A DNA stretch of 64,000 nucleotides from a phage. How positions within the stretch are numbered: position 1 is the stretch's first letter; each line of letters begins with the position of its first letter. Below, in pieces: positions 1 through 64,000 of the stretch. Position numbers and translations under genes: made by a program. The stretch lies in assembly GCA_017822615.1 (NCBI GenBank), contig GCA_017822615.1_4530.1; one strand, given 5' to 3'. The notes beneath the pieces were generated by a model. The model worked only from the letters and a program-made list of their open reading frames with translations. It was not told the origin of the DNA and made no database searches.

Positions 1-296
1 AAAAAAACTTTAAATACTGTGGGCGCGCAAAATTTTTAAAATTTTCCTTGACTTTTGAGTTTTGTTTTGTATCTAACATTTTAAGATAATTTTCCTAAAC
101 TTTAAATTTTGGTTTTCAACTTTCACTTTTGTAAATTCTTAAAAAGTTTAAATAATTTGAGGGATTTTTGAGATAAAAGATAGTGGGAATTTGATATAAC
201 CTTTAATCTTATTGGTAAACCTTCAGGAACCCACTCAGATCGAATCCTAGTGATGCAAACTGAAAAAGACAAGGGTTTGTATAGGACAAAATAACA

Positions 297-332
297 GGCT
301 CTCTACGGTGCTGTAGGAGCCTTATTTCTGTG
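297..332. terminator. hairpin terminator at end of leftward early operon (possibly bidirectional)
   Basis: GGCTCTCTAC-ggtgct-GTAGGAGCC stem-loop (297-321, one bulge) followed by TTATTTCTGTG; lies just past the stop of the 378..920 gene. Confidence 0.45.
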
Positions 333-377
333 CTACAAAGTGACACCTTTGTTCTAAAAATGAAAAAAGTTAAAATA

Positions 378-920
378 TCACAAATATCGTCTTTGCGGTA
401 TTTTGTCTGGGAAAAGTATTTCGATCAGTTTATTATGATATTTGCCTAAAAGATTCTGCCCTTTCCAGGTAGCAGGGTTTAGCACCCCTGGTTCATACAT
501 TCCCATTCCAATACCGTAAACCTTATCGTAAGGACTTGCTTCAACAAACGTTTTGTATTGGTAAAGGTGTAAGTCTGCATACAAATCTGGATTCTGTACA
601 TATTTCAAGCATAAGCCTCGCATAACAATACGCTCACGGTTCTCTTCCCACATATCATTATTAAAACCAGATACCGCTCGACCCATACGTTTGTAGTATG
701 CTTGTTTCCTCTCGTTGTCACGTATAGTTGAGTGATCAAGGATAGCTGCTGCAATCGCATGATCCTTGAACAGCAAAGCCTTACGCCACATCATATATTG
801 CTCAACACAACAGAAAGTCTCATTGTAACCTGGTTCAGTTTCTGTAAAGGGTGCAATATACCAATTACTAAACACATCTTTATGTGAAAAGAAGAATACA
901 TATTCATCAGTTATTCTCAT
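378..920 (-). CDS. NADAR-domain protein (YbiA-like, DUF1768)
   Basis: 180 aa ORF; N-terminal FFFSHKDVFSNWY...PFT and central EQYMMWRKALLF resemble the conserved NADAR/YbiA core by eye; last gene of leftward operon. Confidence 0.6.
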   Translation of the reverse strand: MRITDEYVFFFSHKDVFSNWYIAPFTETEPGYNETFCCVEQYMMWRKALLFKDHAIAAAILDHSTIRDNERKQAYYKRMGRAVSGFNNDMWEENRERIVMRGLCLKYVQNPDLYADLHLYQYKTFVEASPYDKVYGIGMGMYEPGVLNPATWKGQNLLGKYHNKLIEILFPDKIPQRRYL

Positions 921-1132
921 TTTTTCATGCCTTCTAAAACTTTAGCTTGCCCGTCTTGAAAAGCTTTCATCAGAACTATCTTAAGATTGACTTCCAAACG
1001 TTCTTCATCCTCTCTATAACAATCCAACACTGCTTTAAGTTCATCATAGTGGTTCAGAATAGGTTTAAAGATTTCATGATCTGCTAAACGTGCCATAGTT
1101 TCTCCTTTGTTAGTCCATCCACCAGTAGCCAT
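917..1132 (-). CDS. hypothetical protein
   Basis: 71 aa ORF, 4-nt overlap with downstream gene (translational coupling), same strand as operon. Confidence 0.4.
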   Translation of the reverse strand: MATGGWTNKGETMARLADHEIFKPILNHYDELKAVLDCYREDEERLEVNLKIVLMKAFQDGQAKVLEGMKK

Positions 1133-1475
1133 AAACTGCGTCTGCGTCGATGAGTTTGTGTTTGTTGTTCCGCATGTAGTCTAAGATAAGTAGACGTTTA
1201 TTGTATCTGGAGAGATTATGACCCTCTTTTCCGCCATAGTCAAAATATTTTGCAAGATCTTTACACTCAAACAAAATCAGTTCGGGAGTTTCTTCACACT
1301 GGTCTGTCTGGTACACTTGACGAATGATCATGTATACATCGTCGTCTTCCGCTAAATGCTCTACTGGTCCACATCCAGCAGGAACAAATTCATAGTCCCA
1401 TCTGATCAGATGTTTCTCTACTGCTTCAAAGAAGTCCATTCTTTCGTTGCGCATAATTTGAACGTCAACTAACAT
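1110..1475 (-). CDS. hypothetical protein
   Basis: 121 aa ORF in leftward operon; start may lie downstream of the track start. Confidence 0.4.
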   Translation of the reverse strand: MLVDVQIMRNERMDFFEAVEKHLIRWDYEFVPAGCGPVEHLAEDDDVYMIIRQVYQTDQCEETPELILFECKDLAKYFDYGGKEGHNLSRYNKRLLILDYMRNNKHKLIDADAVYGYWWMD

Positions 1476-2929
1476 GTTTCCTCCTCTCTCATTATTCCAC
1501 CTGCTTGGTTGATAGCACTTAAGACGATAGCCAAATCCTCGCGCAGGAAGGTTTCACTATGACCATCTTTCATGTGCAAGCGTTCTACACAGCCAATAGA
1601 CGGTAGAATCTGATCAGTCTTAGACTTTAGCTTACTCTCTAACGCCCTGCAAGCTTGGTAGGACGGCAGATCGAACAATGCTATACGGCGCATAGAGTAA
1701 TTGTTGTTTGCATTCTGCCCTTTGATCCTGATATCACTGTCCTTTGCAATCCCCAACTTGTAAGCTCCCGTGTCTTCTCCGTACTCATCAAGAATAATAT
1801 TGATGTAAAATTCTTGCATATTTCTGTTCTTACAGCCTGGACAACCTTTCCCATTGAGATAATCGGTAGGTGTGATCGTTTGCTCTCCATGCTCCCTACA
1901 TAGATATTTAAACTTGCTGTTATTGCTTACCTTATCAATGAATCCTATAAATTGATCCCCTCGTTCCTGGCAAGCTTTGGTCATACGGTAGGCCCATTGT
2001 TCAGGAGTGTAATGATAATATTTAGAACAACGGCAAGGAAGGCCACCCCTTTTCAAATGACTCATCTTCATCTCAAATTTATTATCGCATAAGCCTTCTT
2101 TACAATAATCATCCTCTGCACATATAGGACATTCTACAATCCAGTAAACCTGACGACCTAATCTATCTACTCTATCGCTACGATAATATTTACGCTCTAC
2201 ATTATCAGGACAAGCTTTTATAAAATCTTCAACATGTTGTTTATCCTCCATTGTATTCCTTTGTTTCGTCATTTCTCTTTGACAACTGTAGCATCCAGTC
2301 CCTTGTTTAGCACTGTTTACAGTGGTAGTGCACCATTGACCATGAACCTTACACTCACAAATCAACTTAGTGCGGGAACCGTTCCACGGTTCCACATAGC
2401 CTCTAACAATCCAGGGTTTTTCTTTATAAGCTTCTTCTACTTCTTCTTTATGTTTCTCCCATGCAATCGATGTTCTTTCTCTGTTTGCTTCTCCCATACA
2501 CTTCCTGCATCCACTCCCGTTTTTCGCAGAAGATATAGAAGTAGATCTCCACTCCCCATGTAAAGCACAACAACAAACCAGTTTAGTATTCCATCCTTTC
2601 CATTCTCCGTGCCATCCTGTAACAGTCCAAAACTTACCTGCCTGATTGTAAGTGGTTTGCACTTCTTCTTTATATTGCTCCCAGGTTTTTGATTTGTTTA
2701 TAGATACTGCTTTACTTATAATCTCCCTACCGCATTCTGGACAACCCCTCCCTAGTTTAGCGGTATTTATGCTTGTTGTTTTCCATTCTCCATGCAGAGC
2801 ACAGATGCATCTAAGTTTAGTTTTATTGCCGTTCCACGGCTCAATATAATCTACAACAGTCCAAGACTTACCTTGATAAGCTTGTTTTATATCTGTTTTA
2901 TATTGTTCCCAAGTGACTATTTTTGGCAC
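1469..2929 (-). CDS. Cys-rich protein with three tandem ~60-aa zinc-ribbon-like repeats
   Basis: 486 aa; three repeats of W-x-YK...EPWNG-x-KTKL-x-C-x-CALHGEW-x-TT/S-I...AK-x-G-x-GC-x-x-C in the N-terminal ~210 aa, then further CxxC pairs (CPICAEDDYC, CPGCKN). Confidence 0.5.
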   Translation of the reverse strand: MPKIVTWEQYKTDIKQAYQGKSWTVVDYIEPWNGNKTKLRCICALHGEWKTTSINTAKLGRGCPECGREIISKAVSINKSKTWEQYKEEVQTTYNQAGKFWTVTGWHGEWKGWNTKLVCCCALHGEWRSTSISSAKNGSGCRKCMGEANRERTSIAWEKHKEEVEEAYKEKPWIVRGYVEPWNGSRTKLICECKVHGQWCTTTVNSAKQGTGCYSCQREMTKQRNTMEDKQHVEDFIKACPDNVERKYYRSDRVDRLGRQVYWIVECPICAEDDYCKEGLCDNKFEMKMSHLKRGGLPCRCSKYYHYTPEQWAYRMTKACQERGDQFIGFIDKVSNNSKFKYLCREHGEQTITPTDYLNGKGCPGCKNRNMQEFYINIILDEYGEDTGAYKLGIAKDSDIRIKGQNANNNYSMRRIALFDLPSYQACRALESKLKSKTDQILPSIGCVERLHMKDGHSETFLREDLAIVLSAINQAGGIMREEETC

Positions 2930-2979
2930 ACCTCCCCCTTTAGCTATTAGTGCGAGCCTACAACAAAAGAATAACTAAA

Positions 2980-3013
2980 ATCCCTCCATAACAAATGCCC
3001 CTTGCGGGGCATC
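2980..3013 (-). terminator. intra-operon hairpin (ATGCCCC-ttgc-GGGGCAT)
   Basis: perfect 7-bp GC-rich stem at 2995-3012, U-rich on the minus-strand RNA downstream (rc of AACAAA); between ATPase gene and repeat-protein gene. Confidence 0.45.
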
Positions 3014-3017
3014 TTTA

Positions 3018-4157
3018 TTAGAACACGCTACCAAGTGTAGTGGAACGTTGTGTTACAGGCTCCAGCACCACTCGCAAAGTGTTTCCTGGTGTAGTGCTCA
3101 TAACCAGAATCTTACCACCTTCAATCAGATCACAAGTTAGACCATCAGCCGTTGCACATAGATCAATATGTGGATCACCATCTTCATCCAGGATAACATA
3201 ACTGTTGGTTTCCATTGCTTCCACTTCATCATCTTTCAAACTTTGTAGATAGATGTTCAGGGAACAAGCACCCGACAAAAACTTAGTAGGGGTGAAGTCG
3301 TGCCAGTTATTGATCCAATTCACCTTCAAGGTTTTGCCATTAGCTACGATAGAAGCCACATTCCATTTAGCATCGTTCCCTAAAGAAATACCCATCATTT
3401 CAAGACATTCTTTAAAAGTCATTTTTGGATAGAAATTCAATTCTTCTACAATGCCTTGAATAACATCGAAAGACAACTCTGTGCTAACATCCCATAAACG
3501 TTGGAAGTTATCTACGTGCTTTTTATTTACCAAGTTCTTATCCAAGTAATCTAACATAGTTTCACTAGACAGTTTATCGTAATTGAAACTGTAGTAGATA
3601 CGACTAGGACGGTTTACAAAATATTCCGAGATATAACCACTATTTTTAGTGAGGATGTAAAGTTTATTCCCACTTCCTGTTCCATCCAACAAGGTCAACA
3701 GTGCTTCCTGATCTTCTTTCTTAGCGTACACTTTATCAAATTCGTCAAATAAAACAACAGCACGATCTGTAATTTTACTCATAAATTCTAAGAAGCCAGC
3801 ATCTGTGTAAGGCTGTGTAACCAAAATGGTTGGAATACCTAAACCTTCTGTGGACATTAGAGACATGCTAATTAGTTTAGCTAACATCGTCTTACCACTG
3901 CCTTTTGTCCCTGTCAGTAACACCCCAGTATTTTTACCTTCTTTACTACGACGAGCAAATGTTTTAATAACATGTGCGGCGCGATCTTTAGTTTCCCCAT
4001 AAAGAGTGTTCGGAAGAGAGAAACTTTCACCACGCACTAAAGAGTAGTTACCGTGCGGATCGCAGTTGACAACCCAAACTCCAGCAGGAAGTTTATTAGC
4101 TTCAACGCCATATTCCTTATTTACAACAGCTACATCTCCAAAAATAGTGTATTTCAT
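3018..4157 (-). CDS. P-loop NTPase (AAA-type ATPase-like)
   Basis: 379 aa; Walker A GTKGSGKT and Walker B-like VVLFDEFD. Confidence 0.55.
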   Translation of the reverse strand: MKYTIFGDVAVVNKEYGVEANKLPAGVWVVNCDPHGNYSLVRGESFSLPNTLYGETKDRAAHVIKTFARRSKEGKNTGVLLTGTKGSGKTMLAKLISMSLMSTEGLGIPTILVTQPYTDAGFLEFMSKITDRAVVLFDEFDKVYAKKEDQEALLTLLDGTGSGNKLYILTKNSGYISEYFVNRPSRIYYSFNYDKLSSETMLDYLDKNLVNKKHVDNFQRLWDVSTELSFDVIQGIVEELNFYPKMTFKECLEMMGISLGNDAKWNVASIVANGKTLKVNWINNWHDFTPTKFLSGACSLNIYLQSLKDDEVEAMETNSYVILDEDGDPHIDLCATADGLTCDLIEGGKILVMSTTPGNTLRVVLEPVTQRSTTLGSVF

Positions 4158-4513
4158 TAGAACGTTTCTCCTTTTAAAATAATTACTGTAAACTTTGCAG
4201 TTTTTTCACTCTTAATATTCTTGACTAATAAGTATTCTCCTCCAGGGGCATCTTTGTATTGTTTAATAGCTACTATTTCATTTTTGCAAGTAGCTATAAT
4301 CGAATAAAAAGGACGTTCCGTGTTATCTTCTTTTCCCGTATATGCCTCAACATCTTTACACTCTTCTAGAACACCATTCCCAGGTGTATAGTAAAACTTG
4401 TTGCCTGTGATCACAACATCTTTACCAATATCTGTTTTAACTGCTACAAATTTTTGAGCGTAAGTGGTGAAGCTTACGGTAGCCAGCAATGTGGCTAAGA
4501 TTAGTTTTTTCAT
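4157..4513 (-). CDS. secreted/periplasmic protein with signal peptide
   Basis: start moved to MKKLILATLLATVSFTTYAQK (cat at 4511-4513) preceded by GGAGG RBS; classical signal peptide. Confidence 0.5.
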   Translation of the reverse strand: MKKLILATLLATVSFTTYAQKFVAVKTDIGKDVVITGNKFYYTPGNGVLEECKDVEAYTGKEDNTERPFYSIIATCKNEIVAIKQYKDAPGGEYLLVKNIKSEKTAKFTVIILKGETF

Positions 4514-4524
4514 AAACTTCCCTC

Positions 4525-4689
4525 CTATTCCCACAACATACAAATCGCAGCGACAAACATATTAGCAATAGCCGCACCAAGAACTATAAACATCGCCAGT
4601 TCAGAACAATATTCACCAACCAAAGGGGATACTATTGCACAGAGTAACCCCAATGTCAAACACAAGTTGATGATGAAGTTTAAAATCAT
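4525..4689 (-). CDS. small hydrophobic membrane protein (54 aa)
   Basis: not in ORF track (<60 aa); MILNFIINLCLTLGLLCAIVSPLVGEYCSELAMFIVLGAAIANMFVAAICMLWE, AAGGAG RBS, fills the gap between flanking genes. Confidence 0.4.
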   Translation of the reverse strand: MILNFIINLCLTLGLLCAIVSPLVGEYCSELAMFIVLGAAIANMFVAAICMLWE

Positions 4690-4698
4690 ATTCTCTCC

Positions 4699-4890
4699 TT
4701 ACAACCAACCTTTTGCCTGATAGCCTTTAGAAAATCCATCTTCCCATTCTTCGAATTCCTTTTTGTGTGTCATTGGACAATATGGATTTACTTTATTAAA
4801 CATACCAAACTTGAACCCTGCGGTATACCCCTTCTTAAAAGCTATTGATTCTAAAGAGATCATATTCTTTCTCCTCTTAGAACTCGACAA
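4699..4890 (-). CDS. hypothetical protein
   Basis: 63 aa ORF in operon. Confidence 0.35.
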   Translation of the reverse strand: MSSSKRRKNMISLESIAFKKGYTAGFKFGMFNKVNPYCPMTHKKEFEEWEDGFSKGYQAKGWL

Positions 4891-5128
4891 TGATTTTGTC
4901 TAAGTGTTCTGCTTCAACTTGGGATAATGTTAACACCTGCACCAAACCTCTGTCAATACCAATTTTAATGACTTGCAAATAATCACCAAAAAGATCTGAT
5001 AAAGAAATAGCATGTTCCGTAACTACAATAACTTCATTACCTTTAGTGTATTCTTTCCACACCCGACTACATTTATAAATGTAATCTTTTTGATCTTCAG
5101 TAATCATTTTAGGTTTGATACTTAACAT
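4877..5128 (-). CDS. hypothetical protein
   Basis: 83 aa ORF, tightly packed in operon. Confidence 0.4.
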   Translation of the reverse strand: MLSIKPKMITEDQKDYIYKCSRVWKEYTKGNEVIVVTEHAISLSDLFGDYLQVIKIGIDRGLVQVLTLSQVEAEHLDKIIVEF

Positions 5129-5493
5129 TACATACTCCCGTATTCTGGTTCAATATTATGTTTACGACAAATGGTATCCCAACGTTCATTACCAAAACTT
5201 CTTCCATGTAGAGCGTTAAATGCGAAATGCTCTGCCAACCACAATACTACATCATCAGGATCTGTGTCAAGAGGAATTCTAAACTCTCGATCATAACGCA
5301 TACGCAGAATAAAATCCTTATCATCTTCAAGGAGATACATGTGACTTTTAGCCCGTGATGCCAAATCAAAGAAAGGAGGCTCATCTTTCCAAACGTGACG
5401 CTCAACTTCAACACCATGATCTACTACCAGAGTAGCGATCACCTCTCTCATTTCTTTACTAAACATATTACCTCCATTAACCAATGAGTTCAA
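5128..5493 (-). CDS. hypothetical protein
   Basis: 121 aa ORF, start/stop overlap with neighbours. Confidence 0.4.
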   Translation of the reverse strand: MNSLVNGGNMFSKEMREVIATLVVDHGVEVERHVWKDEPPFFDLASRAKSHMYLLEDDKDFILRMRYDREFRIPLDTDPDDVVLWLAEHFAFNALHGRSFGNERWDTICRKHNIEPEYGSM

Positions 5494-5665
5494 CTGCTTT
5501 GCAGATGTAGATCCAAACCGGAGTGAGCATAAGAGCTATACCGAATGCACAATTCCACTTAATTCCCATTTCCTCTATTAGAGACATGATTAAGCCAACA
5601 GCACTAATAATCAGATAGATCCCTAAGAAAGCCATTGTGAAGAATTCAGACATATTTAGCTCCAA
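5477..5665 (-). CDS. small membrane protein
   Basis: 62 aa, two hydrophobic segments. Confidence 0.4.
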   Translation of the reverse strand: MELNMSEFFTMAFLGIYLIISAVGLIMSLIEEMGIKWNCAFGIALMLTPVWIYICKAVELIG

Positions 5666-6012
5666 AGATTATCAAAATAACTAGCGAATAAAAGACGGCC
5701 CTCTAACCGTGCCTTCCTTTGATCTTCAGCATACACGATTTCTGGATTACCACTATCAATAAAAGCATTCTCCATCTTTTCTAAAATATTTAACCACTCT
5801 CTTCTACCTGTCTCCTCTTCTTCATCTGTATACGGCGCACTTCTATTTGGATACAAAACACGCATCAGTTTAGTGGGGATCATGACAAACGTGCTATTGT
5901 TTGCCTTCTCACGGAAGGCTTTAATTCCTGCATAGATTACCTTCCCCAAAGCTGCATCCAAATCCATCAGGTCACTTTCTTCTATTTGAATTTCATCGTG
6001 TACAATTTTCAT
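5656..6012 (-). CDS. hypothetical protein
   Basis: 118 aa ORF in operon. Confidence 0.4.
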   Translation of the reverse strand: MKIVHDEIQIEESDLMDLDAALGKVIYAGIKAFREKANNSTFVMIPTKLMRVLYPNRSAPYTDEEEETGRREWLNILEKMENAFIDSGNPEIVYAEDQRKARLEGRLLFASYFDNLWS

Positions 6013-6296
6013 CGTGCCTTCTCCCGATCTGCGTCCAATTTCAACAAGAAGGTTGCATACTCTTCTGAGCCTTGATGCAAGAACATACGATAAGAACTTA
6101 CCAGTTTCTTGGTCGTTGTATAACGTTCCATTTCCCCAACAACACCTCCACCCAGGGTGTAGAGCACAACACCCTCAAACCCAACATGAGTTACTACTTC
6201 AACCAAGTCTGTGTTATCCCAATGGTAGTTAGGTGACACAATAAGATCGCCAACTGCCAGTTTAATGTTTGCTACTTCATTTTGTGAATAATACAT
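6009..6296 (-). CDS. hypothetical protein
   Basis: 95 aa ORF, ATGA overlap with downstream gene. Confidence 0.4.
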   Translation of the reverse strand: MYYSQNEVANIKLAVGDLIVSPNYHWDNTDLVEVVTHVGFEGVVLYTLGGGVVGEMERYTTTKKLVSSYRMFLHQGSEEYATFLLKLDADREKAR

Positions 6297-6308
6297 TTGG
6301 TTCTCCTC

Positions 6309-6602
6309 TCACATTAAGACACGTTTTGTATCGATGGGTGCATTATCAAACATGTTAAGAACATTGTCAAGCAGTTTTACTAATTCATTTGTAATTTGTT
6401 CTTTTGAACGGGAGGAAGTGAGCACTTTGCTTTCACCAACGATATGCATAACTTTTATAGGAGCATCTAAAATAATGTTGTGCTGACGATCCTCTTCAAA
6501 AGAAGCCAACCATTTCTCGTTGTTACCGTGTAAGGCTACAATGACACCAAAACCGTTAATTGTCTCAGAAATATTCTTAGTTGCTAAAGTAATGTTCATC
6601 AT
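6309..6602 (-). CDS. hypothetical protein (first gene of leftward operon)
   Basis: 97 aa ORF directly downstream of the divergent promoter region. Confidence 0.4.
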   Translation of the reverse strand: MMNITLATKNISETINGFGVIVALHGNNEKWLASFEEDRQHNIILDAPIKVMHIVGESKVLTSSRSKEQITNELVKLLDNVLNMFDNAPIDTKRVLM

Positions 6603-6627
6603 CTACCTCTCTTGTTAATGTTCATAT

Positions 6628-6655
6628 ATGATACCTGAAAATAATTTCAGATCAA
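6628..6655 (-). promoter_or_regulatory. sigma70-like promoter for leftward operon
   Basis: on minus strand TTGATC (-35, 6650-6655) N16 TATCAT (-10, 6628-6633). Confidence 0.4.
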
Positions 6656-6658
6656 GTA

Positions 6659-6686
6659 TTGACATGCTTTTTAGTCCTGTTAAGAT
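6659..6686 (+). promoter_or_regulatory. sigma70-like promoter for rightward operon
   Basis: TTGACA (6659-6664) N16 TAAGAT (6681-6686); AGGAG RBS and ATG at 6717 follow. Confidence 0.5.
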
Positions 6687-6716
6687 CAACTCATACAAAA
6701 CAAGAGGAGAAAACAA

Positions 6717-7151
6717 ATGCAAAACATCAAACTGACTTGGACCGAAGCTAAAGAAGCAATGAAGGAAGGTAGACGTGTTGAGCACAGTTATTTTTGCGGT
6801 GGTGAATGGTTTGAGATGCGAGATGGTGTTATTCTCGACGAACAAGGTTATAACATGGAAACTTGGTTCAGAGGGGAAGCTTGGCAGGAAGAGGGTTGGT
6901 CTGTAATTGAAAAAGAAGACAGTAAGGAAGAAGGCGTGTTGTCTAATGTAGAACGCAAGATGAGGGAAACAAAGATACCTGCTTTGGATTTTGTATACCT
7001 GGAAGAACTTGTGGCAGCATCTTTTGTAGCAGGAAATCTTTGGAATACACCTGTTAGCCGACTGGAGAACCAAAATAACCCATCTGCTCGTAATCACAAG
7101 CTTTATAAGGGTAAAGGTCACAACAAATTAAAGAAAGGAAAGAAGAAATGA
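6717..7151 (+). CDS. DUF2829-like protein (family that includes Thoeris anti-defence Tad2)
   Basis: 144 aa; N-terminal LTWTEAKEAMKEGRRVEH and later ETWFRGEAWQEEGWSV resemble the DUF2829 pattern by eye; Lys-rich tail. Confidence 0.4.
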   Translation: MQNIKLTWTEAKEAMKEGRRVEHSYFCGGEWFEMRDGVILDEQGYNMETWFRGEAWQEEGWSVIEKEDSKEEGVLSNVERKMRETKIPALDFVYLEELVAASFVAGNLWNTPVSRLENQNNPSARNHKLYKGKGHNKLKKGKKK

Positions 7152-7294
7152 TCTACAAAAACAAGTTCACTGGTTGTCTCCGTAAATTTATCGATAAGAA
7201 AGGGTATGTTTCTCTTGACAACGGGGTTACATGGACAGAGAATGGCACTTCAGAACAGCTGATCAAAGCTTTGCCTTACTACGAGGAGGTTTAA
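7148..7294 (+). CDS. small hypothetical protein (48 aa)
   Basis: not in track; ATGA overlap with upstream stop and TAAATG junction with the next gene. Confidence 0.3.
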   Translation: MIYKNKFTGCLRKFIDKKGYVSLDNGVTWTENGTSEQLIKALPYYEEV

Positions 7295-7618
7295 ATGTCA
7301 AACAGTTTGTTTAGCGTGTCAATTGCACCACGTGTCAACATCCGTTGTCAGTTTGTTACTTTACCTGGTGTAACGCATATCACATTAGAATACGATCCTC
7401 GCTCACGAGACAACCCAATCACAGGGAAAATTGATTGTGCTTATGGAGACTTTGTTATGGATCACCAAACCCTCTTATGCTGTGTGCAACGCTTACAGGC
7501 AGGATCTTTATACATCTTTAAGAAAACAGTGTTCCAAGAGATTGCTCAAGCAGTTGAAAGCGGTATGGAGACTCTTAACGTTATGATTGAAGCAGCCAAC
7601 CAGAAGGAGGTTTTATGA
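7295..7618 (+). CDS. hypothetical protein
   Basis: 107 aa, GAGGAGG RBS. Confidence 0.45.
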   Translation: MSNSLFSVSIAPRVNIRCQFVTLPGVTHITLEYDPRSRDNPITGKIDCAYGDFVMDHQTLLCCVQRLQAGSLYIFKKTVFQEIAQAVESGMETLNVMIEAANQKEVL

Positions 7619-7872
7619 CACTTTATCACGTAACCACTGAAGGCGATACCGAAGGTCGTACTACGAAAGATTTAGGGTATGTTGAAGCAGATTCCCCTGA
7701 ACACGCAATTAAGTATTTGCATTCCATCGGTAAATATGCGACTTATGAATATACTATCTACAAGGTTGAAGTTAGCCCTATACAAGTGGCAACTCCTATG
7801 GTAGAGTTGAAACATCTTAAGGCAAAAGTAAGACCTGGTATAGTGTCCGATTACAAAGGGGAGGTAAAGTGA
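7615..7872 (+). CDS. hypothetical protein
   Basis: 85 aa, ATGA overlap. Confidence 0.45.
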   Translation: MTLYHVTTEGDTEGRTTKDLGYVEADSPEHAIKYLHSIGKYATYEYTIYKVEVSPIQVATPMVELKHLKAKVRPGIVSDYKGEVK

Positions 7873-8081
7873 GTGGATGGATTAAAGTATCTGGTACCGA
7901 GGATGTTCCTATCGGAGAGTGGCTTGTAATCATGGCAAACGGCAAGAAGGGATTCTGTGAAGTTAACAAAACACGCAATGGCACGATAGCTGTTATCAAT
8001 GGTCATTTTTATTTTGACTTGGCACCTGTGATCGCATACCATGCACTACCAACATATGAAGAGGAGATTAACAATGGCTAA
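7869..8081 (+). CDS. hypothetical protein
   Basis: 70 aa, GTGA overlap with upstream gene. Confidence 0.4.
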   Translation: MSGWIKVSGTEDVPIGEWLVIMANGKKGFCEVNKTRNGTIAVINGHFYFDLAPVIAYHALPTYEEEINNG

Positions 8082-8397
8082 CAAAGAACCACATGTATAC
8101 ACTGCACTGGTAAAGCACTTGAACAAAGAACGTAACAAGATCATTGCAGATTATCGTAAATTTAAACGTAGTAGTCTAAATCGTAAATACATGCCACATG
8201 CAGCTTTTGACGCTACACGTGCAGTGTTTCGTGCAAAGATTGCAGAAATGGATAATCTGCTTAAGCTTGCACGATTATCTATTCAGGCATCCAAAGTAAC
8301 AGGAGTCACTCACTTCTTTGACTTCGATACTAAAGCACTATATGCACCAGAAGCAGGTGAACAATTGATTTATCTACTTACCAAAAATAAGTGTTGA
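8074..8397 (+). CDS. hypothetical protein
   Basis: start moved to ATG 8074 (MANKEPH...) with GAGGAG RBS at 8061-8066. Confidence 0.45.
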   Translation: MANKEPHVYTALVKHLNKERNKIIADYRKFKRSSLNRKYMPHAAFDATRAVFRAKIAEMDNLLKLARLSIQASKVTGVTHFFDFDTKALYAPEAGEQLIYLLTKNKC

Positions 8398-8422
8398 CTT
8401 TTTTCAAAAAATATGCTACCCT
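8394..8422 (+). promoter_or_regulatory. sigma70-like promoter
   Basis: TTGACT (8394-8399) N17 TACCCT (8417-8422), start of a 170-bp non-coding leader. Confidence 0.4.
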
Positions 8423-8566
8423 AACCCCGAAGGGTCGAGCGATAGCGAGTATAGATTATGTAATAGATTAATCTCTATCGTTAGATGTTCGAAGAACAGA
8501 GATTTAAGTACTTGTTCTTATCGGTAGATGATCGTAAGATCAAGAACAATAATAGGAGAGTGTGTT

Positions 8567-8764
8567 ATGTTAGTCAGTGAAATACTACCTGACTCTAATG
8601 GTAATCAGATCACTATTGATTGGTTTCCTGGTACTGGTACACTAGATCTAACTGCTGAATGGTCTGGTGATATTTATGGAGAAGGTGTGTTATCATTGTC
8701 TACAGAACAAATGATCATCCTTCGTGACTTCTTAATTAGTTTAGATCTAGGAGAAAACAAATGA
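8567..8764 (+). CDS. hypothetical protein
   Basis: start moved to ATG 8567 (MLVSEIL...) after AGGAG RBS. Confidence 0.4.
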   Translation: MLVSEILPDSNGNQITIDWFPGTGTLDLTAEWSGDIYGEGVLSLSTEQMIILRDFLISLDLGENK

Positions 8765-9030
8765 GTAAAACTTCTGTTGAGTTTATCGAGAAATCCCCTG
8801 TTCCAAAGTTATACCGTTTATCTGAAATTGAACCTATGTCTGTTTTCTATTACTACAACTCAGAAGTAAATGAACAAGAACGGGACTACTACTTAGCTAC
8901 AGATACAGGTGCAGTTTGCTTAACAGGTTCTCGTGCAGGAGAATACATTGCAAATAGTCGTTTTAATGAAGCAGATTCCTGTTGGGCTAAGGTTGAAACT
9001 AAGATCGTCATCAACATCATCAATCATTAA
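8761..9030 (+). CDS. hypothetical protein
   Basis: 89 aa, ATGA overlap. Confidence 0.45.
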   Translation: MSKTSVEFIEKSPVPKLYRLSEIEPMSVFYYYNSEVNEQERDYYLATDTGAVCLTGSRAGEYIANSRFNEADSCWAKVETKIVINIINH

Positions 9031-9052
9031 GATTAATCTCACAAAGAGTTAC

Positions 9053-9082
9053 TTGACATGTGCAAAGCTCTTTGTGTAGAAT
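9053..9082 (+). promoter_or_regulatory. sigma70-like promoter flanked by 9-bp inverted repeat
   Basis: TTGACA (9053-9058) N18 TAGAAT (9077-9082); CACAAAGAG (9040-9048) and CTCTTTGTG (9068-9076) bracket the -35. Confidence 0.5.
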
Positions 9083-9112
9083 AAAGATTCACTTACTAAG
9101 GAGACTTTATAA

Positions 9113-9310
9113 ATGGCTACAAAGAAACAGAAAATGAAATGTCTTACTCTTACTGAACTGGGTCAAGCTTCCAACTGCGTTACTGTTGGTAAGATTTATT
9201 CTACAGTTCTTGATAAAGACAACAACAGTTTTACTTTCAAAGATGATAACGGAAACCCTCAAGTTGGAATCTACCCTTCCTGTGCTTTTGGTACTTGGGA
9301 AAAAGTGTAA
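9113..9310 (+). CDS. hypothetical protein
   Basis: 65 aa, AAGGAG RBS. Confidence 0.4.
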   Translation: MATKKQKMKCLTLTELGQASNCVTVGKIYSTVLDKDNNSFTFKDDNGNPQVGIYPSCAFGTWEKV

Positions 9311-9353
9311 CTAATTAGAGGGTATACTTGTAAACAAGATTAAGGAGGCATTT

Positions 9354-9527
9354 ATGGGAGATAAACAAAGTAACATCCGTTACGCGCTTTATGGAAGAAT
9401 GGGTGCAGATTGTGAATGGATGCTTCTGTCGCAACGTATACCCTCTTACAAAGAGGCTCTTGAAAAAAGAGACTATTATAAACAAACATGGCGTTTTGTC
9501 ATTTGTAAACACTATTTGGAGGCGTGA
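9354..9527 (+). CDS. small hypothetical protein (57 aa)
   Basis: not in track; AAGGAGG RBS at 9342-9348, ATG 9354, TGATG junction with next gene; replaces minus-strand shadow ORF 9315..9542. Confidence 0.35.
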   Translation: MGDKQSNIRYALYGRMGADCEWMLLSQRIPSYKEALEKRDYYKQTWRFVICKHYLEA

Positions 9528-9835
9528 TGAGTACATTATCATTAGCAGTTATGGTACATCAACAGTATGAAGAAGCTGTGAAAGATTCAGAAAACCCTTC
9601 TACATTGGTGTTTGAAGATCGGACTGGTCTTAAATGGGTAGAATCTTGTGGTGAACTTTACTTTTGGTATCCACAAGGTTGCACAAGTAATTCTAATCTG
9701 TATAGTTATGAATTGGAGTATCGTGCGCCTGTAGACGAAGATGATAATTACATCATGTATTATGTTAATAATGGTTGCGGTGAAATGTTTAATGTAGTAT
9801 TCTCTAAAGCCTTGAAGTCCGACGAGGAGATGTGA
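9527..9835 (+). CDS. hypothetical protein
   Basis: ATG at 9527 preferred over GTG 9524 because of GGAGG spacing. Confidence 0.45.
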   Translation: MSTLSLAVMVHQQYEEAVKDSENPSTLVFEDRTGLKWVESCGELYFWYPQGCTSNSNLYSYELEYRAPVDEDDNYIMYYVNNGCGEMFNVVFSKALKSDEEM

Positions 9836-10194
9836 TGAGAAAAGTGCTGTTTGCCTTGCTGTTATTAGCCTCTACTGGTGTTTTTGCTCGTGACGGCTTT
9901 AAGGTTGGGGCAGATCGCACTAAATTCTTCACATGGTTCGGAGGTGAAGCACTTTACCAAGACGGTAAAGATAAAATAAAATGTAAGTATGTAGAAACAT
10001 TAAAAGGTGTGGATGATTGGGGCGATGCTTATCAAGCAACAGGCTTCTCTTGTAAGAAACACCTTTACATTGTAGTAAAAGAGTTTCAAGATATAAATAA
10101 ACAACTTTTTATTTTAGTAGATCCTAGTAAATTTAATGAACGGGCAGCTTATGAAGTTGACATGTTCTTAGAATACAAGAAGGAGGAAAAATGA
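9832..10194 (+). CDS. secreted protein with signal peptide
   Basis: MMRKVLFALLLLASTGVFA signal peptide. Confidence 0.45.
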   Translation: MMRKVLFALLLLASTGVFARDGFKVGADRTKFFTWFGGEALYQDGKDKIKCKYVETLKGVDDWGDAYQATGFSCKKHLYIVVKEFQDINKQLFILVDPSKFNERAAYEVDMFLEYKKEEK

Positions 10195-10553
10195 GAGAAA
10201 CGATTGTAGATGTTGTTATTAATGGTCAACGTTATGTGCCTGTTGTAGATAAAGCTGAACCAGATGCTTTAGATGTTGTTTTTGAAGACGATGATCTTGG
10301 CACTGTTACTGTGCGTGAATATTTCAGACGACTGCTCTCTACACTTTGGGAAGAAGAAGACAGTTTCAGTGGAAAACGTCCTTTCGGTAATTCTTGTTGG
10401 CAGTTCGATTTGATTATTGGTTTGATCGATGCTGGGTACCTGGAAGGTAAAGTTTATCGTGACGAAGATGGTGGTATAGAAGATACCGACTATGATCGAG
10501 AAGAAGCAGATAAACTAATTCAAGGTCTGATCGCACGTATGTGTTTAGGTTAA
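10191..10553 (+). CDS. acidic hypothetical protein
   Basis: 120 aa, D/E-rich. Confidence 0.45.
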   Translation: MRETIVDVVINGQRYVPVVDKAEPDALDVVFEDDDLGTVTVREYFRRLLSTLWEEEDSFSGKRPFGNSCWQFDLIIGLIDAGYLEGKVYRDEDGGIEDTDYDREEADKLIQGLIARMCLG

Positions 10554-10554
10554 T

Positions 10555-10923
10555 ATGAAGGTATTAAACTTTTACCATTTAGGCAAAACAATCCCAGAAG
10601 GTGCTGTTTATATTGGTAGAGCAATGCCACACATGGGACTAAAAGCCTCCAAGTTTGCAAACCCTTTTAAGTTAAAAGATGATGAACCACGAGGATCAAC
10701 TATACAAAGGTATAAAGAGTGGTTGTGGGAGCAAATTCGTTGTGGTAAGATCACTCTTGAAGATTTATTAGAGCTAGAAGGGAAAGATTTAGTTTGCTTC
10801 TGCTCCCCTCAACCTTGTCATGGAGATGTATTGATAGCAGCCGTGGCTTGGGCTAGAAAAGAGTGGGACAAAAGGCATCCTACTTATGTAGACAATTATT
10901 GGATTTGGGAGGAGAATTTTTGA
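10555..10923 (+). CDS. DUF4326-like protein
   Basis: 122 aa; YIGR...FANPF...Y..WL...L..L.GK.L.C.C.P.PCHGDVL pattern recalled for DUF4326. Confidence 0.4.
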   Translation: MKVLNFYHLGKTIPEGAVYIGRAMPHMGLKASKFANPFKLKDDEPRGSTIQRYKEWLWEQIRCGKITLEDLLELEGKDLVCFCSPQPCHGDVLIAAVAWARKEWDKRHPTYVDNYWIWEENF

Positions 10924-11273
10924 AAAATATTATTGATGTAGATGTGTTTGGTATCACAACACTACAAGACAAACAAGCAACACTGTATTATCATAAAAAA
11001 GAGGACCAAGCTTACATCTACATCGGGGCAGAAAAGTTTGGTGTTGGAGATATGGTTTTAAATGTTGAAGGAGATCTTCCTTTAGAACAAAAGTTGAAAG
11101 TTTTTCGTTTCACAGGAGATGTTAAACTAGACGGCGTTATCGCAATCCTACAAGAAGACCATTATTATATGGTAACTTTCGTTACTCCTGCTTTCTCTGG
11201 CCTTAATGGAGAAGAAGCCCTTAACGATGTTATTATCTTAAAGATTGGTAATGCTCTAAACGATGTAAACTAA
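10920..11273 (+). CDS. hypothetical protein
   Basis: TTG start at 10920 after GGGAGGAG RBS; the track's 10863 start would overlap upstream gene by 60 nt. Confidence 0.35.
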   Translation: MKNIIDVDVFGITTLQDKQATLYYHKKEDQAYIYIGAEKFGVGDMVLNVEGDLPLEQKLKVFRFTGDVKLDGVIAILQEDHYYMVTFVTPAFSGLNGEEALNDVIILKIGNALNDVN

Positions 11274-11283
11274 AGGAGGGAGT

Positions 11284-11793
11284 ATGTTCTTTGATGCAAA
11301 TTCTCTTTTTGTATCTACAGCAGGGCAATCTGCTGTTAATGCAGAATTTGAGGAAAGAGAAGAATGGATTGATAATCACAACTATGATCCAAGTAATTTA
11401 AACTGGTGCAGTTTGGATGTTGGTAATCTTAGTAGAGATAATGCACTTAGAGCATACTACTCTGTATATACTGTTGACAATCTTTATCAATACTATGTGT
11501 TTCGTAGTCTTATTGTTAATCTTAATTTAGCTGGACGTTTAAAGAACAATAAGGCATTCACATTGGGACATTATATTCCCTTCCGTAAAGGTGGTGTGCA
11601 TTTTCCATGTAATTGGATTATTCAAACACGAAAAGAAAACAGTTTAGCAGGAGATACCATGCCAAGATTTAAAGATAAGTGGACATGGGAAAAACAAATG
11701 GGATACATTAATGCACATTTGCCACCTAATCTAAAAGAACCTTATGCCAGCAGAGCTAAGGAAATGATGAGGATTGTCAAGAGTTTTTATTAA
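11284..11793 (+). CDS. hypothetical protein
   Basis: 169 aa, GGAGGGAG RBS. Confidence 0.45.
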   Translation: MFFDANSLFVSTAGQSAVNAEFEEREEWIDNHNYDPSNLNWCSLDVGNLSRDNALRAYYSVYTVDNLYQYYVFRSLIVNLNLAGRLKNNKAFTLGHYIPFRKGGVHFPCNWIIQTRKENSLAGDTMPRFKDKWTWEKQMGYINAHLPPNLKEPYASRAKEMMRIVKSFY

Positions 11794-11807
11794 GAGAGGA
11801 GAAATAC

Positions 11808-13400
11808 GTGTCTACACAGTTGAGTTTTACACCTACCGACGAACAATACGCTATTGAAAGTGGGTATCAAGAAAATCGTTTCGTTACAATTCAAGCTAAA
11901 TCCGGGTCAGGTAAAACGTCAACACTGTATATGTTGGCTAATGGCACAAATGATAGTATTCTATACTTGGCGTTTAACAAAAGTATGGCAGAGGAAGCTC
12001 GACGTAAAATGCCGCCTAATGTTATGTGCCGAACGCTACATTCAATCTGTTACCAGCGTCTTCCACAAAACCTTCGACACAAATTGTCTCGTCCAGAAGG
12101 TCAATATGTTAACGTAGCTGGAACTGGTAGTGAGATTGCCAAAAAATTCAAGATTCAGAATTTGATTGATAAGAATGGTAAAGTGCTACTGACTCGTGCA
12201 ATGATCGGGTTAATGGTAAAACAAACTTTAGCTAAATATGAGTTTTCTGACGATGAACATATTGGACATAAACATTTTCCTAAAGTGCATATGTCAGATC
12301 TTAAACGTAAGAACATCAACGAACAAAAACTTATTAATGAAGTTGTTAAATATGCGAAGCAACTTTGGCGTGAGCGTATTGATCCTAAATCAGAAACCAT
12401 TATGACTCATGACACCTATGTGAAACTCTTTGAATTGAGTAAAGAAGATTTAGGATACGATATTATTTTTGGAGATGAATTCCAGGATGTTAACCCTGCA
12501 TTCCTGTCTATCCTTCGCAATGCTAAATCGGCTAAACGTATTGTTGTTGTGGGTGATGAATTTCAGAGTATTTATCAGTTCCGTGGAAGCCAGAACATGA
12601 TGAAGCAAACGGCTACATATGGGGTTGAGTTGCCTCTGACAGCTTGTTTTCGCTTTGGTCCTAAAGTTGCGGACATTGCCAATGCGATCCTTTCTGATCG
12701 CTCACCTCTGAAGCATCCGCTGGTAGGCAAAGGTTATGATACTGTCACTGGAAGTTTTCATTCTGATGTGGTAGATTATAGTAAACCTTACACCATTATT
12801 TTCCGTAAGAATTTGACCCTGTTGCTCGAAGCTATGGATCGAATCGCTAACGGAGAAGAGATTATTATTAACGTAGATACCAAAGATTTCATTTCTATGG
12901 TTGATAGTGTTAATGCTTTACGTAGAGGTGATTTGGACAAAGTTAAGCATGAGACAGTTCTACCTTACACTTCTTGGGAAGAATTTGTAGAGTGTGCAGA
13001 ATCAGATCCTGATGCAAAACGACTTTTAAACATTGTTGTTTCTGGTAAAGCTAATAATATTGCATACACTTTACGTATGCACCGTAACTCTCCAACGGCT
13101 AAAGTTACTTTAACTACAGCCCACAAATCAAAAGGTTTGGAATGGGATCAGGTTATTGTTGCAAATGACTTCCCTTCTAATTACGATAAGAAGGGTGAGT
13201 GGGTAGGTCTTGAAGAATCAGAACGAAATCTTCTGTATGTTGCACATACACGTTGTATTAAATGTCTGCAATGGAACCGAACTGTTCAAGAGATTTTAGA
13301 CATGCATCGTTTAGGTAAGAGCACGGCTCCTGTATCTGAAGAAGATAAGCTTATAGCTGCCCTTGCTCGTAAGATTAATCAAATCAGAGAGGATCGTTAA
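11808..13400 (+). CDS. SF1 DNA helicase (UvrD/Rep-like)
   Basis: Walker A AKSGSGKTST, motif II FGDEFQD, motif III VVVGDEFQSIYQFRG, C-terminal TAHKSKGLEWDQVIV. Confidence 0.75.
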   Translation: MSTQLSFTPTDEQYAIESGYQENRFVTIQAKSGSGKTSTLYMLANGTNDSILYLAFNKSMAEEARRKMPPNVMCRTLHSICYQRLPQNLRHKLSRPEGQYVNVAGTGSEIAKKFKIQNLIDKNGKVLLTRAMIGLMVKQTLAKYEFSDDEHIGHKHFPKVHMSDLKRKNINEQKLINEVVKYAKQLWRERIDPKSETIMTHDTYVKLFELSKEDLGYDIIFGDEFQDVNPAFLSILRNAKSAKRIVVVGDEFQSIYQFRGSQNMMKQTATYGVELPLTACFRFGPKVADIANAILSDRSPLKHPLVGKGYDTVTGSFHSDVVDYSKPYTIIFRKNLTLLLEAMDRIANGEEIIINVDTKDFISMVDSVNALRRGDLDKVKHETVLPYTSWEEFVECAESDPDAKRLLNIVVSGKANNIAYTLRMHRNSPTAKVTLTTAHKSKGLEWDQVIVANDFPSNYDKKGEWVGLEESERNLLYVAHTRCIKCLQWNRTVQEILDMHRLGKSTAPVSEEDKLIAALARKINQIREDR

Positions 13401-13652
13401 ATGGCAGGGTATCACATAACAGACATTAAGAAACAACCTTATGGCAGCATAGAAAAGATTAAAGAGGAAGTAGAAGAACTTTTTGATGCTGTTGAGCAGG
13501 ATTGCAAAATAATGCAACTTGTTGAATTGTCAGATATTATAGGGGCTGTCGAGGGAGTTTTAGAACAACAGTTCCCAGATATGACTTTACAAGATTTAAT
13601 CATTATGTCCAACATTACTAAACGCGCTTTCCGCACAGGAGGAAGGTCATGA
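13401..13652 (+). CDS. MazG-like NTP pyrophosphohydrolase (small)
   Basis: 83 aa; EKIKEEVEELFDAVEQD resembles the MazG E-x-x-E-x-x-E-x-x-D metal-binding helix. Confidence 0.35.
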   Translation: MAGYHITDIKKQPYGSIEKIKEEVEELFDAVEQDCKIMQLVELSDIIGAVEGVLEQQFPDMTLQDLIIMSNITKRAFRTGGRS

Positions 13653-14206
13653 ACACAGGTGTGATTGCCGAAGCCATCCAGAGTTATGGACGCTTTGCTG
13701 AAATGTTAGATGTTCCTTATTTAGTGGATGCAGATATTTTGGCATTCACACTGCCACCTGGCAAAGAAGATGCTCCTTTGGGGCATCCTAATGGGAAGTT
13801 TTATGTTGCCAGTGCCGAGCAATCATTCTTGCAAATGGAAAAGGATGGCTACGAGTTTATCGCTGGTCATCCCTACATGGCCCTGACACCATGTTACCGC
13901 ACAGAGGAAGTGTTGGATGATTCTCACTTCAACATCTTCTTGAAGCTGGAGTTGATTGAGTTCTATCCCAGCTTTGGTGAAGTGAAAGAGTATGCCGAAG
14001 AAATGCGATACTTCTTCTGGACCTACTACAAAGTCCAAACAAGAATTGTAGAAACAGAAATAGGGCTTGACGTGGAAGACATGAATGGTTTAGAATTAGG
14101 GTCATTCGGAACAAGATTGTCCCCACAAGGTCATCCATATATTTATGCAACAGCCATAGCCGAACCTCGTGCATCTATGGCAATTAACAGGAGGAATCAT
14201 GATTAA
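13649..14206 (+). CDS. hypothetical protein
   Basis: 185 aa. Confidence 0.45.
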   Translation: MNTGVIAEAIQSYGRFAEMLDVPYLVDADILAFTLPPGKEDAPLGHPNGKFYVASAEQSFLQMEKDGYEFIAGHPYMALTPCYRTEEVLDDSHFNIFLKLELIEFYPSFGEVKEYAEEMRYFFWTYYKVQTRIVETEIGLDVEDMNGLELGSFGTRLSPQGHPYIYATAIAEPRASMAINRRNHD

Positions 14207-15584
14207 TAAATTTGCCCGTAAACAGGAAGTTGCTGAAGCAGCACGTCGCGCTGGTGTGTATGACAAATTGTGTGAAGGTATTGTGAAGGTGTATGGCTGG
14301 GAGGGAGAAGATGATCCAACCTGTTCAGGTGATTTTGCAATGAACGATATGACCTTCCCATATATTTCCTACAATGCCTCCACTGGTGAAATAAACGGTG
14401 TAACCAGCACCAGTGTTGATCGTTATCCAGACGCAGAACAAACCACAGGAGGTTACATGTTAGATTTGATTCTTAAGAAATCAGGGTTATTGGGAATCGA
14501 AGACGTTTTCGTAGATGCAGATAGTTTATCATTAGGAGATGTTGTTAAACTACTGGTAGACTTTAGATTTGCAACAGGTAAAAGCTTCTGGAAGCCAGAA
14601 GATGCTGAACGTTTGAAGACAATCGATCCAAGTATGTATGAACTGCCACAATATAAAGATAAACAATTCCGCAAGGTTATCTTCTTTGATCGTCAAGCAG
14701 GCTTAGATGCAATGCATATTGAAGTTGGGGATTTACCACGCCCACACTCTGCTGCTACTGGTGATCGCGGCCTTGTAGAAGTCACGGCTCAAGAATTTAA
14801 AAATATGTTTGCTGCGAAATACGATGAAGCTGCGCCTGTGCCAAGTATTGAGGAGCAAGAGGAAGAACAGTTTGTAGCGGAAGATACTGCATTTGAATAT
14901 CTGCCGAACACAGGTGTTATGCCTTCGGAAGATTTCGTGCAGGTTCGCTTCAACAATGGTCAAACAGATGTTGCTAAGGGAACAGTATTCACTTGGAATA
15001 TCGACAATCTGGAAGAGTGGGCGATTAAAGAATACTTCATTCTCCCGCGCACGGCAAAATACAACTATAATAATGGTGGACACCGCCCTTGTGGTGGTCA
15101 CGTAGAAGTTCTCTTTCGTGACGGAACTACGGATAGTGGATCGGCTACGCATTTCACTTGGGGTCATGTTGGATATGATCGGGATATTGTTGGTTGGCTT
15201 CCAACTAACAACCCTAAACCACGTTACCGTAAGCCTCGTAAGAAGCCTCCGGTAGGTAAGAAGAGTGTCGTTCGTGTCCTCTACACTACGCAACAGACCT
15301 ACACATTTAAAAATGTGGTAGACGTGCAAGTAACCGAGGAGCGAGTTTATATCCAATATGATCGTGAAGTTACAGAGGGTATCAAAGAATCGGTTACTAC
15401 CGAAATTGAAAATAAGCTTGTTATGGCAATCATTGTGGAAGAAAGTAAAGTAGAGAACGGTAAAGCCTATACTGTTCGTGATAGCTTCTTGCGTAATATC
15501 GATGGAACCTGGGATTACAATGGACACGATGGGACCGCTGTGAAGAACGGTAAGATCATGGGAAGACAATTCCTCTCCAAATGA
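14199..15584 (+). CDS. hypothetical protein
   Basis: start moved to ATG 14199 (MINKFARKQ...) after AGGAGG; 461 aa, no recognised motif. Confidence 0.45.
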   Translation: MINKFARKQEVAEAARRAGVYDKLCEGIVKVYGWEGEDDPTCSGDFAMNDMTFPYISYNASTGEINGVTSTSVDRYPDAEQTTGGYMLDLILKKSGLLGIEDVFVDADSLSLGDVVKLLVDFRFATGKSFWKPEDAERLKTIDPSMYELPQYKDKQFRKVIFFDRQAGLDAMHIEVGDLPRPHSAATGDRGLVEVTAQEFKNMFAAKYDEAAPVPSIEEQEEEQFVAEDTAFEYLPNTGVMPSEDFVQVRFNNGQTDVAKGTVFTWNIDNLEEWAIKEYFILPRTAKYNYNNGGHRPCGGHVEVLFRDGTTDSGSATHFTWGHVGYDRDIVGWLPTNNPKPRYRKPRKKPPVGKKSVVRVLYTTQQTYTFKNVVDVQVTEERVYIQYDREVTEGIKESVTTEIENKLVMAIIVEESKVENGKAYTVRDSFLRNIDGTWDYNGHDGTAVKNGKIMGRQFLSK

Positions 15585-15592
15585 TAAAACTT

Positions 15593-15617
15593 AAAGGCGC
15601 ACTTTGCGCCTTTTTTG
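15593..15617 (+). terminator. rho-independent terminator
   Basis: AAAGGCGCA-ctt-TGCGCCTTT then TTTTTT. Confidence 0.6.
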
Positions 15618-15687
15618 ATTTCCCTCAAAGCTTTTTTCGGTTGAAAGAGGTAGAATAATAGTTCTACTCACAAAATAAGGATTAATA

Positions 15688-17502
15688 ATGAAAGATTTGT
15701 ACCAAGATGTTTTTTCTTTTTTAGATCGCACTTCAGAAACATACACTAGAGAGAATGCAAACAAACCTTCCCACCTTGTTAACACGCACAGGGATCTCTT
15801 GGCGGGGATTTTAAGCAAACATATGGCAATGACACAGATACTGCCAAAAAACTTGTCAGAATGGCATACAGAAGGTTTTGGACATATTCACGACTTGGAT
15901 TATCTGCTCTCTCCTCTTACAAACTGTTGTCTTGTTAATTATCAAGATATGTTAGAGAATGGTTTTAAGATCGGTGCTGCACAGATAGAAAAACCAAAAT
16001 CTATTGGAGTAGCTACTACAGTGCTAACTCAAATCATCCAAGCTGTTGCCTCCAGTCAGTATGGAGGTCAGACGTGTGCGCACATTGATAAAGGTCTTAG
16101 TCCTTATGTTGAAGCCAGTTTCCTTAAAAACATGGAGATAACCAAACGTCGCTACGGTTGTTATGCAAGGAAAGAAGCCCTAGAAATGACCGAACAAGAT
16201 GTATATGACGCTATGCAAACTCTTTTGTATCAGGTTAACACTTTAATGAGTGTTAATGGACAATCTCCTTTTATTACAATCAGTATGGGTCTGGATACCT
16301 CTGTTTTTGGCAGAATGATCACAGCTAACTATCTTAAAGTGCATAGTAACGGTCTAGGTAAAGATCATGTAACGCCTGTATTCCCTAAAGTTATTTTCTT
16401 TTTACAAGAAGGTGTTAACATGAAACCTAGTGATCCTAACTACGACCTTAAGCAACAAGCTTTGGCATGTTGTGCTGATCGTATTTATCCAGATTTTATT
16501 TCTGTTCCTTTGAACAAAGAAGTTACGGGATCAGCAGATGGTACCGTTACGAGTATGGGTTGTCGTTCCTTTTTGTCGTACTATGCCACCGAACAAGGAG
16601 AAAAATATGATGGACGATTCAACCTTGGAGTAGTTTCTATCAACTTGCCTCTGATTGCTGCGGAAGCGAGAAGTAAAGGAGAATCTTTCACCGATCTTCT
16701 TAATAAACATATGGAGATAGCCTACGATGCTCACATGCTACGTGTAAACCGTATCAGACATACCAAAGCATCTGAAAACCCTATTCTTTTCATGGAAGGG
16801 GCTTTAGCGCGTTTAAATGCCAACGATGAAATTGGTGCTTTGTTTGAAGGTGGTTATGCTTCTATTAGTATTGGTTATGTAGGTCTTGCCGAAGCTTTGG
16901 AAATCCTTTATCCAGAGGAAAAAGATAAAAAGGAACTAGGTAAAAACATTCTGCAACATATGAAAGATGTGTGTGCTGTGTTTAAAGAACGATCTAAGTT
17001 GGCATTTAGTCTTTATGGAACTCCAGCAGAATCCTTGTGCTATAAATTTGCAACAGCTTTAAATGAAAAATATCCAGGTCTGGTAGAAAGAGACTATCTT
17101 ACTAATTCTTTTCATCAACCTGTATGGTTGGTAACAAATCCTTTTGAAAAATGGGATTATGAAGCAGGTTTTGCACAGATTAGCAATGGTGGTAACATAA
17201 GTTATGTCGAAACACCAAACTTAAAGAATAACTTAGAAGCTTTGGAGACTTTAGTAGACTACGCTTATGAACATATTCACTATTTTGGTATTAATCAGCC
17301 CGTGGATCAATGCTTTAAGTGTGGTTTTCATGGAGAATTTAAGGCAACGGCTAAAGGGTTTGAGTGTCCTAATTGTGGCAACCATGAAGAAGAAACTATT
17401 TCTGTAGTTAGACGTGTATCAGGGTATCTTTCTGCCCCTAATTCACGGCCTTATAACAAAGGTAAAATGCAGGAAGTTTTGCAAAGGGAGAAACATCTTT
17501 GA
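15688..17502 (+). CDS. nrdD: anaerobic ribonucleoside-triphosphate reductase
   Basis: 604 aa; C-terminal Zn ribbon CFKCG...CPNCG followed by glycyl-radical motif RRVSGYL. Confidence 0.85.
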   Translation: MKDLYQDVFSFLDRTSETYTRENANKPSHLVNTHRDLLAGILSKHMAMTQILPKNLSEWHTEGFGHIHDLDYLLSPLTNCCLVNYQDMLENGFKIGAAQIEKPKSIGVATTVLTQIIQAVASSQYGGQTCAHIDKGLSPYVEASFLKNMEITKRRYGCYARKEALEMTEQDVYDAMQTLLYQVNTLMSVNGQSPFITISMGLDTSVFGRMITANYLKVHSNGLGKDHVTPVFPKVIFFLQEGVNMKPSDPNYDLKQQALACCADRIYPDFISVPLNKEVTGSADGTVTSMGCRSFLSYYATEQGEKYDGRFNLGVVSINLPLIAAEARSKGESFTDLLNKHMEIAYDAHMLRVNRIRHTKASENPILFMEGALARLNANDEIGALFEGGYASISIGYVGLAEALEILYPEEKDKKELGKNILQHMKDVCAVFKERSKLAFSLYGTPAESLCYKFATALNEKYPGLVERDYLTNSFHQPVWLVTNPFEKWDYEAGFAQISNGGNISYVETPNLKNNLEALETLVDYAYEHIHYFGINQPVDQCFKCGFHGEFKATAKGFECPNCGNHEEETISVVRRVSGYLSAPNSRPYNKGKMQEVLQREKHL

Positions 17503-17969
17503 ATTTTGCAGGATATGAACCTGTAGATCTTATTAATGGTGAGGGAGTTAGGTGCTCCCTCTGGGTTAGTGGTTGTAGCCACGGTTGTCGTGGCTGTTTT
17601 AACCAGAAAGCCTGGTCTTATTCTTATGGGAAACCGTTCACTAACGAAAATGTAGAGCAAGTTTTAAAAGATTTGTCAAGACCGTTTGTAAAAGGTTTAA
17701 CAATTTTAGGAGGAGAACCATTAGATCCGCAGAATATTTACAATGTTAAAAACCTTATAGAAAAGGTTAGAGACGTTTATGGGTCAAGCAAAGATATAAT
17801 GGTGTATACAGGATATACTTTTGAGGAAGTGCCTTTGTATATTAAAAATCTTGTTGACATTATTGTAGACGGAAAGTATGAAATAAACAATCCAACCACA
17901 AAACCTTTCAGAGGGTCAGATAATCAAAGATTATGGACCAAAACGGCGAGTGGTTGGCAATCAGATTAG
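17499..17969 (+). CDS. nrdG: anaerobic RNR activating enzyme (radical SAM)
   Basis: CSLWVSGCSHGCRGCFN cysteine cluster; ATGA overlap with nrdD. Confidence 0.8.
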   Translation: MNFAGYEPVDLINGEGVRCSLWVSGCSHGCRGCFNQKAWSYSYGKPFTNENVEQVLKDLSRPFVKGLTILGGEPLDPQNIYNVKNLIEKVRDVYGSSKDIMVYTGYTFEEVPLYIKNLVDIIVDGKYEINNPTTKPFRGSDNQRLWTKTASGWQSD

Positions 17970-17982
17970 CGTAGGAGGTTTT

Positions 17983-18174
17983 ATGGTTACATATTTTGCT
18001 GTAGGAGATAGGGTAGGGACGGCAGGAGAACTTTTGAAGAACAGTGATCGGGACGTTAAGGACATTCTTGCAACCCTTGTGGATATTTTACAAAGAAAAG
18101 AGTTGCTTTCTGATCGAGATGTTGCTAAATTACTTGATATCGGAGGAGATGAACTTCAAAGACTTCCATTTTAA
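17983..18174 (+). CDS. hypothetical protein
   Basis: start moved to ATG 17983 after GTAGGAGG RBS. Confidence 0.35.
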   Translation: MVTYFAVGDRVGTAGELLKNSDRDVKDILATLVDILQRKELLSDRDVAKLLDIGGDELQRLPF

Positions 18175-18189
18175 GTGAGGAGATAAGTA

Positions 18190-18795
18190 ATGCAACATAG
18201 TGTAGTAGTCAACATGCCGAATAGTGGGGATAAATCTTTTGGTGTCCCTGCTAAAAAAGTGTGGAAAGCCCATTTTCATCTTACTTTATCTAACGTTAGT
18301 TCTGAAGAGTTGATGAAAGCAGCTAAGATCATTGGTGCCAAATGCACAACAATTGATTTACATCGGGATACAAAGTCTCAACGTGATCGTATGTTAACAA
18401 AGTATCAAAGCGATCTCGACACTACGTTAATGTTGCAATGTGTAGAAAAACTTGAGAACGCAGGTTTCAATGTTGTTCGTTACAAACTGGAACGAATGTT
18501 TAAACATGTTGCCTGTGTTCTTTTCATGGATCTAAGCAAAGAAAATTACGGAGAAGTTCACATTAAAACTTCAGCAAGTGATCCTGAAGTAGAAACAAAC
18601 TTCTTCCGTATTTCTTCTAATGCTGAAGAACTTGATTACCGATTTTACAATGCTCGCTTATATTCCGCAGAAGATAAGTTGCGTTTCAATGAAGCATATG
18701 ATATGCTCTTGAACAGTGGGATACAGATAAAAGGCTACCACATAGAACAAGTTGTGGTAGACAGTAACTTAAATCTTGATGCGTGGTGGGCCTAG
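18190..18795 (+). CDS. hypothetical protein
   Basis: 201 aa, GAGGAG RBS. Confidence 0.45.
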   Translation: MQHSVVVNMPNSGDKSFGVPAKKVWKAHFHLTLSNVSSEELMKAAKIIGAKCTTIDLHRDTKSQRDRMLTKYQSDLDTTLMLQCVEKLENAGFNVVRYKLERMFKHVACVLFMDLSKENYGEVHIKTSASDPEVETNFFRISSNAEELDYRFYNARLYSAEDKLRFNEAYDMLLNSGIQIKGYHIEQVVVDSNLNLDAWWA

Positions 18796-18796
18796 T

Positions 18797-19453
18797 ATGA
18801 CAATAAAACATATTTCTTTTGATGTATGGAATACTCTTATTTCTGCCAATCAAAACTATGCAGATGCACGTACGCACACTATTGCTACATATGGTAGAAT
18901 GTCTGAACGTGCGGCAAAAGAAGCATATAAAGATGCCAAAGAAATTATGGATAATGCTGCACTAAATGGGTGTGCAGAAGGTGTAGCATATGCATGGAAT
19001 ATGTTGGGAAGAAAGATAGGTTTAACCCCTGTAGAATCTGCACAAATGCGTTTTGAGTGTGAGCAATGGTTTCTTAAATTTCCTCCACATATCGCTTTAG
19101 ATTTGCCAGTTTGTTTGCTATACTTGTCTGGTAAATATGATCTTAGTATTAAAAGCAATACTAATTTTATATCTGGGAATATTTTGCGTCGTGCTTGTAT
19201 GTTCGACAGTTGGAATTGTTTTGAATTTATGCATTTTTCAGACGAACATCTGTTATGTAAACCAGATCCTAGATTCTTTGTTAGGACCGCCACATATTCA
19301 AGCATTCCTTTGAAGGCTGAAGAGATTTTACATGTTGGGGACAGCGAAGAATTTGATGGTAAATGTGTTGACATAGGGATTAACTTCTGTCATATTAAGA
19401 ACCCTAACGATTTACTAGAGAAACTTAAAAGAGGAGAAATTGTAAATGCGTAA
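18797..19453 (+). CDS. HAD-superfamily hydrolase (phosphatase/nucleotidase-like)
   Basis: N-terminal FDVWNTL (HAD motif I DxDxT-like) and C-terminal HVGDSEEFD (motif IV). Confidence 0.5.
   Translation: MTIKHISFDVWNTLISANQNYADARTHTIATYGRMSERAAKEAYKDAKEIMDNAALNGCAEGVAYAWNMLGRKIGLTPVESAQMRFECEQWFLKFPPHIALDLPVCLLYLSGKYDLSIKSNTNFISGNILRRACMFDSWNCFEFMHFSDEHLLCKPDPRFFVRTATYSSIPLKAEEILHVGDSEEFDGKCVDIGINFCHIKNPNDLLEKLKRGEIVNA
19368..19396 (+). promoter_or_regulatory. sigma70-like promoter inside 3' end of HAD gene
   Basis: TTGACA (19368-19373) N17 CATATT. Confidence 0.3.
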
Positions 19454-20273
19454 TCAAACTCAAATTTTTGCAAATAAATTTGATGACCTGGAAACTGCTA
19501 CTTTTGATATCAAAGACTATTCAAAATTGAAATTTGGTAGTAACCAAGCTGCGCGTCGTATGGGTAAAGAATTGGCACTTCAGTTTTTTGCTCAAGTGGC
19601 AATGAAACATATTGGGGAACAATTTGTTATCATCCCTTCTCCTTATAACCATGTGCACAATGCTGCAACAATGATGACAGATCATTTTATTAATTACTTT
19701 AATATGTTGCAAGCACAATATGATCAAGGTCGTTCAGCAGAACTGGATATTATTCATCGTAAAGTTAGCTATATCAACGATTATGGTTTCTTGGATAAAG
19801 CTAGTCGTAAGAAACTTATTGATGGGGATACATTCTACTGCAACAAAGAATTCTGGGGTGATAAGAAGCTTGTGTTCATTGATGATGTAAATATCACCGG
19901 AACTCATGAAGACAAACTGATTGAGATTCTTGATGAAAATCAAGTTAAAAATGATGTTTACTTCTTGTATTTTGCAAAATATGAAGGTAATCAAGCAGAT
20001 ACTGAAGCTAAACTGAATTTTAACTACATCAATACACCAGAAGCGTTTGTTAAAATGATTAATGAAGAACGTGATGCACAGTGTCTTGTTCGTCCTATTA
20101 AGTATCTTATGGGCCAAAATCACGAAGACTTCAAAATCATTCTTAGCCAATTGCCACACTACTATGTAGAGCAACTTTTCTTCGGATGTTTGGGAGAAGG
20201 TTACAACCGAATTTCAAAGTATGCTGAAAACTTTGAATTCTTGGATCGTTACACAAAACAACACATTCTGTAA
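19446..20273 (+). CDS. phosphoribosyltransferase (PRTase)-like protein
   Basis: KKLVFIDDVNITGTHED matches the type I PRTase PRPP-binding loop pattern. Confidence 0.5.
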   Translation: MRNQTQIFANKFDDLETATFDIKDYSKLKFGSNQAARRMGKELALQFFAQVAMKHIGEQFVIIPSPYNHVHNAATMMTDHFINYFNMLQAQYDQGRSAELDIIHRKVSYINDYGFLDKASRKKLIDGDTFYCNKEFWGDKKLVFIDDVNITGTHEDKLIEILDENQVKNDVYFLYFAKYEGNQADTEAKLNFNYINTPEAFVKMINEERDAQCLVRPIKYLMGQNHEDFKIILSQLPHYYVEQLFFGCLGEGYNRISKYAENFEFLDRYTKQHIL

Positions 20274-20286
20274 TAAGGAGCTAAAA

Positions 20287-20760
20287 ATGCTTAAAATGAA
20301 AACAGGTAATCTTATTGATGCCGCTAAAGCAGGTGAAGTAACTGTTATTGCTCATTGTTGCAATTGTATGTGTAATATGGGAGCAGGAATTGCTCCGCAA
20401 ATTAAACGAGCATTCCCTTATGCATATGCGGCAGATTTAGACACAATGGCTGGTGATCAAAGTAAGTTAGGTTCTTTTAGTTTAGGGGTGCCAGACGAAC
20501 AATCAGACCCTTTGGTATATAATCTATACGGGCAATACCGTTACGGATACAATGCTAAAGGTCGTCAGTTGGACTATGATGCACTTTACGATGCACTAAT
20601 AGCTATGGCTAATGATTTGCTTCTCCGTGACCAAAAATGTAAGATCGGTTTACCTATGATTGGAGCGGGACATGCCGGAGGTAATTGGGCTATCATCCAA
20701 GTGATGATTGAAGAAACTTTAGTAAAAACAGGTCACGATGTGACTATTTATAAACTTTAA
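20287..20760 (+). CDS. macro-domain protein (ADP-ribose binding/hydrolase)
   Basis: start moved to ATG 20287 after AAGGAG; VIAHCCNCMCNMGAGIAPQI and GLPMIGAGHAGGNW match macro-domain glycine-rich loops. Confidence 0.65.
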   Translation: MLKMKTGNLIDAAKAGEVTVIAHCCNCMCNMGAGIAPQIKRAFPYAYAADLDTMAGDQSKLGSFSLGVPDEQSDPLVYNLYGQYRYGYNAKGRQLDYDALYDALIAMANDLLLRDQKCKIGLPMIGAGHAGGNWAIIQVMIEETLVKTGHDVTIYKL

Positions 20761-20772
20761 GAGGAGATTAGT

Positions 20773-20994
20773 ATGGGTGTTTTTGCAGGTATTGTTGCAG
20801 TGGTAAGCTTTTTTGTTATTGCTTTTATGCTTAGTTTGATTCCAGCTTGGTTACTGTTGCTGGCTTACAACTATGTTGCTGAAGTTATGGGTCATGCAGA
20901 TATCACTGTCCCAGTAACCTTCTGGACCGTGGTTTGTGTTTCGTTTATTTTGGCGGTATTACGAGGAATCTTTTCCTCTCATTCAACAAAATAA
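20773..20994 (+). CDS. small membrane protein
   Basis: 73 aa, two hydrophobic helices. Confidence 0.45.
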   Translation: MGVFAGIVAVVSFFVIAFMLSLIPAWLLLLAYNYVAEVMGHADITVPVTFWTVVCVSFILAVLRGIFSSHSTK

Positions 20995-20997
20995 GTG

Positions 20998-21025
20998 TTG
21001 ACATAGTTCTTAAAAAGAGTAAGAT
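20998..21025 (+). promoter_or_regulatory. sigma70-like promoter upstream of terC
   Basis: TTGACA (20998-21003) N16 TAAGAT (21020-21025); leader contains GCGGGGA-atagt-TCCCCGC hairpin at 21038-21056. Confidence 0.5.
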
Positions 21026-21073
21026 ATATCACATGAAGCGGGGAATAGTTCCCCGCAAAGAGAGGAGAAAAGA

Positions 21074-22048
21074 ATGCAACTCGGTTTCCCAATTATTGAT
21101 GTAGTTGTTTTAGTTGGTATTTTAGCATTGTCTATTGGTATCGATTTCTTTGGTCATAAAGAGAATAAAGAAATTGGAATTAAATCTGCTTTGCTTTGGT
21201 CTGTTTTTTGGATTGCTTTAGCTTTAGGGTATTACGCATTCATTTGGGTAGAACATGGTAAAGAGTTTGCCGCGCTTTTCCTAAGTGGCTATGTGTTGGA
21301 AAAGAGTCTTTCTGTAGATAACCTAATGGTGTTCATGGCAATTTTTGCAAGCTTTGGAATTAAGAGCACACATCTCCAACATAAGATTCTACTTTGGGGG
21401 ATTGCAGGAGCCATTGTCTTCCGAGGTATTTTTGTTGCAGCAGGGACCGCTTTGTTTAACCTTCATTGGTCGGTCCAAGTGTTGTTCGGTTTGATTGTAG
21501 CTTGGTCTGCCGTGGCTATCATCAAAGGTGGTGACGAAGAAGAGGATATTGATTACTCTAAACATTGGGCTGTTCGTTTAGTAGGTAAAGTTATGCCTGT
21601 GCACAATGCACCGGATGGTGAAAAGTTCATCACCATTAAGAATGGTATTAAATATGCAACTCCTGCTCTTCTTTGTGTGTTTGTTATTGAGCTTACAGAT
21701 ATTGTCTTCTCTTTTGATTCAGTTCCGGCTGTGATCGGTGTGACACAAGAACCTCTGCTAGTTTATTCTGCAATGCTGATGGCTGTTCTTGGTTTACGTG
21801 CACTTTTCTTTGTGTTAAGTGTAGCTGTGAAATATCTGGTTCACTTAGAGAAAGCTGTTGCTGTGGTTCTGGTGTTTGTTGGTGCTAAACTTATGTATCA
21901 CCCGTTCGGTGAAACACTTCATGCCAAGTGGTCATTCCTCCCGCATGATATTTCCCCTAACGTAAGTCTGATGATTGTTCTAGGCACATTATCTCTTGGT
22001 GTTATTGCAAGCTTTATCTTCCCTGAAAAAGAAGAAGCTACTGTTTAA
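21074..22048 (+). CDS. terC: TerC-family integral membrane protein
   Basis: 324 aa polytopic membrane protein with the TerC signature EKSLSVDNLMVF. Confidence 0.8.
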   Translation: MQLGFPIIDVVVLVGILALSIGIDFFGHKENKEIGIKSALLWSVFWIALALGYYAFIWVEHGKEFAALFLSGYVLEKSLSVDNLMVFMAIFASFGIKSTHLQHKILLWGIAGAIVFRGIFVAAGTALFNLHWSVQVLFGLIVAWSAVAIIKGGDEEEDIDYSKHWAVRLVGKVMPVHNAPDGEKFITIKNGIKYATPALLCVFVIELTDIVFSFDSVPAVIGVTQEPLLVYSAMLMAVLGLRALFFVLSVAVKYLVHLEKAVAVVLVFVGAKLMYHPFGETLHAKWSFLPHDISPNVSLMIVLGTLSLGVIASFIFPEKEEATV

Positions 22049-22054
22049 TAAATG

Positions 22055-22080
22055 AGCCTCCTTCGGGAGGCTATTTTATA
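22055..22080 (+). terminator. rho-independent terminator
   Basis: AGCCTCC-ttcg-GGAGGCT then ATTTTAT. Confidence 0.6.
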
Positions 22081-22090
22081 GGAGAGACTT

Positions 22091-22441
22091 ATGAGTAATT
22101 TTGATGAAATTCAAGAACTTGTTTGGGATTTATCTGGTGATGTGGATTACGTTTTAGATTATCTTTCAAAAGTTTACCCTGGGGTAAGCGTTATGATCGT
22201 GACCAAAGATCCAATTAATTTGCCTCCTAATGTGGTAGCTTGTTGTGGGAGTGGTTCAGGGGAAGTGGAGCCTGTATCCCGTTGGGAATTAACTAAAGCT
22301 GTTTCAAAACGAAACGGTGAAGTTTTGAATATTGATATCGAGCAAATATGGACTTCTCCAGCAGCTAAATGGAATGATCCGAATGGTTGGGACTTGTTCT
22401 TCTGGGATAATGAAACTGATGATGAGGTATTTTTAAAATGA
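22091..22441 (+). CDS. hypothetical protein
   Basis: 116 aa. Confidence 0.45.
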   Translation: MSNFDEIQELVWDLSGDVDYVLDYLSKVYPGVSVMIVTKDPINLPPNVVACCGSGSGEVEPVSRWELTKAVSKRNGEVLNIDIEQIWTSPAAKWNDPNGWDLFFWDNETDDEVFLK

Positions 22442-22683
22442 AATACTTGTTGGTTGTGTTTGAAAATATTTGTTTTGCAATAGGGTTGTTTGTTGTAATT
22501 TTTGTATTGACAAGCGTAATCAACGGCAGTAAAGTGAGTTTATACCGAGATGGAGAGCAACTTTATTGCTTCTCTGGAGATTTCAAACACAGATGTATTA
22601 ATAGCCAAAACGAGGAAAGCAAATATGAAAAAACTAGCCCTGATTTTAATTGGTTGTATCTTTTTAACAGCTTGCGAGGATGA
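22438..22683 (+). CDS. possible small membrane protein (overlaps lipoprotein gene start)
   Basis: 81 aa, hydrophobic N-terminus; contains an internal promoter-like TTGACA-N17-TAAAGT at 22507-22535. Confidence 0.3.
   Translation: MKYLLVVFENICFAIGLFVVIFVLTSVINGSKVSLYRDGEQLYCFSGDFKHRCINSQNEESKYEKTSPDFNWLYLFNSLRG
22507..22535 (+). promoter_or_regulatory. sigma70-like promoter upstream of lipoprotein gene
   Basis: TTGACA N17 TAAAGT. Confidence 0.35.
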
Positions 22684-23062
22684 AACAAATCCTGCACAAT
22701 ACCAACAACCTCCTCAACAATACGCTCAACAAGGATCTGACGGAGATACAACTATTATCAACAATGGTGGCGGTTCTAGTAGTAGCGGTGTTGGTGAGTT
22801 TGCTACAGGTATGTTGTTAGGGCATATGATGAGTGGCGGTAGTAATCGTAGCAGTGGGGATTATAACGATAACAGAACGATTATTAATAAGCATTATAAT
22901 ACACCTAAACCGAAAACTAATTTTTATAGTAAGCCTAAACAAGAGATAAAAACTTATGAAAAGCCGAGACAAACTTTTAAAACAAATAGTAGCTATACAA
23001 CTCGTAAATCTTACAATAGCCCTTTAAGTAAAAAGAGTTCATCTCGTAGCAAGCGACGTTAA
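22625..23062 (+). CDS. lipoprotein (Q/S/N-rich)
   Basis: start moved to ATG 22625; MKKLALILIGCIFLTAC lipobox; low-complexity C-terminus. Confidence 0.55.
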   Translation: MKKLALILIGCIFLTACEDETNPAQYQQPPQQYAQQGSDGDTTIINNGGGSSSSGVGEFATGMLLGHMMSGGSNRSSGDYNDNRTIINKHYNTPKPKTNFYSKPKQEIKTYEKPRQTFKTNSSYTTRKSYNSPLSKKSSSRSKRR

Positions 23063-23076
23063 TAAGGAGAAAAACA

Positions 23077-23670
23077 ATGACAATTTCTATTCGTACTTCC
23101 ATCGTAGGTGTTAAAAGGTTGCCTAATGCTTTGCAAATCACACGCGCTTTGAGGGATACATTCTCTGCTGTGGACGAGCATAAGATGCTTGATAATCTTT
23201 CAAATTGGCCCTATTTCCATTATTTTAAAAATGAAGATGACGAGTTTATAGACGCTGTTTCTTATGGTTATGATTTCGGTAAGGAGGTTTCTGCTGAAGA
23301 ATTTGTAGCTATGGTGTTCCCAAACGGTTTGCCTACTCGCAGTAAACGTAAAAAAGGACCAAAAAACAAGAAACGTGCTACTAATAAAGCTACCATTTTC
23401 TTTACTGATGGCACACAATATACGATTAAAGATTTTGAAGAGGTATCTTATACAGCAGGTGGGAATCTTTCTTTCTACACCATCAAAAAACAAAACTCTA
23501 CGTTCAGCCATGTTTCTAACATGATTGAAATGTTAGTAGAAGATATTGAAAGCGTAGCTGTGTTAGGTATGCATAAAAGCTTTTTAATTACAAATATTTC
23601 AGATTTCAGTGCACGTTTATCTGGTCCTGATTTTGAAACCACGACCACGCATTTCACTTTTAAGGTGTAA
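23077..23670 (+). CDS. hypothetical protein
   Basis: 197 aa, basic patch SKRKKGPKNKKR. Confidence 0.45.
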   Translation: MTISIRTSIVGVKRLPNALQITRALRDTFSAVDEHKMLDNLSNWPYFHYFKNEDDEFIDAVSYGYDFGKEVSAEEFVAMVFPNGLPTRSKRKKGPKNKKRATNKATIFFTDGTQYTIKDFEEVSYTAGGNLSFYTIKKQNSTFSHVSNMIEMLVEDIESVAVLGMHKSFLITNISDFSARLSGPDFETTTTHFTFKV

Positions 23671-23673
23671 GTT

Positions 23674-24264
23674 ATGTATACCGAGAGAGACTTGCAACTC
23701 TTGTGGTGGGAAGTGATGCAGGAAATAAAAGAAGATTTTCCTGTTTACTACAACATGTTACGTGAAGCAGGATATAAAGCTTGTGTTAGAAACAAAGTGA
23801 ATAACTCTTTCGGTTGGTGCAACTACCGAGATAAAATTGTTGTTGTAAATTGGCACTTGCATAAGAACTCTACAAGAGATATGATCGTGGATACAATGAA
23901 GCACGAAATTGCTCATGCTATTGATGGTTGTATGGGTAAGTTTAGTAGACACGGTGCTCATTGGCAAAAACTGGCAGCAGAGTTAGGGGCTAATCCTAAA
24001 GCCACTTCCAAAGAGCCGTTGAACCACGAATATAAATATGTTCTTGTTCTGGTAGATAGGTTTGCGACAAGATGTGTTAGAGGTTATAATCGTAAACCTA
24101 ATCGCATGTACCCAGGTAAGCAACCTAATATGTGGTTGAAATCAGATAAAGAAGGGACCGAAGGAAAATTATGGTTGTATAAATGGGACGATTGGGTTAA
24201 AGTAGCTAAAGAGTACGGTGTTTCACCATATATAAGAGATGCAGAAGAGGAGAATGAAGAATGA
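23674..24264 (+). CDS. SprT-like zinc metallopeptidase
   Basis: HExxH motif in MKHEIAHAIDGC plus downstream His/Cys. Confidence 0.5.
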   Translation: MYTERDLQLLWWEVMQEIKEDFPVYYNMLREAGYKACVRNKVNNSFGWCNYRDKIVVVNWHLHKNSTRDMIVDTMKHEIAHAIDGCMGKFSRHGAHWQKLAAELGANPKATSKEPLNHEYKYVLVLVDRFATRCVRGYNRKPNRMYPGKQPNMWLKSDKEGTEGKLWLYKWDDWVKVAKEYGVSPYIRDAEEENEE

Positions 24265-25373
24265 CAAGTCCATTTTTAAAAGCAGCTACTGGCGGTCAGA
24301 AGAAGCCTGAAATGAGCGTATTTGCTGCAACAACAGATGCAAGTAAATCTGTATTCGCTCCAAGCGTGTTAGATGCCAGTCCTGTTTATGCACCAGCGGC
24401 ACCGCAAGAAGTTCCAGTTTTGCCTTCTATGACCCGACAAGAGATCGAAGAGATTGGGGCAGAGGCAGGAACAACCTTGCGTTCCTTGAATGCCGAGGTA
24501 TTAAAACATCAACGTAGTAATCAAGGCGATCAGATGAGTGAACGACTCACAGCTTTGATTAAACAGGCAAAACAACTTGATCCAAACTCTATTAAACAAA
24601 GCAAGGGTATTACTAAACTCATTAAAAAAGTTATGGGTATGAAAGAAGATCTGTTTGGGGAGTTTGATAATGTTAATAACCGTATTGAAGAGTTGGTAAA
24701 AAACCTTCAAATGGATATTCGCAAAGAAGAAGATTCCTTGGTATATCTTGAAAAGCTACATCAAGCTATTGGACAATATGCTGCAAGTTTGAACCGAGAT
24801 ATGCAGCTTCTAACAGCAACCTATGAAAAAGAAGAACAAGCTTTGGCTGCTCTTCCAGAAGATGCAGTAGAACAGCGACAAGTGATCCGAGATACTTTGG
24901 ATCTTCTGGAGATTCGTATTGCAGATTTAAAAGCATTGCGCCTACTGTGTGTCCAAATGGGACCGCGTGTACAAGGTATGCAAAAAGTTTCTGCAAGCTT
25001 AATGCGATCTGCGCGTAACATAGTAAATAATGTTATTCCTGCTTACTCTGCTAACTTCTCAATGTATATCGAGAGCTTACGTCAAATGAAAGCAGCAGAG
25101 ACGCAGAATAACGTTCTTGATGAATTTAACCTGGCAATTAAACTGGGTAGCGATCTTGCCACACAGAATCAGATCGAAGCAGCAGCACTGGCTAACCGTC
25201 AAGTGTTGGATATTGAAACTCTGCGTCACGATCAGGAAAACTTGGTTAAGATGTTGGAAGAAACTAACCGCATCAATACGGAAGCCCGTGCTGCTCGTGT
25301 TGATTATATTAATGAAGTTCAATCTTTGGAAGACGGGATGGTAGCTGCTGTGAAACGAGGGCTTGGTAAATGA
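24261..25373 (+). CDS. TelA-like (toxic anion resistance family) coiled-coil protein
   Basis: 370 aa largely helical; size, composition and ter-locus context suggest TelA; assignment by recollection only. Confidence 0.4.
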   Translation: MTSPFLKAATGGQKKPEMSVFAATTDASKSVFAPSVLDASPVYAPAAPQEVPVLPSMTRQEIEEIGAEAGTTLRSLNAEVLKHQRSNQGDQMSERLTALIKQAKQLDPNSIKQSKGITKLIKKVMGMKEDLFGEFDNVNNRIEELVKNLQMDIRKEEDSLVYLEKLHQAIGQYAASLNRDMQLLTATYEKEEQALAALPEDAVEQRQVIRDTLDLLEIRIADLKALRLLCVQMGPRVQGMQKVSASLMRSARNIVNNVIPAYSANFSMYIESLRQMKAAETQNNVLDEFNLAIKLGSDLATQNQIEAAALANRQVLDIETLRHDQENLVKMLEETNRINTEARAARVDYINEVQSLEDGMVAAVKRGLGK

Positions 25374-25570
25374 GAATCCGTATCTATATAATTGATGAGG
25401 ACATTGGTGTCCGTTATGATGACGAAAAACGATTCGCGCCGATGGGAGGCATATATCCCCCAAGTGTTCTAGCAGTTTGTCGTGATTGTTATATTTATGA
25501 AGGTTGTCGTAACTTCCGTAAATTCGAACTCCTTGCAGATATTGACTTCAATGAGGAGGAGGAGGAGTAA
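25370..25570 (+). CDS. hypothetical protein
   Basis: 66 aa, acidic C-terminus. Confidence 0.4.
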   Translation: MRIRIYIIDEDIGVRYDDEKRFAPMGGIYPPSVLAVCRDCYIYEGCRNFRKFELLADIDFNEEEEE

Positions 25571-25743
25571 TGAAAATATTACGAGTGAATATTGAAACTG
25601 CTTGGTGTGGATGCAATGAGGTTGTGGATATCGAAATTGAAGATGATATGTCTCAAGAGGATATAGAAGATCTTGCACACGAAACCTTTCAGGACTATTG
25701 TAATTACGGGTTCCATATTTTAGAGGAGGAAGAGGATGTTTAA
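25570..25743 (+). CDS. small hypothetical protein (57 aa)
   Basis: not in track; TAATG junction upstream and ATG overlap downstream. Confidence 0.35.
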   Translation: MKILRVNIETAWCGCNEVVDIEIEDDMSQEDIEDLAHETFQDYCNYGFHILEEEEDV

Positions 25744-25939
25744 CTACGATAACGACCCTAATATTATCCAGTTAACCCGACAAGAACTGATCACAATCAT
25801 TGAAGATGCTTTTATTGATGGCTGGAATACACAAGACAATGATTGGGGTGGACCCGAAGCTTTTCTGGAACATCATAAAGCTTATGGAGAATTTTGTGAA
25901 ACCACTGTAGCTCTTGATAATCTGAAGGAGGGTTTGTAA
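25736..25939 (+). CDS. hypothetical protein
   Basis: 67 aa. Confidence 0.4.
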   Translation: MFNYDNDPNIIQLTRQELITIIEDAFIDGWNTQDNDWGGPEAFLEHHKAYGEFCETTVALDNLKEGL

Positions 25940-26502
25940 TGGGTTGTTTTAGCTTTTTGTGCAAAGAATCGGGCAAAGCTGCCCTTTCTACTTCTTTCGA
26001 CGGATCACCTTGTTATCTCTTTCTTTTGAAGGACGGTGTTGTTATTGAAGAGATGTATGGCAACTATGATAGTTATGGTTGTGTTTTCTCTGGAAAGGAG
26101 GATGAAAATGGCGTTCGTGAACGGTTCGAATGGGCTATGGATTGGGGTAAGGTTTGTGATTTAATGCATTCCTCGAATCCAAGGGATGGTATCGCTATGG
26201 TGCTGGAAGAGTATTTTACAGGTGAAATCCCTACAGAACAATCTGACGGAGATCCTAACCAAGGTTGGGGTGATGGCGAAGAAGATCCAGATTGTTTTTT
26301 CAGCACAGAAAAGAATAAGTTTAAACGTGTTGACAACCCTTATCACAAAGTGCATAATACTCTCATTGAAACAGAAGATGACAAGATGGAAATTGAAGAA
26401 GATGATCCTCTTGTAACACTTCCTATAAGTGAGTTACAAAAGATCACTAAGGAAGCTTACGATTTGGGCTTCAAAATTGGTAGAGGAGGTATGCGTGTTT
26501 AG
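25939..26502 (+). CDS. acidic hypothetical protein
   Basis: 187 aa. Confidence 0.45.
   Translation: MGCFSFLCKESGKAALSTSFDGSPCYLFLLKDGVVIEEMYGNYDSYGCVFSGKEDENGVRERFEWAMDWGKVCDLMHSSNPRDGIAMVLEEYFTGEIPTEQSDGDPNQGWGDGEEDPDCFFSTEKNKFKRVDNPYHKVHNTLIETEDDKMEIEEDDPLVTLPISELQKITKEAYDLGFKIGRGGMRV
26330..26358 (+). promoter_or_regulatory. sigma70-like promoter (internal to preceding gene)
   Basis: TTGACA (26330-26335) N17 CATAAT (26353-26358). Confidence 0.4.
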
Positions 26503-26773
26503 ATTCAATATTCAAGAAGAAAAAAGTCAGGATTTACCTATTGCTTTCGAAGATCTTGACGTAGGGGCCACATTCATGTATTATGATGCCTATGAAGACG
26601 CAGGGTTGGATACCTACCGTAACTTGGTGTTCATTAAAAATTCCACAAACAGTGCGATTTGTATTAATGGATCACTAGCACAACGAGGCTATACTCATTG
26701 CATCCCACCAGATACAAATATGGTGGAAGTAGATTTAGAAGTTACCAATATTACACTTAAGAAGGAGAAATAA
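26495..26773 (+). CDS. small protein, paralog A of a duplicated family
   Basis: GTG start after GAGGAGG; shares FxIxEEK...DLDVGxTFxY...GLD...EVxLxVTxITLK with 27795..28064. Confidence 0.45.
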   Translation: MFRFNIQEEKSQDLPIAFEDLDVGATFMYYDAYEDAGLDTYRNLVFIKNSTNSAICINGSLAQRGYTHCIPPDTNMVEVDLEVTNITLKKEK

Positions 26774-26774
26774 T

Positions 26775-27569
26775 ATGTCCGAGAAAATCAGCCTGAAAAA
26801 ACGTCAAGAAAACCTTGCTTTCTCTCTGAAAAAGAATAAGAACCTGAATGAAGGTAAGATTGTTCTTCGTGTAGCATGTGCTCTAGATATTTCTGGTAGT
26901 ATGCATGGTCTATATTCTAGTGGGGTAGTGAGTGATTTTGTAGGTAAACTGCTTCCTTTTGGTATGCTGTTCGACGATAATCAACAAATTGATATGTGGG
27001 CCTTCAATACGAGTTCCCAAGAGCTTACTCCAGCAACAGCAGACGTTTACGATGACTATGTTGGTAAATGTATGCGTAATGTTCGTATCGGAGGTGGAAC
27101 AAATTACGCCCCTGTAATGGCAGATATCTACGATGAGTATTTTGGCACTGTTACCAAATATATTACCACTAAACAAGTGGTACAAGAGGAGGCTCCAAAG
27201 AAAGGCTTCTTTAATCGTCTGCTTGGTAAAACTGAAACAGTATCTGTAGAGCGTGAAAAGGTTGTAGCTGTGTCTGAACCAGGTGCTGACGTTACCCCTG
27301 GTGTTGTATTCTTCCAGACGGATGGTGAGAATGGTGATCCTAGTGCTGTTCGTCGTCTTATTGAAGAGAATAAGAATAAACCTATTTATTGGTTCATGGT
27401 TGGCGTTGGTAATGAGAAGTTTGGCTTCCTGAAAGAACTGGCAAATGCTTATGATAATGTTGGTTTTATTGGCATTAAAGATTTAGACTTGACAGATTCA
27501 GAGCTTTATGACAAACTCTTATCTGAAGAGTTCGGAGAGTGGGTTGTTAAAGTAGGTGCTAAAAAATGA
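26775..27569 (+). CDS. vWA-domain protein (TerY-like)
   Basis: MIDAS motif DISGSM with downstream GGTNYAP; N-terminus KISLKK...FSLKK resembles TerD N-terminus. Confidence 0.6.
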   Translation: MSEKISLKKRQENLAFSLKKNKNLNEGKIVLRVACALDISGSMHGLYSSGVVSDFVGKLLPFGMLFDDNQQIDMWAFNTSSQELTPATADVYDDYVGKCMRNVRIGGGTNYAPVMADIYDEYFGTVTKYITTKQVVQEEAPKKGFFNRLLGKTETVSVEREKVVAVSEPGADVTPGVVFFQTDGENGDPSAVRRLIEENKNKPIYWFMVGVGNEKFGFLKELANAYDNVGFIGIKDLDLTDSELYDKLLSEEFGEWVVKVGAKK

Positions 27570-27814
27570 TCGACGAGCTTGCCTCTCAAGTCATAGAAAA
27601 TTATTGGCGCGAGAGAGAAGCTTTCATTATGCGCAGTCTCAAAGAGTATTTCATTGGGACTGTGCGAATGGAAGATATTGTAAGTAGAGTAGAGATTCAT
27701 GTATGGCCTGATTATGAAGAATGGGTTGACAAAGAAAATGAAAATGCTATAATTCTTCGTATATACAAACCGGAGATAACATTAGGAGGAAGAAGTGTTA
27801 AACTTCGAAATTGA
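27566..27814 (+). CDS. hypothetical protein
   Basis: 82 aa, ATGA overlap. Confidence 0.4.
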   Translation: MIDELASQVIENYWREREAFIMRSLKEYFIGTVRMEDIVSRVEIHVWPDYEEWVDKENENAIILRIYKPEITLGGRSVKLRN

Positions 27815-28064
27815 TGAGCAAAAAGTAAATAAACGATGCCTTACCATTAAAGATTTGGATGTAGGAGATACTTTCGTCTATGAAAATGCATTTGACGAAA
27901 ATGGTTTAGACCTTAGTGAAATCATTGTTTATTTAAAAGTAGATGATGGGGAAAATGATTATTCTGCTGTAGAACTAAACCATCATGCACAATTAGTATC
28001 AATCCAAAACACATCTAAGCTTTTGGAAGTAGAATTGACTGTAACTGGTATTACACTTAAATAA
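27795..28064 (+). CDS. small protein, paralog B of a duplicated family
   Basis: GTG start after AGGAGG; see paralog A. Confidence 0.45.
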   Translation: MLNFEIDEQKVNKRCLTIKDLDVGDTFVYENAFDENGLDLSEIIVYLKVDDGENDYSAVELNHHAQLVSIQNTSKLLEVELTVTGITLK

Positions 28065-28079
28065 TAGAGGAGACAAAAG

Positions 28080-28682
28080 ATGACTGATAAAATTTCCCTG
28101 AAAAAAGGTTCTAGCGAAAAAATTTCCCTGAAGAAAGTTGCTCCGGCTCTGAAAGAACTGCGTCTGGAATTCTCTTGGAAATCTGATTCTAAACTGGATC
28201 TGGATGTAAGTGCACTGGTTTGTCGTCACAATGCCGCTGGCAATCCTGAAATGCTGTCTGCACGTCATCTGGTTTGCTATGCTAACAAGTTTGATCCTGA
28301 ACGTTCTACCTTCGCTGGTGACGATGTTCGTGATGGAACTGGCAGCATGGAGCAGATTGATATTACTCTGGCTAAAATCTCTCCTGATGCACAAGAGATT
28401 GCCTTTGTTCTGACCATTGAGGATGATACAGGTCTGAAACGTTTTGGTCATGCTTCTGAAGGTATGCTTAAAATCTTCGACTCCGAGCGCAATGTGGAAA
28501 TTCTGGATTTTGACTTCCTGGCTCCTGAAGTAGCTGGCAACACAATCTGCCACGTGGCTTCCCTGGTTCGTGAAGATGGAGAATGGAAGCTGAAAGCATA
28601 TGGTGTAGGTAAAGCTGGTCTGGATATTTGCGATGTGGTGATGGCCTTCGGTGGTAAAAAAGAATGGTATGAATGTCCATAA
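28080..28682 (+). CDS. terD: TerD-family protein
   Basis: 200 aa aligns end to end with canonical TerD: N-terminal ISLKKG..ISLKK, LDLDVSALV, GDDVRDGTG, DGEWKLKAYGVGKAGL. Confidence 0.85.
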   Translation: MTDKISLKKGSSEKISLKKVAPALKELRLEFSWKSDSKLDLDVSALVCRHNAAGNPEMLSARHLVCYANKFDPERSTFAGDDVRDGTGSMEQIDITLAKISPDAQEIAFVLTIEDDTGLKRFGHASEGMLKIFDSERNVEILDFDFLAPEVAGNTICHVASLVREDGEWKLKAYGVGKAGLDICDVVMAFGGKKEWYECP

Positions 28683-28698
28683 TAATTAACAAATGATT

Positions 28699-28718
28699 TT
28701 GAGGGGGAGAAGTCCCCC
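28699..28718 (+). terminator. GC-rich hairpin after terD (weak terminator)
   Basis: GAGGGGGA-gaag-TCCCCCTC; only TT following. Confidence 0.35.
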
Positions 28719-28781
28719 TCTTGCAATAAAGCCTCTATCGTGTTATACTAGAAGTTCGTTAACTTAAAAAGGAGGCAAAAT

Positions 28782-29588
28782 TTGCTGATAAAAAACTTTG
28801 TAACAGTTGCGTTACTATCCTTAACTGCTTTTACATTTACACCTGTTGTGGCGAAAGCCGAAGCTGCAAACGTAAAAACCGCTAAAGTAGTTCACAAATG
28901 TACAAAGCAATATAATGATAAAATTCTATTAGCTTGTGCAATTTACGCAGAAGGTCGCGGTCTGGGTAAAAAAGGAATGAATGCCGTTGGGAATGTGGTA
29001 ATCAACAGAAGAAATGATGCCTACTTCCCTAACACAGTCAAGGGAGTCTTGTTCCAGAAAGGGCAATTCTCATATGCGAAAACTTTTAACGTGACAGAGA
29101 AAGATAAGTGGCAGGAAGCAAAAGCAATAGCGGAGCGTTTACTTTATTTAGAGAAACATTTTCCTGAATTGCGGTCTGTTTTAGATGTTACTAAAGGTGC
29201 TCTATACTTCAAGAAACGGAATATAAGGACACACTGGGAGCGTGATATGCGTCTTGTTTATCGAGATAAAGTGCATGGTTTCTATCTACCAAAGGGAGTT
29301 AAAATGCAAGAAGATAATACTGTTGTTGTAGCAAGTTACCTGGTTGTCGGTCTTACCGAAGAGGACGTATACTACACCCGTAAACATTTGGAAGCATACG
29401 CTACTTTGTTTATGGAAGATGAAAAGGATGTAGATAAATATAGCATTGATATGATCAACGACAGTATTTATCCTTGTATGGTTCTTAAAGTAGATGCTGT
29501 GCTGTGGGAGCGTTTTGCAAGGACTCATGATGCTGTAGAATGCTCCGCAGTAATGTCTCAAAACAACATTTTAGGGGAGATTCACTGA
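28782..29588 (+). CDS. cell-wall hydrolase (SleB/CwlJ-like) with N-terminal signal/SAR segment
   Basis: TTG start after AAGGAGG; hydrophobic N-terminus then LLACAIYAEGRG...VGNVVINRR...QKGQFSY matching the SleB-type hydrolase core. Confidence 0.5.
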   Translation: MLIKNFVTVALLSLTAFTFTPVVAKAEAANVKTAKVVHKCTKQYNDKILLACAIYAEGRGLGKKGMNAVGNVVINRRNDAYFPNTVKGVLFQKGQFSYAKTFNVTEKDKWQEAKAIAERLLYLEKHFPELRSVLDVTKGALYFKKRNIRTHWERDMRLVYRDKVHGFYLPKGVKMQEDNTVVVASYLVVGLTEEDVYYTRKHLEAYATLFMEDEKDVDKYSIDMINDSIYPCMVLKVDAVLWERFARTHDAVECSAVMSQNNILGEIH

Positions 29589-29818
29589 TGGGAGAAGTCA
29601 TTGAAGTAAATTTTCGCACTAAACAAAAAGTGCAAAAATATGTTGTTATTAAAAACATTTGCGTTGTCTGCTTCAATACTGTAATATACGATTCACGACG
29701 CGGAGAAAACGAAAATGAACCTTACATTGAAATTTCTAAGAACAAAGGTCAATGTATTTGTAAGAACTGTGCAGTAGCTATTAAGGAGGTTGTAAATGAA
29801 AACGCTTGGGACCAATGA
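29588..29818 (+). CDS. small Zn-finger-like protein
   Basis: start moved to ATG 29588 (MGEVIEV...); CVVC...CKNC pairs. Confidence 0.4.
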   Translation: MGEVIEVNFRTKQKVQKYVVIKNICVVCFNTVIYDSRRGENENEPYIEISKNKGQCICKNCAVAIKEVVNENAWDQ

Positions 29819-29987
29819 AACTGGTGAGATCTCTCTTCAAGAAGTGACAAACGACAAGCTGATTAAACTACGGGATGTAGCTCGTGACCATCTCCAAGAA
29901 TCTTTTAAAGAATATATGGAAGCACGAGATCGTGTCATCCAAATCCAACAAGAAATGATTAAACGTGGGATTGTAGCTGACAGTTAA
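29796..29987 (+). CDS. hypothetical protein
   Basis: 63 aa. Confidence 0.35.
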   Translation: MKTLGTNETGEISLQEVTNDKLIKLRDVARDHLQESFKEYMEARDRVIQIQQEMIKRGIVADS

Positions 29988-30003
29988 TATAACGGAGGGG
30001 AGA

Positions 30004-30567
30004 ATGATTTATTATATTACTCCCTATCTGACAGGAAATATCGGCAAGGCTATCAATGAAGCTATTGCCGTTCTTCCAGATGATAGTTGGGTGTGCTTAA
30101 GAGATACCGATACAATGTTCCTCCTGCCTGATCAACCATCTATGCTTGAAGAGCTTATTATGTCAAACCCGCCTTTTGATGTAATAGGTGCAACTTGTAA
30201 CAGGTTAGGTAGTGGTTATCAGCTTTTCTCTAACCAAATTAACGATGATCCAAATATTCTAAACCATATAGAATATGCTAAGATTGCAAGAGAATATCAT
30301 AAAGTGAGTGTTGAAGAAGTTCCTTTCGGAACACCTCTGGCAGGTTTCTTTTTGCTTTTTAGAAAATCATTGTGGAATGAAATTCCTTTCGAAGAAAAAT
30401 CTATCCAATTCGACCTAATTTTCTCTCGCACTTTACATGAAAAAGGAAAAAGGTTAGGATTGATGCGGGGAATGTATCTGTTTCACATTTACAGATTAGG
30501 TCAAACAAATCCTCAACGGTCTATACATCATTTATTACACTGTCACGATCACAGTAAAACTATCTAG
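30004..30567 (+). CDS. putative glycosyltransferase
   Basis: 187 aa with DTD acidic motif; weak. Confidence 0.3.
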   Translation: MIYYITPYLTGNIGKAINEAIAVLPDDSWVCLRDTDTMFLLPDQPSMLEELIMSNPPFDVIGATCNRLGSGYQLFSNQINDDPNILNHIEYAKIAREYHKVSVEEVPFGTPLAGFFLLFRKSLWNEIPFEEKSIQFDLIFSRTLHEKGKRLGLMRGMYLFHIYRLGQTNPQRSIHHLLHCHDHSKTI

Positions 30568-30575
30568 GAGAGAAA

Positions 30576-31259
30576 ATGGAAAATATTAAAATCGGAGTGG
30601 GTGTTATCACTGTAGGTGTCCGTCCACTTAAAGACTATCTTGTAACAGATCCACATGCAGATTTTCGAGTATTCAACGATCCAGATCGTAAAGGTGTAGC
30701 TTACGCCAGGAATGAACTTATGCACCAGTTTTATGAAGAAGGTTATGATTATTGGTTTATTTTTGACGACGATTGCTACCCAATCATGGAGGGATGGGAA
30801 ACATATTTTGTAGATCAAGCTGTCTCTGGAGGATGGGATTTCTTTGGTATGCCGGAGTATTTCAAAGATAAAGTTGTTGGGAGTAAAGGAGAAGTTATTC
30901 TCTGGGAACTTGCAATGTGTCAATTTGCAATGTATTCTCGTGCCGTTGTTGAGAAGATGGGTTATTTCCGCCCTTACACTCACGGCTATGGTTTTGAAGA
31001 TGCTGAATGGGTACACCGTTTGAAAGCTGCTGGTTTGAATCAGGGCATTCAGGCAATACCTTGTCCACTTCGTATCATGGCTTATATCCACCCAGACGAT
31101 GTTTTTGGAAACAATCCTATGCCTTTTGCTAATCTGACAAAAGAAGAGAAAGAAGCTGCTATTGGCATTAACTGGGAAGAATATAAAGCGTCTTTAGAAG
31201 ATATTAAAAATGGGAAAATCCGAATTTCTTATGAGGAGGCACTGGCACATGTCAAATAA
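30576..31259 (+). CDS. glycosyltransferase, GT-A (family 2-like)
   Basis: GVAYARN and FIFDDDCYP (DxD) motifs. Confidence 0.5.
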   Translation: MENIKIGVGVITVGVRPLKDYLVTDPHADFRVFNDPDRKGVAYARNELMHQFYEEGYDYWFIFDDDCYPIMEGWETYFVDQAVSGGWDFFGMPEYFKDKVVGSKGEVILWELAMCQFAMYSRAVVEKMGYFRPYTHGYGFEDAEWVHRLKAAGLNQGIQAIPCPLRIMAYIHPDDVFGNNPMPFANLTKEEKEAAIGINWEEYKASLEDIKNGKIRISYEEALAHVK

Positions 31260-32196
31260 AAAATGGACTAAACTGAAAATTGATGCAAAACCTCACAGTG
31301 GTTGTGATTATCATCGTATTGTTATACCATTTAACAACAATAATTTTCAGCCTAAGAAAGATGTTGTCGTGTTTAACCGTATTCATTCTAAAGGGGCAGA
31401 ATATGTTCTGTCCCTGAAACGTCAAGGTGTTAAGATTGTTGTAGATTTAGATGATTTCTACCAACTTAATCCAGAACATTATTTAGCAAGTTTATATGAG
31501 TCAAACACTCATGCTATTGTAGCTATGGTTAAGCTTGCCGATGTGGTCATTGTGACTACGGAATATTTGGCATATAAGATCCGTCACTTAAATAGGAATG
31601 TTGTTGTGATCCGAAATGCACTTCCTTTTGATAGCGGACAATTCACTTTGTCAAATGATCGTTCATCCGGTACCCCTGTTGTATGGGCTGGCGGTGCTAG
31701 TCACGAACCCGATTTACGACTAGTCTCTAATACTTTCGATGATGAACTTCTTACTATTGCAGGATATGAAGCATCGCAGAGTATCACAGGGCAAGAGTGG
31801 ATTAAGATCCGTAGAAATTTACCAAATGCCAAATATAAAGCTGCTGTAAAAGATTTAGATAATTACATGAGTGTTTACGAAAGTCATGCTATTGCTATAG
31901 CTCCTTTGGTAGATAATGATTTTAATAATTGTAAAAGTAATCTCAAAATCCTTGAAGCTGGGGCAAAAGGTATTCCGATTGTTTGTTCTAAGGTATTACC
32001 TTATTTTAACCCTGTAGATGCTCGCGCTGTTGCTTATGCAGAGAATAAAGCAGAATGGCATTACGAAATTGTTAAGCTTCTTCGAAATCCGAACTATCGG
32101 GAAGATCGCGGCTTGTTCTTAGCGGAACATGTTCGAACACATTATAATCTGGCAGATGCAAACGAATTGCGACGCCAGGTTATTGAAAGTTTGTAG
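31249..32196 (+). CDS. glycosyltransferase (GT-B-like), paralog 1
   Basis: start moved to ATG 31249 after GAGGAGG; C-terminal NCKSNLKILEAGAKGIPIVCS. Confidence 0.5.
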   Translation: MSNKKWTKLKIDAKPHSGCDYHRIVIPFNNNNFQPKKDVVVFNRIHSKGAEYVLSLKRQGVKIVVDLDDFYQLNPEHYLASLYESNTHAIVAMVKLADVVIVTTEYLAYKIRHLNRNVVVIRNALPFDSGQFTLSNDRSSGTPVVWAGGASHEPDLRLVSNTFDDELLTIAGYEASQSITGQEWIKIRRNLPNAKYKAAVKDLDNYMSVYESHAIAIAPLVDNDFNNCKSNLKILEAGAKGIPIVCSKVLPYFNPVDARAVAYAENKAEWHYEIVKLLRNPNYREDRGLFLAEHVRTHYNLADANELRRQVIESL

Positions 32197-32203
32197 GTGA
32201 AGT

Positions 32204-33147
32204 ATGGGACAAATAATTCTTGACAATCGTAACGGAATCAATTATAGTGTCTGCGATTTCCATAGGGTAGTGCTGCCTTACTCAAGGCAGTTCTCTTCAC
32301 AACCTAAACACAACGTTTTCGTTTTTAACGGAGTGCCAACAAAAGGTAAAGAGGGCTTTTAGCCCTTAAAAACCTGGGCTTTAAAATGGTTATGGATTTG
32401 GATGACTCTTTAGTTATTCCAAAAGGACACATGTTAGAAGGTATTTTTGAATCAGGTATTCGTGAACATTTAAAATGGTTTTTAGAGCACAGTGATCTTG
32501 TTACAACTACGACACCTGCCTTGCAAGTTGAACTTTCACAATACAATGATAATGTGCACATAATCCCTAATGGACTTCCTTACGATGAAGGTCAATTTGT
32601 GTTGACCCGTGATCGCTACTCCAAAACTCCATTAGTCTGGGCTGGAAGTGAAACACATAAACAAGATTTGGCTATCTTGCCCGATTTTGGTAAAGATCTT
32701 ACAATATGTGGTTTTCGTAGGGATTCTGAAGTTTTAAGTAGTCGTGAATGGTCTTTAATCAGGGAAAATGTAGCACCAACTTGTGTTTATGAAGGTGTAA
32801 GACCATATGCCAACTACATGGAATCTTACGATGGTCATCAAATCAGTCTTGCACCATTGATCGATAACGTGTTTAATAATGCAAAAAGCAATCTTAAAAT
32901 TCTTGAGGCAGGTGCTAAGGGTTTACCTTTAATCTGCTCTCCTCGTGAGAATTATCATACACAAGAGTTTAAAGATTTGTTATTCTTTGCTGAAACACCT
33001 TCCGAGTGGAAAGATATTACGGAATACTTATTAAGTGCTCCCGATGTTTGCATGGAGAAAGGATTAGCATTAGCTAAGTATGTCAGGACTCATTATCACA
33101 TTGATGTGTTGAATGAGCGTCGTAGACTTTTATTTGAGGAGCTATAA
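32204..33147 (+). pseudogene. glycosyltransferase paralog 2, interrupted by an apparent -1 frameshift in a TTTT run
   Basis: 52-codon N-terminal ORF (32204-32362) aligns with paralog 1 N-terminus then hits TAG; C-terminal ORF from 32386 continues the alignment in the -1 frame; junction at GGC-TTTT-AG (32354-32362). Confidence 0.45.
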
Positions 33148-33425
33148 TGATTAACACTTTTGATTTTGAATACACCACTCGTAACGGGAAAGCCTTGGTC
33201 GTGGAGGTGGATTACTATTATGAAGAACCTAATCCACTTTCTCGTGAAAGCGATTGGGATTACCACGGAGGGCTTTTAATTGACGGTATTCGTTTTTATG
33301 AAGGATCTACAGAAGTTTTTGAAAAAGATTTAAATGTAACTGTAGCAGAAATTGCTTTCCAATTTAGAAAGCACATGGAAGAACTAGAAGCAGAATATAT
33401 GATGGAGACTAACGAACCATTTTAA
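33147..33425 (+). CDS. hypothetical protein
   Basis: 92 aa, ATGA overlap. Confidence 0.45.
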   Translation: MINTFDFEYTTRNGKALVVEVDYYYEEPNPLSRESDWDYHGGLLIDGIRFYEGSTEVFEKDLNVTVAEIAFQFRKHMEELEAEYMMETNEPF

Positions 33426-33437
33426 CAGGAGAACAAA

Positions 33438-35216
33438 GTGTCGCACATTATAACTAAATATGGATTTGATGTTGATCTTAGCAAGGAAGGGCATACAGGT
33501 TGTCCGCGCTGCATGAAAAATGGCAAGGATCGCTCTCGTAATAACCTGATGGTTTATGGATTAGATTCTAATGGAGAGCATAAAGGTGCTAAGTGCTTTG
33601 CGTGTGAATACACTATTCCTAGCGTAGAATGGTTACGAGAAAATGGTGAAGTTTTAGAAGAAGAGGAGGAGATTGTGGGTTCGGAATTTAATAAACAGAT
33701 TCATCGTAAAATTGTTCAAGAAACATCAACCAACCCACGTGGTTATCGAGGCATTAAAGAAAAAGTTTCATCTTTCTATGGTGTTCGTTATGAATACCGT
33801 CAGGAAGGGGATCAGATGGTAGTAGAAAGTTGTTTATATCCAACTACTATCGGTAAAGAATTGGTTGGTTTTAAGCGTCGTATTCATCCTAAAGATTTCA
33901 GTAAACCTATTGGTCAAGTAGGTAAAGATGTAGATCTTTTTGGACAAATTCGTTTTGCAGACCGTTCTCATACTGTGGTAATTACAGGTGGTGAACACGA
34001 TGCTCTGGCAGCTTATCAAATGCTGTCTGAAAACTTGGACAACAAATATGAACTTCCAGCAGTAGTTAGTGGCACAACTGGTGAAACCAGTATGTATAAA
34101 CAAGTTCAGGCACAATACCCTTTCTTTGAAAAATTTAAGAAGATTATTGTTTGCATGGATAATGACAAAGCAGGTAATGAGGCATTTGAAAATATTGTTA
34201 AGGTGCTGCCTCGTAACAAAGTCTACCGTATGCAGATGGATCTTAAGGATGCCAATCAGTATCTGGAAGAAGGTCGTGCAAAAGATTTCGTAAAAGCTTT
34301 TTGGAGTGCTCGTCTATACACCCCAGCAGGTGTTTATGCTTCTAATGTCTTGTATGAAGCTGCATTAGAATGCTTGGAATCCAAGATGATTACCTTGCCT
34401 CCTTTTATGCGTGTTGCTGCAAATATGCTGGGTGGTGGTTTAGTAGAGGAAGAGATTACAGTCATCCTGGCAAAGACCAGTATCGGTAAAACTTTGATGG
34501 TGAACGAGATCACCAAACATATTATTGTTGCGCACCCAGAACATACCCTAGGTATTCTGTCCTTGGAAGCAACTTATAAGAAATATTCTCGTAACCTGTT
34601 GTCCTCGTTCCTGCATATTCCTCTACACAGGAAAACACCGGAAGAGAAATTTCAAATCTTGGAAGAGAATAAAGAAAAAATCCTAGATTTTTACGAAAGA
34701 GAAGATGGATCACCACGTTTTTATGTGTGTGATGATCGTGGAGCAGATGTGGAGTCTATCAAAGAAAAAGTTTTGGAGATGATCATCTATTTTGGAGTAA
34801 CAATTCTTGTTATCGACCCTTATTCTGATTTGCTTTCTGGTATGGATGTTCAAGCCCAGGAAGAGTTAGCAACATGGTTGAAGCGCATCATGAAAGAGTA
34901 TGCTATAACTATTATCGTCATCTCACACGTTAAGAAATCGGCTAATGGTGGCAATGAACACTTAACAGAGGACGATGCAATGGGTAGTAGTTTCTTGGCT
35001 AAAGGTGCTGGTATTACCTTGGCTTTGGAACGAGATAAAGCCGCTGAAGACCCTGTAGAACGCAATACGACTCATTGCTTTATCCTAAAAAACCGTGAGT
35101 TCTCGGAAACTGGTCCGGCAGGGCAGTTTTACTATGACATTAGAACTGCAACTCTGCATGACAAAGAGCAGTATTTCAACAATCCTGCTAATTTGCCTAC
35201 GGATAGCAACTACTAA
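33438..35216 (+). CDS. bifunctional primase-helicase (Zn ribbon + TOPRIM + DnaB-like helicase)
   Basis: GTG start; CPRC...CFAC zinc ribbon, TOPRIM acidic motifs (GGEHD, CMDNDKAGNEA), Walker A AKTSIGKT, Walker B VLVIDPYSD. Confidence 0.8.
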   Translation: MSHIITKYGFDVDLSKEGHTGCPRCMKNGKDRSRNNLMVYGLDSNGEHKGAKCFACEYTIPSVEWLRENGEVLEEEEEIVGSEFNKQIHRKIVQETSTNPRGYRGIKEKVSSFYGVRYEYRQEGDQMVVESCLYPTTIGKELVGFKRRIHPKDFSKPIGQVGKDVDLFGQIRFADRSHTVVITGGEHDALAAYQMLSENLDNKYELPAVVSGTTGETSMYKQVQAQYPFFEKFKKIIVCMDNDKAGNEAFENIVKVLPRNKVYRMQMDLKDANQYLEEGRAKDFVKAFWSARLYTPAGVYASNVLYEAALECLESKMITLPPFMRVAANMLGGGLVEEEITVILAKTSIGKTLMVNEITKHIIVAHPEHTLGILSLEATYKKYSRNLLSSFLHIPLHRKTPEEKFQILEENKEKILDFYEREDGSPRFYVCDDRGADVESIKEKVLEMIIYFGVTILVIDPYSDLLSGMDVQAQEELATWLKRIMKEYAITIIVISHVKKSANGGNEHLTEDDAMGSSFLAKGAGITLALERDKAAEDPVERNTTHCFILKNREFSETGPAGQFYYDIRTATLHDKEQYFNNPANLPTDSNY

Positions 35217-35236
35217 GGGCTTCGGCCCTTTTATTA
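35216..35236 (+). terminator. short hairpin terminator
   Basis: AGGGC-ttcg-GCCCT then TTTATT. Confidence 0.45.
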
Positions 35237-35246
35237 AAAATACCTG

Positions 35247-35275
35247 TTGACAACTTTGCGGAAGGGACTTATACT
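35247..35275 (+). promoter_or_regulatory. sigma70-like promoter
   Basis: TTGACA N17 TATACT. Confidence 0.5.
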
Positions 35276-35308
35276 TGTCTCATCAACCAAACAAGAGGAG
35301 AAGTAAAA

Positions 35309-35740
35309 ATGCGTATGACAATCGATCTGAATGCAAAAGTTAAAGCTGCTGGTGCTCTGGGTGCTGGTGTTATTAAACACAAACAAGCGTTGGCATTTGC
35401 CATCCCACACATGATTGTTGAGGATCATCCTGAAGAGTTTGCTGTAAAAGTTGTTGAGAACAATGTCTCTGTTATTGAACATATCCCAACTGGACGTTCT
35501 TACCGTGTTGTTTCTTCTAAAGGTTTCCGTTTCGATGTAAGCCCTTCTTTCACAAAAGGTGCTGGTCGTAGTAAAGTGGGTATTCTTTCTTACAAATATT
35601 ATATCGATAAAGTTGCAGATGGTGTTGCATTCTGTCGTGTAAGTGAAGGTAAAGTAGATATCATCTTTAAAAATACCAAAAACATGGTTATTTCTGACGA
35701 TGGTAAAGTTGACCTCACTATTGAGTTCGCTAACAACTAA
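35309..35740 (+). CDS. hypothetical protein
   Basis: 143 aa, AGGAG RBS. Confidence 0.45.
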   Translation: MRMTIDLNAKVKAAGALGAGVIKHKQALAFAIPHMIVEDHPEEFAVKVVENNVSVIEHIPTGRSYRVVSSKGFRFDVSPSFTKGAGRSKVGILSYKYYIDKVADGVAFCRVSEGKVDIIFKNTKNMVISDDGKVDLTIEFANN

Positions 35741-35749
35741 GGAGGACTA

Positions 35750-36544
35750 TTGAGCAAGTTGAACACACTTGATCAATATTACACTAACCCCGCTTATGCG
35801 GGGTTCTTATGTGATAAGATCAAAGAAATTTTTGGAGAGGAAGCTAACTACGTAGAACCATCTGCGGGAGAAGGAGCTTTCTCTTCTTGTTTTAAAAACA
35901 TAACTTCTTTTGATATTGACCCTAAGTTTGAAGATTGTATTGAGGCAGATTTTTTAGCTCAATCTGTTGAGTCTGTTGGTAGTGTAACTGCTTTTGTCGG
36001 TAATCCTCCGTTTGGAAAAAATGCTAGTCTTGCCATTAAGTTCTTTAACCATTGTGCTGAAATGTTGGATAACGAAGGTGGTATTTGTTTTATCTTGCCT
36101 CGCACATTTCAAAAAATCTTTTTTGCACACAAACTAAATCCCCACATGCATCTTCTTTACGAAGAAGAATGTCCAAAAGGATCTTTTATTCTTCATGGAG
36201 AACCTTGGGATGTTCCTTGTGTATTCCAGATATGGATTAAACGCAACGAGAAGCGTTCTCCCGTTGTTTTAGGAGAGAATCGACTATTCGTATTAGGTAA
36301 CAGTAAAGACTACGATATAGCCGTTAGGAGAGCGGGAGCAAGTGCAGGTAAAGTGTTATCAGAAGAAGATTCTTTATCTGAAGCATCTACCTATTTTTTA
36401 AAAGCCTTGACTTCTGATCTTAAAACGCGTATCATTGAGGCTTACCCGTTACTTAAAGCTGAAGCTAGTAAAACTGCGGGAGTAAGAAGTTTAAGTTTAA
36501 AAGAACTTCAGTGGGTTCTGGAGAACATTAGAAAGGAGGAATAG
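35750..36544 (+). CDS. N6-adenine DNA methyltransferase (orphan)
   Basis: TTG start; SAM-binding EPSAGEGAF and catalytic NPPFG motif; no adjacent nuclease. Confidence 0.65.
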   Translation: MSKLNTLDQYYTNPAYAGFLCDKIKEIFGEEANYVEPSAGEGAFSSCFKNITSFDIDPKFEDCIEADFLAQSVESVGSVTAFVGNPPFGKNASLAIKFFNHCAEMLDNEGGICFILPRTFQKIFFAHKLNPHMHLLYEEECPKGSFILHGEPWDVPCVFQIWIKRNEKRSPVVLGENRLFVLGNSKDYDIAVRRAGASAGKVLSEEDSLSEASTYFLKALTSDLKTRIIEAYPLLKAEASKTAGVRSLSLKELQWVLENIRKEE

Positions 36545-39141
36545 TGAGTAAGTTTACATGGGATATTGAAGCAAACGGATTGTTGAATAATGACACTATT
36601 GATTATTTAGCTAGTCCTTATCGTCTCAAAGACACATTTCAAATGCACTGTATTGTCTTAGAGAACCATGAAACAGGAGAAATAGTAGCTTTCCACGATG
36701 GCCCTAAATACATCTTTGATGGGCGTCCTTATGAAGAGTCAGATGGTAAATACACATATGTTCTTAAAGAGTATGTGGCGCAAGATTACACGCATTTTCA
36801 ACTAAAAGATTTCCCAGACTTTATTAATCATGAAGGTTATTTTAAAGACAAGCCTGAATATCTGGTTGAAATGGCTGTGGCTCACAACGGTATCAACTAC
36901 GACTGGTTGGCTACAAAACTGTTTTATGGATTAGATTACAGTGTTAAATATAATACGTGGGGCAAAAATAAGGTAAAACTTATTGACTCCTTGATTTTGA
37001 GTAAAGTGTTAAACCCAGATCGAAAGATTGAGGGCAAATCAGGACATAGCTTGGCAGCACTTTCTCGAAAAGCAGGTGGTGATGTAAAAATAGATTTCCG
37101 TAAAGAGATTCCAGAAGAAGATCGATTTAAGACTTTTGCTGCGGATATGCTTTATTACTGTATCTATGACAACAAAGCCAATACTAGCGTATATAACTAC
37201 CTTATGGAAGAATGGGGTGATTATGATAAATGGGAAGGTCCATTTGAACTTGAACAACGTGTAGCAGACATTATCACACGCCAAGAACACCGTGGGTTTG
37301 CTTTTAACATGAAGCAAGCAGAAGAGAACCTTGCTTTTTTGGATGCAGAAATGGAGCGTCTTCGTTTACTCGTTGAGCCTATTTTGCCACCTAAACCAGC
37401 AACAAAAGGCTATCTTAAGGCTTTTATTCCACCTAAGTTGCAAATTAAAAAGAACTTAGAGCCAACTAACCATATGATCAATTTTGCTAAGAAACATGAT
37501 GGTCATTTGGAAGAGAGGGATGGCGATTGGTGGTTAGTTATGTTGGGGAAAGAGTGGAAACTGCCAGTTGCAGCAGATGAACCTCTATGTGATCCTAACA
37601 TCCCTGCAACATTGAACGATACAACCCATATTAAAAACTGGCTTGTAGGATTAGGTTGGGTACCGTCTGAATATAAAGATAAAGACTTAACTCTTAAATC
37701 TGGCACCAAGATTAAAAAGAGCGAGGAAGAACTTCAGAAAGGTATTCGAGCTTACGTTGAGCAAACTCTATCTTCTAATTTTTGTCAGGATCGTTGTGAT
37801 CATCTGGAGTGCACACCGGAAACCTTGGAAAGGAAGATTCAAGAGCGTATAGCAAAAGGTAAAGGTCGCGGTCTTAAAGTATTGACTAACCCATGTTTTA
37901 CCAAAGGTCAGGAAAAAGAAATCTGTCCTAACCTGCAAGCTTTGGGTGAGAAATTTCCTTATGCTACTCAGATTGTAGAATACTTAACGTATAAGCATCG
38001 TAGGAACTCTATTTTAGGTGGCGGTGCTGATTGGGAAGAAGATGAAGAAGATCAAGAATACGATAAAGGTTTCTTAGCCGCAGTAAGGGCGGATGGGCGT
38101 ATTCCTACACCAGCCGCTACATGTGATGCTGCAACCTCTCGTATGAAGCATAGGTCTGTAGCCAATATCCCTCGTGTCACATCTTTGTTTGGATGGGAGA
38201 TGCGTAACTTGTTTGGTGTAGAAGTTCCTAAATACTTCCAGATCGGTTATGACTTCGACTCTTTGGAAGCAAAGATTGAGTCGCATTATTGTTGGCGCTA
38301 CGAACCGGAGCCTCATGAATACTGTAACGCTCTCTTGTTAGAGAAGCCTAACGATGTTCATACCATGATGGCAAAACGTATTACAGATACTATTGGGCGT
38401 AAGTTTGAACGTAGTCCGGCGAAATCTGTTAAATACGGGATCACTTATGGTGCACAAGCAGACAAGGTTGCTAAAACAATTGGTAGCGATAAATACACAG
38501 GGCAACTGGTGTTCGATGCTTTCTGGGAAGCTGCATTCCCACTGGCGCGTCTTAAAGAACGTTTAAACGATTTCTGGGTTAAGACTGGTAAACAGTATGT
38601 TTTGGGTATTGACGGTCGTAAGGTTCCTACTCGTTCTGCTCACGCGATTCTTAACTCTCTGTTCCAAAGTGGTGGGGTTATCTGTGCTAAACGTGCAATG
38701 GTTATTTATGACGACATGATCGAAGAAGAAGGGCTAAGTGTTGACTTCTTTAAAGATGACTGGAAGAATAAAGACTTCGTGCAACAAATGATTGCATATC
38801 ACGATGAAGCCCAGCTTGAAGTTTCTCGTAACCTTGTAGAATTCAAATGGTTTTCACCTGAATCATTAGGTTGGAAGAAAGTAGACGATCCTGAAGAACA
38901 AAAGAAAATTGATAAAGAATGCCTTGCTAAAGTTGAAGAATGGAAGCATAATAAGGAAAAAGAGACAGGGCAAATTTGGGCTAACATTCATGAATCTCCC
39001 AAAGGTGGATGGTTTACAGCCTATAGTCGGGCAGGTGAACTTGCTGCTTTAGCTGTTACTAAGGCTGGAGAATTTTACAATCTTAATGTTCAGCTTACTG
39101 CCGGATATGATGTGGGTAACTCCTGGGCGTCCTGTCACTAG
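36544..39141 (+). CDS. DNA polymerase, family A, with 3'-5' exonuclease domain
   Basis: GTG start; Exo I WDIEANGL; polymerase motif B KSVKYGITYGA and motif C YHDEAQLEV. Confidence 0.85.
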   Translation: MSKFTWDIEANGLLNNDTIDYLASPYRLKDTFQMHCIVLENHETGEIVAFHDGPKYIFDGRPYEESDGKYTYVLKEYVAQDYTHFQLKDFPDFINHEGYFKDKPEYLVEMAVAHNGINYDWLATKLFYGLDYSVKYNTWGKNKVKLIDSLILSKVLNPDRKIEGKSGHSLAALSRKAGGDVKIDFRKEIPEEDRFKTFAADMLYYCIYDNKANTSVYNYLMEEWGDYDKWEGPFELEQRVADIITRQEHRGFAFNMKQAEENLAFLDAEMERLRLLVEPILPPKPATKGYLKAFIPPKLQIKKNLEPTNHMINFAKKHDGHLEERDGDWWLVMLGKEWKLPVAADEPLCDPNIPATLNDTTHIKNWLVGLGWVPSEYKDKDLTLKSGTKIKKSEEELQKGIRAYVEQTLSSNFCQDRCDHLECTPETLERKIQERIAKGKGRGLKVLTNPCFTKGQEKEICPNLQALGEKFPYATQIVEYLTYKHRRNSILGGGADWEEDEEDQEYDKGFLAAVRADGRIPTPAATCDAATSRMKHRSVANIPRVTSLFGWEMRNLFGVEVPKYFQIGYDFDSLEAKIESHYCWRYEPEPHEYCNALLLEKPNDVHTMMAKRITDTIGRKFERSPAKSVKYGITYGAQADKVAKTIGSDKYTGQLVFDAFWEAAFPLARLKERLNDFWVKTGKQYVLGIDGRKVPTRSAHAILNSLFQSGGVICAKRAMVIYDDMIEEEGLSVDFFKDDWKNKDFVQQMIAYHDEAQLEVSRNLVEFKWFSPESLGWKKVDDPEEQKKIDKECLAKVEEWKHNKEKETGQIWANIHESPKGGWFTAYSRAGELAALAVTKAGEFYNLNVQLTAGYDVGNSWASCH

Positions 39142-39158
39142 TTAACTCATTGTTTTAT

Positions 39159-39180
39159 AAGGGGCTTCTGCCCCTTTATA
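39159..39180 (+). terminator. rho-independent terminator
   Basis: AAGGGGC-ttct-GCCCCTT then TATA. Confidence 0.5.
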
Positions 39181-39189
39181 GGAGGAGAT

Positions 39190-39381
39190 ATGCATTACGA
39201 TTTAGATTGTCTTGGTATGCCTTACCTACCAGATGAATTTGAAGGTGAAGAAGAACGTGAATGGGACGATGGGGATATCCGTTGTTGGTCTTGTGGTAAA
39301 GATATGTCCTATGAACAACATATGCACAATGATGGTTTCTGCATACATTGTTATAATGAAATTGATCTGGAGGAAGATTAA
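39190..39381 (+). CDS. small C4 zinc-finger protein
   Basis: 63 aa; CWSCGK...CIHCY. Confidence 0.45.
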   Translation: MHYDLDCLGMPYLPDEFEGEEEREWDDGDIRCWSCGKDMSYEQHMHNDGFCIHCYNEIDLEED

Positions 39382-39548
39382 TGGGAAATGGTATCATGAT
39401 TTGCTATAAAATTGTGCATATTGTCGGAGACGAAGTTATCACTCGGTATTTTATGATAGAGTCTCAAACCGATGAGGTTTACAATGACTGGCTTGAAAAA
39501 GGTGGATACGATTTTGTATCTAAAGAAACTTTCCGTTTAGAAGTATAA
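39381..39548 (+). CDS. small hypothetical protein (55 aa)
   Basis: not in track; TAATG junction with upstream stop. Confidence 0.3.
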   Translation: MGNGIMICYKIVHIVGDEVITRYFMIESQTDEVYNDWLEKGGYDFVSKETFRLEV

Positions 39549-39558
39549 GGAGAAAACA

Positions 39559-39777
39559 ATGCGTAAATTAGTGAGCTTTAATGTTTCAATTCTTGTTGAT
39601 GAACAAAATGAAGATGTTATTAAAGGTCTTGCAAATAAGATTGCAGGCGGAATGACGGAAGCTGAAGTGTGGGAAGAATGTGCTCGACTTTATGAGGAAG
39701 GTGTTATTGAGGTCTTGGGGGATGAGATTAATATGGACGATGTTGTAAAAGTAACTGTGGAGCGTATCCATGACTAA
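39559..39777 (+). CDS. hypothetical protein
   Basis: 72 aa, AAGGAG RBS. Confidence 0.45.
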   Translation: MRKLVSFNVSILVDEQNEDVIKGLANKIAGGMTEAEVWEECARLYEEGVIEVLGDEINMDDVVKVTVERIHD

Positions 39778-40363
39778 ATCAAAACAAATCAATATTGCCA
39801 AAGAAATTCTTACCGTATTAAAGATTGCTGATCCTAATTCTGTCTTGGCTGGCGGCGCTGTTCGTGATTGGCGTATTCTTGATATTGCTGGACGTGATCT
39901 GGATTTTTACACGTCTCTTCCTGCACATCGATCAGAAGAGCAAATACAAGAATTGATTGCATCTGCTTTGATGGGAACTAATGTTCGTAAATTAGGAAAC
40001 AAAGAAGCTTCGGATAACTACGAGGGTGTTACTGGTCTTAAACACGTTTTTGAGTTTGAACGTGATGGTCAGCTTTGCAACCTTATGATTATGGAACCAA
40101 GCGTAATGACAACCTTTCTAAATGAGTTTGATCTGTCCATCTGCCAGGCTGCATTTGATGGGAAGGATTGTTATTACTCTAAAGATTTTGAAACAACTTT
40201 GGAAACAGGGATCTGCTTCTTGCACAAAGATGTTAGAGAAGATGCCAAACACGTTATTAAAATTGCTACACGTTTCCCATATCTTCGTTTTGTGAAAGAG
40301 GTTAAGGTTCCACGTCCACCTCAAGTAGATACCAGATTGGAAGAAGATGATATTCCTTGGTAA
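39770..40363 (+). CDS. hypothetical protein with acidic SSB-like C-terminal tip (EEDDIPW)
   Basis: 197 aa, last residues LEEDDIPW. Confidence 0.45.
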   Translation: MTKSKQINIAKEILTVLKIADPNSVLAGGAVRDWRILDIAGRDLDFYTSLPAHRSEEQIQELIASALMGTNVRKLGNKEASDNYEGVTGLKHVFEFERDGQLCNLMIMEPSVMTTFLNEFDLSICQAAFDGKDCYYSKDFETTLETGICFLHKDVREDAKHVIKIATRFPYLRFVKEVKVPRPPQVDTRLEEDDIPW

Positions 40364-40370
40364 TTAAAGC

Positions 40371-40400
40371 TTGACAATATTAAACATTTTATGATAGGAT
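40371..40400 (+). promoter_or_regulatory. sigma70-like promoter
   Basis: TTGACA N18 TAGGAT. Confidence 0.4.
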
Positions 40401-40408
40401 AGCATTCA

Positions 40409-40801
40409 ATGACTGAACGTTCTAAGATAGCTGTTGAAACTGTTTATGGAAACTACACCAGTTTGACACTAGTTGAGAAAAATGTTGTAGGTCTTGACAA
40501 CTCTTTTTATTTTCAAATTTTGGTTATTCAAGGTGGAAACAAGAAGCTAACTGCTCGTGTCGAAACATCTGAAATAATTGAAACCACTGTTACAAACAAA
40601 GAATTCATTTCACTGCAAGATACAATCCGAAACGTTATAGACGAAGAAGGCAAAGCTGCCACAATTAAACTCGGAGGTTTCCCAGTGCAAATAGTTCATT
40701 TTCCTAATGGTGAAATTGGAGTTGGAATAGGTAAAGGTAAATACCTGTTAGAGCAAGATGATATGGAAAGACTCCGCTCTTTCTGTGCAAAATTAATGTA
40801 A
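40409..40801 (+). CDS. hypothetical protein
   Basis: 130 aa. Confidence 0.45.
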   Translation: MTERSKIAVETVYGNYTSLTLVEKNVVGLDNSFYFQILVIQGGNKKLTARVETSEIIETTVTNKEFISLQDTIRNVIDEEGKAATIKLGGFPVQIVHFPNGEIGVGIGKGKYLLEQDDMERLRSFCAKLM

Positions 40802-40817
40802 TGTAGAGGAGATAATA

Positions 40818-41705
40818 ATGTCCGTAATTAATACTGAAACTGATCGTAAAGGCAAAACCGTAACTTATGCAACTGGTATCGTAGACTACGTTAAACTGGA
40901 TAAATTCGCTGAACCTAAAACTTTTCATTGGGAAGGAAAAACGATTGTTTCAACTCACCGAGCCTCTCTTGTTCTGAAAGAGAAAGGTGCTAAACCAGAT
41001 GAGAAAGGTGTTTGGATTTCTCTTGGTGACATTGAACTGAAAGAAGGTTATGAAAACCTGCAAGTCAAAGAAGGTGATAATTGGATCACTATTGAAAAAG
41101 GTGTAGAAGTAAGTATTGATATTGATCGCGTTGATAATAAAGGCGGTAAAACTTACTACAATACTAAAAAATCTCGTATTACAGTATTGTCTACCGATGG
41201 TGTTCAGAAGTCTAACAAATCTTCTGGCAATAAAGGTTCCAACGATGCTGCTCCTAAGCAGTCCTATAAAAAACGTGATACTGTAGGTCTGGAAACTGGT
41301 CACGCAGTAAATGGTGCACTGGAACTGATTCGTAATGGTGTTAAAGGTGATGCTTTCGATATCGCTGGGGTTGTTCAATCTGCAACTGTCACGCTGAAAT
41401 CGGAAATTGCTGAATCTCGTGGCGTTGATATTAATGATTATGATCTTGGGGCATCTGTTGGTCACGCTATTCTCAATGCTTGTAAAGACCATACCATTAA
41501 GACTGTATCTGTAGAAGATCTGATTGACTCTGCTCGTAAAGTTCTAGCTCTGTCTGATAAAGTTGCTGCTGCCATTCGTGGTTCCGCAGAACAACCTAAG
41601 AAAGAAGAGAAGAAAGAAGTTAAGAAACCTGAACCACAACCAGAACCAACTCCAAGCAATCAAGAAGAACCTCCAATGGACTTCGATGATGATATTCCGT
41701 TCTGA
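40818..41705 (+). CDS. ssb: single-stranded DNA-binding protein with E. coli SSB-type C-terminal tip
   Basis: 295 aa; flexible G/S/K-rich linker and terminal PPMDFDDDIPF, which matches the C-terminus of E. coli SSB as I recall it; the N-terminal domain does not resemble E. coli SSB. Confidence 0.6.
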   Translation: MSVINTETDRKGKTVTYATGIVDYVKLDKFAEPKTFHWEGKTIVSTHRASLVLKEKGAKPDEKGVWISLGDIELKEGYENLQVKEGDNWITIEKGVEVSIDIDRVDNKGGKTYYNTKKSRITVLSTDGVQKSNKSSGNKGSNDAAPKQSYKKRDTVGLETGHAVNGALELIRNGVKGDAFDIAGVVQSATVTLKSEIAESRGVDINDYDLGASVGHAILNACKDHTIKTVSVEDLIDSARKVLALSDKVAAAIRGSAEQPKKEEKKEVKKPEPQPEPTPSNQEEPPMDFDDDIPF

Positions 41706-41730
41706 TCTTATTGATTTATAAAGAGTTTTT

Positions 41731-41768
41731 ATAAAAGAAAAGGGAACCTTTGCGGGTTCCCTTTTTAT
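41731..41768. terminator. bidirectional terminator at convergent junction
   Basis: GGGAACC-tttgcg-GGTTCCC flanked by A-run upstream and TTTTTATT downstream; between stop of ssb (+) and stop of 41768..44443 (-). Confidence 0.65.
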
Positions 41769-44443
41769 TAGTCGTAATATTTCAAACCTGTAATGAACTT
41801 CGATCCCCAATCCGCACTTGCGGCGGTGAACGTCAACATCCAAGTTGTAGCTGTACCAGTGAAGACCTCTCGTTGCACAGTACCATCAGTGTGGTAAATG
41901 TCCACGCCAGTATGTCCATTCTTAGGAATAGTGAAGGTAACAGCACTGGTAGTGTCTCGTGCATAAGAACAAACAAATGGTGTCCCAGCCCAAACTGGAT
42001 TTGTCATATCACCCATCTCAAGCTGTGGAACCCAAGCAATAAGACCTGCCGTACCATCTCCTGCGAAAGTGTCTGATCCACTTGCATTCAAAGCTATAAT
42101 CTCATAGGTTATAGATGCTTGTTTGGCAACTGTCACTTTGTGTAGAATTACACGATACCAACCATTCCCCATATCGATTATGTTTGCATCTGCACCTGTA
42201 AATGTTCCAGCTACAAGATCATAAGTCCCTTCGTTAATCTCATCTCCTGAAGTCAATTTGAGTTTCACTTTAGTGATCCCGTCTGGCTTCAAGAATACGG
42301 ATGCCGCCCAGTGCTTACCTGCTGTAATATCAGAAGCTGTATTCACTGCTGATAAAATATGTTGTCCTGAAGTTGTAGAAGGTGTTAACTTGTAAGTGTT
42401 AGCTGTAGTTCCAACCGGAGAGTTGATTGTTGATGCCGTGACTGTCAAGTTCGTCTTCAACCACGGGGAAGCTGTTGTCAAGTTATTGTTGATAAAGATA
42501 TGTGTACGGTTGGCTGCTACAACACGTCTACCTTGTGGAGTTGTACCAACATATTCTAAAGGTGCTACGGGAGCAGAACTCTCTGTAGGTACAAGGATAT
42601 CTCCAGAAGCCCTGGCATAACGGTTACTCCTGTTGACCTTTACATCCGCCGGAATAGTTTCTTGCGTCAAATCATAATCCATCACAATCACCACAGCATT
42701 CACTGTGAGATAAGAACTATCTTCGGCAGTTACCACACCTTGATAAGTTGCTCTACAACCGATACGACAACCTCCATCAGCAACCGCTGTAATAACGCCT
42801 GTAACGGGGTCAACTGTTGCTACCGTAGGGTCATTAGAGAAATACTCAACAACCATACCAGGTAAGCTTGCTGCTCCTGTTGGCGTTATTTCTGCTACCA
42901 TTGTTTGTGTTGTTCCTACATCCATCGCAGATAAGCTAGGGGTGTAAACACTCAATGTTGAAGCATATCCTCCAGAGGTATCTGATAAAGTTGTTCCTTC
43001 AGCGTTTAAGGCTGTCATACCTGCATCAAAACCACCTTCTGCATGGAAAGTCATTAAACCAGTAGATGATATTGTCATGTTTGCAGGGGCAGAAGAAGTG
43101 TATTTAATATTGAAAAGTTTGCCTCCTTCTGGGCTAACAGAATGTGTCAACTGTTTAGTTCCACCTACAATACAAATTCCTAAAGAATCTGTAGTTAAGC
43201 CTGTTGCCAGAATATCGCCCGTAATCACGGAGCTTGCTATTGGTGTGAATTTATTATAGTTTAGACCACTATTGAACAGATACGAGGCTTTCCCATCTTT
43301 CCAAATACCGGAATAATACATATCTCCATTATAAACGAAAAAGGTTCCTTGATAACCTAATTGGTTAGTAACATCCATATTCAGCGTATGAACGCTTGTG
43401 AGCTTGTTTATATCCCAAGAACCCACTCCTTCAGGTTTAACTGGTTTTCCCACTTGGAGTGGATCTCCGCTCGCAGAATCATACCCCAAACCTAAGTTTG
43501 CAGTGTAGTTCTTACCAATAGCCCACAAGGAATTATTGATCCCAACGAAAAAAGAGTGGCGGCTTGGTGGAAACTTCCATGTTGAGAAACCTGCTGCAAA
43601 GGTATCCAGTTTAGTGTAGGTTGTTTCTGTATTAGATCTAACATATAAGTAGTTTACTGTACCCGTGCCACCGGAGGTATCTCCTACAACTATTGTCTGG
43701 GAAACTGTATTGATGTAATCTTTGACATACACTGTTTCAGTAGTGGATATTGTGGCATTGACAAAAGCTGTTGTTGTGTTATTATTACCTGCTAAACCTT
43801 TACTAGCTCCACAAACACGCAAGGTTCCCACATTGTTGACATAAGAGCATTGGTTGTAACCTGCATCAAAAGCAACTGCTGCGCTTGTTATCTGACGAGG
43901 AGTAGAAACTTCGTTAGTAGTGCTTGCACCTAAACTACCTACTGTGTTTTGACCCGATCCATAAAGAACACCACTATTCATTAACCAGAGAGTATTGTTA
44001 TACCCTCCTTTAACCTCTTTAAGATTGGCTAAAGAAATAGTCCCTGTTATTACAGATGGAAAGCTGGTCCAGGTAGTTACACATGCATCCGTACCACCTG
44101 CTGCTATAGATCCTACCAACCCTGCTGTCAATCCTGAATATTGCCATCCCCCACTGTTAGTTTTAATAACAAAACAACGATCTGCGGTAAACACATCCGC
44201 TACTACAGTAGAAGCTAAGTGGAAATTATTGAATCGTGCACTACGAGTTCCATCTGCAATCTCACCAAAGAGGTTTGCGCCTTGAGTAAACAATCTACCA
44301 TCATTAAGCAAAATTGCTAAACTGCTGTTAGAATTACCAGCGTTATCTGGGTAATCTAAAGTGATTACTTTTTTAACAATACCTGCTGGCAGAGGAACGA
44401 CACCAGTGCTGGTCATAATAGTAAATATTGGAATTGGAAACAT
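41768..44443 (-). CDS. tail fibre-like structural protein
   Basis: 891 aa, G/S/T/N-rich, distal end of structural operon. Confidence 0.45.
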   Translation of the reverse strand: MFPIPIFTIMTSTGVVPLPAGIVKKVITLDYPDNAGNSNSSLAILLNDGRLFTQGANLFGEIADGTRSARFNNFHLASTVVADVFTADRCFVIKTNSGGWQYSGLTAGLVGSIAAGGTDACVTTWTSFPSVITGTISLANLKEVKGGYNNTLWLMNSGVLYGSGQNTVGSLGASTTNEVSTPRQITSAAVAFDAGYNQCSYVNNVGTLRVCGASKGLAGNNNTTTAFVNATISTTETVYVKDYINTVSQTIVVGDTSGGTGTVNYLYVRSNTETTYTKLDTFAAGFSTWKFPPSRHSFFVGINNSLWAIGKNYTANLGLGYDSASGDPLQVGKPVKPEGVGSWDINKLTSVHTLNMDVTNQLGYQGTFFVYNGDMYYSGIWKDGKASYLFNSGLNYNKFTPIASSVITGDILATGLTTDSLGICIVGGTKQLTHSVSPEGGKLFNIKYTSSAPANMTISSTGLMTFHAEGGFDAGMTALNAEGTTLSDTSGGYASTLSVYTPSLSAMDVGTTQTMVAEITPTGAASLPGMVVEYFSNDPTVATVDPVTGVITAVADGGCRIGCRATYQGVVTAEDSSYLTVNAVVIVMDYDLTQETIPADVKVNRSNRYARASGDILVPTESSAPVAPLEYVGTTPQGRRVVAANRTHIFINNNLTTASPWLKTNLTVTASTINSPVGTTANTYKLTPSTTSGQHILSAVNTASDITAGKHWAASVFLKPDGITKVKLKLTSGDEINEGTYDLVAGTFTGADANIIDMGNGWYRVILHKVTVAKQASITYEIIALNASGSDTFAGDGTAGLIAWVPQLEMGDMTNPVWAGTPFVCSYARDTTSAVTFTIPKNGHTGVDIYHTDGTVQREVFTGTATTWMLTFTAASADWGSKFITGLKYYD

Positions 44444-44452
44444 TTAAACCCT

Positions 44453-44481
44453 CCATAAAAAGAAAGCCCCTTTCGGGGCTT
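44453..44481 (-). terminator. hairpin terminator/attenuator between tail fibre genes
   Basis: AAGCCCC-tttc-GGGGCTT with U-run on minus-strand RNA (rc of CCATAAAAAGAA). Confidence 0.5.
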
Positions 44482-44484
44482 CTG

Positions 44485-46509
44485 TTATCGTGTTACAACA
44501 ACCATGTCCACGATATCACCCACACCAGGATACGTTAATTGCAAAATTGTTACTGCGTTAGCAGTAGTTGCTATTTCTGTATCATTTAGTGCTCCATAAG
44601 ACGCATCTAGTGTAACCGTGTGTCCCGTTGTATCTTGAATCAAATAAATCATTGCTGAAAACGCTTTAGGTTTTGTAGAGCCAGTGACACCAGGCCATGC
44701 TCCAACTGTCAGAGCGTCAGTTACTGTAACAAAATACATATTGGAAGTTCCAGAAGGAGTCCAAGATGCTCCAGAGTTGGCAGTAGTTGTTTCAAGTTCC
44801 ATGAAACCTGCTGTAACTCTAGTTGGTGTTATAGCTTCCGTAGGATCTGATCCTGATATTTCGATCCAATTTCCATCAGACCTACCATACGTCAAGCCGT
44901 CTTGAGGGGCTTCTGGTATACTAGGAAGAGTGCCTATAAGCGTCCACGTAGAAGAATCTGTTTTCTTAAACACTGCTCCAGTGGTAGTATTGAAGGCGTA
45001 ATCATTGATAACACCGTCTCCTGCGACTGGATTAGTTGTTGCTACAAACCACTGTGCGCCGTCCTTACCGTTGGTCCCATCAGTACCGTTGGTTCCGTTT
45101 GTTCCAGGATCACCCTTATCTCCTTTATCCCCTTTTTCACCTTTGTCGCCTTTAATACTTCCCATGTCAACAAAAGATGCGGAATTGGTGTCTTGATCGT
45201 AGGTATAGATGTAAAGATTACTAGTGTCTTCAGTTAAGTAAGCATCACCATAGTTATTGTAAACAGGGAGAGCTTCACTGTTCGGAACATGACCTTTAGC
45301 TGTAATTGATGTTCCTCCAAGACTGCCAACATTCATCCATTCCGTAGCATCTTGGACCCAAACATATAAATCATTATTAATTTTATATGCGTCACCTACT
45401 TCTCCAGTCGGAGGAAGTTCAGCTTCGCTGTTCAGAACCCCGATAATCTCTAAGCCTGATCCTGTTGCACCCACTGGTCCTTGTGGACCTAGTTCACCTT
45501 GTGGACCTCGCTCTCCTTGATCACCCTTGTCTCCTTTTGGACCTTTAAGTGAGGCAATAAAATCTACTTCTGTCCCTTCATTACCAGCATCCAGCCAACT
45601 TTGATATGCAGATTTCCCTTCATCTCCATCTGTTCCATCTAGACCGTCTTTTCCTGCCTCGCCTTGTGGACCTTGAGGACCAACAATATTACCCATGTTG
45701 ACCCAAGCTGTCCCATTAGAGACATAAAGATTACCATTGATAGAATAAGCTTGGCTTACGTTTTCAGAGGTAGGTTGTGGTAAGTTACTTGTAGAAGGCA
45801 AATCTCCACGATAATCAAAACCGTTGGCGTTAACACCAGGTGCTCCCTGTGGCCCTGTAGGACCAACATCGCCTTTATCACCTTTTATAGAGGTAAGGAA
45901 ATCATAAACAGATCCTGTATTACCATCTGCCAACCATACCTCGTAAGCTGATTTACCTTCTGGCCCAAGAGAAGAAATAAGTTTCCAAACAGAACCATCC
46001 CAAGCGTAGATTACATCACCTACGATATAACCATCCCCTGCAACGTTACCTGTGGATGGTAGTTCACTAGTACTTGCTAATGATCCTTTAATATTAAGTT
46101 GAGCACCAGTATCCCCTTTCAAAGAGGCAAGCCACTGTGCTTCTGTTCCAACAAAACCATTATCAAGTGCGATCTGATAAGCCGATTTACCAGCTTCAGG
46201 TATTGTTTCCGACAGATCATCAATTTGTTGCTGCATTGCCGTAAACTTGGCATTGATAATTGCTATATCATCAGCGGTCCCAACACTTTGCCATGCAAGG
46301 GAAGAAATACCACCTGTGGTGGCTGGCGTAGAGTTTGCTGGAACCACTTTAGGAAAAGTTCCTTTCCATTGGTAATAATTCCCTTCTGCTGCTAACAGCA
46401 AAACTTCACGGGAATTACGTAATGTAAAACCTGCCTCAAAGCTGCGACGTTTTCGATAAGTAGCTTCTACCAGATCGGCTATCGCACTATTAGGTCTTGT
46501 TAAATTCAT
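44485..46509 (-). CDS. tail fibre protein with collagen-like Gly-X-Y repeats
   Basis: 674 aa; GDKGDVGPTGPQGAPG, GPQGPQGEAGKDGLDGTDG, KGPKGDKGDQGERGPQGELGPQGPVGATG, KGDKGEKGDKGDKGDPGTNGTNGTDG; three repeats of GKSAYQ/E..W...G....DF..S.KG. Confidence 0.6.
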   Translation of the reverse strand: MNLTRPNSAIADLVEATYRKRRSFEAGFTLRNSREVLLLAAEGNYYQWKGTFPKVVPANSTPATTGGISSLAWQSVGTADDIAIINAKFTAMQQQIDDLSETIPEAGKSAYQIALDNGFVGTEAQWLASLKGDTGAQLNIKGSLASTSELPSTGNVAGDGYIVGDVIYAWDGSVWKLISSLGPEGKSAYEVWLADGNTGSVYDFLTSIKGDKGDVGPTGPQGAPGVNANGFDYRGDLPSTSNLPQPTSENVSQAYSINGNLYVSNGTAWVNMGNIVGPQGPQGEAGKDGLDGTDGDEGKSAYQSWLDAGNEGTEVDFIASLKGPKGDKGDQGERGPQGELGPQGPVGATGSGLEIIGVLNSEAELPPTGEVGDAYKINNDLYVWVQDATEWMNVGSLGGTSITAKGHVPNSEALPVYNNYGDAYLTEDTSNLYIYTYDQDTNSASFVDMGSIKGDKGEKGDKGDKGDPGTNGTNGTDGTNGKDGAQWFVATTNPVAGDGVINDYAFNTTTGAVFKKTDSSTWTLIGTLPSIPEAPQDGLTYGRSDGNWIEISGSDPTEAITPTRVTAGFMELETTTANSGASWTPSGTSNMYFVTVTDALTVGAWPGVTGSTKPKAFSAMIYLIQDTTGHTVTLDASYGALNDTEIATTANAVTILQLTYPGVGDIVDMVVVTR

Positions 46510-46571
46510 TTATCTCTCCTATCATTAGACCATTCTATTGGAAGAAGAGGGGGAATCCCCCCTCTATTCCA

Positions 46572-49500
46572 TTAGGTTGTTGGCACATCTACTACTGGCG
46601 TTGGGCGAATAACCGCAGTATTACCTACAGAAACATTACTGGAATCATTAGGTATGGTTTTAATTCTAACTCCAGCACTTGTAGGCGTTACAATTGGATC
46701 TGCAATGTCTATTTTAACTGGGTTAGTCCACGTATCATTATCTTGATAAGGTGCACGAGTAATAACTGTGTCCAAATCTGCTCCACCTACGCCAGCACCA
46801 GGAATACGGATACGTGTCCCTGCTGACAGAGGGTAATGATACAACCAAGAAGCATTTGTTGCTGTCCCGTTAGGAGTCAAGTTCTGTGTCAGGAAGGTAT
46901 CTCCTGCCTGTGTAGCTCGAATACCGAAAGCTGGGATATCTGGAATATATGCCCCACTTGTTGTTACAAGGAAGAACGTATTATCCGCTTTGACTATCAT
47001 ATCACCTTTGTCAAACTCTTTCCCTGTTGGGAAATGCATTCCATCAATGTTTCGACTAGGATTAGGCTCTAAGTAATAAACTTTGCCCGTTGTCCCTACA
47101 ATAGCTCCAATACCACCTGCGATATTGGTATACATATTAGCTTCAACATTACAGTTGACACGATGAATATCCGAGTAACGGCAACGGCTCCACTGTGGAC
47201 GACCAGTAACCATCGTCTTGCCATCTGGGTAACAGTTTACGTTAACCATTTCAAGAACAGATTTTTCTCTACGGAAGAATCCATCATAAAATGTCCCTGG
47301 ACCAGATTCAGGTTGACCAACACAATCGAAGATATTACAGGTGATGTTAGACATTGAAAGCCAAGAAGCTATACCGAACAACTGCAATGCAGCGCAACGA
47401 ATATTTTCAAAGCTAACTCTGTTTTCATAACCTGGCCCAGCGGAAACTCCCGCAAAAACACGCCCAGTTTTGGTGTGAATGTTACGAACAGAATAGTTAA
47501 AGCATGGATTTGAAGGTCTGCCCTGTGCCGGAACTACCGGATTACCCTCTTCGTCCAGAACTGCGTTAGTTCCCCACTCCAAGTAAATCATACGGATATT
47601 ACTTGCAAGTGTGCTACCGTCTGTTTTAGGCTCTCCATAAACACCATCAATCGTAAAGTCTTTACTTCCATACATTACAACTGCGCCAGTTGCCAAACCT
47701 GTCCCAACAGATACGGTTTGATCTGGATCGCCATGAATGTTTTCGATAGAAATATTACGACCAACTTCTACGTGGACAATCTGACGGCAACGTTTTGCAA
47801 AAACGTTACGAATTGTAATGTTCTTACAATATTGATCATCAGGGATTCCGTAACCATATGGTCCTTTACCAGCTACACCGATACCGATACCCCAGTTCGA
47901 CAGAGGAATAGGAGCATTAGTTCCATCGATATTAGACAGGTAAATATTCTCAATCACACAACCATCGTCATAATGTTTATTGATGACGTTCAGTTCTATT
48001 GCATCACCTTGCATGTCCATGAAGGTAAGGTTACGGAAGACACCACGTGTTACTGGTTCCCCTGTTCCTTGTTGAAGGATGCCGTATAACCCATTTTTAA
48101 AAGTACAATTATCAATTTCAAAAGTACCTGATATTGGGTTGCCTTGGAATACCAAGCTACCAACTTGACCCGCGCGAGGAGCACCGTCCCACAAACAATC
48201 GAACATGCGCACAGCACCACCCCAATACATAACACGAGAGTTACGGAAAGTTGTGCCTTCTACTGTAGCATTTTGCACACGATAGTCGCGTTGACCACGG
48301 AACACACCCCCACGCAAAGTGATACCTTGAATATCAAAAGAGCTTGTCGTGAAAGTCATATCGCAACCGTAAGCATCGAGAATCTTGCTTTTCGAAGCTT
48401 TTGCTGCTAACAGTGCCGCTTGGAAAGCTGCTTCTGGTGTGGTATATGCTGTTGTGTTGTTAGCAAATTCTGACAAGTAGACAACATCGAATAAATCGTT
48501 GTATGTTCCACCACGAGGGGTTAACAGTCCTTCTGTATTGGTCAGAACCCATGCATTTGGACCTAATCCACCGCTTGTCTCCAATGTATCGGAGGCCAAA
48601 ATACTTTTTGGTAAACTTCCAGCCCAACGATAACGACCAGCGCCACGTCCAATCGTCTGATTTTTAGCTGTCAGAGTTACATTATTACCAAAGCTTGTAG
48701 GCAAATGAACAAACTGTCCACGCTCAACAGCCAGTGCAGAAAGGTCTACAGATCCTCCAGAATAAGTCATTACTCCAGAAACAGACAAGGATGTTAAAGT
48801 GCCTGTAATGTTAGGAGGTAATGTGTAGGAAGACTGCGCTACCGGATCATACAGAGCTTTAATCCCTGTTAACGATTGACCTGCTGTTGCGTAAGCCACC
48901 TCATCATCTAACAAACCATACTTACGAGCAATAGTTTGCAGAGGGACTTTATCCATGCTTTCTGTTAGTTCTTCCGTTTTTGTTTCTAAACTAACAAGAC
49001 GGTTCTCTAGATTAGGATCTGTATCTGCTGAAGCTACGATTTTGCCAATATAAGCAAAAAGTTTGTTTGGCAGTCCTGTTGCAGGATCGTGTCCCAAAGG
49101 TTCAGATAAGATGATCTTACTATCTTCTATACGGAAAGCTTCCCCCAGAACCTGAATAACACCATTGATCGTAACAATAGCACTATCAAAGATGTAAGGA
49201 GGACTAATTACTGTTTCATAACCAGTTGCACCAGAATATACCCAAGGGGTGACTTCTGTTGCCAATTGTTCTGTCTTCAGTCCCCACAATACCCAGTTGT
49301 TATCTCCTACTGGAGTCCCTTGCATAGGGATTGGGTTAACCAATGTAGCGTTAGGGGCATAGTAATAACCGCTCAATACTCCATTCTGGAAATAACGAAG
49401 TTGGTTAAAAACTGTTTCGTTTGTGCCTTGCGCCCAATCCAATGGGCTTTTAAAGAAAAAGTTGTCAACAAGGGCTTTTCTCAGGGTTGGTATCAACCCT

Positions 49501-49625
49501 GATTCTGTTTCAATACTCTCTGTAGCACTTCCATTAATAACATCATGGAGTTGGTTAGATGAGAAAATAACCAGGTCTACGCCCTGTTCGAGAGACGTTG
49601 CTGGATATGTTGGGAATGTTGCCAT
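46572..49625 (-). CDS. tail fibre/tailspike with beta-helix-like (pectate-lyase-type) central region
   Basis: 1017 aa; repeated short segments such as NITIRNV...ISIENIHG...FTIDGVYG typical of right-handed beta-helix. Confidence 0.5.
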   Translation of the reverse strand: MATFPTYPATSLEQGVDLVIFSSNQLHDVINGSATESIETESGLIPTLRKALVDNFFFKSPLDWAQGTNETVFNQLRYFQNGVLSGYYYAPNATLVNPIPMQGTPVGDNNWVLWGLKTEQLATEVTPWVYSGATGYETVISPPYIFDSAIVTINGVIQVLGEAFRIEDSKIILSEPLGHDPATGLPNKLFAYIGKIVASADTDPNLENRLVSLETKTEELTESMDKVPLQTIARKYGLLDDEVAYATAGQSLTGIKALYDPVAQSSYTLPPNITGTLTSLSVSGVMTYSGGSVDLSALAVERGQFVHLPTSFGNNVTLTAKNQTIGRGAGRYRWAGSLPKSILASDTLETSGGLGPNAWVLTNTEGLLTPRGGTYNDLFDVVYLSEFANNTTAYTTPEAAFQAALLAAKASKSKILDAYGCDMTFTTSSFDIQGITLRGGVFRGQRDYRVQNATVEGTTFRNSRVMYWGGAVRMFDCLWDGAPRAGQVGSLVFQGNPISGTFEIDNCTFKNGLYGILQQGTGEPVTRGVFRNLTFMDMQGDAIELNVINKHYDDGCVIENIYLSNIDGTNAPIPLSNWGIGIGVAGKGPYGYGIPDDQYCKNITIRNVFAKRCRQIVHVEVGRNISIENIHGDPDQTVSVGTGLATGAVVMYGSKDFTIDGVYGEPKTDGSTLASNIRMIYLEWGTNAVLDEEGNPVVPAQGRPSNPCFNYSVRNIHTKTGRVFAGVSAGPGYENRVSFENIRCAALQLFGIASWLSMSNITCNIFDCVGQPESGPGTFYDGFFRREKSVLEMVNVNCYPDGKTMVTGRPQWSRCRYSDIHRVNCNVEANMYTNIAGGIGAIVGTTGKVYYLEPNPSRNIDGMHFPTGKEFDKGDMIVKADNTFFLVTTSGAYIPDIPAFGIRATQAGDTFLTQNLTPNGTATNASWLYHYPLSAGTRIRIPGAGVGGADLDTVITRAPYQDNDTWTNPVKIDIADPIVTPTSAGVRIKTIPNDSSNVSVGNTAVIRPTPVVDVPTT

Positions 49626-49628
49626 TAA

Positions 49629-49964
49629 TTACCCCTTATTCTGTGTACGTTTAACTATGTCATCTAGCATCATTTGGATAGTCGCATTCTTGAGGTCCAT
49701 AATCTTTTCAATTTTTTGCTCAAGGGTGTTATTATTTGCCATTAATGTAGAGTTAATTTGATTTAGCATCTGGGTAAGTTCGGCTTTAGTTGCATAAGTT
49801 GATTCAACAAAGACCAACTTCTTCTCTAGCTCTCGACTTTTCTCCTCCATTTCCTCAAGATCAGAGCCGAATTTATCCATTTTTTGTTTGAAAAAGAACC
49901 AGATGACTCCGATTAAAGGGATTATTGCATCCTTTGCAAGTCCCCATGCTTCTTGAAATTCCAT
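49629..49964 (-). CDS. small membrane-anchored coiled-coil protein
   Basis: 111 aa; N-terminal hydrophobic segment then coiled-coil heptads. Confidence 0.4.
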   Translation of the reverse strand: MEFQEAWGLAKDAIIPLIGVIWFFFKQKMDKFGSDLEEMEEKSRELEKKLVFVESTYATKAELTQMLNQINSTLMANNNTLEQKIEKIMDLKNATIQMMLDDIVKRTQNKG

Positions 49965-49973
49965 AGTGATCCC

Positions 49974-50519
49974 TTATTCTGTCGGTAATGTAGGCCAATC
50001 TATAGCGTAAGGATAGTCTTTTTGAAGCGGAACACGATTTAGTTTAACTACATAAACTTGAAGATTTTTAAGATAAGCTAATTCGTCTTCAGTAGCCATT
50101 TCTAAATCTTTAGCATACTGTAAAGGTGTTATAAGTGCTACCGCTGTTTCTTGTAAAGAGCGAATTTTTGCACTAGCTTGTGTCATCAACTCTTCACGGG
50201 AATACTCTTTATCCTTAAGAGTTAAGGTTTCTAAATCCAGAACCTTGTTCCTAATATCCTCAAAAGTATCTATATTAAAGTCTACTTGTGCTATAGAAAG
50301 ATCTTCAGGGCAAAGCAGTGTAGGATCAGTATTCCAAAACACAATACGATTTTGATCATCAAAAACGACTTTCATTTTATCGTTATTGAATTCTGTGCTA
50401 CGTAAATCATACCAATCGTAACCTTGATCGCAACGAAGAAAAAGAATGTTCTCTGCTTCTACCAATTCTTTTAGTTCAGGGTCTTCAGGAATATATTTTT
50501 TAAAGTTTGTAAATATCAT
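49974..50519 (-). CDS. hypothetical protein (possible tail fibre assembly factor)
   Basis: 181 aa immediately downstream of a fibre gene; by position only. Confidence 0.35.
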   Translation of the reverse strand: MIFTNFKKYIPEDPELKELVEAENILFLRCDQGYDWYDLRSTEFNNDKMKVVFDDQNRIVFWNTDPTLLCPEDLSIAQVDFNIDTFEDIRNKVLDLETLTLKDKEYSREELMTQASAKIRSLQETAVALITPLQYAKDLEMATEDELAYLKNLQVYVVKLNRVPLQKDYPYAIDWPTLPTE

Positions 50520-51581
50520 TTAGCCTCCAATATCGTACCAGTTTCCGTTAACGTTGCGCTGGAGGCGTTTGAAGTAAACCCCACCGATGTTATCCGCAGA
50601 GCTACGTCCTGTTTCCTGTACGATAATACCAGAAAGAACATAACCAGAAGAACAGATATAAGTCCAAGAAACCTCGTTCCCTGGTGGATAATACACACCT
50701 TGGCTAGTATAACGAATATCTCTTACAAAGGTTCCGTTAGCATAGTTGTAGTTATTTGTAATCTGACTTTGATGATTACTTTCTACATTGTTTATACGAG
50801 AAGAGAGGTTGTTGTTAACATTATTCAAGTTGTTTTGAACAGTGTTAATATTCGTCTGCAATGTGTTCTGAAGGGAAGTCAAACGAGAGTTCAGATAATC
50901 TAAACGAACTAAAGCATTTCCGTTAGAAGTATCTTGTCCACTGTTTGATCTTGGATTATCTATTAGAACATAACCTGCGTCATATAAACGAATACCTGCC
51001 GATACACTACCTGTGCTAGGATTTCTACGATAGATGTAAAGCTGACCTCCGCTTTGATACTCGGCAGAAATCTCACCATTTGTTTGTCCTGCAAAGTTTT
51101 TGAAGAACAGTGTTGCAGGATCTGTTGTGGAAGTACCGTTAACATAAACATCGCCACCATAAATAGCACCACCCGCATCACGTTTTACCAGCACGTTTGG
51201 TGTTACTGTTGAACTAGTGGCATCTGTAATGTTTGCCGACAAGTGATTATGACTGTTATCTTGAACTTGGATAGATAAAGTAACTTCTTTGTTACCGTTC
51301 CAAGTAGCCTCACCAGTAGCATCACCTGCCATTGTAATCTTAGTTCCCACTAAAGGCAAGTAGGTATTAGGTAAAGTTGGAAGAAAGTCATCCACCAAAT
51401 AGCGAATCCATAAACCGATATTATTAAGAATCCAGTTCATTTCTTCGCAAGTCATGATTTGACCATAATCCATACCAACTGTGCGGATGGTTTCTTTAGG
51501 TCTAATTTTGTTTGTGTTTAAAGTTCCTGGGAGCGTTACAGTTTGTGTAGCCCAGTCAGGATAATATATTGGCTTCGCCAT
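50520..51581 (-). CDS. tail fibre protein
   Basis: 353 aa, N/T/S/G-rich with NLNNVNNNLSSRINNVESN repeat. Confidence 0.45.
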   Translation of the reverse strand: MAKPIYYPDWATQTVTLPGTLNTNKIRPKETIRTVGMDYGQIMTCEEMNWILNNIGLWIRYLVDDFLPTLPNTYLPLVGTKITMAGDATGEATWNGNKEVTLSIQVQDNSHNHLSANITDATSSTVTPNVLVKRDAGGAIYGGDVYVNGTSTTDPATLFFKNFAGQTNGEISAEYQSGGQLYIYRRNPSTGSVSAGIRLYDAGYVLIDNPRSNSGQDTSNGNALVRLDYLNSRLTSLQNTLQTNINTVQNNLNNVNNNLSSRINNVESNHQSQITNNYNYANGTFVRDIRYTSQGVYYPPGNEVSWTYICSSGYVLSGIIVQETGRSSADNIGGVYFKRLQRNVNGNWYDIGG

Positions 51582-51590
51582 TTAAACTCC

Positions 51591-52220
51591 TTAATCTATT
51601 TGCTTGAGAAGCGTACACATGCGTCCTGTTTCATCCCCAGTAGATTCCATGTACAGGGAACCTAAACCACCAATACCATGAGGCGGTTTGGTAGCATAAT
51701 AAGAACTAAAACCAAAAGCTGATCCTGCTTTTGCTCCAAGACGGTAGCTACTAATAATAGGGAAAACACTTAGCAACTGCTCTAAAGCTTGATCAGATTG
51801 AAGACACAGGTTGTAGAAAAACACATCAAAGGTTTTATTCAAACCTACGTAAGTATTAAGCGTTTCACGCTCTGTTCCTGTGAAACGGGCGAAGATATCA
51901 ATTATGTCACCACGAGTCCCCGATGAGGCTACGCGGTAAGCCCTGATTTTTAATATTGTTCTATACTCTTCATCATCAGAGCCATTACGTTCGATCCCCA
52001 TTTCTTCCCCTAGAATATCTAGGTATTTGCCTGTGGCTGTAGAGATCAAGCGGTGTTTAGCAAGATAGATCATTGCCTGATCTATCTTTTGCTTTTCACT
52101 GGATACGATGTAGAGGAGCTTGACAATGTTAGGAGAAGATTTAAAATCTTCAATCAGAAGGTTTTTAACGTCTTCATTGATACTGGCCCAAGTTGTTACA
52201 TGGTCAACACTCACTGCCAT
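51591..52220 (-). CDS. baseplate protein (gpI/XkdU-like)
   Basis: 209 aa; position after J-like gene and weak pattern similarity. Confidence 0.4.
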   Translation of the reverse strand: MAVSVDHVTTWASINEDVKNLLIEDFKSSPNIVKLLYIVSSEKQKIDQAMIYLAKHRLISTATGKYLDILGEEMGIERNGSDDEEYRTILKIRAYRVASSGTRGDIIDIFARFTGTERETLNTYVGLNKTFDVFFYNLCLQSDQALEQLLSVFPIISSYRLGAKAGSAFGFSSYYATKPPHGIGGLGSLYMESTGDETGRMCTLLKQID

Positions 52221-52222
52221 TT

Positions 52223-53710
52223 TTACACTCCATACTCGTAAGAAATGTTATCAAGGTCAAAAGAAGGGACAACATTATAAGCAGGAACTATATTATTCTC
52301 TGTATATTTACTGTCATCCTCAGTATTAAGTTTAACATAAACACGAAGAGAAGTCAAGCGTCCAAAAGCAAGTGCTGCATAAATAACACCTTTGATTTGA
52401 TCGTTCGTTACTGAAGAACCTAATTCAAAGTAAGCTTGCAGGTTTTGTAAAGCTTCTACGATGTTTTGTTTTTCTGTTCCACTTAAAGTTGTTCCGTTGA
52501 CAGTTTGATAAACAAGTTTTACAGAATACATAGCAGAAGCACCAGGAGAGAAGCGAATAATTTCTTGTCCTCCATCTTCTGTTGTAACTGTTATGTTAGT
52601 TGTTCCGTGTGTCAAAGTGTTGATTGGTTTGGTTTTATAAATAACATTTGCAATTTCTTCTGCACTGCCACCATAAACTATAGTCTGGAAAGTCATAGCT
52701 GGAGCGTGTTCTTGATCATGTAACGTAGGGTTATCATAAATCTTCACCTTAGTAACACCATCTGTAAGCAACAGAGCTTTCACAATAGCTGCTCGTGTCC
52801 CTGCGTTAGCTTCATCAACGTTGTCATTGAAACGAGAGCGGAATTCTGCGTCTGTCTCAACATCTCGACCAGGAGAAAATGAATAGAAGTTACCACTGTC
52901 AAGATAACCTGTAAAGGTAGAAGATATCCCTGTAATAGACTCCACACCAACAGGATTGTATCCTTTCTCTGCTGCAACTACCGGAATCTCACTCCATTTG
53001 GTTCCAACCGGAACACTAGCATAAAATTTAATAGGAGTTACCAGCCCCACTGGAGTATCACTGGTTAAAGAAGTAAAACCAATTGATAAGTTACCTGAAT
53101 CAGAAAATACAAGACTACGATCAGCTTCTGTTAAATTTGCCTTGATAAAAGTTTCAAGATCGGTTATAAATGTAGAAGAACCAGGTGCAAGTGTTTTACT
53201 GTTTAGTCCTCCATCGACCGCACTTTGTGCATAAAAAGTAATATTTGGAACACCTGTAGCAGTTGCATTAGCACGAGAGATTTGATAAGCTGCAATCTTA
53301 GCATTCAACATAGTTGGTGTGCTAACATAGTAGTTCATATCACTATCAGAGTTGAAATAAATATCTGTGCCTAGCTCATAAGTCCAAGCTGCTTTGTTAT
53401 TACTCTTAACATATGCATAACCTGTACTTGCTGCTGCACCTGCTCGATAGAAACCGCGTTTAGAAAAGATTTCATCAAGATAAATACCTTCTGCACCATC
53501 CAGTGTTTGAGTATTATAAACACCTTGCATACCTTCCCACAATGTGTAATCTGTGTATGCAATTATTCTAAACAGTTGTCCGATCACAGTATCTTCCGAA
53601 GTGGCTGCATCTGCACCAAATGTGTTTTTTACTGCTGTCATGTAGTTGTTTAAAACATCGTCAAAAGTCGGGATTACAAATCCCGCATCTGTCAAACCAT
53701 ATTCGTCCAT
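52223..53710 (-). CDS. baseplate wedge protein (gpJ-like)
   Basis: 495 aa; N-terminal PTFDDVLNNY...GQLFRIIAYTDYTLWEGMQGVYN pattern resembles Baseplate_J family. Confidence 0.45.
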   Translation of the reverse strand: MDEYGLTDAGFVIPTFDDVLNNYMTAVKNTFGADAATSEDTVIGQLFRIIAYTDYTLWEGMQGVYNTQTLDGAEGIYLDEIFSKRGFYRAGAAASTGYAYVKSNNKAAWTYELGTDIYFNSDSDMNYYVSTPTMLNAKIAAYQISRANATATGVPNITFYAQSAVDGGLNSKTLAPGSSTFITDLETFIKANLTEADRSLVFSDSGNLSIGFTSLTSDTPVGLVTPIKFYASVPVGTKWSEIPVVAAEKGYNPVGVESITGISSTFTGYLDSGNFYSFSPGRDVETDAEFRSRFNDNVDEANAGTRAAIVKALLLTDGVTKVKIYDNPTLHDQEHAPAMTFQTIVYGGSAEEIANVIYKTKPINTLTHGTTNITVTTEDGGQEIIRFSPGASAMYSVKLVYQTVNGTTLSGTEKQNIVEALQNLQAYFELGSSVTNDQIKGVIYAALAFGRLTSLRVYVKLNTEDDSKYTENNIVPAYNVVPSFDLDNISYEYGV

Positions 53711-53952
53711 TAGTCATCCTCTTTGGTAGATTGTGATCTGCCCCAGCGTAAATCAATAAGATTTTTCATGAGGCGAGAAGGAGTTATCATGAAAACAAAA
53801 GCCCAACCCATCCATTCAGGAATTTCTTTTTCTATTCCTAAAAAGATAAACATGCCTGTCATAACCGACATGCCTACAGCGTTCCAGACTTTCGTAGAAC
53901 TGACTTTATTATCAGGATATGTACAGAACATACCTATTAAAAATTTTCTCAT
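53710..53952 (-). CDS. small membrane protein
   Basis: 80 aa, two TM segments. Confidence 0.4.
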   Translation of the reverse strand: MRKFLIGMFCTYPDNKVSSTKVWNAVGMSVMTGMFIFLGIEKEIPEWMGWAFVFMITPSRLMKNLIDLRWGRSQSTKEDD

Positions 53953-54098
53953 AGTGCGTTCTCATTACTTTTTAAATCACGATATGCAGCTAATTCCCCA
54001 AGGTCTACAGAACCCGCTGAATGCACAAGTACAGCAGCACTAAGACTAATGGCAGTAGTACCTGGGGCAATACCGCCTTGGGAGAACATTTCGTTCAT
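53949..54098 (-). CDS. small hypothetical protein (49 aa)
   Basis: not in track; AGAGG RBS, ATGA overlap with downstream gene. Confidence 0.3.
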   Translation of the reverse strand: MNEMFSQGGIAPGTTAISLSAAVLVHSAGSVDLGELAAYRDLKSNENAL

Positions 54099-54148
54099 AA
54101 GTACCTCTTTGTTTTTCTAAGAAACCCCCTCCGAAGAGGGGTTTGTTA

Positions 54149-56131
54149 TTAAGATCCTGAAGACTTAACCCATGTAAAGGTGTCTCCACGATAAATAACT
54201 TCGTATCCGAGAGTAGTGTCGAAATACTTTTGCCATGCGTAAGGCTGGCTAGGTCTATTGGCTGTAGTACCGCCTTCGTTTAGCCCGTAACTGAAGCGTC
54301 CGGTGCCGTTTGCGCTAAAGAACTCACCTCGCACGGTATCGATACTCCAAGTATTTAATAGCTTCTTGCAAATCATCTTACCTGTGGCAGTGCTACGCAC
54401 TTCAGTAGTACGCGCCTCCAACATATCAGTAAAGATGAAATTCATCTGATTGCCTGATGTGTTGTAGCAGGTAAATTGCATTTCATCTGTACCATAACCA
54501 GCCTGAATAGTTACGGCAATAGGCCTGGTTGCATTGGTATTACGCACCTCATTACACCAGCGCGAGTTAGTAACTGTACCTGATGCAGTGAACTCCTGGT
54601 ATATCTTAGAGTTCGTGCGAATGCCTGCTGCTGCCGGGTTATGAATCTCAGGGTAAGTAAACTTACTACGGTCATACGTTATGTTGTTGAAAGTATAATT
54701 GCCGACATCTCCCGATATATTGTTTGTAATGGCAATAGGGTGAGTAAGCGTAGTACTACGGTTAATGATGTTTAGGTTATCAATTGTGATACCACCTGCA
54801 GTACCCCCTGCATAGTTATTGTAAATACCAATAGCTACACCATACGGGGAACTGGTATCACCTACCTGGTTACAGTTCAAACTTGTCATATTACGGATAT
54901 GGAACTTACAATCATCTCGCCACTTAACAGTTTGCAGTTCCTGATTCTTACTGTTACGCCCATAAACGGAATCAATAGTAATATTGCCGGACACGCCCCC
55001 GTCACCACGGATTTCTATACAACGTTGGCATCCAATAGATGATACGGACCCTACGGTAACGTTTATAGGTTGTGATACACCAGTAAGTTGGTGTACTGCA
55101 AACAGGAGTGCAGGCCCAGCGTTATTAACACCTCGTACAGAACCTATTACTAAATCAATGATAAATTCAGAAGATACGTCAGGCTCCACGTCAATAGTAG
55201 CCCACGGACCTGCCGAAGCTCCTTGAATACTAACTCCTACACTATCTTCGATATATAAACCACGGCATGAGATAACACTTATACCTTGTCTACGAGAACG
55301 GGTGTATACACCAGTACCGGTAATTGCACCTCCGTACTGTTGGTCGTCGTTAACGAACCAAAGGATACTATCGCCCCAACAATAACTGATGTTTGGTGAA
55401 TCAATCACAAGGTTGCTACTGTTGAAGTTGCGAATACCATAACCCCATTCACCTGTAGTCCCTGTATGTGTTTCAACATCACCAACAATAACAGGGTTAA
55501 TTATTTTTGAGTTATGAGCATAGTAAGCGTCTATGATGACATATCGCCCTGATTCTACTGCATCCATTTTTAAAGACGCACCAGCAGAAAATTCGATGTC
55601 TATATTTTGGCGGGTCATTCTCAGCCCCATAGGATATGTTTCACTCCTGACAGGGTCCAAAGTATCCACGAGAACAATTCTATGCTCTCCTGGCGGAATG
55701 GTTACTTTATTAGGGGTCAATTCATATGCGGTTTTCAGAAGAGGCATGATGTCGTCTCCGCTTTTTACAGCCCCCCAATTTCTTAAATCGTCGATATCAA
55801 ATCCATTAAGTAATCCAACGCACTGCCACGAGTCGTCAGGGGAGGAACCGGCACCTACAGTTATAGTGCCGTATTTGGGTGTGTAATAATAACCGTTTGT
55901 TGTGTTTTTTAGAGCTGATACACCCTCAGTTGCGCTTCCTCCTGATAAGAAAGATCCTTCAGACTTAACTAATTGGAGTGGTTTTAGTGTATTATTAGCC
56001 CAGCTTCCAACCGTGTCAGTAAGAAAGTTGGAAACTGTGCTTTTAACAGTCTTATCAGGTTGGTCTAAAACCAGGTAATCAGAACCATTAACTTTTGATG
56101 TTTCGGGTAAATTAGTAATTGTAGTTGACAT
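54149..56131 (-). CDS. tailspike-like protein with beta-helix signatures
   Basis: 660 aa; IDLVIGSVRGVNN...INVTVGSVSSIG...ITIDSVYGRN repeats. Confidence 0.5.
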   Translation of the reverse strand: MSTTITNLPETSKVNGSDYLVLDQPDKTVKSTVSNFLTDTVGSWANNTLKPLQLVKSEGSFLSGGSATEGVSALKNTTNGYYYTPKYGTITVGAGSSPDDSWQCVGLLNGFDIDDLRNWGAVKSGDDIMPLLKTAYELTPNKVTIPPGEHRIVLVDTLDPVRSETYPMGLRMTRQNIDIEFSAGASLKMDAVESGRYVIIDAYYAHNSKIINPVIVGDVETHTGTTGEWGYGIRNFNSSNLVIDSPNISYCWGDSILWFVNDDQQYGGAITGTGVYTRSRRQGISVISCRGLYIEDSVGVSIQGASAGPWATIDVEPDVSSEFIIDLVIGSVRGVNNAGPALLFAVHQLTGVSQPINVTVGSVSSIGCQRCIEIRGDGGVSGNITIDSVYGRNSKNQELQTVKWRDDCKFHIRNMTSLNCNQVGDTSSPYGVAIGIYNNYAGGTAGGITIDNLNIINRSTTLTHPIAITNNISGDVGNYTFNNITYDRSKFTYPEIHNPAAAGIRTNSKIYQEFTASGTVTNSRWCNEVRNTNATRPIAVTIQAGYGTDEMQFTCYNTSGNQMNFIFTDMLEARTTEVRSTATGKMICKKLLNTWSIDTVRGEFFSANGTGRFSYGLNEGGTTANRPSQPYAWQKYFDTTLGYEVIYRGDTFTWVKSSGS

Positions 56132-56139
56132 TTTTACTC

Positions 56140-58293
56140 CTATATATAAAATTTTTGTGTTGTTACCAAATCTTCTCCAGATTTAGTAGCTAATGTAATT
56201 CCACTTATGGTAGCAATCTCAACATTTGCTTGTTTAAGAGTGATATCTTGCAAATAACAATTCAAAGGCACATTACCCATATAGAAAACTTGGGATTGAG
56301 AATTAACTACCGTGATGGAATCATGCATTATTTGAGGATAGGCCCATATATATTGTGTAAGCCCATTGAACTTATTGGCGTTCAACACTATATTACCTAT
56401 AATCATCTTCCAAAGATATGTGCGGTAGTTTGATTTAGGATCAAAGCCATACAAAGGTGCAAGAGTAGCATCTGGAACAAAACCTGAAAGGTAGTGAATA
56501 TCAGAATATTCAAAACCTAATTTTTCATGTGGTATAGTAATTGCATCAAATGCTTTCATCATCTTACCTTCCAGAAGCCAGTCATAACACTCTGAACAGT
56601 AAAAATCAAAAGCTTCAGGAATGTAGTAATCAGACGGGAAGTTAACTTTCTCCATCAAACCGTTGCCGATAATTGATGGCAAGAACGGAAGCAATGTTAC
56701 CTTGGCTCCTGGGTAAGTTGCTCTAGTATCTGTTGCAAACTTTGTAACTCTTAATCCTAGTTTACGAGACAAAAATGCATAATATTCGTCAAACGGCGTT
56801 CCTGTTTTATAATTATCTATTGTTCCTGCATCTTGTGCAAATAAACCTGTTTCTGTGTTGAATGCCAGTTTGGTAGTGTAATCATATATGCAAGGCATTT
56901 TACTTGCTGTATTATACCACCACCAAGGCTCACCAATTTGAATGACAACTGGAATATTATTAGCTTGCGAAATAGATGCTATTTTATTAATAACATTTTG
57001 CAAATATTCCATACCTTCGTCAATAGTTGGAGACAACACATAACTAGGAGGTTCATACCCTGTTGCTGCAAGAGCATCGTTCCAATCATGCTGGACCCAT
57101 TCTACAGGACAAACTGTGCTCATCAATTCAAAACTTAAAGAGTTCATTATTGTGTAGCCCTTCTCGTTTGCTATAGAATGGAAGCTGTTAAGCCAAGCTT
57201 CTGTAGCCGGATTCAGGAAAACAGATTTATTTAAAGCCCAAGATGTTCCATTCCATGAGAACTCATAATAGTGAGACATTCCGTTATAATGGTTAATCAT
57301 CCCACGATAACCTAGTGCATATGTATTATAAATAACTCTCTCTGGAGTCAGGTTATACATATCATCATAAGATGTGCACATGCGAATATCATGTTCAGGC
57401 TGGACAAGGTTGCTGACTTTCATCATACTGTAACCAGAGGTAGGTTCAAGAAGAGTGAAAGTAAACCAAGCCTCTTGACTGTCAATAGGTACAACCTCTT
57501 CTATTTCTTCATACCTTGCTGTAATCAAAGAGAAGAAAATATTATCTACAGCACTCATATCCAAAGGAATATCATTATTAGGGCCAGAAAAGATATTACC
57601 AAAATCTAACTTGATTGTAGCTGTTTTACCATCTTCTGAAATATCTGAAGCGTAGAATCCTAAACTGACATAATGAACACTTTTATCCAGGAGAGTTACA
57701 GTCAAAGTCGGCACCAAAGGTTCTTCTTTAAAACCTGGCATGTTTTGACTAATTTCCATTTTAAACCAAAGTTTCTCTGAACTTAAATCTGTGTGGGGTA
57801 AATACCCAACACCTTTATGGTCATATTTGTCAACTGTGCTCCAGATAACCCCTGCCAAACCTGCTGTTGTTCTGTTTACAAATCTTGCAGTAAAAGAGTC
57901 TCCATGAGATACAATAGAACAACTTTCCGTTGCTTGAGAATCTATTGTCCAATACATAGGAGAGAACATTTTAACGTCTTTTGTAGTCCAAGTTATTGGA
58001 GTAGTATTTTCTTGGATAGTAGTTATAATACAATTGATGGTTGTTTCAACCATCATGTTATTTTGACTAATCCCTGAAACTTGGAGGGAGAAGTTAAGAT
58101 CTATTGAGTTCTTTGGTCGTTCAAATACTTCAACCACAATGGTAGCAGAATCAGCATCATCAGGGAACACAAGTGTTCCCGATTTTGCAATATAATCTCT
58201 ACCAGCGACTGCTGTTCCATCAACAGTCGTGTAGTTAAATGAACTCGCATTTACTCTCTTGTCTCGCGTGACAGTAAATATAGCTTGTTTCAT
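56140..58293 (-). CDS. large structural/tail-associated protein
   Basis: 717 aa, aromatic-rich, within structural operon. Confidence 0.4.
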   Translation of the reverse strand: MKQAIFTVTRDKRVNASSFNYTTVDGTAVAGRDYIAKSGTLVFPDDADSATIVVEVFERPKNSIDLNFSLQVSGISQNNMMVETTINCIITTIQENTTPITWTTKDVKMFSPMYWTIDSQATESCSIVSHGDSFTARFVNRTTAGLAGVIWSTVDKYDHKGVGYLPHTDLSSEKLWFKMEISQNMPGFKEEPLVPTLTVTLLDKSVHYVSLGFYASDISEDGKTATIKLDFGNIFSGPNNDIPLDMSAVDNIFFSLITARYEEIEEVVPIDSQEAWFTFTLLEPTSGYSMMKVSNLVQPEHDIRMCTSYDDMYNLTPERVIYNTYALGYRGMINHYNGMSHYYEFSWNGTSWALNKSVFLNPATEAWLNSFHSIANEKGYTIMNSLSFELMSTVCPVEWVQHDWNDALAATGYEPPSYVLSPTIDEGMEYLQNVINKIASISQANNIPVVIQIGEPWWWYNTASKMPCIYDYTTKLAFNTETGLFAQDAGTIDNYKTGTPFDEYYAFLSRKLGLRVTKFATDTRATYPGAKVTLLPFLPSIIGNGLMEKVNFPSDYYIPEAFDFYCSECYDWLLEGKMMKAFDAITIPHEKLGFEYSDIHYLSGFVPDATLAPLYGFDPKSNYRTYLWKMIIGNIVLNANKFNGLTQYIWAYPQIMHDSITVVNSQSQVFYMGNVPLNCYLQDITLKQANVEIATISGITLATKSGEDLVTTQKFYI

Positions 58294-58301
58294 TTTACCC
58301 C

Positions 58302-61178
58302 TTACTCGGTAACGTCCACACTAATGTTTGCCATTGTCAAAACAGTAAGTGCAGGAATATTGCTCGAATCCAAAACAGGTAATGCATTTTGGGGATTAAG
58401 TTTTTTGTATAAGGCATACAACCCAAAACCACGTAACAACTCTCCGGCGTGGAAGCCAAAGAAGACTCCGTTATCACTGTCTGGTCTAGGAGCAGCACTC
58501 CAACAACCATTCATAACGTGATTAGGACCAAGAACAATATAATTTTCCTGAATAAGTTCAAAACAGCGATCTGCTACTATTTTAATGTTAGGAATTTCTG
58601 AATCATATCCAGCCATCCCCATTATAGCACATCCCGCCATAAAGAGCGCAGACATGTGACTTGTAAAGTCATCTACAGGCGCAGCCACTTCTCCGTTGGG
58701 ATAAAATATTGTTGGTGTTCTTCCTTCGTTGTTATCTTGGAACCACTTCAGATAATTGATCCAGTTTTTACAAACTGTTAAAAGTTTTGCAGGAACTTCT
58801 GCTCCTCGTTGCTTCAGTTCGTATACTGTATGACACGCACAGAAGAATGCTCGTGCTTCATAACCATCCCAAGCTTTATCGTTCCAATGATACATTGTGA
58901 ACTCATTCTTGTTTCCATATTTATGAGCATCCCAACGATCCCAAACATAAGCTTGTGCCATTGGCCCAGGCATCACAGGGGCAAACTTATTATAAAACCA
59001 CATTTGTGAATCATATAAAAAGTCTATACTGTTGTTCATACGAACCCAGTCAATATCTCTCCCTTTAAAACAATATAAGGATGGGTATTGATAACCTGGG
59101 TAAGGAATACCACGCCAACCATCATACAATGCTGTGTTAGGATCACTAATATTGGAAAATGGAATGATTCCTGGAGTATAATTCAAACTATCAAGTTTGT
59201 AGTCCAGTATCGTACAATCTCCAAGTTTTGCTGTATAAGGCTTTTCAGACGAAACTGTAACCCTGAAGTACATTGTGTAGTCATCGCCAGTGGCTGAAGA
59301 ATACAAAGATGGGATATCGTTAACGCAATAAAAGTCGATTGCCCCTGTCAAACCATTTGCAGGTTCAGAATCCAATGCAATGTTAATCTGATCAACAGTA
59401 GTCAGGTTTATTGACGAAGGTTTTGTCTCTGTGTCATTGTGATTAGGTTGCCAAGTACTTAATTTGAAATCAGCAGGACTTAAAGCTTTAGTAACCCATG
59501 CAGAATTTGTTTTTTCTAACATGGCCCACCATCTCCAACCTGCGGAATCCGTAATAGTGATGTTAAAATCATCTGCGTATGAACGATACGTAATAGATTT
59601 TAAATTGGTTGTTTTAGTTGGTGTTAACCAAAACCCAATAGTAAAACCACCATCTGAATCCATATTAGCAGAAACTATCTGATCACTATTTGTCCCAGCA
59701 ATACCAGTTGCATATTTATATTGTATCACAGTATTGCTTCCCCAGTCAACAATGATTCTAGGTTCAGCAATAATATATACACCACCTCCAGGAGGTTCAG
59801 TGCGCATAAAACTGGATAAAGGTATATCCATCTTAGTCATATTAGCTGCACCAAGAGGTAAGCCACAACGATATGTCACTGTGTCTGTTTCACTCTTAGT
59901 CTTGCTTAATTCTAACTCTGGACGGAAAAGAACACCTTCCCCTGCATCATCTACGCCTTGAAACTCAATACGCAGTTTTGAATTCTGATCCACTCTGAAC
60001 CAAACTGCTTGTTGTTCTAGAGTTGTTTGTGCTGCAACATCTTGGCGAATTACTGTGTATCCTAACTCGTCACGAGAATATTTAGGTATTGCTGTAGATG
60101 GGTATGAGTAATCATACGAGATACCATCTGTAAAAGGAATTATTGCTGTCGTAGATCTACGGAAGAATTTATCAAACATATCGATGTTTGAGTAGTCTTG
60201 ACACAACAATAAAGAAGATTGCCAGCAAAGCCAGTATTTTCTCTCTCCTGTGATTTGATACATCAAGTAGTTTGCATCACACCACCACGTTTCAGCATCG
60301 GAAGCATTATCTTGATAACCTAACTCTACCGGAACGTTTACAGGACGGTTATGCCACATCTCATTACGCTTAAGCAGATATCCACCGTGTTCTACAGGAT
60401 TGCATGTAGCGTAGTTGAATTTATAGTCCCCGTTCACAGAAGCATTTTTAAGTTGCACTGTTCCATATTCTGCGAAGCTGTGCCCTGTAGATAAAATGTT
60501 ACCGTCCCAATCAACTTTACGTCCTAGACGATCTATAATCCATTCAACGTCCCACTGATCTCCATATTCTTTCCAGTTGGTTGAACCATCTGGGTTAGTT
60601 GCATAAACTGTTGCGTTAACGGAGTTCCAACCAAGATTGCCATTGAAAGCAAACCAAGCTTTATCTAAGTATTCCCCCCAATGCGGTGCACCTTTAGGAA
60701 TAACAGTCCTTCCGTTAATCCAAGTCATCATGCTACCTTTGAACCCGCCGTGCGTAGGATACCCATCATCTGTGAGAGGGTAATGTGCTAAACGTGGTTC
60801 TTTACCATTGATGATCCAGTTGGGACGATATTTAGCTGGAGGATCAGGAATAGGTTGGCCCCCGAAGAAGTGATCTATATAGGCTTGCCAATACTTCTCG
60901 GCAGATTCAAGATATTTTTTATCCCCTGTAGCCAAATATGCATAAGCAAAACCAGTGATAAGCACAGATTGACCTTCGGTAGTAGCGTCACCGTTTGGTT
61001 GCCCTTCCTGCGCTGTCCAGTTAATAAAGTGTCTGTTGTTCGCCAATACGTTTTGTGGGTTGATAATGTAATGCTGAACCGTAGGATCTATGGTAAGCCC
61101 AGTATTTCTTTCCAAAAACTGAACCAACCCTTCAATCAACTGAAACGTGTTGTCAATATTGTGCTTAACTCTTGACAT
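58302..61178 (-). CDS. large tail-associated protein, Trp/Tyr-rich (possible carbohydrate-active domain)
   Basis: 958 aa with many W/Y and acidic residues; no motif assigned. Confidence 0.35.
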   Translation of the reverse strand: MSRVKHNIDNTFQLIEGLVQFLERNTGLTIDPTVQHYIINPQNVLANNRHFINWTAQEGQPNGDATTEGQSVLITGFAYAYLATGDKKYLESAEKYWQAYIDHFFGGQPIPDPPAKYRPNWIINGKEPRLAHYPLTDDGYPTHGGFKGSMMTWINGRTVIPKGAPHWGEYLDKAWFAFNGNLGWNSVNATVYATNPDGSTNWKEYGDQWDVEWIIDRLGRKVDWDGNILSTGHSFAEYGTVQLKNASVNGDYKFNYATCNPVEHGGYLLKRNEMWHNRPVNVPVELGYQDNASDAETWWCDANYLMYQITGERKYWLCWQSSLLLCQDYSNIDMFDKFFRRSTTAIIPFTDGISYDYSYPSTAIPKYSRDELGYTVIRQDVAAQTTLEQQAVWFRVDQNSKLRIEFQGVDDAGEGVLFRPELELSKTKSETDTVTYRCGLPLGAANMTKMDIPLSSFMRTEPPGGGVYIIAEPRIIVDWGSNTVIQYKYATGIAGTNSDQIVSANMDSDGGFTIGFWLTPTKTTNLKSITYRSYADDFNITITDSAGWRWWAMLEKTNSAWVTKALSPADFKLSTWQPNHNDTETKPSSINLTTVDQINIALDSEPANGLTGAIDFYCVNDIPSLYSSATGDDYTMYFRVTVSSEKPYTAKLGDCTILDYKLDSLNYTPGIIPFSNISDPNTALYDGWRGIPYPGYQYPSLYCFKGRDIDWVRMNNSIDFLYDSQMWFYNKFAPVMPGPMAQAYVWDRWDAHKYGNKNEFTMYHWNDKAWDGYEARAFFCACHTVYELKQRGAEVPAKLLTVCKNWINYLKWFQDNNEGRTPTIFYPNGEVAAPVDDFTSHMSALFMAGCAIMGMAGYDSEIPNIKIVADRCFELIQENYIVLGPNHVMNGCWSAAPRPDSDNGVFFGFHAGELLRGFGLYALYKKLNPQNALPVLDSSNIPALTVLTMANISVDVTE

Positions 61179-61651
61179 TAAATAACTCCTGCTAAAACTA
61201 AGCTACCTGTCCAAGTTGCTCCATTATCATAACTGATAAACTCAAAAGTGTCTGTTGCACCTTGACGATAACTCAAAACTGGGGAACGACCAAAACTCCA
61301 TTTTACAGAAGAAGGCCATACGACTTTATTTGCACCACTTCCTTGACGCAAAGCTAAAGTAAAGTTTAAAACTGCATTTGTTGCTACTGGAATATTAGTA
61401 AAACTAATTGTGCACGTTGCAGAAGATAAAGTTGCTGAAAAATATTCTGCCGAACTAATATCTAATGCTAGGGTGCTAGTTACTGTTCCCCGTGCATTCA
61501 GACGGTTTCTAGTTACCCCTGCACCACTCAACAGCACTTTCAAAGAAGTTTTCTTTGTTATTCCAGCCTGATCTGTTACAAAGAAATCTGTATCAGACAC
61601 AGAGGTTGTTTGGGTAAGATCAGAAACTTTGATCGTAGTTAAATCTGCCAT
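61178..61651 (-). CDS. structural protein
   Basis: 157 aa, S/T-rich beta-type composition. Confidence 0.4.
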   Translation of the reverse strand: MADLTTIKVSDLTQTTSVSDTDFFVTDQAGITKKTSLKVLLSGAGVTRNRLNARGTVTSTLALDISSAEYFSATLSSATCTISFTNIPVATNAVLNFTLALRQGSGANKVVWPSSVKWSFGRSPVLSYRQGATDTFEFISYDNGATWTGSLVLAGVI

Positions 61652-62277
61652 TACTCTTCTACTCCTGTCATAGCTGTTATACCGAAATTATTGTTTGTAG
61701 CTAATGCATCACCTTTTTCGTTAACCATGATTCTTTCCACTGCTGACTCTGTAGACCATTCATTCCACCAAGTAGAGTAGGTATCACGTGGCAAACCAAC
61801 AAAGTTGATAAAGCGATAAAGTCTATTCGAATTCTCAACAATACTGTAAGCTTCGCAAGTGATCGCTGCATTGTCTTCACCAGCTTCAGGGTAAATAAAC
61901 TCTTCAGAAGGTTGAGTATTGAATATAGATGTTACTGTATCTGCTCCAACTGTGACCATAACTGTCATTGAGTAATAACGTTGATCCATGTCATACGCAG
62001 ATTTATAACTGTTTATTGTATCAATGTAAACGTTTTTGGCAATCTCTGCTAAAAATATTCTGTCTACAATATCTTTCTTTCTGGCAACACCAATAATCTC
62101 TTGTAAGTAAGGAACACCGAAGTTAGTATTTAAAAACCACTCCCCACGATACGTGTTCAGAGTTATCCCAAGAGTTTGTGCTGCAATTTCTGTTCTGGTT
62201 GTAGTGAGGACCAAATCCCCATCATCCATGATGAGGTCGTTGTTTGGTCCAAGCTTTAAGTCAAAAGGGATTCCCAT
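61651..62277 (-). CDS. baseplate protein (gpW/XkdS-like?)
   Basis: 208 aa; position after spike gene. Confidence 0.35.
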   Translation of the reverse strand: MGIPFDLKLGPNNDLIMDDGDLVLTTTRTEIAAQTLGITLNTYRGEWFLNTNFGVPYLQEIIGVARKKDIVDRIFLAEIAKNVYIDTINSYKSAYDMDQRYYSMTVMVTVGADTVTSIFNTQPSEEFIYPEAGEDNAAITCEAYSIVENSNRLYRFINFVGLPRDTYSTWWNEWSTESAVERIMVNEKGDALATNNNFGITAMTGVEE

Positions 62278-62278
62278 G

Positions 62279-63013
62279 TTAGGCTCCTGTTGGTTTTAAG
62301 GACTCGGCACTTGAGCTACCGCTCTGAATGTTACGAACCGTGTGCGTGTGAGTATGGAATCCGATGCCATTACCATCTGTCATCAAACCGTTCTGATCTA
62401 TTTTAAGACCATTGATATCTGCCACGCCGCCTTTGAAAGTTAAATTACCACCTTTTAGATCCAAAGTCCCTGTGCCATCTGTAATAGTAATACCAGAGGT
62501 AGTAATATCTATTTTCATCCCTTGACTATTCCATATTGAAATATTACCTGTAGGGTCGAAAGAAGCGTACGTGTTTTTGTTGTTAGAAATAACTACCTTT
62601 TCAGAATCTACAGCTTCTGTTGAATCTGTTCCTGTAGCTATTTTGGGAATAAAACAAATAGGGTATAATCCACAAGGCTGCATAAAAGTGGATGATGAAG
62701 AGGTTTCTCCACTAGTTTGCAGTGCATTAGAAGGATCTCTTTCAGAAAATATAACAGTTCCTAAATCGCCAGCTTTAATAGGGAATGAGATTCTTCCTGT
62801 CCCACCACCATTAACCATAAAAGGAACATCTTCAAAAGTAGGGTAATCTATTTCATCTTCGCTAGATCGTGTGTTTTTAACAATAGATTCTAAGGTGACA
62901 GTCTTAGCACCATAATTAACGCCAGTCACACGGACTGGCAGGGCTGTATGGACTTCTGCTAATTGTTCTGTCATTAAGCCACGCATTGCTGTGACAAAAT
63001 TTAATGCATCCAT
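62279..63013 (-). CDS. baseplate central spike-like protein with HTHTHT metal-binding motif
   Basis: 244 aa; C-terminal GIGFHTHTHTV resembles HxH apex motifs of gpV-type spikes. Confidence 0.4.
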   Translation of the reverse strand: MDALNFVTAMRGLMTEQLAEVHTALPVRVTGVNYGAKTVTLESIVKNTRSSEDEIDYPTFEDVPFMVNGGGTGRISFPIKAGDLGTVIFSERDPSNALQTSGETSSSSTFMQPCGLYPICFIPKIATGTDSTEAVDSEKVVISNNKNTYASFDPTGNISIWNSQGMKIDITTSGITITDGTGTLDLKGGNLTFKGGVADINGLKIDQNGLMTDGNGIGFHTHTHTVRNIQSGSSSAESLKPTGA

Positions 63014-64000
63014 TATTTCTCCTTAGTCATTATTTCAGACACGGATACACACTCCACTTCAGTAACCCACTCTTTACCCTCTTTATCACCATTGTGAGAA
63101 ACAGAAACAACTTTAAATGGACCATCATAATCTCGGCTTTTTAACCAGATTGTTTTTTCTGGTAATATTGCACCATTCATTTGACATTTGAATTTAACAC
63201 CATCTGTAGGTTTCTTTGCCTTCTTAGAGGACTTGGTAACTTTTTTAGTAGGTTTTATATCGTTGTGGAATGGTTCTGGACTTCCTATCAGACCAGTTTC
63301 AGGGCTAATATAGGCGCTACGTGCACTAGACATTTGTGAACGAGGCGTGACATAAACAGATCCATCTTGTATTGACACATTGTGATCAATACTTTTACAA
63401 ATATGTTCTAGGTAATGTGAAGTGTTTCCACACATAGCTGTTGCTGAAGATAAGGTTTGATCATTATCTACGTGTATATTACCTTCTGTAGTTCCTAAAT
63501 CCTTTACCAAATCTGTCACAACACGTTTTATTTTAGTTCCTTTTGGATAACTGCGACTTGTTCTTGCTTCTGCAATGTTAATACCGCCATCTAAACAGTG
63601 TAAAGTGGTTTTCCTGTCTACCGAGTCAAAAGTATCACTAACCCACTGGATAGTTCCTTTGAAGATCATAACCAACTCTTCACCTTCGTATCCTACCGCT
63701 AAAGCAACAGCCAAGTTATTTCGGATACCACGGTTTATATAGTTAACAGTATCATCCGAAAGGTTATAAACTACAATCTCTGCTTGGTTAGGATCTTTGT
63801 TATTATCTTTCTTAATACTGAAGGTTATTTGATGGTCTTGCAACAAATACAAATTAGAAGAGGATTTTTCTGTTGTCCCTAACTTGGTATCCAAATCTAC
63901 TGTAGATTTAAATGCCGAGTTCTTAGTTCTCTTCTGTATTGTGTTTGTGGCAGAACCAATTAATAATTTGTATGCCCTGTTTAAATTAGGGGCAGGAGCT
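63013..64000 (-). CDS. structural protein, 5' end beyond window
   Basis: reading frame stays open upstream of the track's TTG start through position 64000; gene is truncated by the window edge. Confidence 0.45.
   Translation of the reverse strand, partial: APAPNLNRAYKLLIGSATNTIQKRTKNSAFKSTVDLDTKLGTTEKSSSNLYLLQDHQITFSIKKDNNKDPNQAEIVVYNLSDDTVNYINRGIRNNLAVALAVGYEGEELVMIFKGTIQWVSDTFDSVDRKTTLHCLDGGINIAEARTSRSYPKGTKIKRVVTDLVKDLGTTEGNIHVDNDQTLSSATAMCGNTSHYLEHICKSIDHNVSIQDGSVYVTPRSQMSSARSAYISPETGLIGSPEPFHNDIKPTKKVTKSSKKAKKPTDGVKFKCQMNGAILPEKTIWLKSRDYDGPFKVVSVSHNGDKEGKEWVTEVECVSVSEIMTKEK

Follow-up and report, generated by a model that had tools for sequence, protein, structure and literature searches.

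Four glycosyltransferase (GT) genes, adjacent and co-oriented between positions 30004 and 33147, lie beside the replication genes of a Phapecoctavirus (phAPEC8-like coliphage) of E. coli, and the question is what their products glycosylate. The window, i.e. the whole stretch of 64,000 nucleotides analysed here, is 99.5% identical to phage ESCO5. All four genes are already known under the RefSeq label “glycosyltransferase”, and the combination of a rhamnose pathway with GT genes was noted in two earlier papers that guessed at DNA glycosylation. Rhamnosylated DNA in these phages was already proposed in PMC7552041. The initial annotation also pointed to phage DNA bases, naming host surface glycans and virion proteins as alternative acceptors. 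Among these, virion proteins are the best supported by gene context and host surface glycans are a less likely alternative. We tentatively propose, with a probability that comes near to an even chance without reaching it, that the cluster is a rhamnose-using pathway glycosylating virion proteins.

Table 1. Glycosyltransferase cluster and neighbouring genes downstream of it in the window.
Feature	Position	Strand	Description
P1	30004-30567	+	187-aa GT2-like (GT-A type) GT; D34-x-D36-T37 motif
GT-A	30576-31259	+	227 aa; R45...D64D65D66...E141D142 motif
GT-B1	31249-32196	+	315-aa GT4-like GT-B
GT-B2	32204-33147	+	GT-B1 paralog; split in window: 32204-32362 (52 aa), 32386-33147 (253 aa)
Conserved 92-aa ORF	33147-33425	+	between GT-B2 and primase-helicase; phrog_4240 (E 6e-33), “unknown function” family
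Primase-helicase	33438-35216		3' of 92-aa ORF
143-aa ORF			between primase-helicase and methyltransferase
Methyltransferase	35750-36544		NPPF motif; weak Eco57I-like match
PolA	36544-39141		

The first protein, P1, has an invariant D-x-D-T motif and belongs to phrog_14179 (E 1e-112) and to a family of 985 representative clusters. Its own sequence has no Pfam, NCBIfam or PDB sequence match and hhalign detected no relationship with GT-A, so its GT nature is shown via distant homologs. In these the P1-homologous domain itself matches Pfam Glycos_transf_2 or Glyco_tranf_2_5, and fusions of it with a TOD1/MUCI70 GT domain are frequent, which supports the assignment of what had been called a possible GT. 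GT-A corresponds to phrog_2456 (E 3e-79) and is an acidic protein (pI 4.9) with invariant DDD (64-66) and ED (141-142). Like P1 it finds no match above Pfam thresholds, and no solved relative of either is detectable by sequence; sub-threshold weak matches to TAGT, GT2 and GT7C span about 40 residues around DDD. The AlphaFold model (pLDDT 87) retrieves with Foldseek A197 of STIV as best PDB match (E 3.5e-6) followed by generic GT-A enzymes, and its neighbours in BFVD are GT2-like proteins of phages and giant viruses including megavirus and pithovirus GTs. The earlier description of a GT-A enzyme with a DxD motif holds.

The two remaining GTs were annotated as tandem GT-B paralogs. Their paralogy (40% identity) and GT4-like character hold, while the reading frame of GT-B2 is broken in the window, which means that the four genes are present as described except that one of them is not intact. 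GT-B1 matches phrog_7162 (E 7e-149); its longest ORF begins at 31210 and its relatives start at the Met at 31249. In Pfam it stays just under threshold for Glyco_trans_1_4 and Glyco_trans_1_2, and GT-B2 reaches 25.9 bits for Glyco_trans_1_2 (cutoff 25). An NCBIfam search found nothing, and the profiles of the P1, GT-A and GT-B families gave nothing meaningful against all PDB chains. The model of GT-B1 (pLDDT 95) shows the two-Rossmann-domain GT-B fold and retrieves, at E values of about 1e-9, sucrose-phosphate synthase, BshA, GlgM, SdgB, MshA, GtfC/Gtf3, PglA and TarM. Both paralogs can thus be placed, as far as models and profiles allow, in the CAZy GT4-like GT-B fold with a Glycos_transf_1-type C-terminal signature. 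The fold is common to GT-B1 and the retaining GT-B enzymes of CAZy GT4 (BshA, MshA, SdgB, PglA, TarM, WsaF) with TM values of 0.6-0.66, but sequence identity to these is just 12-16% and GT-B1 has its own invariant set in the N-terminal domain (C14, H17, R18, D61, D63, D64, H72, N118, D123, H147, D150). EF-P rhamnosylation of the EarP type was considered and set aside, no EarP being among the 50 fold matches listed for GT-B1.

GT-B2 is split by a T5-to-T4 contraction at 32353-32356. ESCO5, AV125 and ESCO25 all keep T5 and an intact protein of 314 aa (3/3), and in each of the 20 listed best phage matches the subject sequence exceeds the covered part of the query by 1-2 bases. As a further homopolymer contraction at 29293 also breaks conserved gene structure, the split is probably a sequencing error; a programmed frameshift or a real pseudogene was judged less likely.

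The absence of polysaccharide export genes reported earlier was confirmed: neither the four-GT cluster nor its neighbourhood contains an export or flippase gene, and no membrane protein is encoded inside the cluster. Additionally, P1, GT-A, GT-B1 and the 92-aa ORF lack transmembrane segments (maximal 19-residue Kyte-Doolittle window ≤1.65), and all four GTs are predicted to be soluble and cytoplasmic. The 92-aa ORF may or may not belong to the GT module. An 89-aa ORF takes its position in three related loci (L004, L005, L014), and it is absent from the module in phages outside the subfamily Stephanstirmvirinae. A scan for promoters and terminators between 28500 and 36000 gave no more hits than shuffled expectation and carries therefore no information on expression timing.

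The gene order downstream of the cluster agrees with the neighbours claimed at the outset, i.e. primase-helicase, methyltransferase and polymerase, so that the cluster of the window flanks replication genes of the early/middle block and not head genes. From this position the reading originates that rhamnose or another sugar is attached by the GTs to a modified base of the phage genome in order to evade nucleases. As an acceptor, DNA would be shared by all hosts, and a dedicated nucleotide-sugar pathway together with several GTs resembles the arabinosylation clusters of RB69 and DLP3 (PMC13326640). The DNA glucosyltransferases of T-even phages and the TAGT enzymes are also encoded near DNA metabolism genes, and the R...DDD...ED pattern of GT-A, which is generic, has been described for TET-associated and JGT-type DNA GTs as well. 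GT-A gives a weak local match to phrog_842, the PHROG of the T-even beta-glucosyl-HMC-alpha-glucosyltransferase (E 5e-6), and one to TAGT (PF20691; E 1.3e-3). The latter, however, stays at 19.2 bits, below the cutoff of 27.5, and is limited to residues 33-68, i.e. some 36 residues of the generic DxD region. Against transfer to DNA speaks also that Pfam returns no T4 DNA glucosyltransferase family for the GTs, that neither T4 enzyme (BGT or AGT) is among the 50 Foldseek PDB matches listed for GT-B1 and that the cluster GTs are acidic to neutral (net charge -13 for GT-A, -8.5 for GT-B2).

The enzymes that would prepare a base for glycosylation were not detected either. The sole thymidylate-synthase-like gene of ESCO5, considered as a candidate hydroxymethylase, is of the ThyX type (PF02511), and no ThyA-type hydroxymethylase, 5hoC synthase or other recognisable gene for unusual base synthesis, which the initial annotation had proposed to look for elsewhere in the genome, was found. 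TET/JBP proteins, 2OG dioxygenases and C5-methyltransferases are missing from the whole RefSeq annotation of ESCO5 and from the Pfam results for some 40 proteins of the window and of ESCO5, with small hypothetical proteins not exhaustively covered. The adjacent methyltransferase was rejected as partner of a TET pathway: its NPPF motif indicates an amino-methyltransferase rather than a C5 enzyme, and it is absent from L004 and L005, which retain the GTs. An HMM scan of all 79 IMG/VR module loci revealed no ThyA or ThyX homologs, and no acceptor-making enzyme appears among the Pfam labels of genes up to about 10 kb away from the module in those other-phage loci examined in this way. Finally, phi92-like phages of the sister genus Justusliebigvirus, which carry the homologous cluster together with rml genes, have been reported to be “exceptionally susceptible” to RM systems (PMC8594841). 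Literature searches yielded no direct data on DNA modification in these phages and no nucleoside MS. With no acceptor enzyme detected, restriction-sensitive relatives and a module that elsewhere accompanies head genes, glycosylation of phage DNA bases is not supported; it is the least supported reading and we regard it as improbable. A variant in which rhamnose glycans reach DNA through acceptor chemistry without known precursor enzymes, the base coming from the divergent, perhaps neofunctionalised 332-aa ThyX or the sites being sparse or sequence-specific, appears very improbable. Common restriction sites would still be cut in DNA modified in this way, and the modification could have gone unnoticed, the published restriction data covering few recognition sites.

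A donor sugar can be proposed from the remaining genome. RmlABCD are encoded about 75 kb away, outside the window, and RmlA-D of ESCO5 were confirmed by Pfam. Searches with tblastn across Phapecoctavirus, Justusliebigvirus and their Klebsiella relatives returned 169 records for RmlC and 147 for GT-B with closely mirrored distribution; GT and rml genes thus co-occur within Stephanstirmvirinae.

Homologs of GT-A and GT-B with 38-55% identity are always adjacent in unrelated phages, often together with P1. They represent a portable module of three families (GT-A, GT-B and the 187-aa GT), with GT-B duplicated in the lineage of the window, and in unrelated phages this module is linked to head-gene operons. 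If a lineage is defined as a GT-B cluster at 70% identity that carries GT-A and GT-B, 18 lineages are found outside Stephanstirmvirinae, and at least 12 of these have the module no more than 2.5 kb away from head genes of the same strand. It is located just upstream of the large terminase gene in five lineages (L006/L010, L007, L012, L013/L042-44, L031) and directly after the major capsid gene, before head-completion genes, in six (L032, L038, L039/L052, L045, L050, L055); in L056 a large terminase gene is found about 1.6 kb upstream. The order in L050 according to Pfam is TerL, portal, S78 protease, Phage_capsid, GT-A, GT-B, P1 and Phage_HCP. In L032, whose capsid belongs to another family (Gp13-like), the P1 ORF and the end of the capsid gene overlap. 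Six of the 18 lineages have no recognised head gene near the module, and one of these (L051) has helicase and primase-like neighbours instead. In L007 and L029 the module includes its own epimerase/dehydratase gene. Adjacency to replication genes is specific to Stephanstirmvirinae.

It is this position among head genes in other phages that favours a virion protein as acceptor. Beyond phages, the closest chromosomal, non-prophage homologs of GT-B1 (41-45% identity) occur in Burkholderia dolosa and Trinickia symbiotica as part of a conserved triplet that includes a gene for an invasin/intimin-like adhesin, which hints at a protein acceptor. Protein O-glycosyltransferases (SdgB, GtfC/Gtf3) are found among the GT4-like folds, and the GT-A model matches best A197 of an archaeal virus, although these likenesses are not specific and would not discriminate between types of acceptor. 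Against glycosylation of the virion it has to be considered that the cluster of the window itself is found beside replication genes, and that the capsids encoded next to the module are of differing families (HK97-type, Gp13-like, E217-like), so that no obvious candidate for one conserved protein acceptor emerges. Threonine-rich C-termini of module-adjacent capsid proteins were inconsistent across loci and were dropped as evidence. A literature search found no report of a glycoprotein in Stephanstirmvirinae virions.

Morons altering the host surface typically occupy late-operon sites as well, and in temperate carriers the module is found between lysis and terminase genes, a site used by morons, too. 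The GTs could act at the cytoplasmic face of the membrane, where lipid-linked intermediates for LPS core, O-antigen, ECA/NGR or capsule would be their acceptors. Altered receptor glycans would then lead to superinfection exclusion or spare the progeny from adsorption to debris, and in temperate carriers to lysogenic conversion. LPS, O-antigen and capsule are as a rule synthesised by GT4-like GT-B and GT2-like GT-A proteins, rhamnose occurs commonly in O-antigens, and Stephanstirmvirinae recognise surface glycans (PMC8594841, PMC11990801). Phage-encoded glycosylation is known also from prophage GtrABC, which changes an adsorption-relevant glycan (PMC11990801), but Gtr proteins are periplasm-acting membrane proteins (flippase, bactoprenol GT and serotype-specific GT). 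No such protein was found in the cluster, and the module comes without flippase, polymerase, GtrA/B/C-like or other membrane protein and with GTs predicted to lack transmembrane segments. Moreover, the GTs are 40-55% identical across phages of Escherichia, Klebsiella, Serratia, Pseudomonas and Enterobacter, hosts with differing glycans, which fits poorly with a strain-specific acceptor. The overlap of the first module gene with the capsid stop in L032 fits co-translation with the head genes better than an autonomous moron, and according to the authors of PMC11990801 complete surface modification in a lytic cycle is likely futile. On balance, an action on the host envelope seems unlikely.

A conserved soluble acceptor accounting for GT conservation across hosts could also be a small molecule or a host macromolecule that is glycosylated for host takeover or counter-defence, e.g. 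the nucleoside-like product proposed for Ter-type clusters, a nucleotide signal, a tRNA or a host protein. The cluster of every Stephanstirmvirinae-like relative stands directly 3' of a conserved block of HAD-like, ComF-like PRTase, Macro, TerC, TelA, vWA-TerF-like and TerD genes, and the GT4 relatives include small-molecule GTs (BshA, MshA, tetrahydrobiopterin GT, SenB). This Ter-type block is, however, missing beside the module in all loci outside Stephanstirmvirinae, so the linkage probably reflects synteny of the genome backbone. The portable module contains no genes for aglycone biosynthesis, and its place among head genes would be left unexplained. Such an acceptor is hence rather doubtful.

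If virion proteins are the acceptor, the four soluble cytoplasmic GTs would act one after another and build a short oligosaccharide, with at least one sugar presumably derived from dTDP-L-rhamnose, the product of the phage-encoded RmlABCD enzymes. One or more structural proteins of the phage, most likely of the head, would receive it. The outcome would be glycosylated virions as in actinobacteriophages and giant viruses, and the glycans may provide shielding or altered adhesion.

In mycobacteriophages (e.g. Che8) virion glycosylation by phage GTs has reportedly been established by Freeman et al. (2023). As in our phage, these actinobacteriophage systems comprise several soluble cytoplasmic GTs without export machinery, and their GT genes need not adjoin structural genes. 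Streptomyces and Arthrobacter phages have distant GT-B homologs (24-26% identity), that of Streptomyces phage Zuko being located 2.4-3.2 kb into its genome record. They differ from the system described here, which has a Gram-negative host, its own dTDP-rhamnose pathway and glycoproteins that are putative. The machineries of giant viruses (Mimivirus fibril, chlorovirus capsid glycans) likewise combine nucleotide-sugar synthesis, including that of rhamnose, with several GTs; they decorate their own particle and use UDP-rhamnose rather than dTDP-rhamnose. Giant viruses belong to another realm and infect other hosts, however, and homology is restricted to the level of fold. Passages of PMC12691614 and PMC12894461 cite Freeman et al. 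(2023) as precedent for phage virion glycosylation.

The Stephanstirmvirinae (phAPEC8- and phi92-like phages) are coliphages of broad host range that are widely considered for therapy. To our knowledge, glycosylated virions, if they occur here, would be the first described among phages of Gram-negative bacteria. Should this not be the case, the cluster is an ordinary and already annotated accessory set of GT genes. If it is, glycosylation would have a bearing on antibody recognition, on the persistence of therapeutic phages in the body and on mucus adhesion, and the portable module of three enzymes in head-gene operons of many uncultured phages offers a concrete set of targets.

The region 30004-33147 holds four tightly packed genes of the same orientation, and their initial annotation as a cluster of four glycosyltransferase (GT) genes is correct except that the fourth one, GT-B2, is split in the window. 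P1 itself has no match in Pfam, NCBIfam or PDB sequences. An exhaustive profile search assigns it to a family of 985 representative clusters, in whose distant members the P1-homologous domain matches Glycos_transf_2 or Glyco_tranf_2_5 and is often fused to a TOD1/MUCI70 GT domain. Based on these distant matches and an invariant D-x-D-T motif P1 is predicted to be a small GT2-like GT-A enzyme. In the second enzyme, GT-A (model pLDDT 87), the residues R45, D64-D65-D66 and E141-D142 are invariant; its nearest solved structure is GT A197 from the virus STIV, followed by generic GT-A enzymes. The model of GT-B1 (pLDDT 95) shows a GT4-like GT-B fold and matches sucrose-phosphate synthase, BshA, GlgM, SdgB, MshA, GtfC/Gtf3, PglA and TarM with E about 1e-9, and GT-B2 is its paralog with 40% identity.

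Features of the window in and around the glycosyltransferase cluster
Feature	Position	Remarks
NADAR-domain protein	378-920 (-)	ESCO5 ortholog named 'GTP cyclohydrolase II' in RefSeq
Protein with five CapR-homology repeats	1469-2929 (-)	486 aa; RefSeq name 'endonuclease'
Ter-type block	18190-28682	5' of cluster; HAD-like hydrolase, ComF-like PRTase_3, Macro domain, TerC, SprT-like, TelA, vWA-TerF-like, TerD
SleB-like hydrolase		5' of cluster
P1	30004-30567	187 aa
GT-A	30576-31259	227 aa
GT-B1	31249-32196	
GT-B2	32204-32362 plus 32386-33147	split
Conserved ORF		92 aa; 3' of cluster
Primase-helicase		follows the 92-aa ORF
ORF		143 aa
NPPF-type methyltransferase		
PolA	36544-39141	865 aa, without the insert of ESCO5 PolA (equivalent point ~38291)

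Over 29500-34000 the window shares 99.9% identity with Escherichia phage AV125 and 99.5% with phage ESCO5, and this region matches 71 phage records, almost all of them Phapecoctavirus (Stephanstirmvirinae). In RefSeq all four genes are named plainly "glycosyltransferase" (ESCO5, ukendt, nieznany, ESCO13 and others) and the BASEL collection labels GT-B homologs "putative disaccharide synthase"; thus the cluster is already annotated as a gene class, its target aside. The match lists of the region and of GT-B also contain near-identical genomes deposited as 'Campylobacter phage', 'Acinetobacter phage', 'Pseudomonas phage' or 'Klebsiella phage', among them Campylobacter phage B15 (99.4% identical) and Acinetobacter phage vB_AbaM_ABPW7 (GT-B 98.7% identical). 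Such oddly named deposits are probably mislabelled or contaminant coliphages. ESCO5 HOR27_gp256, located outside the window between portal and scaffold genes (18544-19023 of ESCO5 locus L096), has a Pfam match to Peptidase_S78_2 (XkdF-like prohead protease), and its RefSeq name 'DNA methyltransferase' is probably wrong.

GT-B2 is broken by a contraction from T5 to T4 at 32353-32356 that is absent from ESCO5, AV125 and ESCO25. A second one-base contraction at 29293 (within 28782-29588; G4 to G3 if compared to ESCO5) joins the gene of the SleB-like cell-wall hydrolase (signal peptide, PF07486) and the next small ORF into one ORF of 268 aa, whereas in relatives the hydrolase has 169-173 aa and the following ORF is separate. 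Since this second contraction also runs against a gene structure conserved in relatives, a homopolymer sequencing error is the likeliest cause of the GT-B2 split. The defect of ESCO25 (locus L016) is the mirror image: there an extra G, equivalent to window 31959, truncates GT-B1 (247 aa annotated) and leaves GT-B2 intact. Either ESCO25 was also misread in sequencing, or the cultured phage can do without one of its two GT-B paralogs.

Three Stephanstirmvirinae-like relatives (L004, L005, L014) keep the order P1, GT-A, GT-B (GT-B), small ORF, primase-helicase and PolA at a protein identity to the window of no more than about 41-62%; some of them have a single GT-B and some no methyltransferase. 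The Ter-type block directly 5' of the cluster is kept in every Stephanstirmvirinae-like relative examined. In three Justusliebigvirus-like IMG/VR contigs (L021-L023; GT-B 73% identical) the HMM scan detected P1 and two GT-B genes but no GT-A; possibly some relatives have lost GT-A or carry a substitute for it. The PolA gene is variable: the ESCO5 gene encodes 1110 aa and contains about 735 bp inserted in frame (28795-29526 of locus L001), which give a weak Intein_splicing match below the cutoff (E 0.0097); the L004 gene is broken up by a gene for an HNH endonuclease, and the L014 protein has 1104 aa.

From its place beside the replication genes the cluster had initially been proposed to glycosylate DNA bases. 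A related idea is published: Olsen et al. (PMC7552041), who noted a complete dTDP-rhamnose pathway in phapecoctaviruses and phi92-like phages, speculated about rhamnosylation of hydroxymethylated nucleotides. Known phage DNA glycosylation requires a hydroxylated base, supplied by an enzyme of the ThyA family or by the joint action of a C5-methyltransferase and a TET/JBP dioxygenase (PMC13326640; bioRxiv 10.1101/2023.12.21.572611). The thymidylate synthase of ESCO5 is ThyX, and neither its full RefSeq annotation nor Pfam scans of about 40 proteins revealed a dioxygenase, hydroxymethylase or C5-methyltransferase. GT-A reaches 19.2 bits against TAGT (cutoff 27.5), with an alignment of 36 residues about the generic DxD site, and T4 BGT/AGT are absent among the 50 fold matches listed for GT-B1. 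Further, a group including the phi92-like BASEL phages is reported as exceptionally susceptible to RM systems, by explicit remark of the authors despite a putative dTDP glycosylation machinery (Maffei et al., PMC8594841); these phi92-like phages carry a homologous GT cluster (GT-B 72.5% identity) and RmlC. These results make a bulk glycosylation that protects the DNA unlikely; modification of a sparse or unconventional kind is possible. Glycosylation of DNA now appears improbable, and the published idea is weakly contradicted. Literature searches found no experimental report of glycosylated DNA or of glycosylated virions for Stephanstirmvirinae.

RmlA-D of ESCO5 were confirmed by Pfam; the rml genes lie ~75 kb from the GT cluster, outside the window. 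Among cultured phages RmlC homologs occur in 169 records and GT-B homologs in 147, with closely parallel distributions across Phapecoctavirus, Justusliebigvirus and Klebsiella relatives. As the distribution of RmlC mirrors that of GT-B, dTDP-rhamnose is supported as sugar donor, short of proof.

GT-B1 has hundreds of relatives, and most named bacterial matches are in prophages. Between lysis genes and terminase, Pseudomonas silvicola and Enterobacter huaxiensis carry a GT-B together with a GT-A homolog that shares 38% identity with GT-A of the window, the Enterobacter locus containing also a P1 homolog and an epimerase/dehydratase. A scan of IMG/VR yielded at least 558 relatives, the best 79 loci of which were analyzed with HMMs for the three GT families, terminase, portal, capsid, Rml, ThyA/ThyX, primase and PolA; no ThyA/ThyX homolog was detected near any module in these loci. 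There are two contexts. In Stephanstirmvirinae-like genomes the cluster sits 5' of primase-helicase and PolA. In at least 12 of 18 other phage lineages with GT-A and GT-B, head genes lie within 2.5 kb of the module on the same strand, the module either shortly preceding TerL or, in six lineages, directly following the major capsid gene and preceding head-completion genes. The Pfam-verified order in one lineage (L050) is TerL, portal, S78 protease, HK97-type capsid, GT-A, GT-B, P1 and head completion protein; in another (L032), with a capsid of a different family (Gp13-like), the last part of the capsid gene overlaps with the P1 ORF, and in a third (L056) the large terminase gene is about 1.6 kb upstream. 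The three GT families thus form a portable module with the head morphogenesis operon as its usual genomic home; that this subfamily has it next to the replication genes is therefore probably due to chance in genome layout.

Some capsid proteins adjoining the module end in short Thr-rich tails (L050 9040, …TAAT; L039 8886, …APTT; L032 8799, …APTT) and that of ESCO5 (L096 21582) ends in …LTTA; the one of L006 has no such tail, and as an acceptor motif this feature is too weak.

Chromosomal GT-B homologs of Burkholderia dolosa (L008 3025-8440) and Trinickia symbiotica (L009 4742-11026), 41-45% identical to GT-B1, are the last members of a conserved triplet that begins with an invasin/intimin-like inverse autotransporter gene followed by a protein of 555-571 aa with no Pfam family. 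Possibly the triplet serves to glycosylate the adhesin, and this linkage to an adhesin gene hints at a protein acceptor. Remodelling of host envelope glycans would suit the enzyme families as well as the moron-like positions of the module but is rather unlikely, since the module has no membrane partners and its enzymes are conserved across hosts with differing surface glycans. All four GTs are predicted to be soluble and acidic to neutral; another soluble acceptor, either a small molecule or a host macromolecule, is likewise a rather doubtful target.

The analysis shows that the enzymes are GTs, that their families travel as a module, that this module is linked to head genes in other phages and is distributed in parallel with rml genes, and that no recognisable enzyme for making a DNA acceptor turned up in the annotation and scans. 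The best-supported mechanism, held tentatively, is that the GTs build a short glycan stepwise on virion proteins. Phage-encoded Rml enzymes would supply dTDP-rhamnose as donor, the GTs would act one after the other and proteins of the head would be the acceptors; we infer this donor, acceptor and order of action, as well as any benefit to the phage. Parallels to such a glycan are the virion glycosylation of mycobacteriophages and the particle glycosylation of giant viruses. What is added to the existing GT annotation is evidence from genomic context that points towards virion glycosylation, which is directly testable by mass spectrometry of phage particles.

Follow-up and report, generated by a model that had tools for sequence, protein, structure and literature searches.

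Whether a glycosyltransferase gene that is interrupted by a one-base frameshift in a run of four thymines is an error of the sequence record, a dead gene, or a gene kept in use by some form of switching or recoding was the question raised by GT2 (positions 32204-33147). The gene lies in a stretch of phage DNA of 64,000 nt, hereafter the window (contig GCA_017822615.1_4530.1). The window belongs to a Phapecoctavirus, i.e., a phAPEC8-like myovirus (Stephanstirmvirinae) of E. coli, and its positions 31200-33200 shared 97-99.9% identity with 65 GenBank records. Relatives annotate GT2 as a 945-nt "glycosyltransferase" (e.g., YP_009986916 of phage ukendt). Together, GTa, GTb, GT1 and GT2 form a four-gene glycosyltransferase (GT) cluster at 30004-33147, of which GT2 is the last gene, and the cluster is located directly upstream of orf92 and a primase/helicase gene (Table 1).

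Table 1. Positions of the glycosyltransferase cluster, of the two parts of GT2 and of the elements at the T-run, numbered from the first letter of the window.
Feature	Position	Strand	Details
GTa, small glycosyltransferase gene	30004-30567	+	
GTb, small glycosyltransferase gene	30576-31259	+	
GT1, intact upstream paralog	31249-32196	+	315 aa; 41% identical to repaired GT2; PHROG 7162
GT2, N-terminal fragment	32204-32362	+	start ATG 32204; 52 codons and TAG 32360-32362
Short hairpin with the T-run as loop	32351-32367	+	RNA stem GAGGGCU/AGCCCUU; DNA stem AGGGCT/AGCCCT
T4 run, site of the one-base contraction	32357-32360	+	context GGC-TTTT-AGCCC
GT2, C-terminal part	32359-33147	+	-1 frame (= +2); homology from TTA 32359
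orf92	33147-33425	+	start overlaps the GT2 stop (ATAATG); own strong Shine-Dalgarno sequence GAGGAG

The initial annotation had described an open frame of 52 codons from 32204 to TAG 32360-32362, and the sequence reads as described. The start codon of this frame is served by a good ribosome-binding site (AGGTGA, 5 nt ahead). A -1 shift at the T4 run joins the two halves of one glycosyltransferase gene, as had also been proposed: the -1 frame is open from 32350 to 33147 and reads LALKNLGFKMVMDLDD... The first ATG, GTG or TTG in this frame is ATG 32386, from which a product of 253 aa would start at residue 61 (strand beta3). This codon is the sole usable start of the C-terminal part, and no Shine-Dalgarno sequence was found ahead of it.

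When the run length was changed in silico, T5 or T2 gave a single open frame of 314 codons, and neither T3 nor T6 gave an intact GT2 frame (T3 reads GFSP*). The state with three T, which the initial annotation took to be the intact one, is therefore wrong; five T (or two) are needed, and since T3 leaves the frame closed, the proposed refutation by resequencing that shows three T was mis-specified. The T5-repaired gene encodes 314 aa, the same protein as in phages ukendt and ESCO25, and the nucleotide sequence of GT2 equals that of ESCO25, ukendt and the closest metagenomic contig (the T5 twin described below), the missing T aside. Paralogy to the upstream gene was borne out as well. In BLASTP, repaired GT2 and GT1 shared 41% of 303 aligned aa (E = 1e-77), and no gap was needed at the repaired junction (KGKEGFLALKNLG / KGAEYVLSLKRQG); judged by this alignment score, the similarity is far above what chance would be expected to give.

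Both GT2 and GT1 matched PHROG 7162 ("glycosyltransferase") over their full length (E = 6.5e-145 for GT2), and GT2 had a marginal match to Pfam PF13524 (Glyco_trans_1_2; 25.2 bits, cut-off 25). A PDB sequence search with GT2 returned spurious ankyrin-repeat matches only and was uninformative, so that a fold search was needed. An AF2 model of repaired GT2 built on 29 homologues (pLDDT 93.2, pTM 0.91) consisted of two Rossmann-like alpha/beta domains in GT-B topology. Foldseek comparison of this model with the PDB returned BshA, PglA, MshA, PimA, GtfC and SdgB at probability 1.00. These matches are mostly GT4-type enzymes, and by its modeled fold GT2 is a predicted GT-B (GT4-like) glycosyltransferase.

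The two Rossmann-like domains are shared with the GT4-type enzymes BshA (3mbo), PglA (8dvz), MshA (3c4q), PimA (2gej) and GtfC (4w6q), to which the model aligned over its full length (E = 2e-9 to 1e-7, TM about 0.6). In contrast, sequence identity to these enzymes was only 11-16%, and GT2 is shorter (314 aa versus 330-400 aa). The N-terminal motif of GT2 is C-D-[YF]-H-R, whereas many GT4 enzymes have a Gly-rich loop instead. EX7E is the catalytic/donor-binding motif of GT4 enzymes. In the family alignment the C-terminal domain of GT2 has an invariant KSNLKxLE motif with E235, and eight positions past this residue stands L243, as opposed to the second Glu of EX7E, by sequence spacing alone.

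The family-invariant residues H20, R21 and P25 all sit in the 52-aa N-terminal fragment. In the model the frameshift interrupts helix alpha2 (residues 48-57), which belongs to the N-terminal domain. A product begun at M61 would be devoid of beta1-alpha1-beta2-alpha2 of the N-terminal Rossmann-like domain as well as of H20, R21 and P25. From this we infer that the truncated GT2 products are inactive. The consequences for the next gene should be slight: because orf92 has a strong Shine-Dalgarno sequence of its own, little translational polarity is expected from the GT2 frameshift.

Among cultured phages the run has five T. A 75-nt query across the T-run matched 63 phage records in GenBank, of which 60 were listed. 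All 60 listed records span 76 nt, i.e., one base more, and none reaches 99% identity; the T4 form was absent from these 60 listed of the 63 matched cultured-phage records. Direct alignments to relatives show T5. When IMG/VR, JGI metagenomes and GTDB genomes were scanned for the pattern, every match had the 28-nt (T5) form; five further public contigs are likewise in frame with T5, and a collection of complete E. coli genomes contained no match to the site.

By tblastn, 57 records had an intact GT2 with at least 99% protein identity, and in phi92-like phages identity was about 76%. The gene was in one piece in 54 of the 55 Stephanstirmvirinae rows listed, the exception being ev052. Among intact copies pN/pS was 0.10 for GT2 and 0.03 for GT1, and these ratios indicate that intact GT2 copies are under purifying selection.

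The interrupted form was present in other public assemblies, in which an exact-sequence lookup found the 253-aa truncated ORF to be called. The 253-aa product is also on record as NCBI protein HBB2900369.1, and the 52-aa ORF was not on record in the same type of lookup. Altogether, three T4 carriers were found besides the window: scaffold_31 of ENA ERZ28620348 (MUNK18-1, 125.6 kb); ENA ERZ27280766, with the same sequence as the Logan assembly of ERR2241901; and a 139.6-kb contig of Logan ERR11560491. The last of these, a third T4 background, was reached through an exact lookup of the GT1 protein, in which 24 of about 165 index blocks with the exact GT1 protein were examined; the T5 twin came from this lookup as well.

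The contigs of ERZ28620348 and of ERZ27280766/ERR2241901 carry GGGCTTTTAGCCC, and 0.3-0.9% of their positions differ from the window. Compared with each other, two metagenome T4 carriers showed 134 substitutions and no indel columns in 15 kb, i.e., they are non-sister backgrounds. At the locus, 0-1 nt separate each of the four T4 carriers from the T5 twin, and none has further stops. Intact GT2 variants occurred on 61 and 114 contigs, versus 2-4 for the truncated form.

The T4 run is a real allele, recovered from independent read sets and by different assemblers, and it segregates in natural phage populations at low frequency. An earlier reading, that T4 is private to the window and hence an assembly error, had been drawn from GenBank, IMG/VR, JGI and GTDB and was overturned by the exact lookups of the 253-aa ORF and of GT1. 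This is a caution as to method: curated phage genomes alone pointed to a private error, and lookup of exact proteins in raw assemblies found the allele elsewhere. Additionally, one Logan contig (SRR27108373_893804), corresponding to window positions 32384-33627, was 100% identical to the window and starts 24 nt past the T-run. Its fragmentation could come from low coverage or from strain or allele heterogeneity in that sequencing run.

The distribution of indels around the site was compared in 13 genomes over 15 kb. In total, three isolated coding one-base indel columns were present: 29293 (window only), 31959 (GT1 of ESCO25 only) and 32356 (three non-sister genomes). The haplotypes of the T4 carriers diverge from 271 nt upstream of the site, and the 1.1 kb around the T-run (32086-33199) is identical in all T4 carriers and in many T5 genomes. 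GT2 was 100% identical in genomes that are about 1.7% apart nearby; VATA22 and the T5 twin, for example, have 255 substitutions in 15 kb and none in GT2. This pattern suggests that one GT2 allele may recently have spread by recombination or a gene-specific sweep. Since the identical 1.1-kb segment was evidently spread by recombination, a single origin of T4 is compatible with its several backgrounds; recurrent mutation and a single origin with recombination cannot be separated on the haplotype table. The T4 alleles have no secondary degeneration, so the lesion, if real, is young.

Loss of function in the GT1/GT2 pair was not confined to the T-run. In ESCO25, GT1 is frameshifted by G4 to G5 (31956-31959), in phAPEC8_ev052 GT2 is frameshifted by A5 to A4 (32883-32887), and in 10C3 GT2 carries a nonsense codon at position 176. 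The sister record of the last, 118_SA_NWU, has the same split annotation, and a sequencing error is an unlikely source of the nonsense substitution in 10C3. GTa, GTb and orf92 were intact in nine of nine genomes aligned. The recurrence of null alleles in GT1 and GT2 means that the GT-B pair is dispensable for propagation, yet it is strongly constrained where intact. Constraint in intact copies combined with recurrent loss marks an accessory function that is useful under some conditions.

The reading that best fits these observations, held at a probability of roughly 0.55, is that GT2 is a normal, conserved GT-B gene minus one T, i.e., an unprogrammed loss of function in a very young pseudogene allele. 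One T would have been lost from the T5 run of GT2 to give T4. Ribosomes starting at ATG 32204 would produce a 52-residue peptide and halt at TAG 32360, and at best weak re-initiation at ATG 32386 might yield a 253-residue fragment, so that no active GT2 enzyme would be expected from the T4 allele. Null alleles of a conditionally dispensable accessory gene would keep arising or would spread by recombination. Pseudogenes formed by homopolymer indels in accessory phage genes are similar to GT2 in the one-base change of a short run, in the presence of intact orthologs nearly everywhere and in having no compensating feature. They resemble it also in dispensability for plaque formation, as indicated by the nulls in ESCO25, ev052 and 10C3. 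GT2 differs from them in that the identical lesion occurs on three backgrounds, a pattern beyond a single accident that recombination can nevertheless account for.

Whether the T4 run of the window itself was called correctly was judged from its near-identical T5 twin (k141_361462 of ENA ERZ27254724; 99.97% identity). In 20.9 kb the two differ by four substitutions and three one-base homopolymer contractions, and all three contractions are on the window side: G4 to G3 at 29293, T5 to T4 at 32356 and T6 to T5 at 41761. The T-run aside, there were no differences in 3.9 kb. For every 20-40 substitutions, natural pairs in the clade have about one indel column, and the chance of three indels with four substitutions is about 1e-3 (Poisson estimate). 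This excess of indels looks like homopolymer under-calling.

The contraction at 29293 left G3 (29293-29295, within 29286-29306), as opposed to the G4 shared by the 65 matching phage records and all metagenome contigs; the metagenome T4 carriers all show the normal G4 at this site. G3 removes the stop of a SleB-like cell-wall hydrolase (YLPKGS* becomes YLPKGVK-MQEDN...), and the hydrolase is thereby fused with the next 94-aa ORF into a window ORF of 268 aa (28782-29588). The fusion product was not on record in the exact-sequence lookup. Being private to the window, the contraction at 29293 must have arisen very recently if it is not an error. Intergenic terminator hairpins are also flanked by runs that vary by one base between strains, at 41716-41770 (AAAAGGGAACC...GGTTCCCTTTTT) and at 28697-28718 (GGGGGAGAAGTCCCCC). 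Such variants of T- and G/C-runs at intergenic terminators are natural homopolymer polymorphism and are noncoding.

If the phage really had T5 and the record dropped one T in base-calling, assembly or polishing, the interruption would be an artifact of this record. The three window-side contractions against only four substitutions, the private contraction at 29293 that is missing from every metagenome T4 carrier and from the 65 records, and the identity of GT2 to T5 relatives apart from the missing T all speak for such an under-call. Set against this, different assemblers recovered T4 from two or more other independent read sets; a random error would strike exactly the T-run of GT2 with a probability of only about 1-3% (an estimate from about 330 runs of at least four in 21 kb); the three altered runs are not the longest; and the terminator runs at 41725 and 41761 vary naturally between strains. 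On balance an under-call is a serious but doubtful alternative. For the window record, a real T4 is favored over an error at roughly 2:1, and T4 is probably genuine here and not mis-called; a miscall in the window could even coincide with a site that is truly polymorphic. Among the four options raised initially, the pseudogene thus gained from the recurrence of T4 in independent assemblies, and the sequencing indel is kept as a possibility for the window record only. Classical phase variation is not supported by the tract length of 5 nt; ON and OFF alleles do occur among close relatives, which leaves room for a weak form of switching. In its mildest version, the T5/T4 tract in the hairpin loop would slip recurrently and selection would alternate between reversible ON and OFF states. 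The presence of T4 on three local haplotypes, all of them with close T5 relatives, fits this, as do the T-run being the only coding one-base indel common to non-sister genomes (13 genomes, 15 kb), the otherwise pristine state of all T4 alleles, and the three additional independent null alleles in GT1/GT2 with GTa, GTb and orf92 intact in the genomes compared. Contingency loci have a hypermutable homopolymer, about 7-8 nt or more, in a coding region or promoter. Bacterial glycosyltransferase and methyltransferase genes of this kind (runs of at least 8 nt) share with GT2 the presence of ON and OFF lengths among close relatives, and a glycosyltransferase is likewise the target; the tract of GT2, however, is only 5 nt, far shorter than known contingency tracts, and is free of repeat enrichment. 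The homopolymer density of GT1/GT2 is ordinary, with a longest run of 6, and no enrichment was detected (5.3 runs of at least 5 per kb in GT2, versus 4.1 in the window and 5.6 in the primase gene). The identity of 32086-33199 in all carriers and many T5 genomes is explained equally well by a single origin with recombination. Reversible switching is therefore considered improbable. Were it true, the T5 loop run would be a mutational hot spot that reversibly toggles GT2, the GT1/GT2 pair would be inactivated preferentially in populations of Phapecoctavirus (null alleles of four kinds were seen), and these populations would be heritably heterogeneous in glycosylation, in a trade-off between hosts or defense systems.

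The two remaining readings would keep GT2 active from a T4 template, and both are very hard to sustain. Ribosomal -1 frameshifting or transcriptional slippage could in principle yield full-length GT2, given that the frames overlap at 32350-32362 and that a hairpin and a Shine-Dalgarno-like GAGGG are present at the site. The known -1 site of dnaX is A AAA AAG, and that of +1 shifting in prfB is CUU UGA with an upstream Shine-Dalgarno sequence; stimulators of programmed -1 shifts are hairpins or pseudoknots 5-9 nt downstream of the slip site, and transcriptional slippage needs a long A/T run of about 8-9 nt or more. The zero frame of GT2 is GAG GGC UUU UAG, which lacks an X XXY YYZ heptamer (G GGC UUU and C UUU UAG both depart from the pattern), and the required slip from UUU to CUU is mismatched at the first position. 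The hairpin encloses the T-run instead of lying 5-9 nt downstream, and the next predicted helix begins about 20 nt downstream of the T-run (overall z-score -2.3). A 4-nt run is too short for slippage of RNA polymerase. In the T4 allele GAGGG lies one base upstream of UUU-UAG (32351-32362), an arrangement that shares with prfB a Shine-Dalgarno-like element just upstream of a U-rich codon and a stop, and the resemblance is superficial: the slip favored by this geometry is +1, which is dead after two codons (GFSP*), whereas GT2 needs -1. The prfB-like geometry looks accidental from its sequence context, and the frameshifted arrangement is not conserved among relatives. Programmed -1 frameshifting, prfB-like +1 frameshifting and transcriptional slippage were each rejected on the sequence and the absence of conservation. 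The suggestion of a programmed frameshift in the initial annotation was accordingly dropped, as the 60 listed relatives (63 matched) and five other public contigs are in frame with T5 and the site has no heptamer and no correctly placed stimulator. Equally improbable is a functional split gene, in which the 52-aa and 253-aa products would be made separately and would form, or work as, an active enzyme. NCBI does annotate the 253-aa piece as a protein (HBB2900369.1), and the stop at 32362 lies 24 nt ahead of ATG 32386, so that re-initiation is conceivable. The break is nevertheless within helix alpha2, the fragment from M61 is devoid of the central strand beta1 and of H20/R21/P25, no Shine-Dalgarno sequence precedes ATG 32386, and few contigs carry the split form compared with the intact variants (2-4 versus 61 and 114).

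With GT2 read as a young pseudogene allele, the locus is best annotated as a frameshifted glycosyltransferase (pseudogene or sequence to verify), and not as two genes or as a recoding site. Nulls in this pair arise in nature and in culture, which makes functions in host interaction or defense evasion plausible for GT1 and GT2. The four-gene GT cluster of phAPEC8/phi92-like phages is strongly conserved, and a literature search found no function for it; the glycosyltransferases in PMC12753057 are host genes.

Several observations were made on the genes around the cluster and on the relatives. GTb, a small GT-A-like protein, had a sub-threshold match to the TET-associated glycosyltransferase family PF20691 (19 bits, cut-off 27.5) and a weak match to PHROG 842 "beta-glucosyl-HMC-alpha-glucosyltransferase" (E = 5e-6); these are hints that the GT cluster could target DNA bases. 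A Ter-like gene set at about 22000-28700 encodes TerC, TelA, a vWA-TerF-like protein and TerD (28080-28682), along with an SprT-like protein. This set is located just upstream of the SleB-like hydrolase and the GT cluster and is kept in all relatives.

Over the GT region, MG065650 (Campylobacter phage B15), OP562383 (Acinetobacter phage ABPW7) and MH252123 (Klebsiella phage ZCKP1) were 97-99.7% identical to the window, and their non-Escherichia host labels may be contamination or mislabelling. In one relative (Logan SRR28856265, contig L034, 18523-19115) a 197-aa gene was called as two ORFs of 105 and 92 aa. It is a homologue of ESCO25_00138, "tRNA nucleotidyltransferase/poly(A) polymerase", and from the gene calls only, this split would count as one more isolated frameshift among the relatives.

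The DNA polymerase gene (36544-39141) varied in length. It encodes 865 aa in the window and ESCO25; AV125, L018 and L033 have 1110 aa, L032 and L035 have 1189 aa, and in L030 the gene is split or codes for 941 aa. The alignments break at about 38290-38440, where an insertion of about 0.7-1 kb is present that is possibly intein- or homing-endonuclease-like.

Follow-up and report, generated by a model that had tools for sequence, protein, structure and literature searches.

Orphan methyltransferases are common in phages, and capture from the methyltransferases of restriction-modification (R-M) systems is the classic source of anti-restriction orphans. T4 Dam and P1 Dam are solitary adenine methyltransferases of the alpha class (Pfam MethyltransfD12), and P1 DarB is a very large virion protein that unites methyltransferase and helicase domains. 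The gamma-class DNA adenine methyltransferases M.TaqI, M.BseCI and CamA (382-579 aa) have a full separate domain for target recognition. METTL5/COG2263 rRNA m6A methyltransferases are single-domain proteins of ~200 aa.

The closest described counterpart of the gene studied here is gp078 of phage phAPEC8 (YP_007348556), on record as a 'putative DNA N6-adenine methyltransferase' since 2012. We analyzed a 64,000-nt stretch of phage DNA (the window; contig GCA_017822615.1_4530.1). The window region matches Escherichia phage phAPEC8_ev052 at 99.8% identity, which places it in Phapecoctavirus, and dozens of further Phapecoctavirus genomes at 98-99.6%. It carries the orthologue of gp078 in the same slot, between gp077 and DNA polymerase I, with no difference of substance. 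Protein identity is 97-99.6% within Phapecoctavirus (dozens of isolates) and ~54% throughout the rV5-like Vequintavirus, and remoter homologues occur in jumbo coliphages and cyanophages. UniRef and dozens of GenBank records carry the same N6-adenine methyltransferase name. Other records read 'hypothetical protein', 'SAM-dependent methyltransferase' or, in LR597654, 'DarB-like anti-restriction'. At the level of annotation, the identity of the methyltransferase is already known, and it is an ordinary orphan phage gene. For Phapecoctavirus, Vequintavirus, Certrevirus, Septuagintavirus and Justusliebigvirus, literature searches on the gene returned annotation-level statements only. The single experimental hint is a ClaI digest of DNA from Certrevirus CB7, which was read as Dam-type methylation, a reading that host Dam confounds and that concerns a putative orthologue only (PMC7344957).

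The gene and its place in the replication module

The gene (35750..36544, + strand) encodes 264 aa, and its motifs, profile matches, predicted fold and relatives' operons identify it as a putative orphan gamma-class N6-adenine DNA methyltransferase. The ORF begins with TTG at 35750, four nucleotides after a Shine-Dalgarno sequence (AGGAGG, 35740..35745) that shares bases with the upstream ORF's TAA stop. This start is supported by the predicted N-terminus, MSKLNTLDQYYT, which agrees in alignment with the conserved N-terminus of the homologues. A database search returned 2465 homologues at E<1e-5, and we measured motif conservation in an alignment of 58 of them (38-89% identity). An N-terminal DQYYTNP (35771..35791) resembles motif X. 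Motif I, the SAM-binding loop EPSAGEGAF (residues 36-44, 35855..35881), is followed by motif II, FDIDP (residues 54-58, 35909..35923), and by the catalytic motif IV, NPPF (residues 85-88, 36002..36013). The positions D8, T12, E36, P37, A39, G40, G42, D55, P58, N85, P86, P87 and G89 are invariant in 58/58 homologues, and F88 is nearly so. In class I methyltransferases, an acidic residue in motif II is expected as a ligand of the SAM ribose. The ORF and its motifs are confirmed as real, far above chance, and the NPPF motif and SAM-binding loop that an earlier note had read from the sequence are both present. The gamma permutation is also found, with motif I N-terminal to motif IV and a conserved C-terminal half (~residues 131-264, 36140..36541). 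This half is the presumed target-recognition region and contains the blocks VPCVFQIW, RR(A/V)G..AGK, TYF and TAGVRSLS.

On the 5' flank lies a primase/helicase gene with Toprim and DnaB-like C-terminal domains (33438..35216, +; DnaB_C 2.3e-15, Toprim_2 3.6e-9, phrog_239 2.4e-164). Directly downstream of the methyltransferase is a family A DNA polymerase I gene with a GTG start (36544..39141, +; Pfam DNA_pol_A 8.3e-14, phrog_17 2.2e-111). The methyltransferase TAG (36542-36544) shares one nucleotide with this GTG (36544). The earlier note had placed the gene between primase-helicase and DNA polymerase. The polymerase does adjoin it, but a 143-aa ORF (35309..35740, +), the equivalent of phAPEC8 gp077, separates it from the primase/helicase gene. 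This ORF belongs to phrog_9938 ('unknown function', 2e-62), has no Pfam or PADLOC match and is unrelated to the restriction-enzyme-like family described below. Small ORFs beside distant homologues were compared with it as possible kin and are unrelated.

A sigma-70-like promoter, TTGACA-17-TATACT (35247..35275, +), matches 11/12 consensus positions and is the top-scoring site in 33.0-41.5 kb, as judged by consensus match alone. The phAPEC8 record has a 'host dependent promoter' at the same place, between gp076 and gp077. On the + strand 3' of this promoter, no terminator-like site was found before 39855, past the end of the polymerase gene. From the predicted promoter, transcription probably runs through the 143-aa ORF and the methyltransferase into the polymerase gene. 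Together with the 1-nt stop/start overlap, this layout gives good support to co-expression of the methyltransferase with the replication genes, as had been proposed.

The exact gene order is not kept in other genera. The rV5-like phage AlexBoehm has the orthologue beside genes for a DnaQ-like exonuclease, EndoVII and thymidylate synthase, and the jumbo phage ph0011 has it beside endonuclease V; both neighborhoods are DNA-metabolism modules. The 3' end of the AlexBoehm orthologue shares 38 nt with a 152-aa hypothetical ORF (L091:5782-6240, +), which has no PADLOC match and is unrelated to the bacterial partner endonuclease.

Just 5' of the replication module, the window carries four consecutive genes (30004-33147, +) whose phAPEC8 counterparts, gp071-074, are annotated as glycosyltransferases, and a dTDP-rhamnose pathway is encoded in LR597654 (39310-42588 of that record). 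These enzymes could act on DNA or on a surface glycan. Compared with phAPEC8 gp074, the fourth glycosyltransferase ORF (32386..33147) has lost one T from a T-run at ~32357 (TTTTT to TTTT), and the resulting frameshift leaves 253 aa where gp074 has 314 aa. The change could reflect a pseudogene, a phase variant or a sequencing error in the homopolymer.

Profile matches and predicted fold

Sequence profiles gave an uneven picture. The best PHROG is phrog_5172 (E=1.7e-110), a family listed there as 'unknown function'. The sole Pfam match is Eco57I (PF07669), which at 15.6 bits (E=0.017) falls below the 25.3-bit gathering cut-off. Pfam N6_Mtase (PF02384) and MethyltransfD12 did not match the protein, and neither did any NCBIfam model. 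The tag PF26055, precomputed for some homologues, was not reproduced in our Pfam search and was not used. A PDB sequence search returned nothing significant, the top entry being the uncharacterised protein Ta1320 (E=0.25), a COG2263 'predicted RNA methylase' protein. Several homologues carry the JGI label 'predicted RNA methylase', and all structural neighbors in BFVD are unnamed. The PADLOC MTase_II models, by comparison, match strongly: PDLC03255 at E=1.6e-36 over residues 21-254 (profile positions 15-250 of 269), and PDLC03256 at E=4.9e-28. Since Pfam, NCBIfam, PHROGs and the PDB lent the label little support, we tested it by structure and genome context.

The confident AlphaFold model has a class I SAM-dependent methyltransferase (Rossmann) fold with the gamma-class motif order. 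It aligns over 220-232 of the 264 residues with M.BseCI, CamA and M.TaqI, with which the phage protein would share both fold and motif order. Sequence identity to these enzymes is only 14-19% with no significant match, and the phage protein is much smaller, with ~110-130 residues for target recognition where they have a full domain. RNA methyltransferases align with the Rossmann core only (137-153 residues), and the C-terminal ~110-130 residues align solely with gamma-class DNA methyltransferases. The protein is set apart from METTL5/COG2263 by the lack of significant sequence similarity, the core-only structural match, the additional conserved C-terminal half and, unlike those enzymes, relatives that are genetically linked to restriction enzymes. 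With T4 Dam and P1 Dam it has in common the concept of a solitary phage-encoded adenine methyltransferase, but its motif order differs and MethyltransfD12 does not match. The invariant catalytic motifs, the predicted fold with gamma motif order and the full-length PADLOC match support the reading of the protein as an N6-adenine methyltransferase.

The 'DarB-like anti-restriction' label in LR597654 was rejected, as the protein has 264 aa and a methyltransferase domain only. Its match to the large phrog_9133 is weak and partial (E=1.1e-7, residues 5-121), and the label appears to reflect methyltransferase-domain similarity alone.

Bacterial relatives paired with restriction-enzyme-like genes

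We scanned one genome per prokaryotic species and found 274 relatives, retaining 79 loci whose methyltransferases are 34-43% identical to the phage protein over the full length. Of 78 loci analyzed, 66 yielded the methyltransferase ORF in crude ORF calling, and the neighboring ORFs were then clustered. In 14 of these 66 loci, spanning Campylobacterota, Alpha- and Gammaproteobacteria and Verrucomicrobiota, the next downstream ORF belongs to one family of 199-228 aa (~215 aa). Overlap with the methyltransferase stop amounts to 4-20 nt in 12 loci, and in the remaining two a gap of 5-9 nt separates the ORFs. Its conserved blocks are HGKxFE, FDIE, PTSIK and LNPKIDSKxQRRLQCS. PDLC03460, a Type II restriction-enzyme model of PADLOC, matches each of the 14 (best E=5.3e-15) and two more neighbors, bringing the coupled loci to at least 16/66. 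No Pfam, NCBIfam or PDB sequence match was found for this partner endonuclease. Type II R-M operons of this kind, with a PDLC03255-like methyltransferase and a PDLC03460-like endonuclease, are found, for example, in Poseidonibacter ostreae (WFKJ01000010; L002:6001-7404), Sphingomonadales and Paracoccaceae. Several loci are defence islands, as shown by nearby C-proteins and by Type I R-M, BREX and Dpd components.

Coupling of the bacterial relatives to a Type II restriction-enzyme-like gene is the decisive line of evidence. It points to DNA as the substrate and favors the earlier assignment of the phage protein as a putative DNA modification enzyme. The phage enzyme and the R-M-linked enzymes have the same C-terminal blocks, VPCVFQIW, (R/Q)RVG..(A/T)G, (Y/H)YF and TAG(V/N)(R/P)S(L/I)(S/G/A), and the phage variant TAGVRSLS recurs in six R-M-linked enzymes, Paracoccaceae included. 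The N-terminal halves are 41% identical and the C-terminal halves 31%. This pattern would fit a shared or similar recognition sequence.

Four Erythrobacteraceae loci have a different conserved downstream ORF of 345-370 aa (L037:5842-6954, L066:5882-6943, L073:5851-6888 and L077:5882-6943, all +), which overlaps the methyltransferase stop by 8-41 nt. No PADLOC family is common to all four, and one member examined alone had no match, so we did not count these ORFs as restriction enzymes. They may represent an unrecognised restriction endonuclease family. Directly 5' of the methyltransferase-endonuclease pair of Poseidonibacter ostreae is a gene for a Type IIG restriction-methyltransferase (L002:2701-5740, +; PADLOC 1e-163) with its own specificity subunit, so that the locus, which adjoins an IS1595-family transposase, is a stacked R-M island.

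The phage enzyme differs from these bacterial methyltransferases in lacking the downstream endonuclease. Profiles of both recurrent neighbor families matched none of the six-frame ORFs of the window and nothing in LR597654, a complete 150-kb near-identical genome whose annotation lists no restriction enzyme. Nor does the gene sit in a complete Type II R-M system, its neighbors being the 143-aa ORF and DNA polymerase I. The term 'orphan' holds with respect to recognisable endonucleases, in agreement with the earlier note, which had seen no restriction endonuclease nearby. Plasmid records contained no named R-M pair of the phage methyltransferase's family, and no cognate pair was seen in enterobacterial records.

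The orphan enzyme may not be the phage's sole DNA modification function, because two further small methyltransferase-like genes occur outside the window, in a piece of LR597654 (L093). Both are labelled 'DNA methylase' and have no Pfam match. One (L093:28296-28979, -; 226 aa) has weak C5-cytosine-methylase-like PADLOC matches, and the other (L093:35390-35899, -; 168 aa) weakly matches the profile of the present family (E=1.4e-3). In another piece of the same genome, a gene between the portal and head genes that is labelled 'methyl transferase' (L094:20832-21311, +) matches Pfam Peptidase_S78_2 (E=1.4e-11). It is probably an XkdF-like prohead protease, and the label is probably wrong.

Possible roles during infection

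We think it probable that the gene product is an active, sequence-specific N6-adenine DNA methyltransferase that was once the M subunit of an R-M system and that protects the phage from cognate enzymes; from the evidence above we infer its activity, specificity, timing and benefit. The protein would comprise, in order, an N-terminal helix, motif I, motif II, motif IV (NPPF) and a compact C-terminal target-recognition region. It would descend from the M subunit of one Type II R-M family, whose R subunit is absent in the phage. Transcription would start at the host-type promoter and include the DNA polymerase gene, with probable translational coupling to the polymerase, and the enzyme would then be made during phage DNA replication. 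Using SAM, it would methylate adenine in one short recognition sequence of new phage DNA. Anti-restriction would be the most likely benefit, in the form of protection against host Type II enzymes with the cognate specificity, that is, the partner endonuclease family of its relatives, and their isoschizomers.

Such protection would have to be narrow. The BASEL study described Vequintavirinae and relatives as 'exceptionally susceptible' to R-M systems (EcoKI, EcoCFT_I, EcoRI, EcoRV, EcoP1_I and EcoCFT_II), seemingly without effective protection in the laboratory (PMC8594841). The BASEL Vequintavirus isolates carry the 54%-identical orthologue, and since these carriers are R-M-sensitive, any protection must be motif-specific. 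The lack of an R-M pair of the family in plasmid records likewise counts against a strong or broad benefit, as does the heavy reliance of the LR597654 genome on restriction-site avoidance. Relative to Markov expectation, GTAC (0.32), CCGG (0.41), GGCC (0.42) and CTAG (0.52) are depleted. Several 6-mers are avoided too, among them CTGCAG (0 vs 29.9 expected) and GCATGC (0 vs 13 expected). GATC (1.01), TGCA (1.01) and AGCT (0.93) are not avoided. We considered these palindrome statistics as a guide to the methylated motif; avoidance is strong but cannot pinpoint it.

The same susceptibility of carrier phages would suit a DNA adenine methyltransferase kept for a non-defensive job, such as marking DNA for packaging or replication, evading mismatch repair or a methyl-directed nuclease, or tuning phage gene expression. 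Dam enzymes of P1 and the T-even phages are known in such roles. Tight embedding in a replication operon, with a stop codon overlapping the polymerase start, agrees with such a job, as do the replication or repair modules around the rV5-like and jumbo phage orthologues, the lack of a cognate R-M pair in the enterobacterial records and the near-identity of the protein among isolates of the genus. We consider this explanation a reasonable rival but an unlikely one, given that the closest relatives in cells are bona fide R-M methyltransferases that share the C-terminal motifs, and that the exact position next to the polymerase is not kept outside the genus; we also know of no regulatory or packaging phenotype. 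A further view, to which we give rather little weight, is that the family is an uncharacterised, unusually compact gamma-class lineage that lacks a Pfam or NCBIfam model and has a four-block recognition region of ~110-130 residues. Its phage copies, which range from coliphages to cyanophages and often lie in replication or repair modules, would be kept for a replication-linked role rather than for defence, e.g., marking nascent DNA. That role would fit phages that are highly restriction-sensitive and reliant on site avoidance.

An RNA m6A methyltransferase akin to METTL5/COG2263, acting on host or phage rRNA or tRNA, is very improbable, as RNA methyltransferases align with a core of ~150 residues while the C-terminal half aligns only with gamma-class DNA enzymes, and as the PADLOC Type II models match over the full length. 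The operon linkage of the relatives to restriction-enzyme-like genes would make no sense for an RNA enzyme. The unusually small recognition region, and the occurrence of the family in very different phages with hosts from enterobacteria to cyanobacteria, could instead suggest a non-specific or very relaxed enzyme that methylates most adenines and protects broadly, of which M.EcoGII is an example. This is barely credible, because EcoRI, EcoRV and Type III systems strongly restrict carrier phages although their adenine-bearing sites would be blocked. The pairing of the relatives with a single conserved endonuclease family also argues for a defined recognition site.

The overall significance of a common kind of gene that is already annotated is modest. 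What the comparison adds is independent support for the label, and for DNA rather than RNA as the substrate, through the coupling of bacterial relatives to a restriction-enzyme family, for a methyltransferase family missed by Pfam and NCBIfam and of 'unknown function' in PHROGs. The bacterial partner endonuclease family offers a concrete route to the recognition sequence and to a test of protection. For phage-therapy candidates of the phAPEC8 and rV5 groups, the methylated motif would help to predict the limits that restriction sets on host range.

Follow-up and report, generated by a model that had tools for sequence, protein, structure and literature searches.

Gene neighbourhood of the locus

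The window, a stretch of 64,000 nucleotides, shares 99.9% identity with Escherichia phage ESCO13, a Phapecoctavirus of the Stephanstirmvirinae. It contains a co-directional gene unit in the order primase/helicase, a 143-aa ORF, a methyltransferase-like ORF, a family-A DNA polymerase (PolA), three small ORFs, a nucleotidyltransferase (NTase), a 130-aa protein and an SSB-like protein, and this order is kept in Phapecoctavirus and Justusliebigvirus. The primase/helicase (592 aa; 33438–35216, + strand), annotated as DNA primase/helicase in ESCO13, ends ...NLPTDSNY and carries no acidic tail. The methyltransferase-like ORF (264 aa; 35750–36544), which begins with a TTG start and matches phrog_799 (E=1e-10), immediately precedes the polymerase gene and adjoins it. 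A weak Pfam match to Eco57I and an NPPFG motif also give this ORF a resemblance to DNA methyltransferases. The polymerase itself (865 aa; 36544–39141, + strand) is recognised by Pfam DNA_pol_A (E=8e-14) and by phrog_17 (E=2e-111).

The NTase gene occupies positions 39770–40363 of the + strand, stop codon included, and shares its first 8 nt with the preceding ORF. It is followed by the 130-aa protein (40409–40801, + strand), which matches phrog_16560 (E=1e-76), has no match in Pfam or NCBIfam, and holds this position between the NTase and SSB genes in each of the four Stephanstirmvirinae relatives compared (phiWec188, phiWec181, FKP3 and phi92). The C-terminus of this small protein is conserved (...GKYLLE...LREFC.K.M). 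Downstream of the SSB-like gene, a bidirectional terminator hairpin at 41738–41765, with an 11-bp stem and A/T runs on both sides, closes the polymerase–NTase–SSB unit against a convergent tail gene; related records carry a "Terminator" annotation at the corresponding position.

No tRNA genes are present in the window. ESCO13 has 10 tRNA genes and an RNA ligase, located about 40 kb from the NTase, and all 10 tRNA genes encode the 3'-CCA. Further annotations in ESCO13 (L131 19719–20850) include Sir2-like, Ter (tellurite-resistance) and DprA-like proteins, several glycosyltransferases and an RNA ligase/phosphoesterase pair, possibly representing defence or counter-defence and RNA-repair functions.

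The SSB-like protein, two genes downstream of the NTase, is 295 aa long (40818–41705, + strand) and carries the tip MDFDDDIPF (41676–41702). Its C-terminus reads ...PPMDFDDDIPF before the stop codon, or, over a longer stretch, ...PSNQEEPPMDFDDDIPF, and the tip matches that of E. coli SSB. Over its C-terminal ~40 aa the protein resembles SSB of the E. coli type (NCBIfam PRK09010, E=7e-5), this stretch being almost the same as the tail of E. coli SSB. Alignment to E. coli and enterobacterial SSB chains (PDB 1eqq and 7f2n) covers the last ~14 residues, and several GenBank records annotate the protein as SSB. For the N-terminal ~250 aa, searches of Pfam, PHROGs and NCBIfam return phrog_4477, a family of unknown function, as the sole match, with no OB-fold or SSB family. 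As judged from its sequence, the protein may represent a new SSB class with an acquired host-like tail. Its homolog in FKP3 likewise stops at the tip (...DFDDDIPF). In phi92, the frame of the SSB homolog (gene 156; L004:5026–5973) continues beyond the tip to ...VQDFDDDIPFAPIGLQYGRNFLHCF, leaving DDDIPF internal and devoid of the free carboxylate that an SSB tip requires; this overrun may reflect a sequencing error, the loss of a stop codon or a genuine extension of 15 aa.

A head-only class-II nucleotidyltransferase

The NTase is a class-II (CCA-adding/poly(A)-polymerase-type), head-only enzyme of 197 aa in which motif A is intact. Its translation ends ...PRPPQVDTRLEEDDIPW before the stop codon, the longer C-terminal stretch being ...VPRPPQVDTRLEEDDIPW. 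A globular core (residues 1–176; 39770–40297, + strand) consists of the head domain followed by a short helical region. Two PHROGs "nucleotidyltransferase" families match the protein (phrog_10174, E=3e-63; phrog_1614, E=3e-11), and the Pfam PolyA_pol head domain PF01743 scores 15.5 bits (E=0.023), below its gathering threshold of 23.

Catalytic motif A is made up of GGAVRD (residues 28–33) and DLD (residues 43–45), encoded at 39851–39904 on the + strand, and is seen in the translation, the family alignment and the profile. Motif A is defined by G[SG] followed ~10–13 residues on by a DxD that supplies the metal-binding carboxylates, and the GGAVRD...DLD of the NTase has this arrangement. Across a family alignment of 94 sequences, residues G28, G29, R32, W34, D43 and D45 do not vary. 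In a profile search of the PDB, the matches of which are weak, the family profile places this stretch on motif A of CCA-adding enzymes; a PDB search with the single NTase sequence returned noise only. Ribose and base selection in CCA-adding enzymes involves motif B (consensus RRDFTIN, with RRD) and motif D (consensus EDxxR). Two stretches of the NTase, FDLSIC at residues 120–125 and EDAKH at residues 157–161, appear by eye similar to these motifs, yet differ from them.

An AF2 model built from the 94-sequence alignment has a pLDDT of 89, compared with 64 for a run with 11 sequences. The model shows the head-domain fold and is structurally closest to CCA-adding enzymes and poly(A) polymerase. 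These targets are 342–517 aa long, and the NTase covers only their N-terminal ~40–50% (TM normalised to target 0.24–0.32). The NTase has no tRNA-binding neck, body or tail domains and, at 197 aa, compares with ~350–450 aa for a tRNA CCA-adding enzyme. The protein therefore shares its fold and motif A with class-II CCA-adding enzymes and bacterial poly(A) polymerase (PF01743 head), but differs from them in these missing domains, in its sub-threshold Pfam score and, as read by eye, in its candidates for motifs B and D. PDB 2la3, a free-standing head-domain protein of ~190 aa, is head-only in the same way.

Small proteins of this kind form a large family. An exhaustive profile search recovers 1,046 representative clusters, 335 of them at E≤1e-10, and nearly all are free-standing proteins of 175–220 aa. 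The NTase body is apparently an active enzyme rather than a bare peptide. Because this body is an NTase and not an ssDNA-binding domain (OB-fold or equivalent), the protein is not an SSB, merely the bearer of an SSB-like tip.

The C-terminal tip and its conservation

The initial annotation reported a 197-aa protein ending LEEDDIPW, likened this ending to the tip of SSB, and considered the protein unrelated to the SSB two genes downstream. Translation of ORF 39770–40363 (+ strand) bears out the ending, and the two tip bearers are indeed unrelated, one being a nucleotidyltransferase and the other SSB-like. The likeness to the SSB tip also holds, with an acidic run and a hydrophobic-Pro-aromatic triplet at the extreme C-terminus that ends in a free carboxylate. 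The tip EDDIPW (residues 192–197; 40343–40360, + strand) is followed by a TAA stop codon at 40361–40363, and W197 is the terminal residue of the tail peptide ...VDTRLEEDDIPW. Between core and tip lies a linker (residues 177–191, EVKVPRPPQVDTRLE; 40298–40342, + strand) that is variable and, as its conservation, indels and falling pLDDT suggest, probably disordered. The tail of the AF2 model has no secondary structure, and pLDDT in the linker falls to 56.

The C-terminus of bacterial SSB (SSB-Ct, ...DDDIPF) docks SSB-interacting proteins. Like the NTase tail, it combines an acidic run with an Ile-Pro-aromatic ending at the extreme C-terminus, set behind a variable, disordered linker. The NTase tip, in contrast, sits on an enzyme rather than on an ssDNA-binding domain and ends in Trp rather than Phe, and there is one tip per NTase polypeptide as against several on a tetrameric bacterial SSB such as that of E. 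coli.

Endings of the form [DE][DE][ILVM]P[FWY] are rare, with a composition-based chance expectation of ~1.2e-5 per C-terminus. The window has 588 stop-to-stop frames of 40 aa or more, and such a C-terminus is found only on the NTase and the SSB-like protein; across the whole ESCO13 genome (149.8 kb) these two are again the only genuine bearers.

The tip is not confined to one isolate. Close relatives found by tblastn all align through residue 197, and the tip is kept in every Phapecoctavirus homolog examined, including those at 59–66% identity. In a set of nine Phapecoctavirus-type NTases (59–100% identity) the ending is D[DE]IPW throughout, with DSFPW in one. The two Asp codons of the tip differ synonymously between isolates (GAT GAT versus GAC GAC), leaving the peptide unchanged. 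The ~15 residues before the tip, by comparison, vary in both sequence and length (PRPPQVDTRLE, RPDPQADNFEDFQ, QRRTQDKALPKFEDTD, CPAPQADSN). Across the Phapecoctavirus homologs at 59–100% identity, mean column conservation is 0.85 for the tip, 0.80 for the core and 0.53, with indels, for the linker. A conserved tip beside a drifting linker fits a flexible linker that carries a selected terminal peptide, which is the architecture of SSB tails. The comparison of homologs thus indicates that the NTase tail is under purifying selection, and the tail looks functional.

NTase tails in Justusliebigvirus and the wider family

Conservation of the tail in homologs had been put forward as a check on the initial reading. 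It is found in Phapecoctavirus at 59–100% identity and breaks down in Justusliebigvirus, where the NTases have other endings: ...DSFNNEEFKI in phi92, ...DDAWDDDKI in FKP3, and elsewhere ...DEAWDECF and ...DEAWDNDNF. Hosts, gene order and the DDDIPF tip of the SSB are as in Phapecoctavirus. The exact NTase tip is therefore genus-specific and under a different constraint from the SSB tip, and the occurrence of different NTase tails in phages of the same hosts argues against a fixed host target. No co-variation of the NTase and SSB tips is seen between phiWec188 and phiWec181, and the support for it from the metagenomic contigs L007 and L009 is anecdotal.

In a neighbour-joining tree of the wider family, 38 of the 241 core-containing NTase sequences, distributed over several separate clades, have acidic tails with an aromatic residue at or near the end. 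The remaining ~84% have no such tail, so the NTase enzyme has no general need of one. IPW tips appear at four places in the tree, namely in Phapecoctavirus, P0016 (...PDDIPW), P0123 (...SNDIPW) and P0228 (...VDNIPW). Sister sequences differ in their tips, as with P0131 (...SDDDF) beside P0123 and P0229 (...VEIPF) beside P0228. Searches for the DIPW-tipped homologs P0016 and P0123 found no close cultured relatives and no match in the viral contig collection.

Tailed NTase homologs also adjoin a family-A polymerase in three unrelated metagenomic contigs (L005, L007 and L009). The primase-helicase of L007 ends ...EESIEDEF and is T7 gp4-like in this respect. In L009, PolA is immediately preceded by the NTase (...DDLDEGLF) and followed by a protein of 242 aa that ends ...DEGEDTPW.

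Trp-ended tips in other viruses

The ending [DE]DDIPW followed by a stop codon is frequent in viral contigs, with at least 120 loci in IMG/VR. Clustering of the 117 recovered ORFs with the tip masked yields 26 unrelated clusters among the matches listed. Five SSB classes in PHROGs, again among the matches listed, end in this motif: phrog_44 (OB-fold, 22 members), phrog_9002/378, phrog_743, phrog_6015 and the gp2.5-like phrog_112. Since phage SSB families end in DDIPW, the Trp-ended tip is a genuine variant of the SSB tip. Trp-ended tips are thus widespread in phage SSBs, and a full-text literature search found no mention of this. Literature searches for DDIPW as a motif and for SSB-Ct-like motifs on other proteins returned no relevant paper.

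DNA helicases of 573–601 aa (phrog_16, E=3e-104; L026 and L035) end ...TEDDIPW. A second tip-bearing ORF lies within the fetched flanks at just two of the 120 loci listed (L095 and the Phapecoctavirus-like L129), so many of the unannotated DDIPW bearers may be the unrecognised SSB of their own phage. The view that many non-SSB families carry DDIPW was tempered, and the firm non-SSB bearers are the helicase and the NTase only.

Several further bearers were noted. The largest DDIPW cluster among the matches listed has 25 members of ~197–220 aa that end ...FPNAKVTRVVDG.GN.NIEDDIPW and have no PHROG match. The motif is also present on a 155-aa family with Cys-rich N-termini (phrog_21342) and on a 240-aa family (phrog_862). 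In L095 (4247 bp), a 161-aa SSB-like frame ends ...FEDMDDDIPW and a 257-aa frame ends ...ALELDEIPF.

A proposed docking role for the tail and its alternatives

By analogy with bacterial SSB, the tail may be an SSB-tip-type docking peptide that brings the NTase to tip-recognising sites, our preferred reading, to which we assign a probability of about 0.5. In place of the domains that would hold tRNA, the enzyme carries a ~15-residue flexible linker and EDDIPW with its free carboxylate. The tip would plug into SSB-tip sites, where a hydrophobic pocket would take the terminal aromatic residue and a basic rim the carboxylate and the Asp residues, and would so recruit the NTase to ssDNA and replication-fork complexes during phage DNA replication. 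The likeliest partner would be phage-encoded, for example the adjacent family-A polymerase, the 130-aa protein (a candidate partner of either tip-bearing neighbour) or another replisome component. Because the SSB tip is constant across both genera and the NTase tip differs, a co-evolving, phage-encoded partner would be favoured over fixed host SSB partners. Candidate substrates would be nucleic-acid 3' ends at forks, or the target of a Gad2-like anti-defence reaction. Binding of the tip to any partner, the identity of that partner and the substrate are points we infer. The rarity of the tip, the conserved and unstructured tail, its recurrence across clades, its identity with SSB tips and the location of the gene in the PolA/SSB transcription unit count in favour of docking. 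Counting against it are the genus-specific tip, the ~84% of family members that have no such tail, the untailed primase-helicase of this phage, the lack of co-variation between NTase and SSB tips in phiWec188 and phiWec181, and the terminal Trp in place of Phe.

Phage T7 offers a comparable arrangement. T7-like tails end ...DGDF. The T7 DNA polymerase gp5 has basic patches to which the helicase gp4 and the SSB gp2.5 bind through acidic C-terminal tails (PMC12593628, PMC12339929), and papers cited in the latter describe the terminal Phe of gp2.5 as essential. As in the present locus, a replication protein that is not an SSB (gp4) shares an acidic, aromatic-ended tail with the phage SSB in a PolA-based module, and related contigs pair a tailed primase-helicase with NTase homologs. 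Unlike in T7, the tail bearer is here an NTase with no known replisome role, and its motif is E. coli-SSB-like (IPW) rather than T7-like. The primase-helicase of the window has no such tail, and a T7-style tail code is therefore not demonstrated for its replisome.

What would be new is an SSB/T7-style tail code on an unexpected enzyme class. We know of no previous link between this class of NTase and replisomes, and docking would extend the T7 principle, in which replisome proteins share the SSB tail code, to E. coli-type IPF/IPW tips. Phages very often encode small head-only NTases of class II. To our knowledge no function has been shown for them, and the only experimental handles are toxicity and, in the case of Gad2, activity against Gabija. 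A conserved docking-type tip on one lineage would offer a cheap experimental route to a partner and a site of action.

The initial annotation suggested instead that the protein might compete for SSB-tip binding pockets. As such a decoy, the tail would fill the pockets of host nucleases, helicases and restart proteins and block their recruitment to SSB-coated DNA, with the enzyme in a secondary role. We consider this doubtful. The NTase tip does have DDIP, an aromatic residue and a free carboxylate in common with the host tip, a terminal Trp occurs on real SSB tips, and both Gp22 of Klebsiella phage fHe-Kpn01 (PMC7291057) and Gad2 (bioRxiv 10.1101/2023.05.01.538930) are toxic on expression. However, the phage SSB bears a host-identical tip and presumably needs those same pockets, a single tip on a monomer would be expected to compete poorly with multivalent SSB, the strictly conserved catalytic motifs would be unnecessary for a pure decoy, and Justusliebigvirus infects the same hosts with a different NTase tip. 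The data are explained no less well by recruitment to tip-docking sites than by competition. A chance resemblance to SSB, in a non-functional extension, is highly improbable: most family members lack a tail, as this explanation would have it, but the expectation is ~1e-5 per C-terminus, the tip persists at 59–100% identity beside a drifting linker, and acidic tails recur in separate clades. Taken at the sequence level, these features indicate that the resemblance is not chance.

Two other explanations dispense with an external docking site. Autoinhibitory fold-back has been proposed for the acidic tails of SSB, T7 gp2.5 and T4 gp32, and since acidic tails of ssDNA-binding proteins are established to act in this way, the NTase tail could similarly fold back on the nucleic-acid or NTP surface of its own enzyme as an autoinhibitory mimic, within reach of a flexible linker that in the model appears long enough. 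Such intramolecular regulation is rather improbable: the NTase core is itself acidic (net charge -4, pI 5.6) and the conserved feature is a specific Ile-Pro-Trp-COOH ending rather than charge alone, both of which make fold-back less attractive, and the identical motif is an SSB tip in many phages. Equally hard to favour is an ordinary tRNA CCA-adding or repair enzyme, or a poly(A) polymerase, with an incidental tail. GenBank annotations ("putative tRNA nucleotidyl transferase / poly(A) polymerase"), the best fold matches and the 10 tRNA genes and RNA ligase of the phage point in this direction; against it, the 197-aa NTase lacks tRNA-binding body and tail domains, falls below the Pfam PolyA_pol threshold (15.5 versus 23 bits), and belongs to a DNA-replication unit that lies ~40 kb away from the genes for tRNA and RNA ligase, and its tail is apparently under purifying selection. 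Canonical CCA addition to tRNA sits poorly with a head-only protein encoded among replication genes, and CCA addition for maturation of phage tRNAs was rejected because 10 of 10 tRNA genes already encode CCA.

Relation to Gad2

Gad2 is a phage anti-Gabija protein of ~400 aa with a predicted NTase domain that is toxic on expression; its mechanism is not given in the report (bioRxiv 10.1101/2023.05.01.538930), and a literature search for a newer account of the mechanism found nothing relevant. Precomputed matches to PF26128 (Gad2) are present on many NTase homologs, including P0009 (61% identity), P0161 and P0162. No such match is recorded for the P0001 cluster, which is 99% identical to the window NTase, and our Pfam scan, which gave no PF26128 match even on homologs with precomputed ones, does not discriminate here. 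A tblastn search with P0077, a 400-aa family member, for Gad2 of the SPbeta group returned no Bacillus phage matches and no direct sequence bridge. Gad2 resembles the window protein in being a phage-encoded NTase, and toxicity is known for Gad2 and for a related small phage NTase. It differs in its length (~400 versus 197 aa) and in its occurrence in Bacillus SPbeta-group phages. The link to Gad2 is a lead, suggested by these profile matches, rather than demonstrated membership.

Following this lead, the tip could act as an address label by which a Gad2-like NTase reaches SSB-tip-docking proteins (host nucleases, helicases, restart factors or SSB-sensing defence proteins), where it would nucleotidylate them or cap DNA or RNA 3' ends. 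Phages would then be reusing the SSB tip as a portable tag on enzymes of several classes, including NTases, helicases and perhaps further members of the 26 DDIPW families. We regard this as unlikely; if true, SSB-tip mimicry would target an anti-defence enzyme. The related small NTase mentioned above, Gp22 of Klebsiella phage fHe-Kpn01, is a 182-aa protein toxic in E. coli (PMC7291057), and its motif spacing is the same as that of the window NTase.
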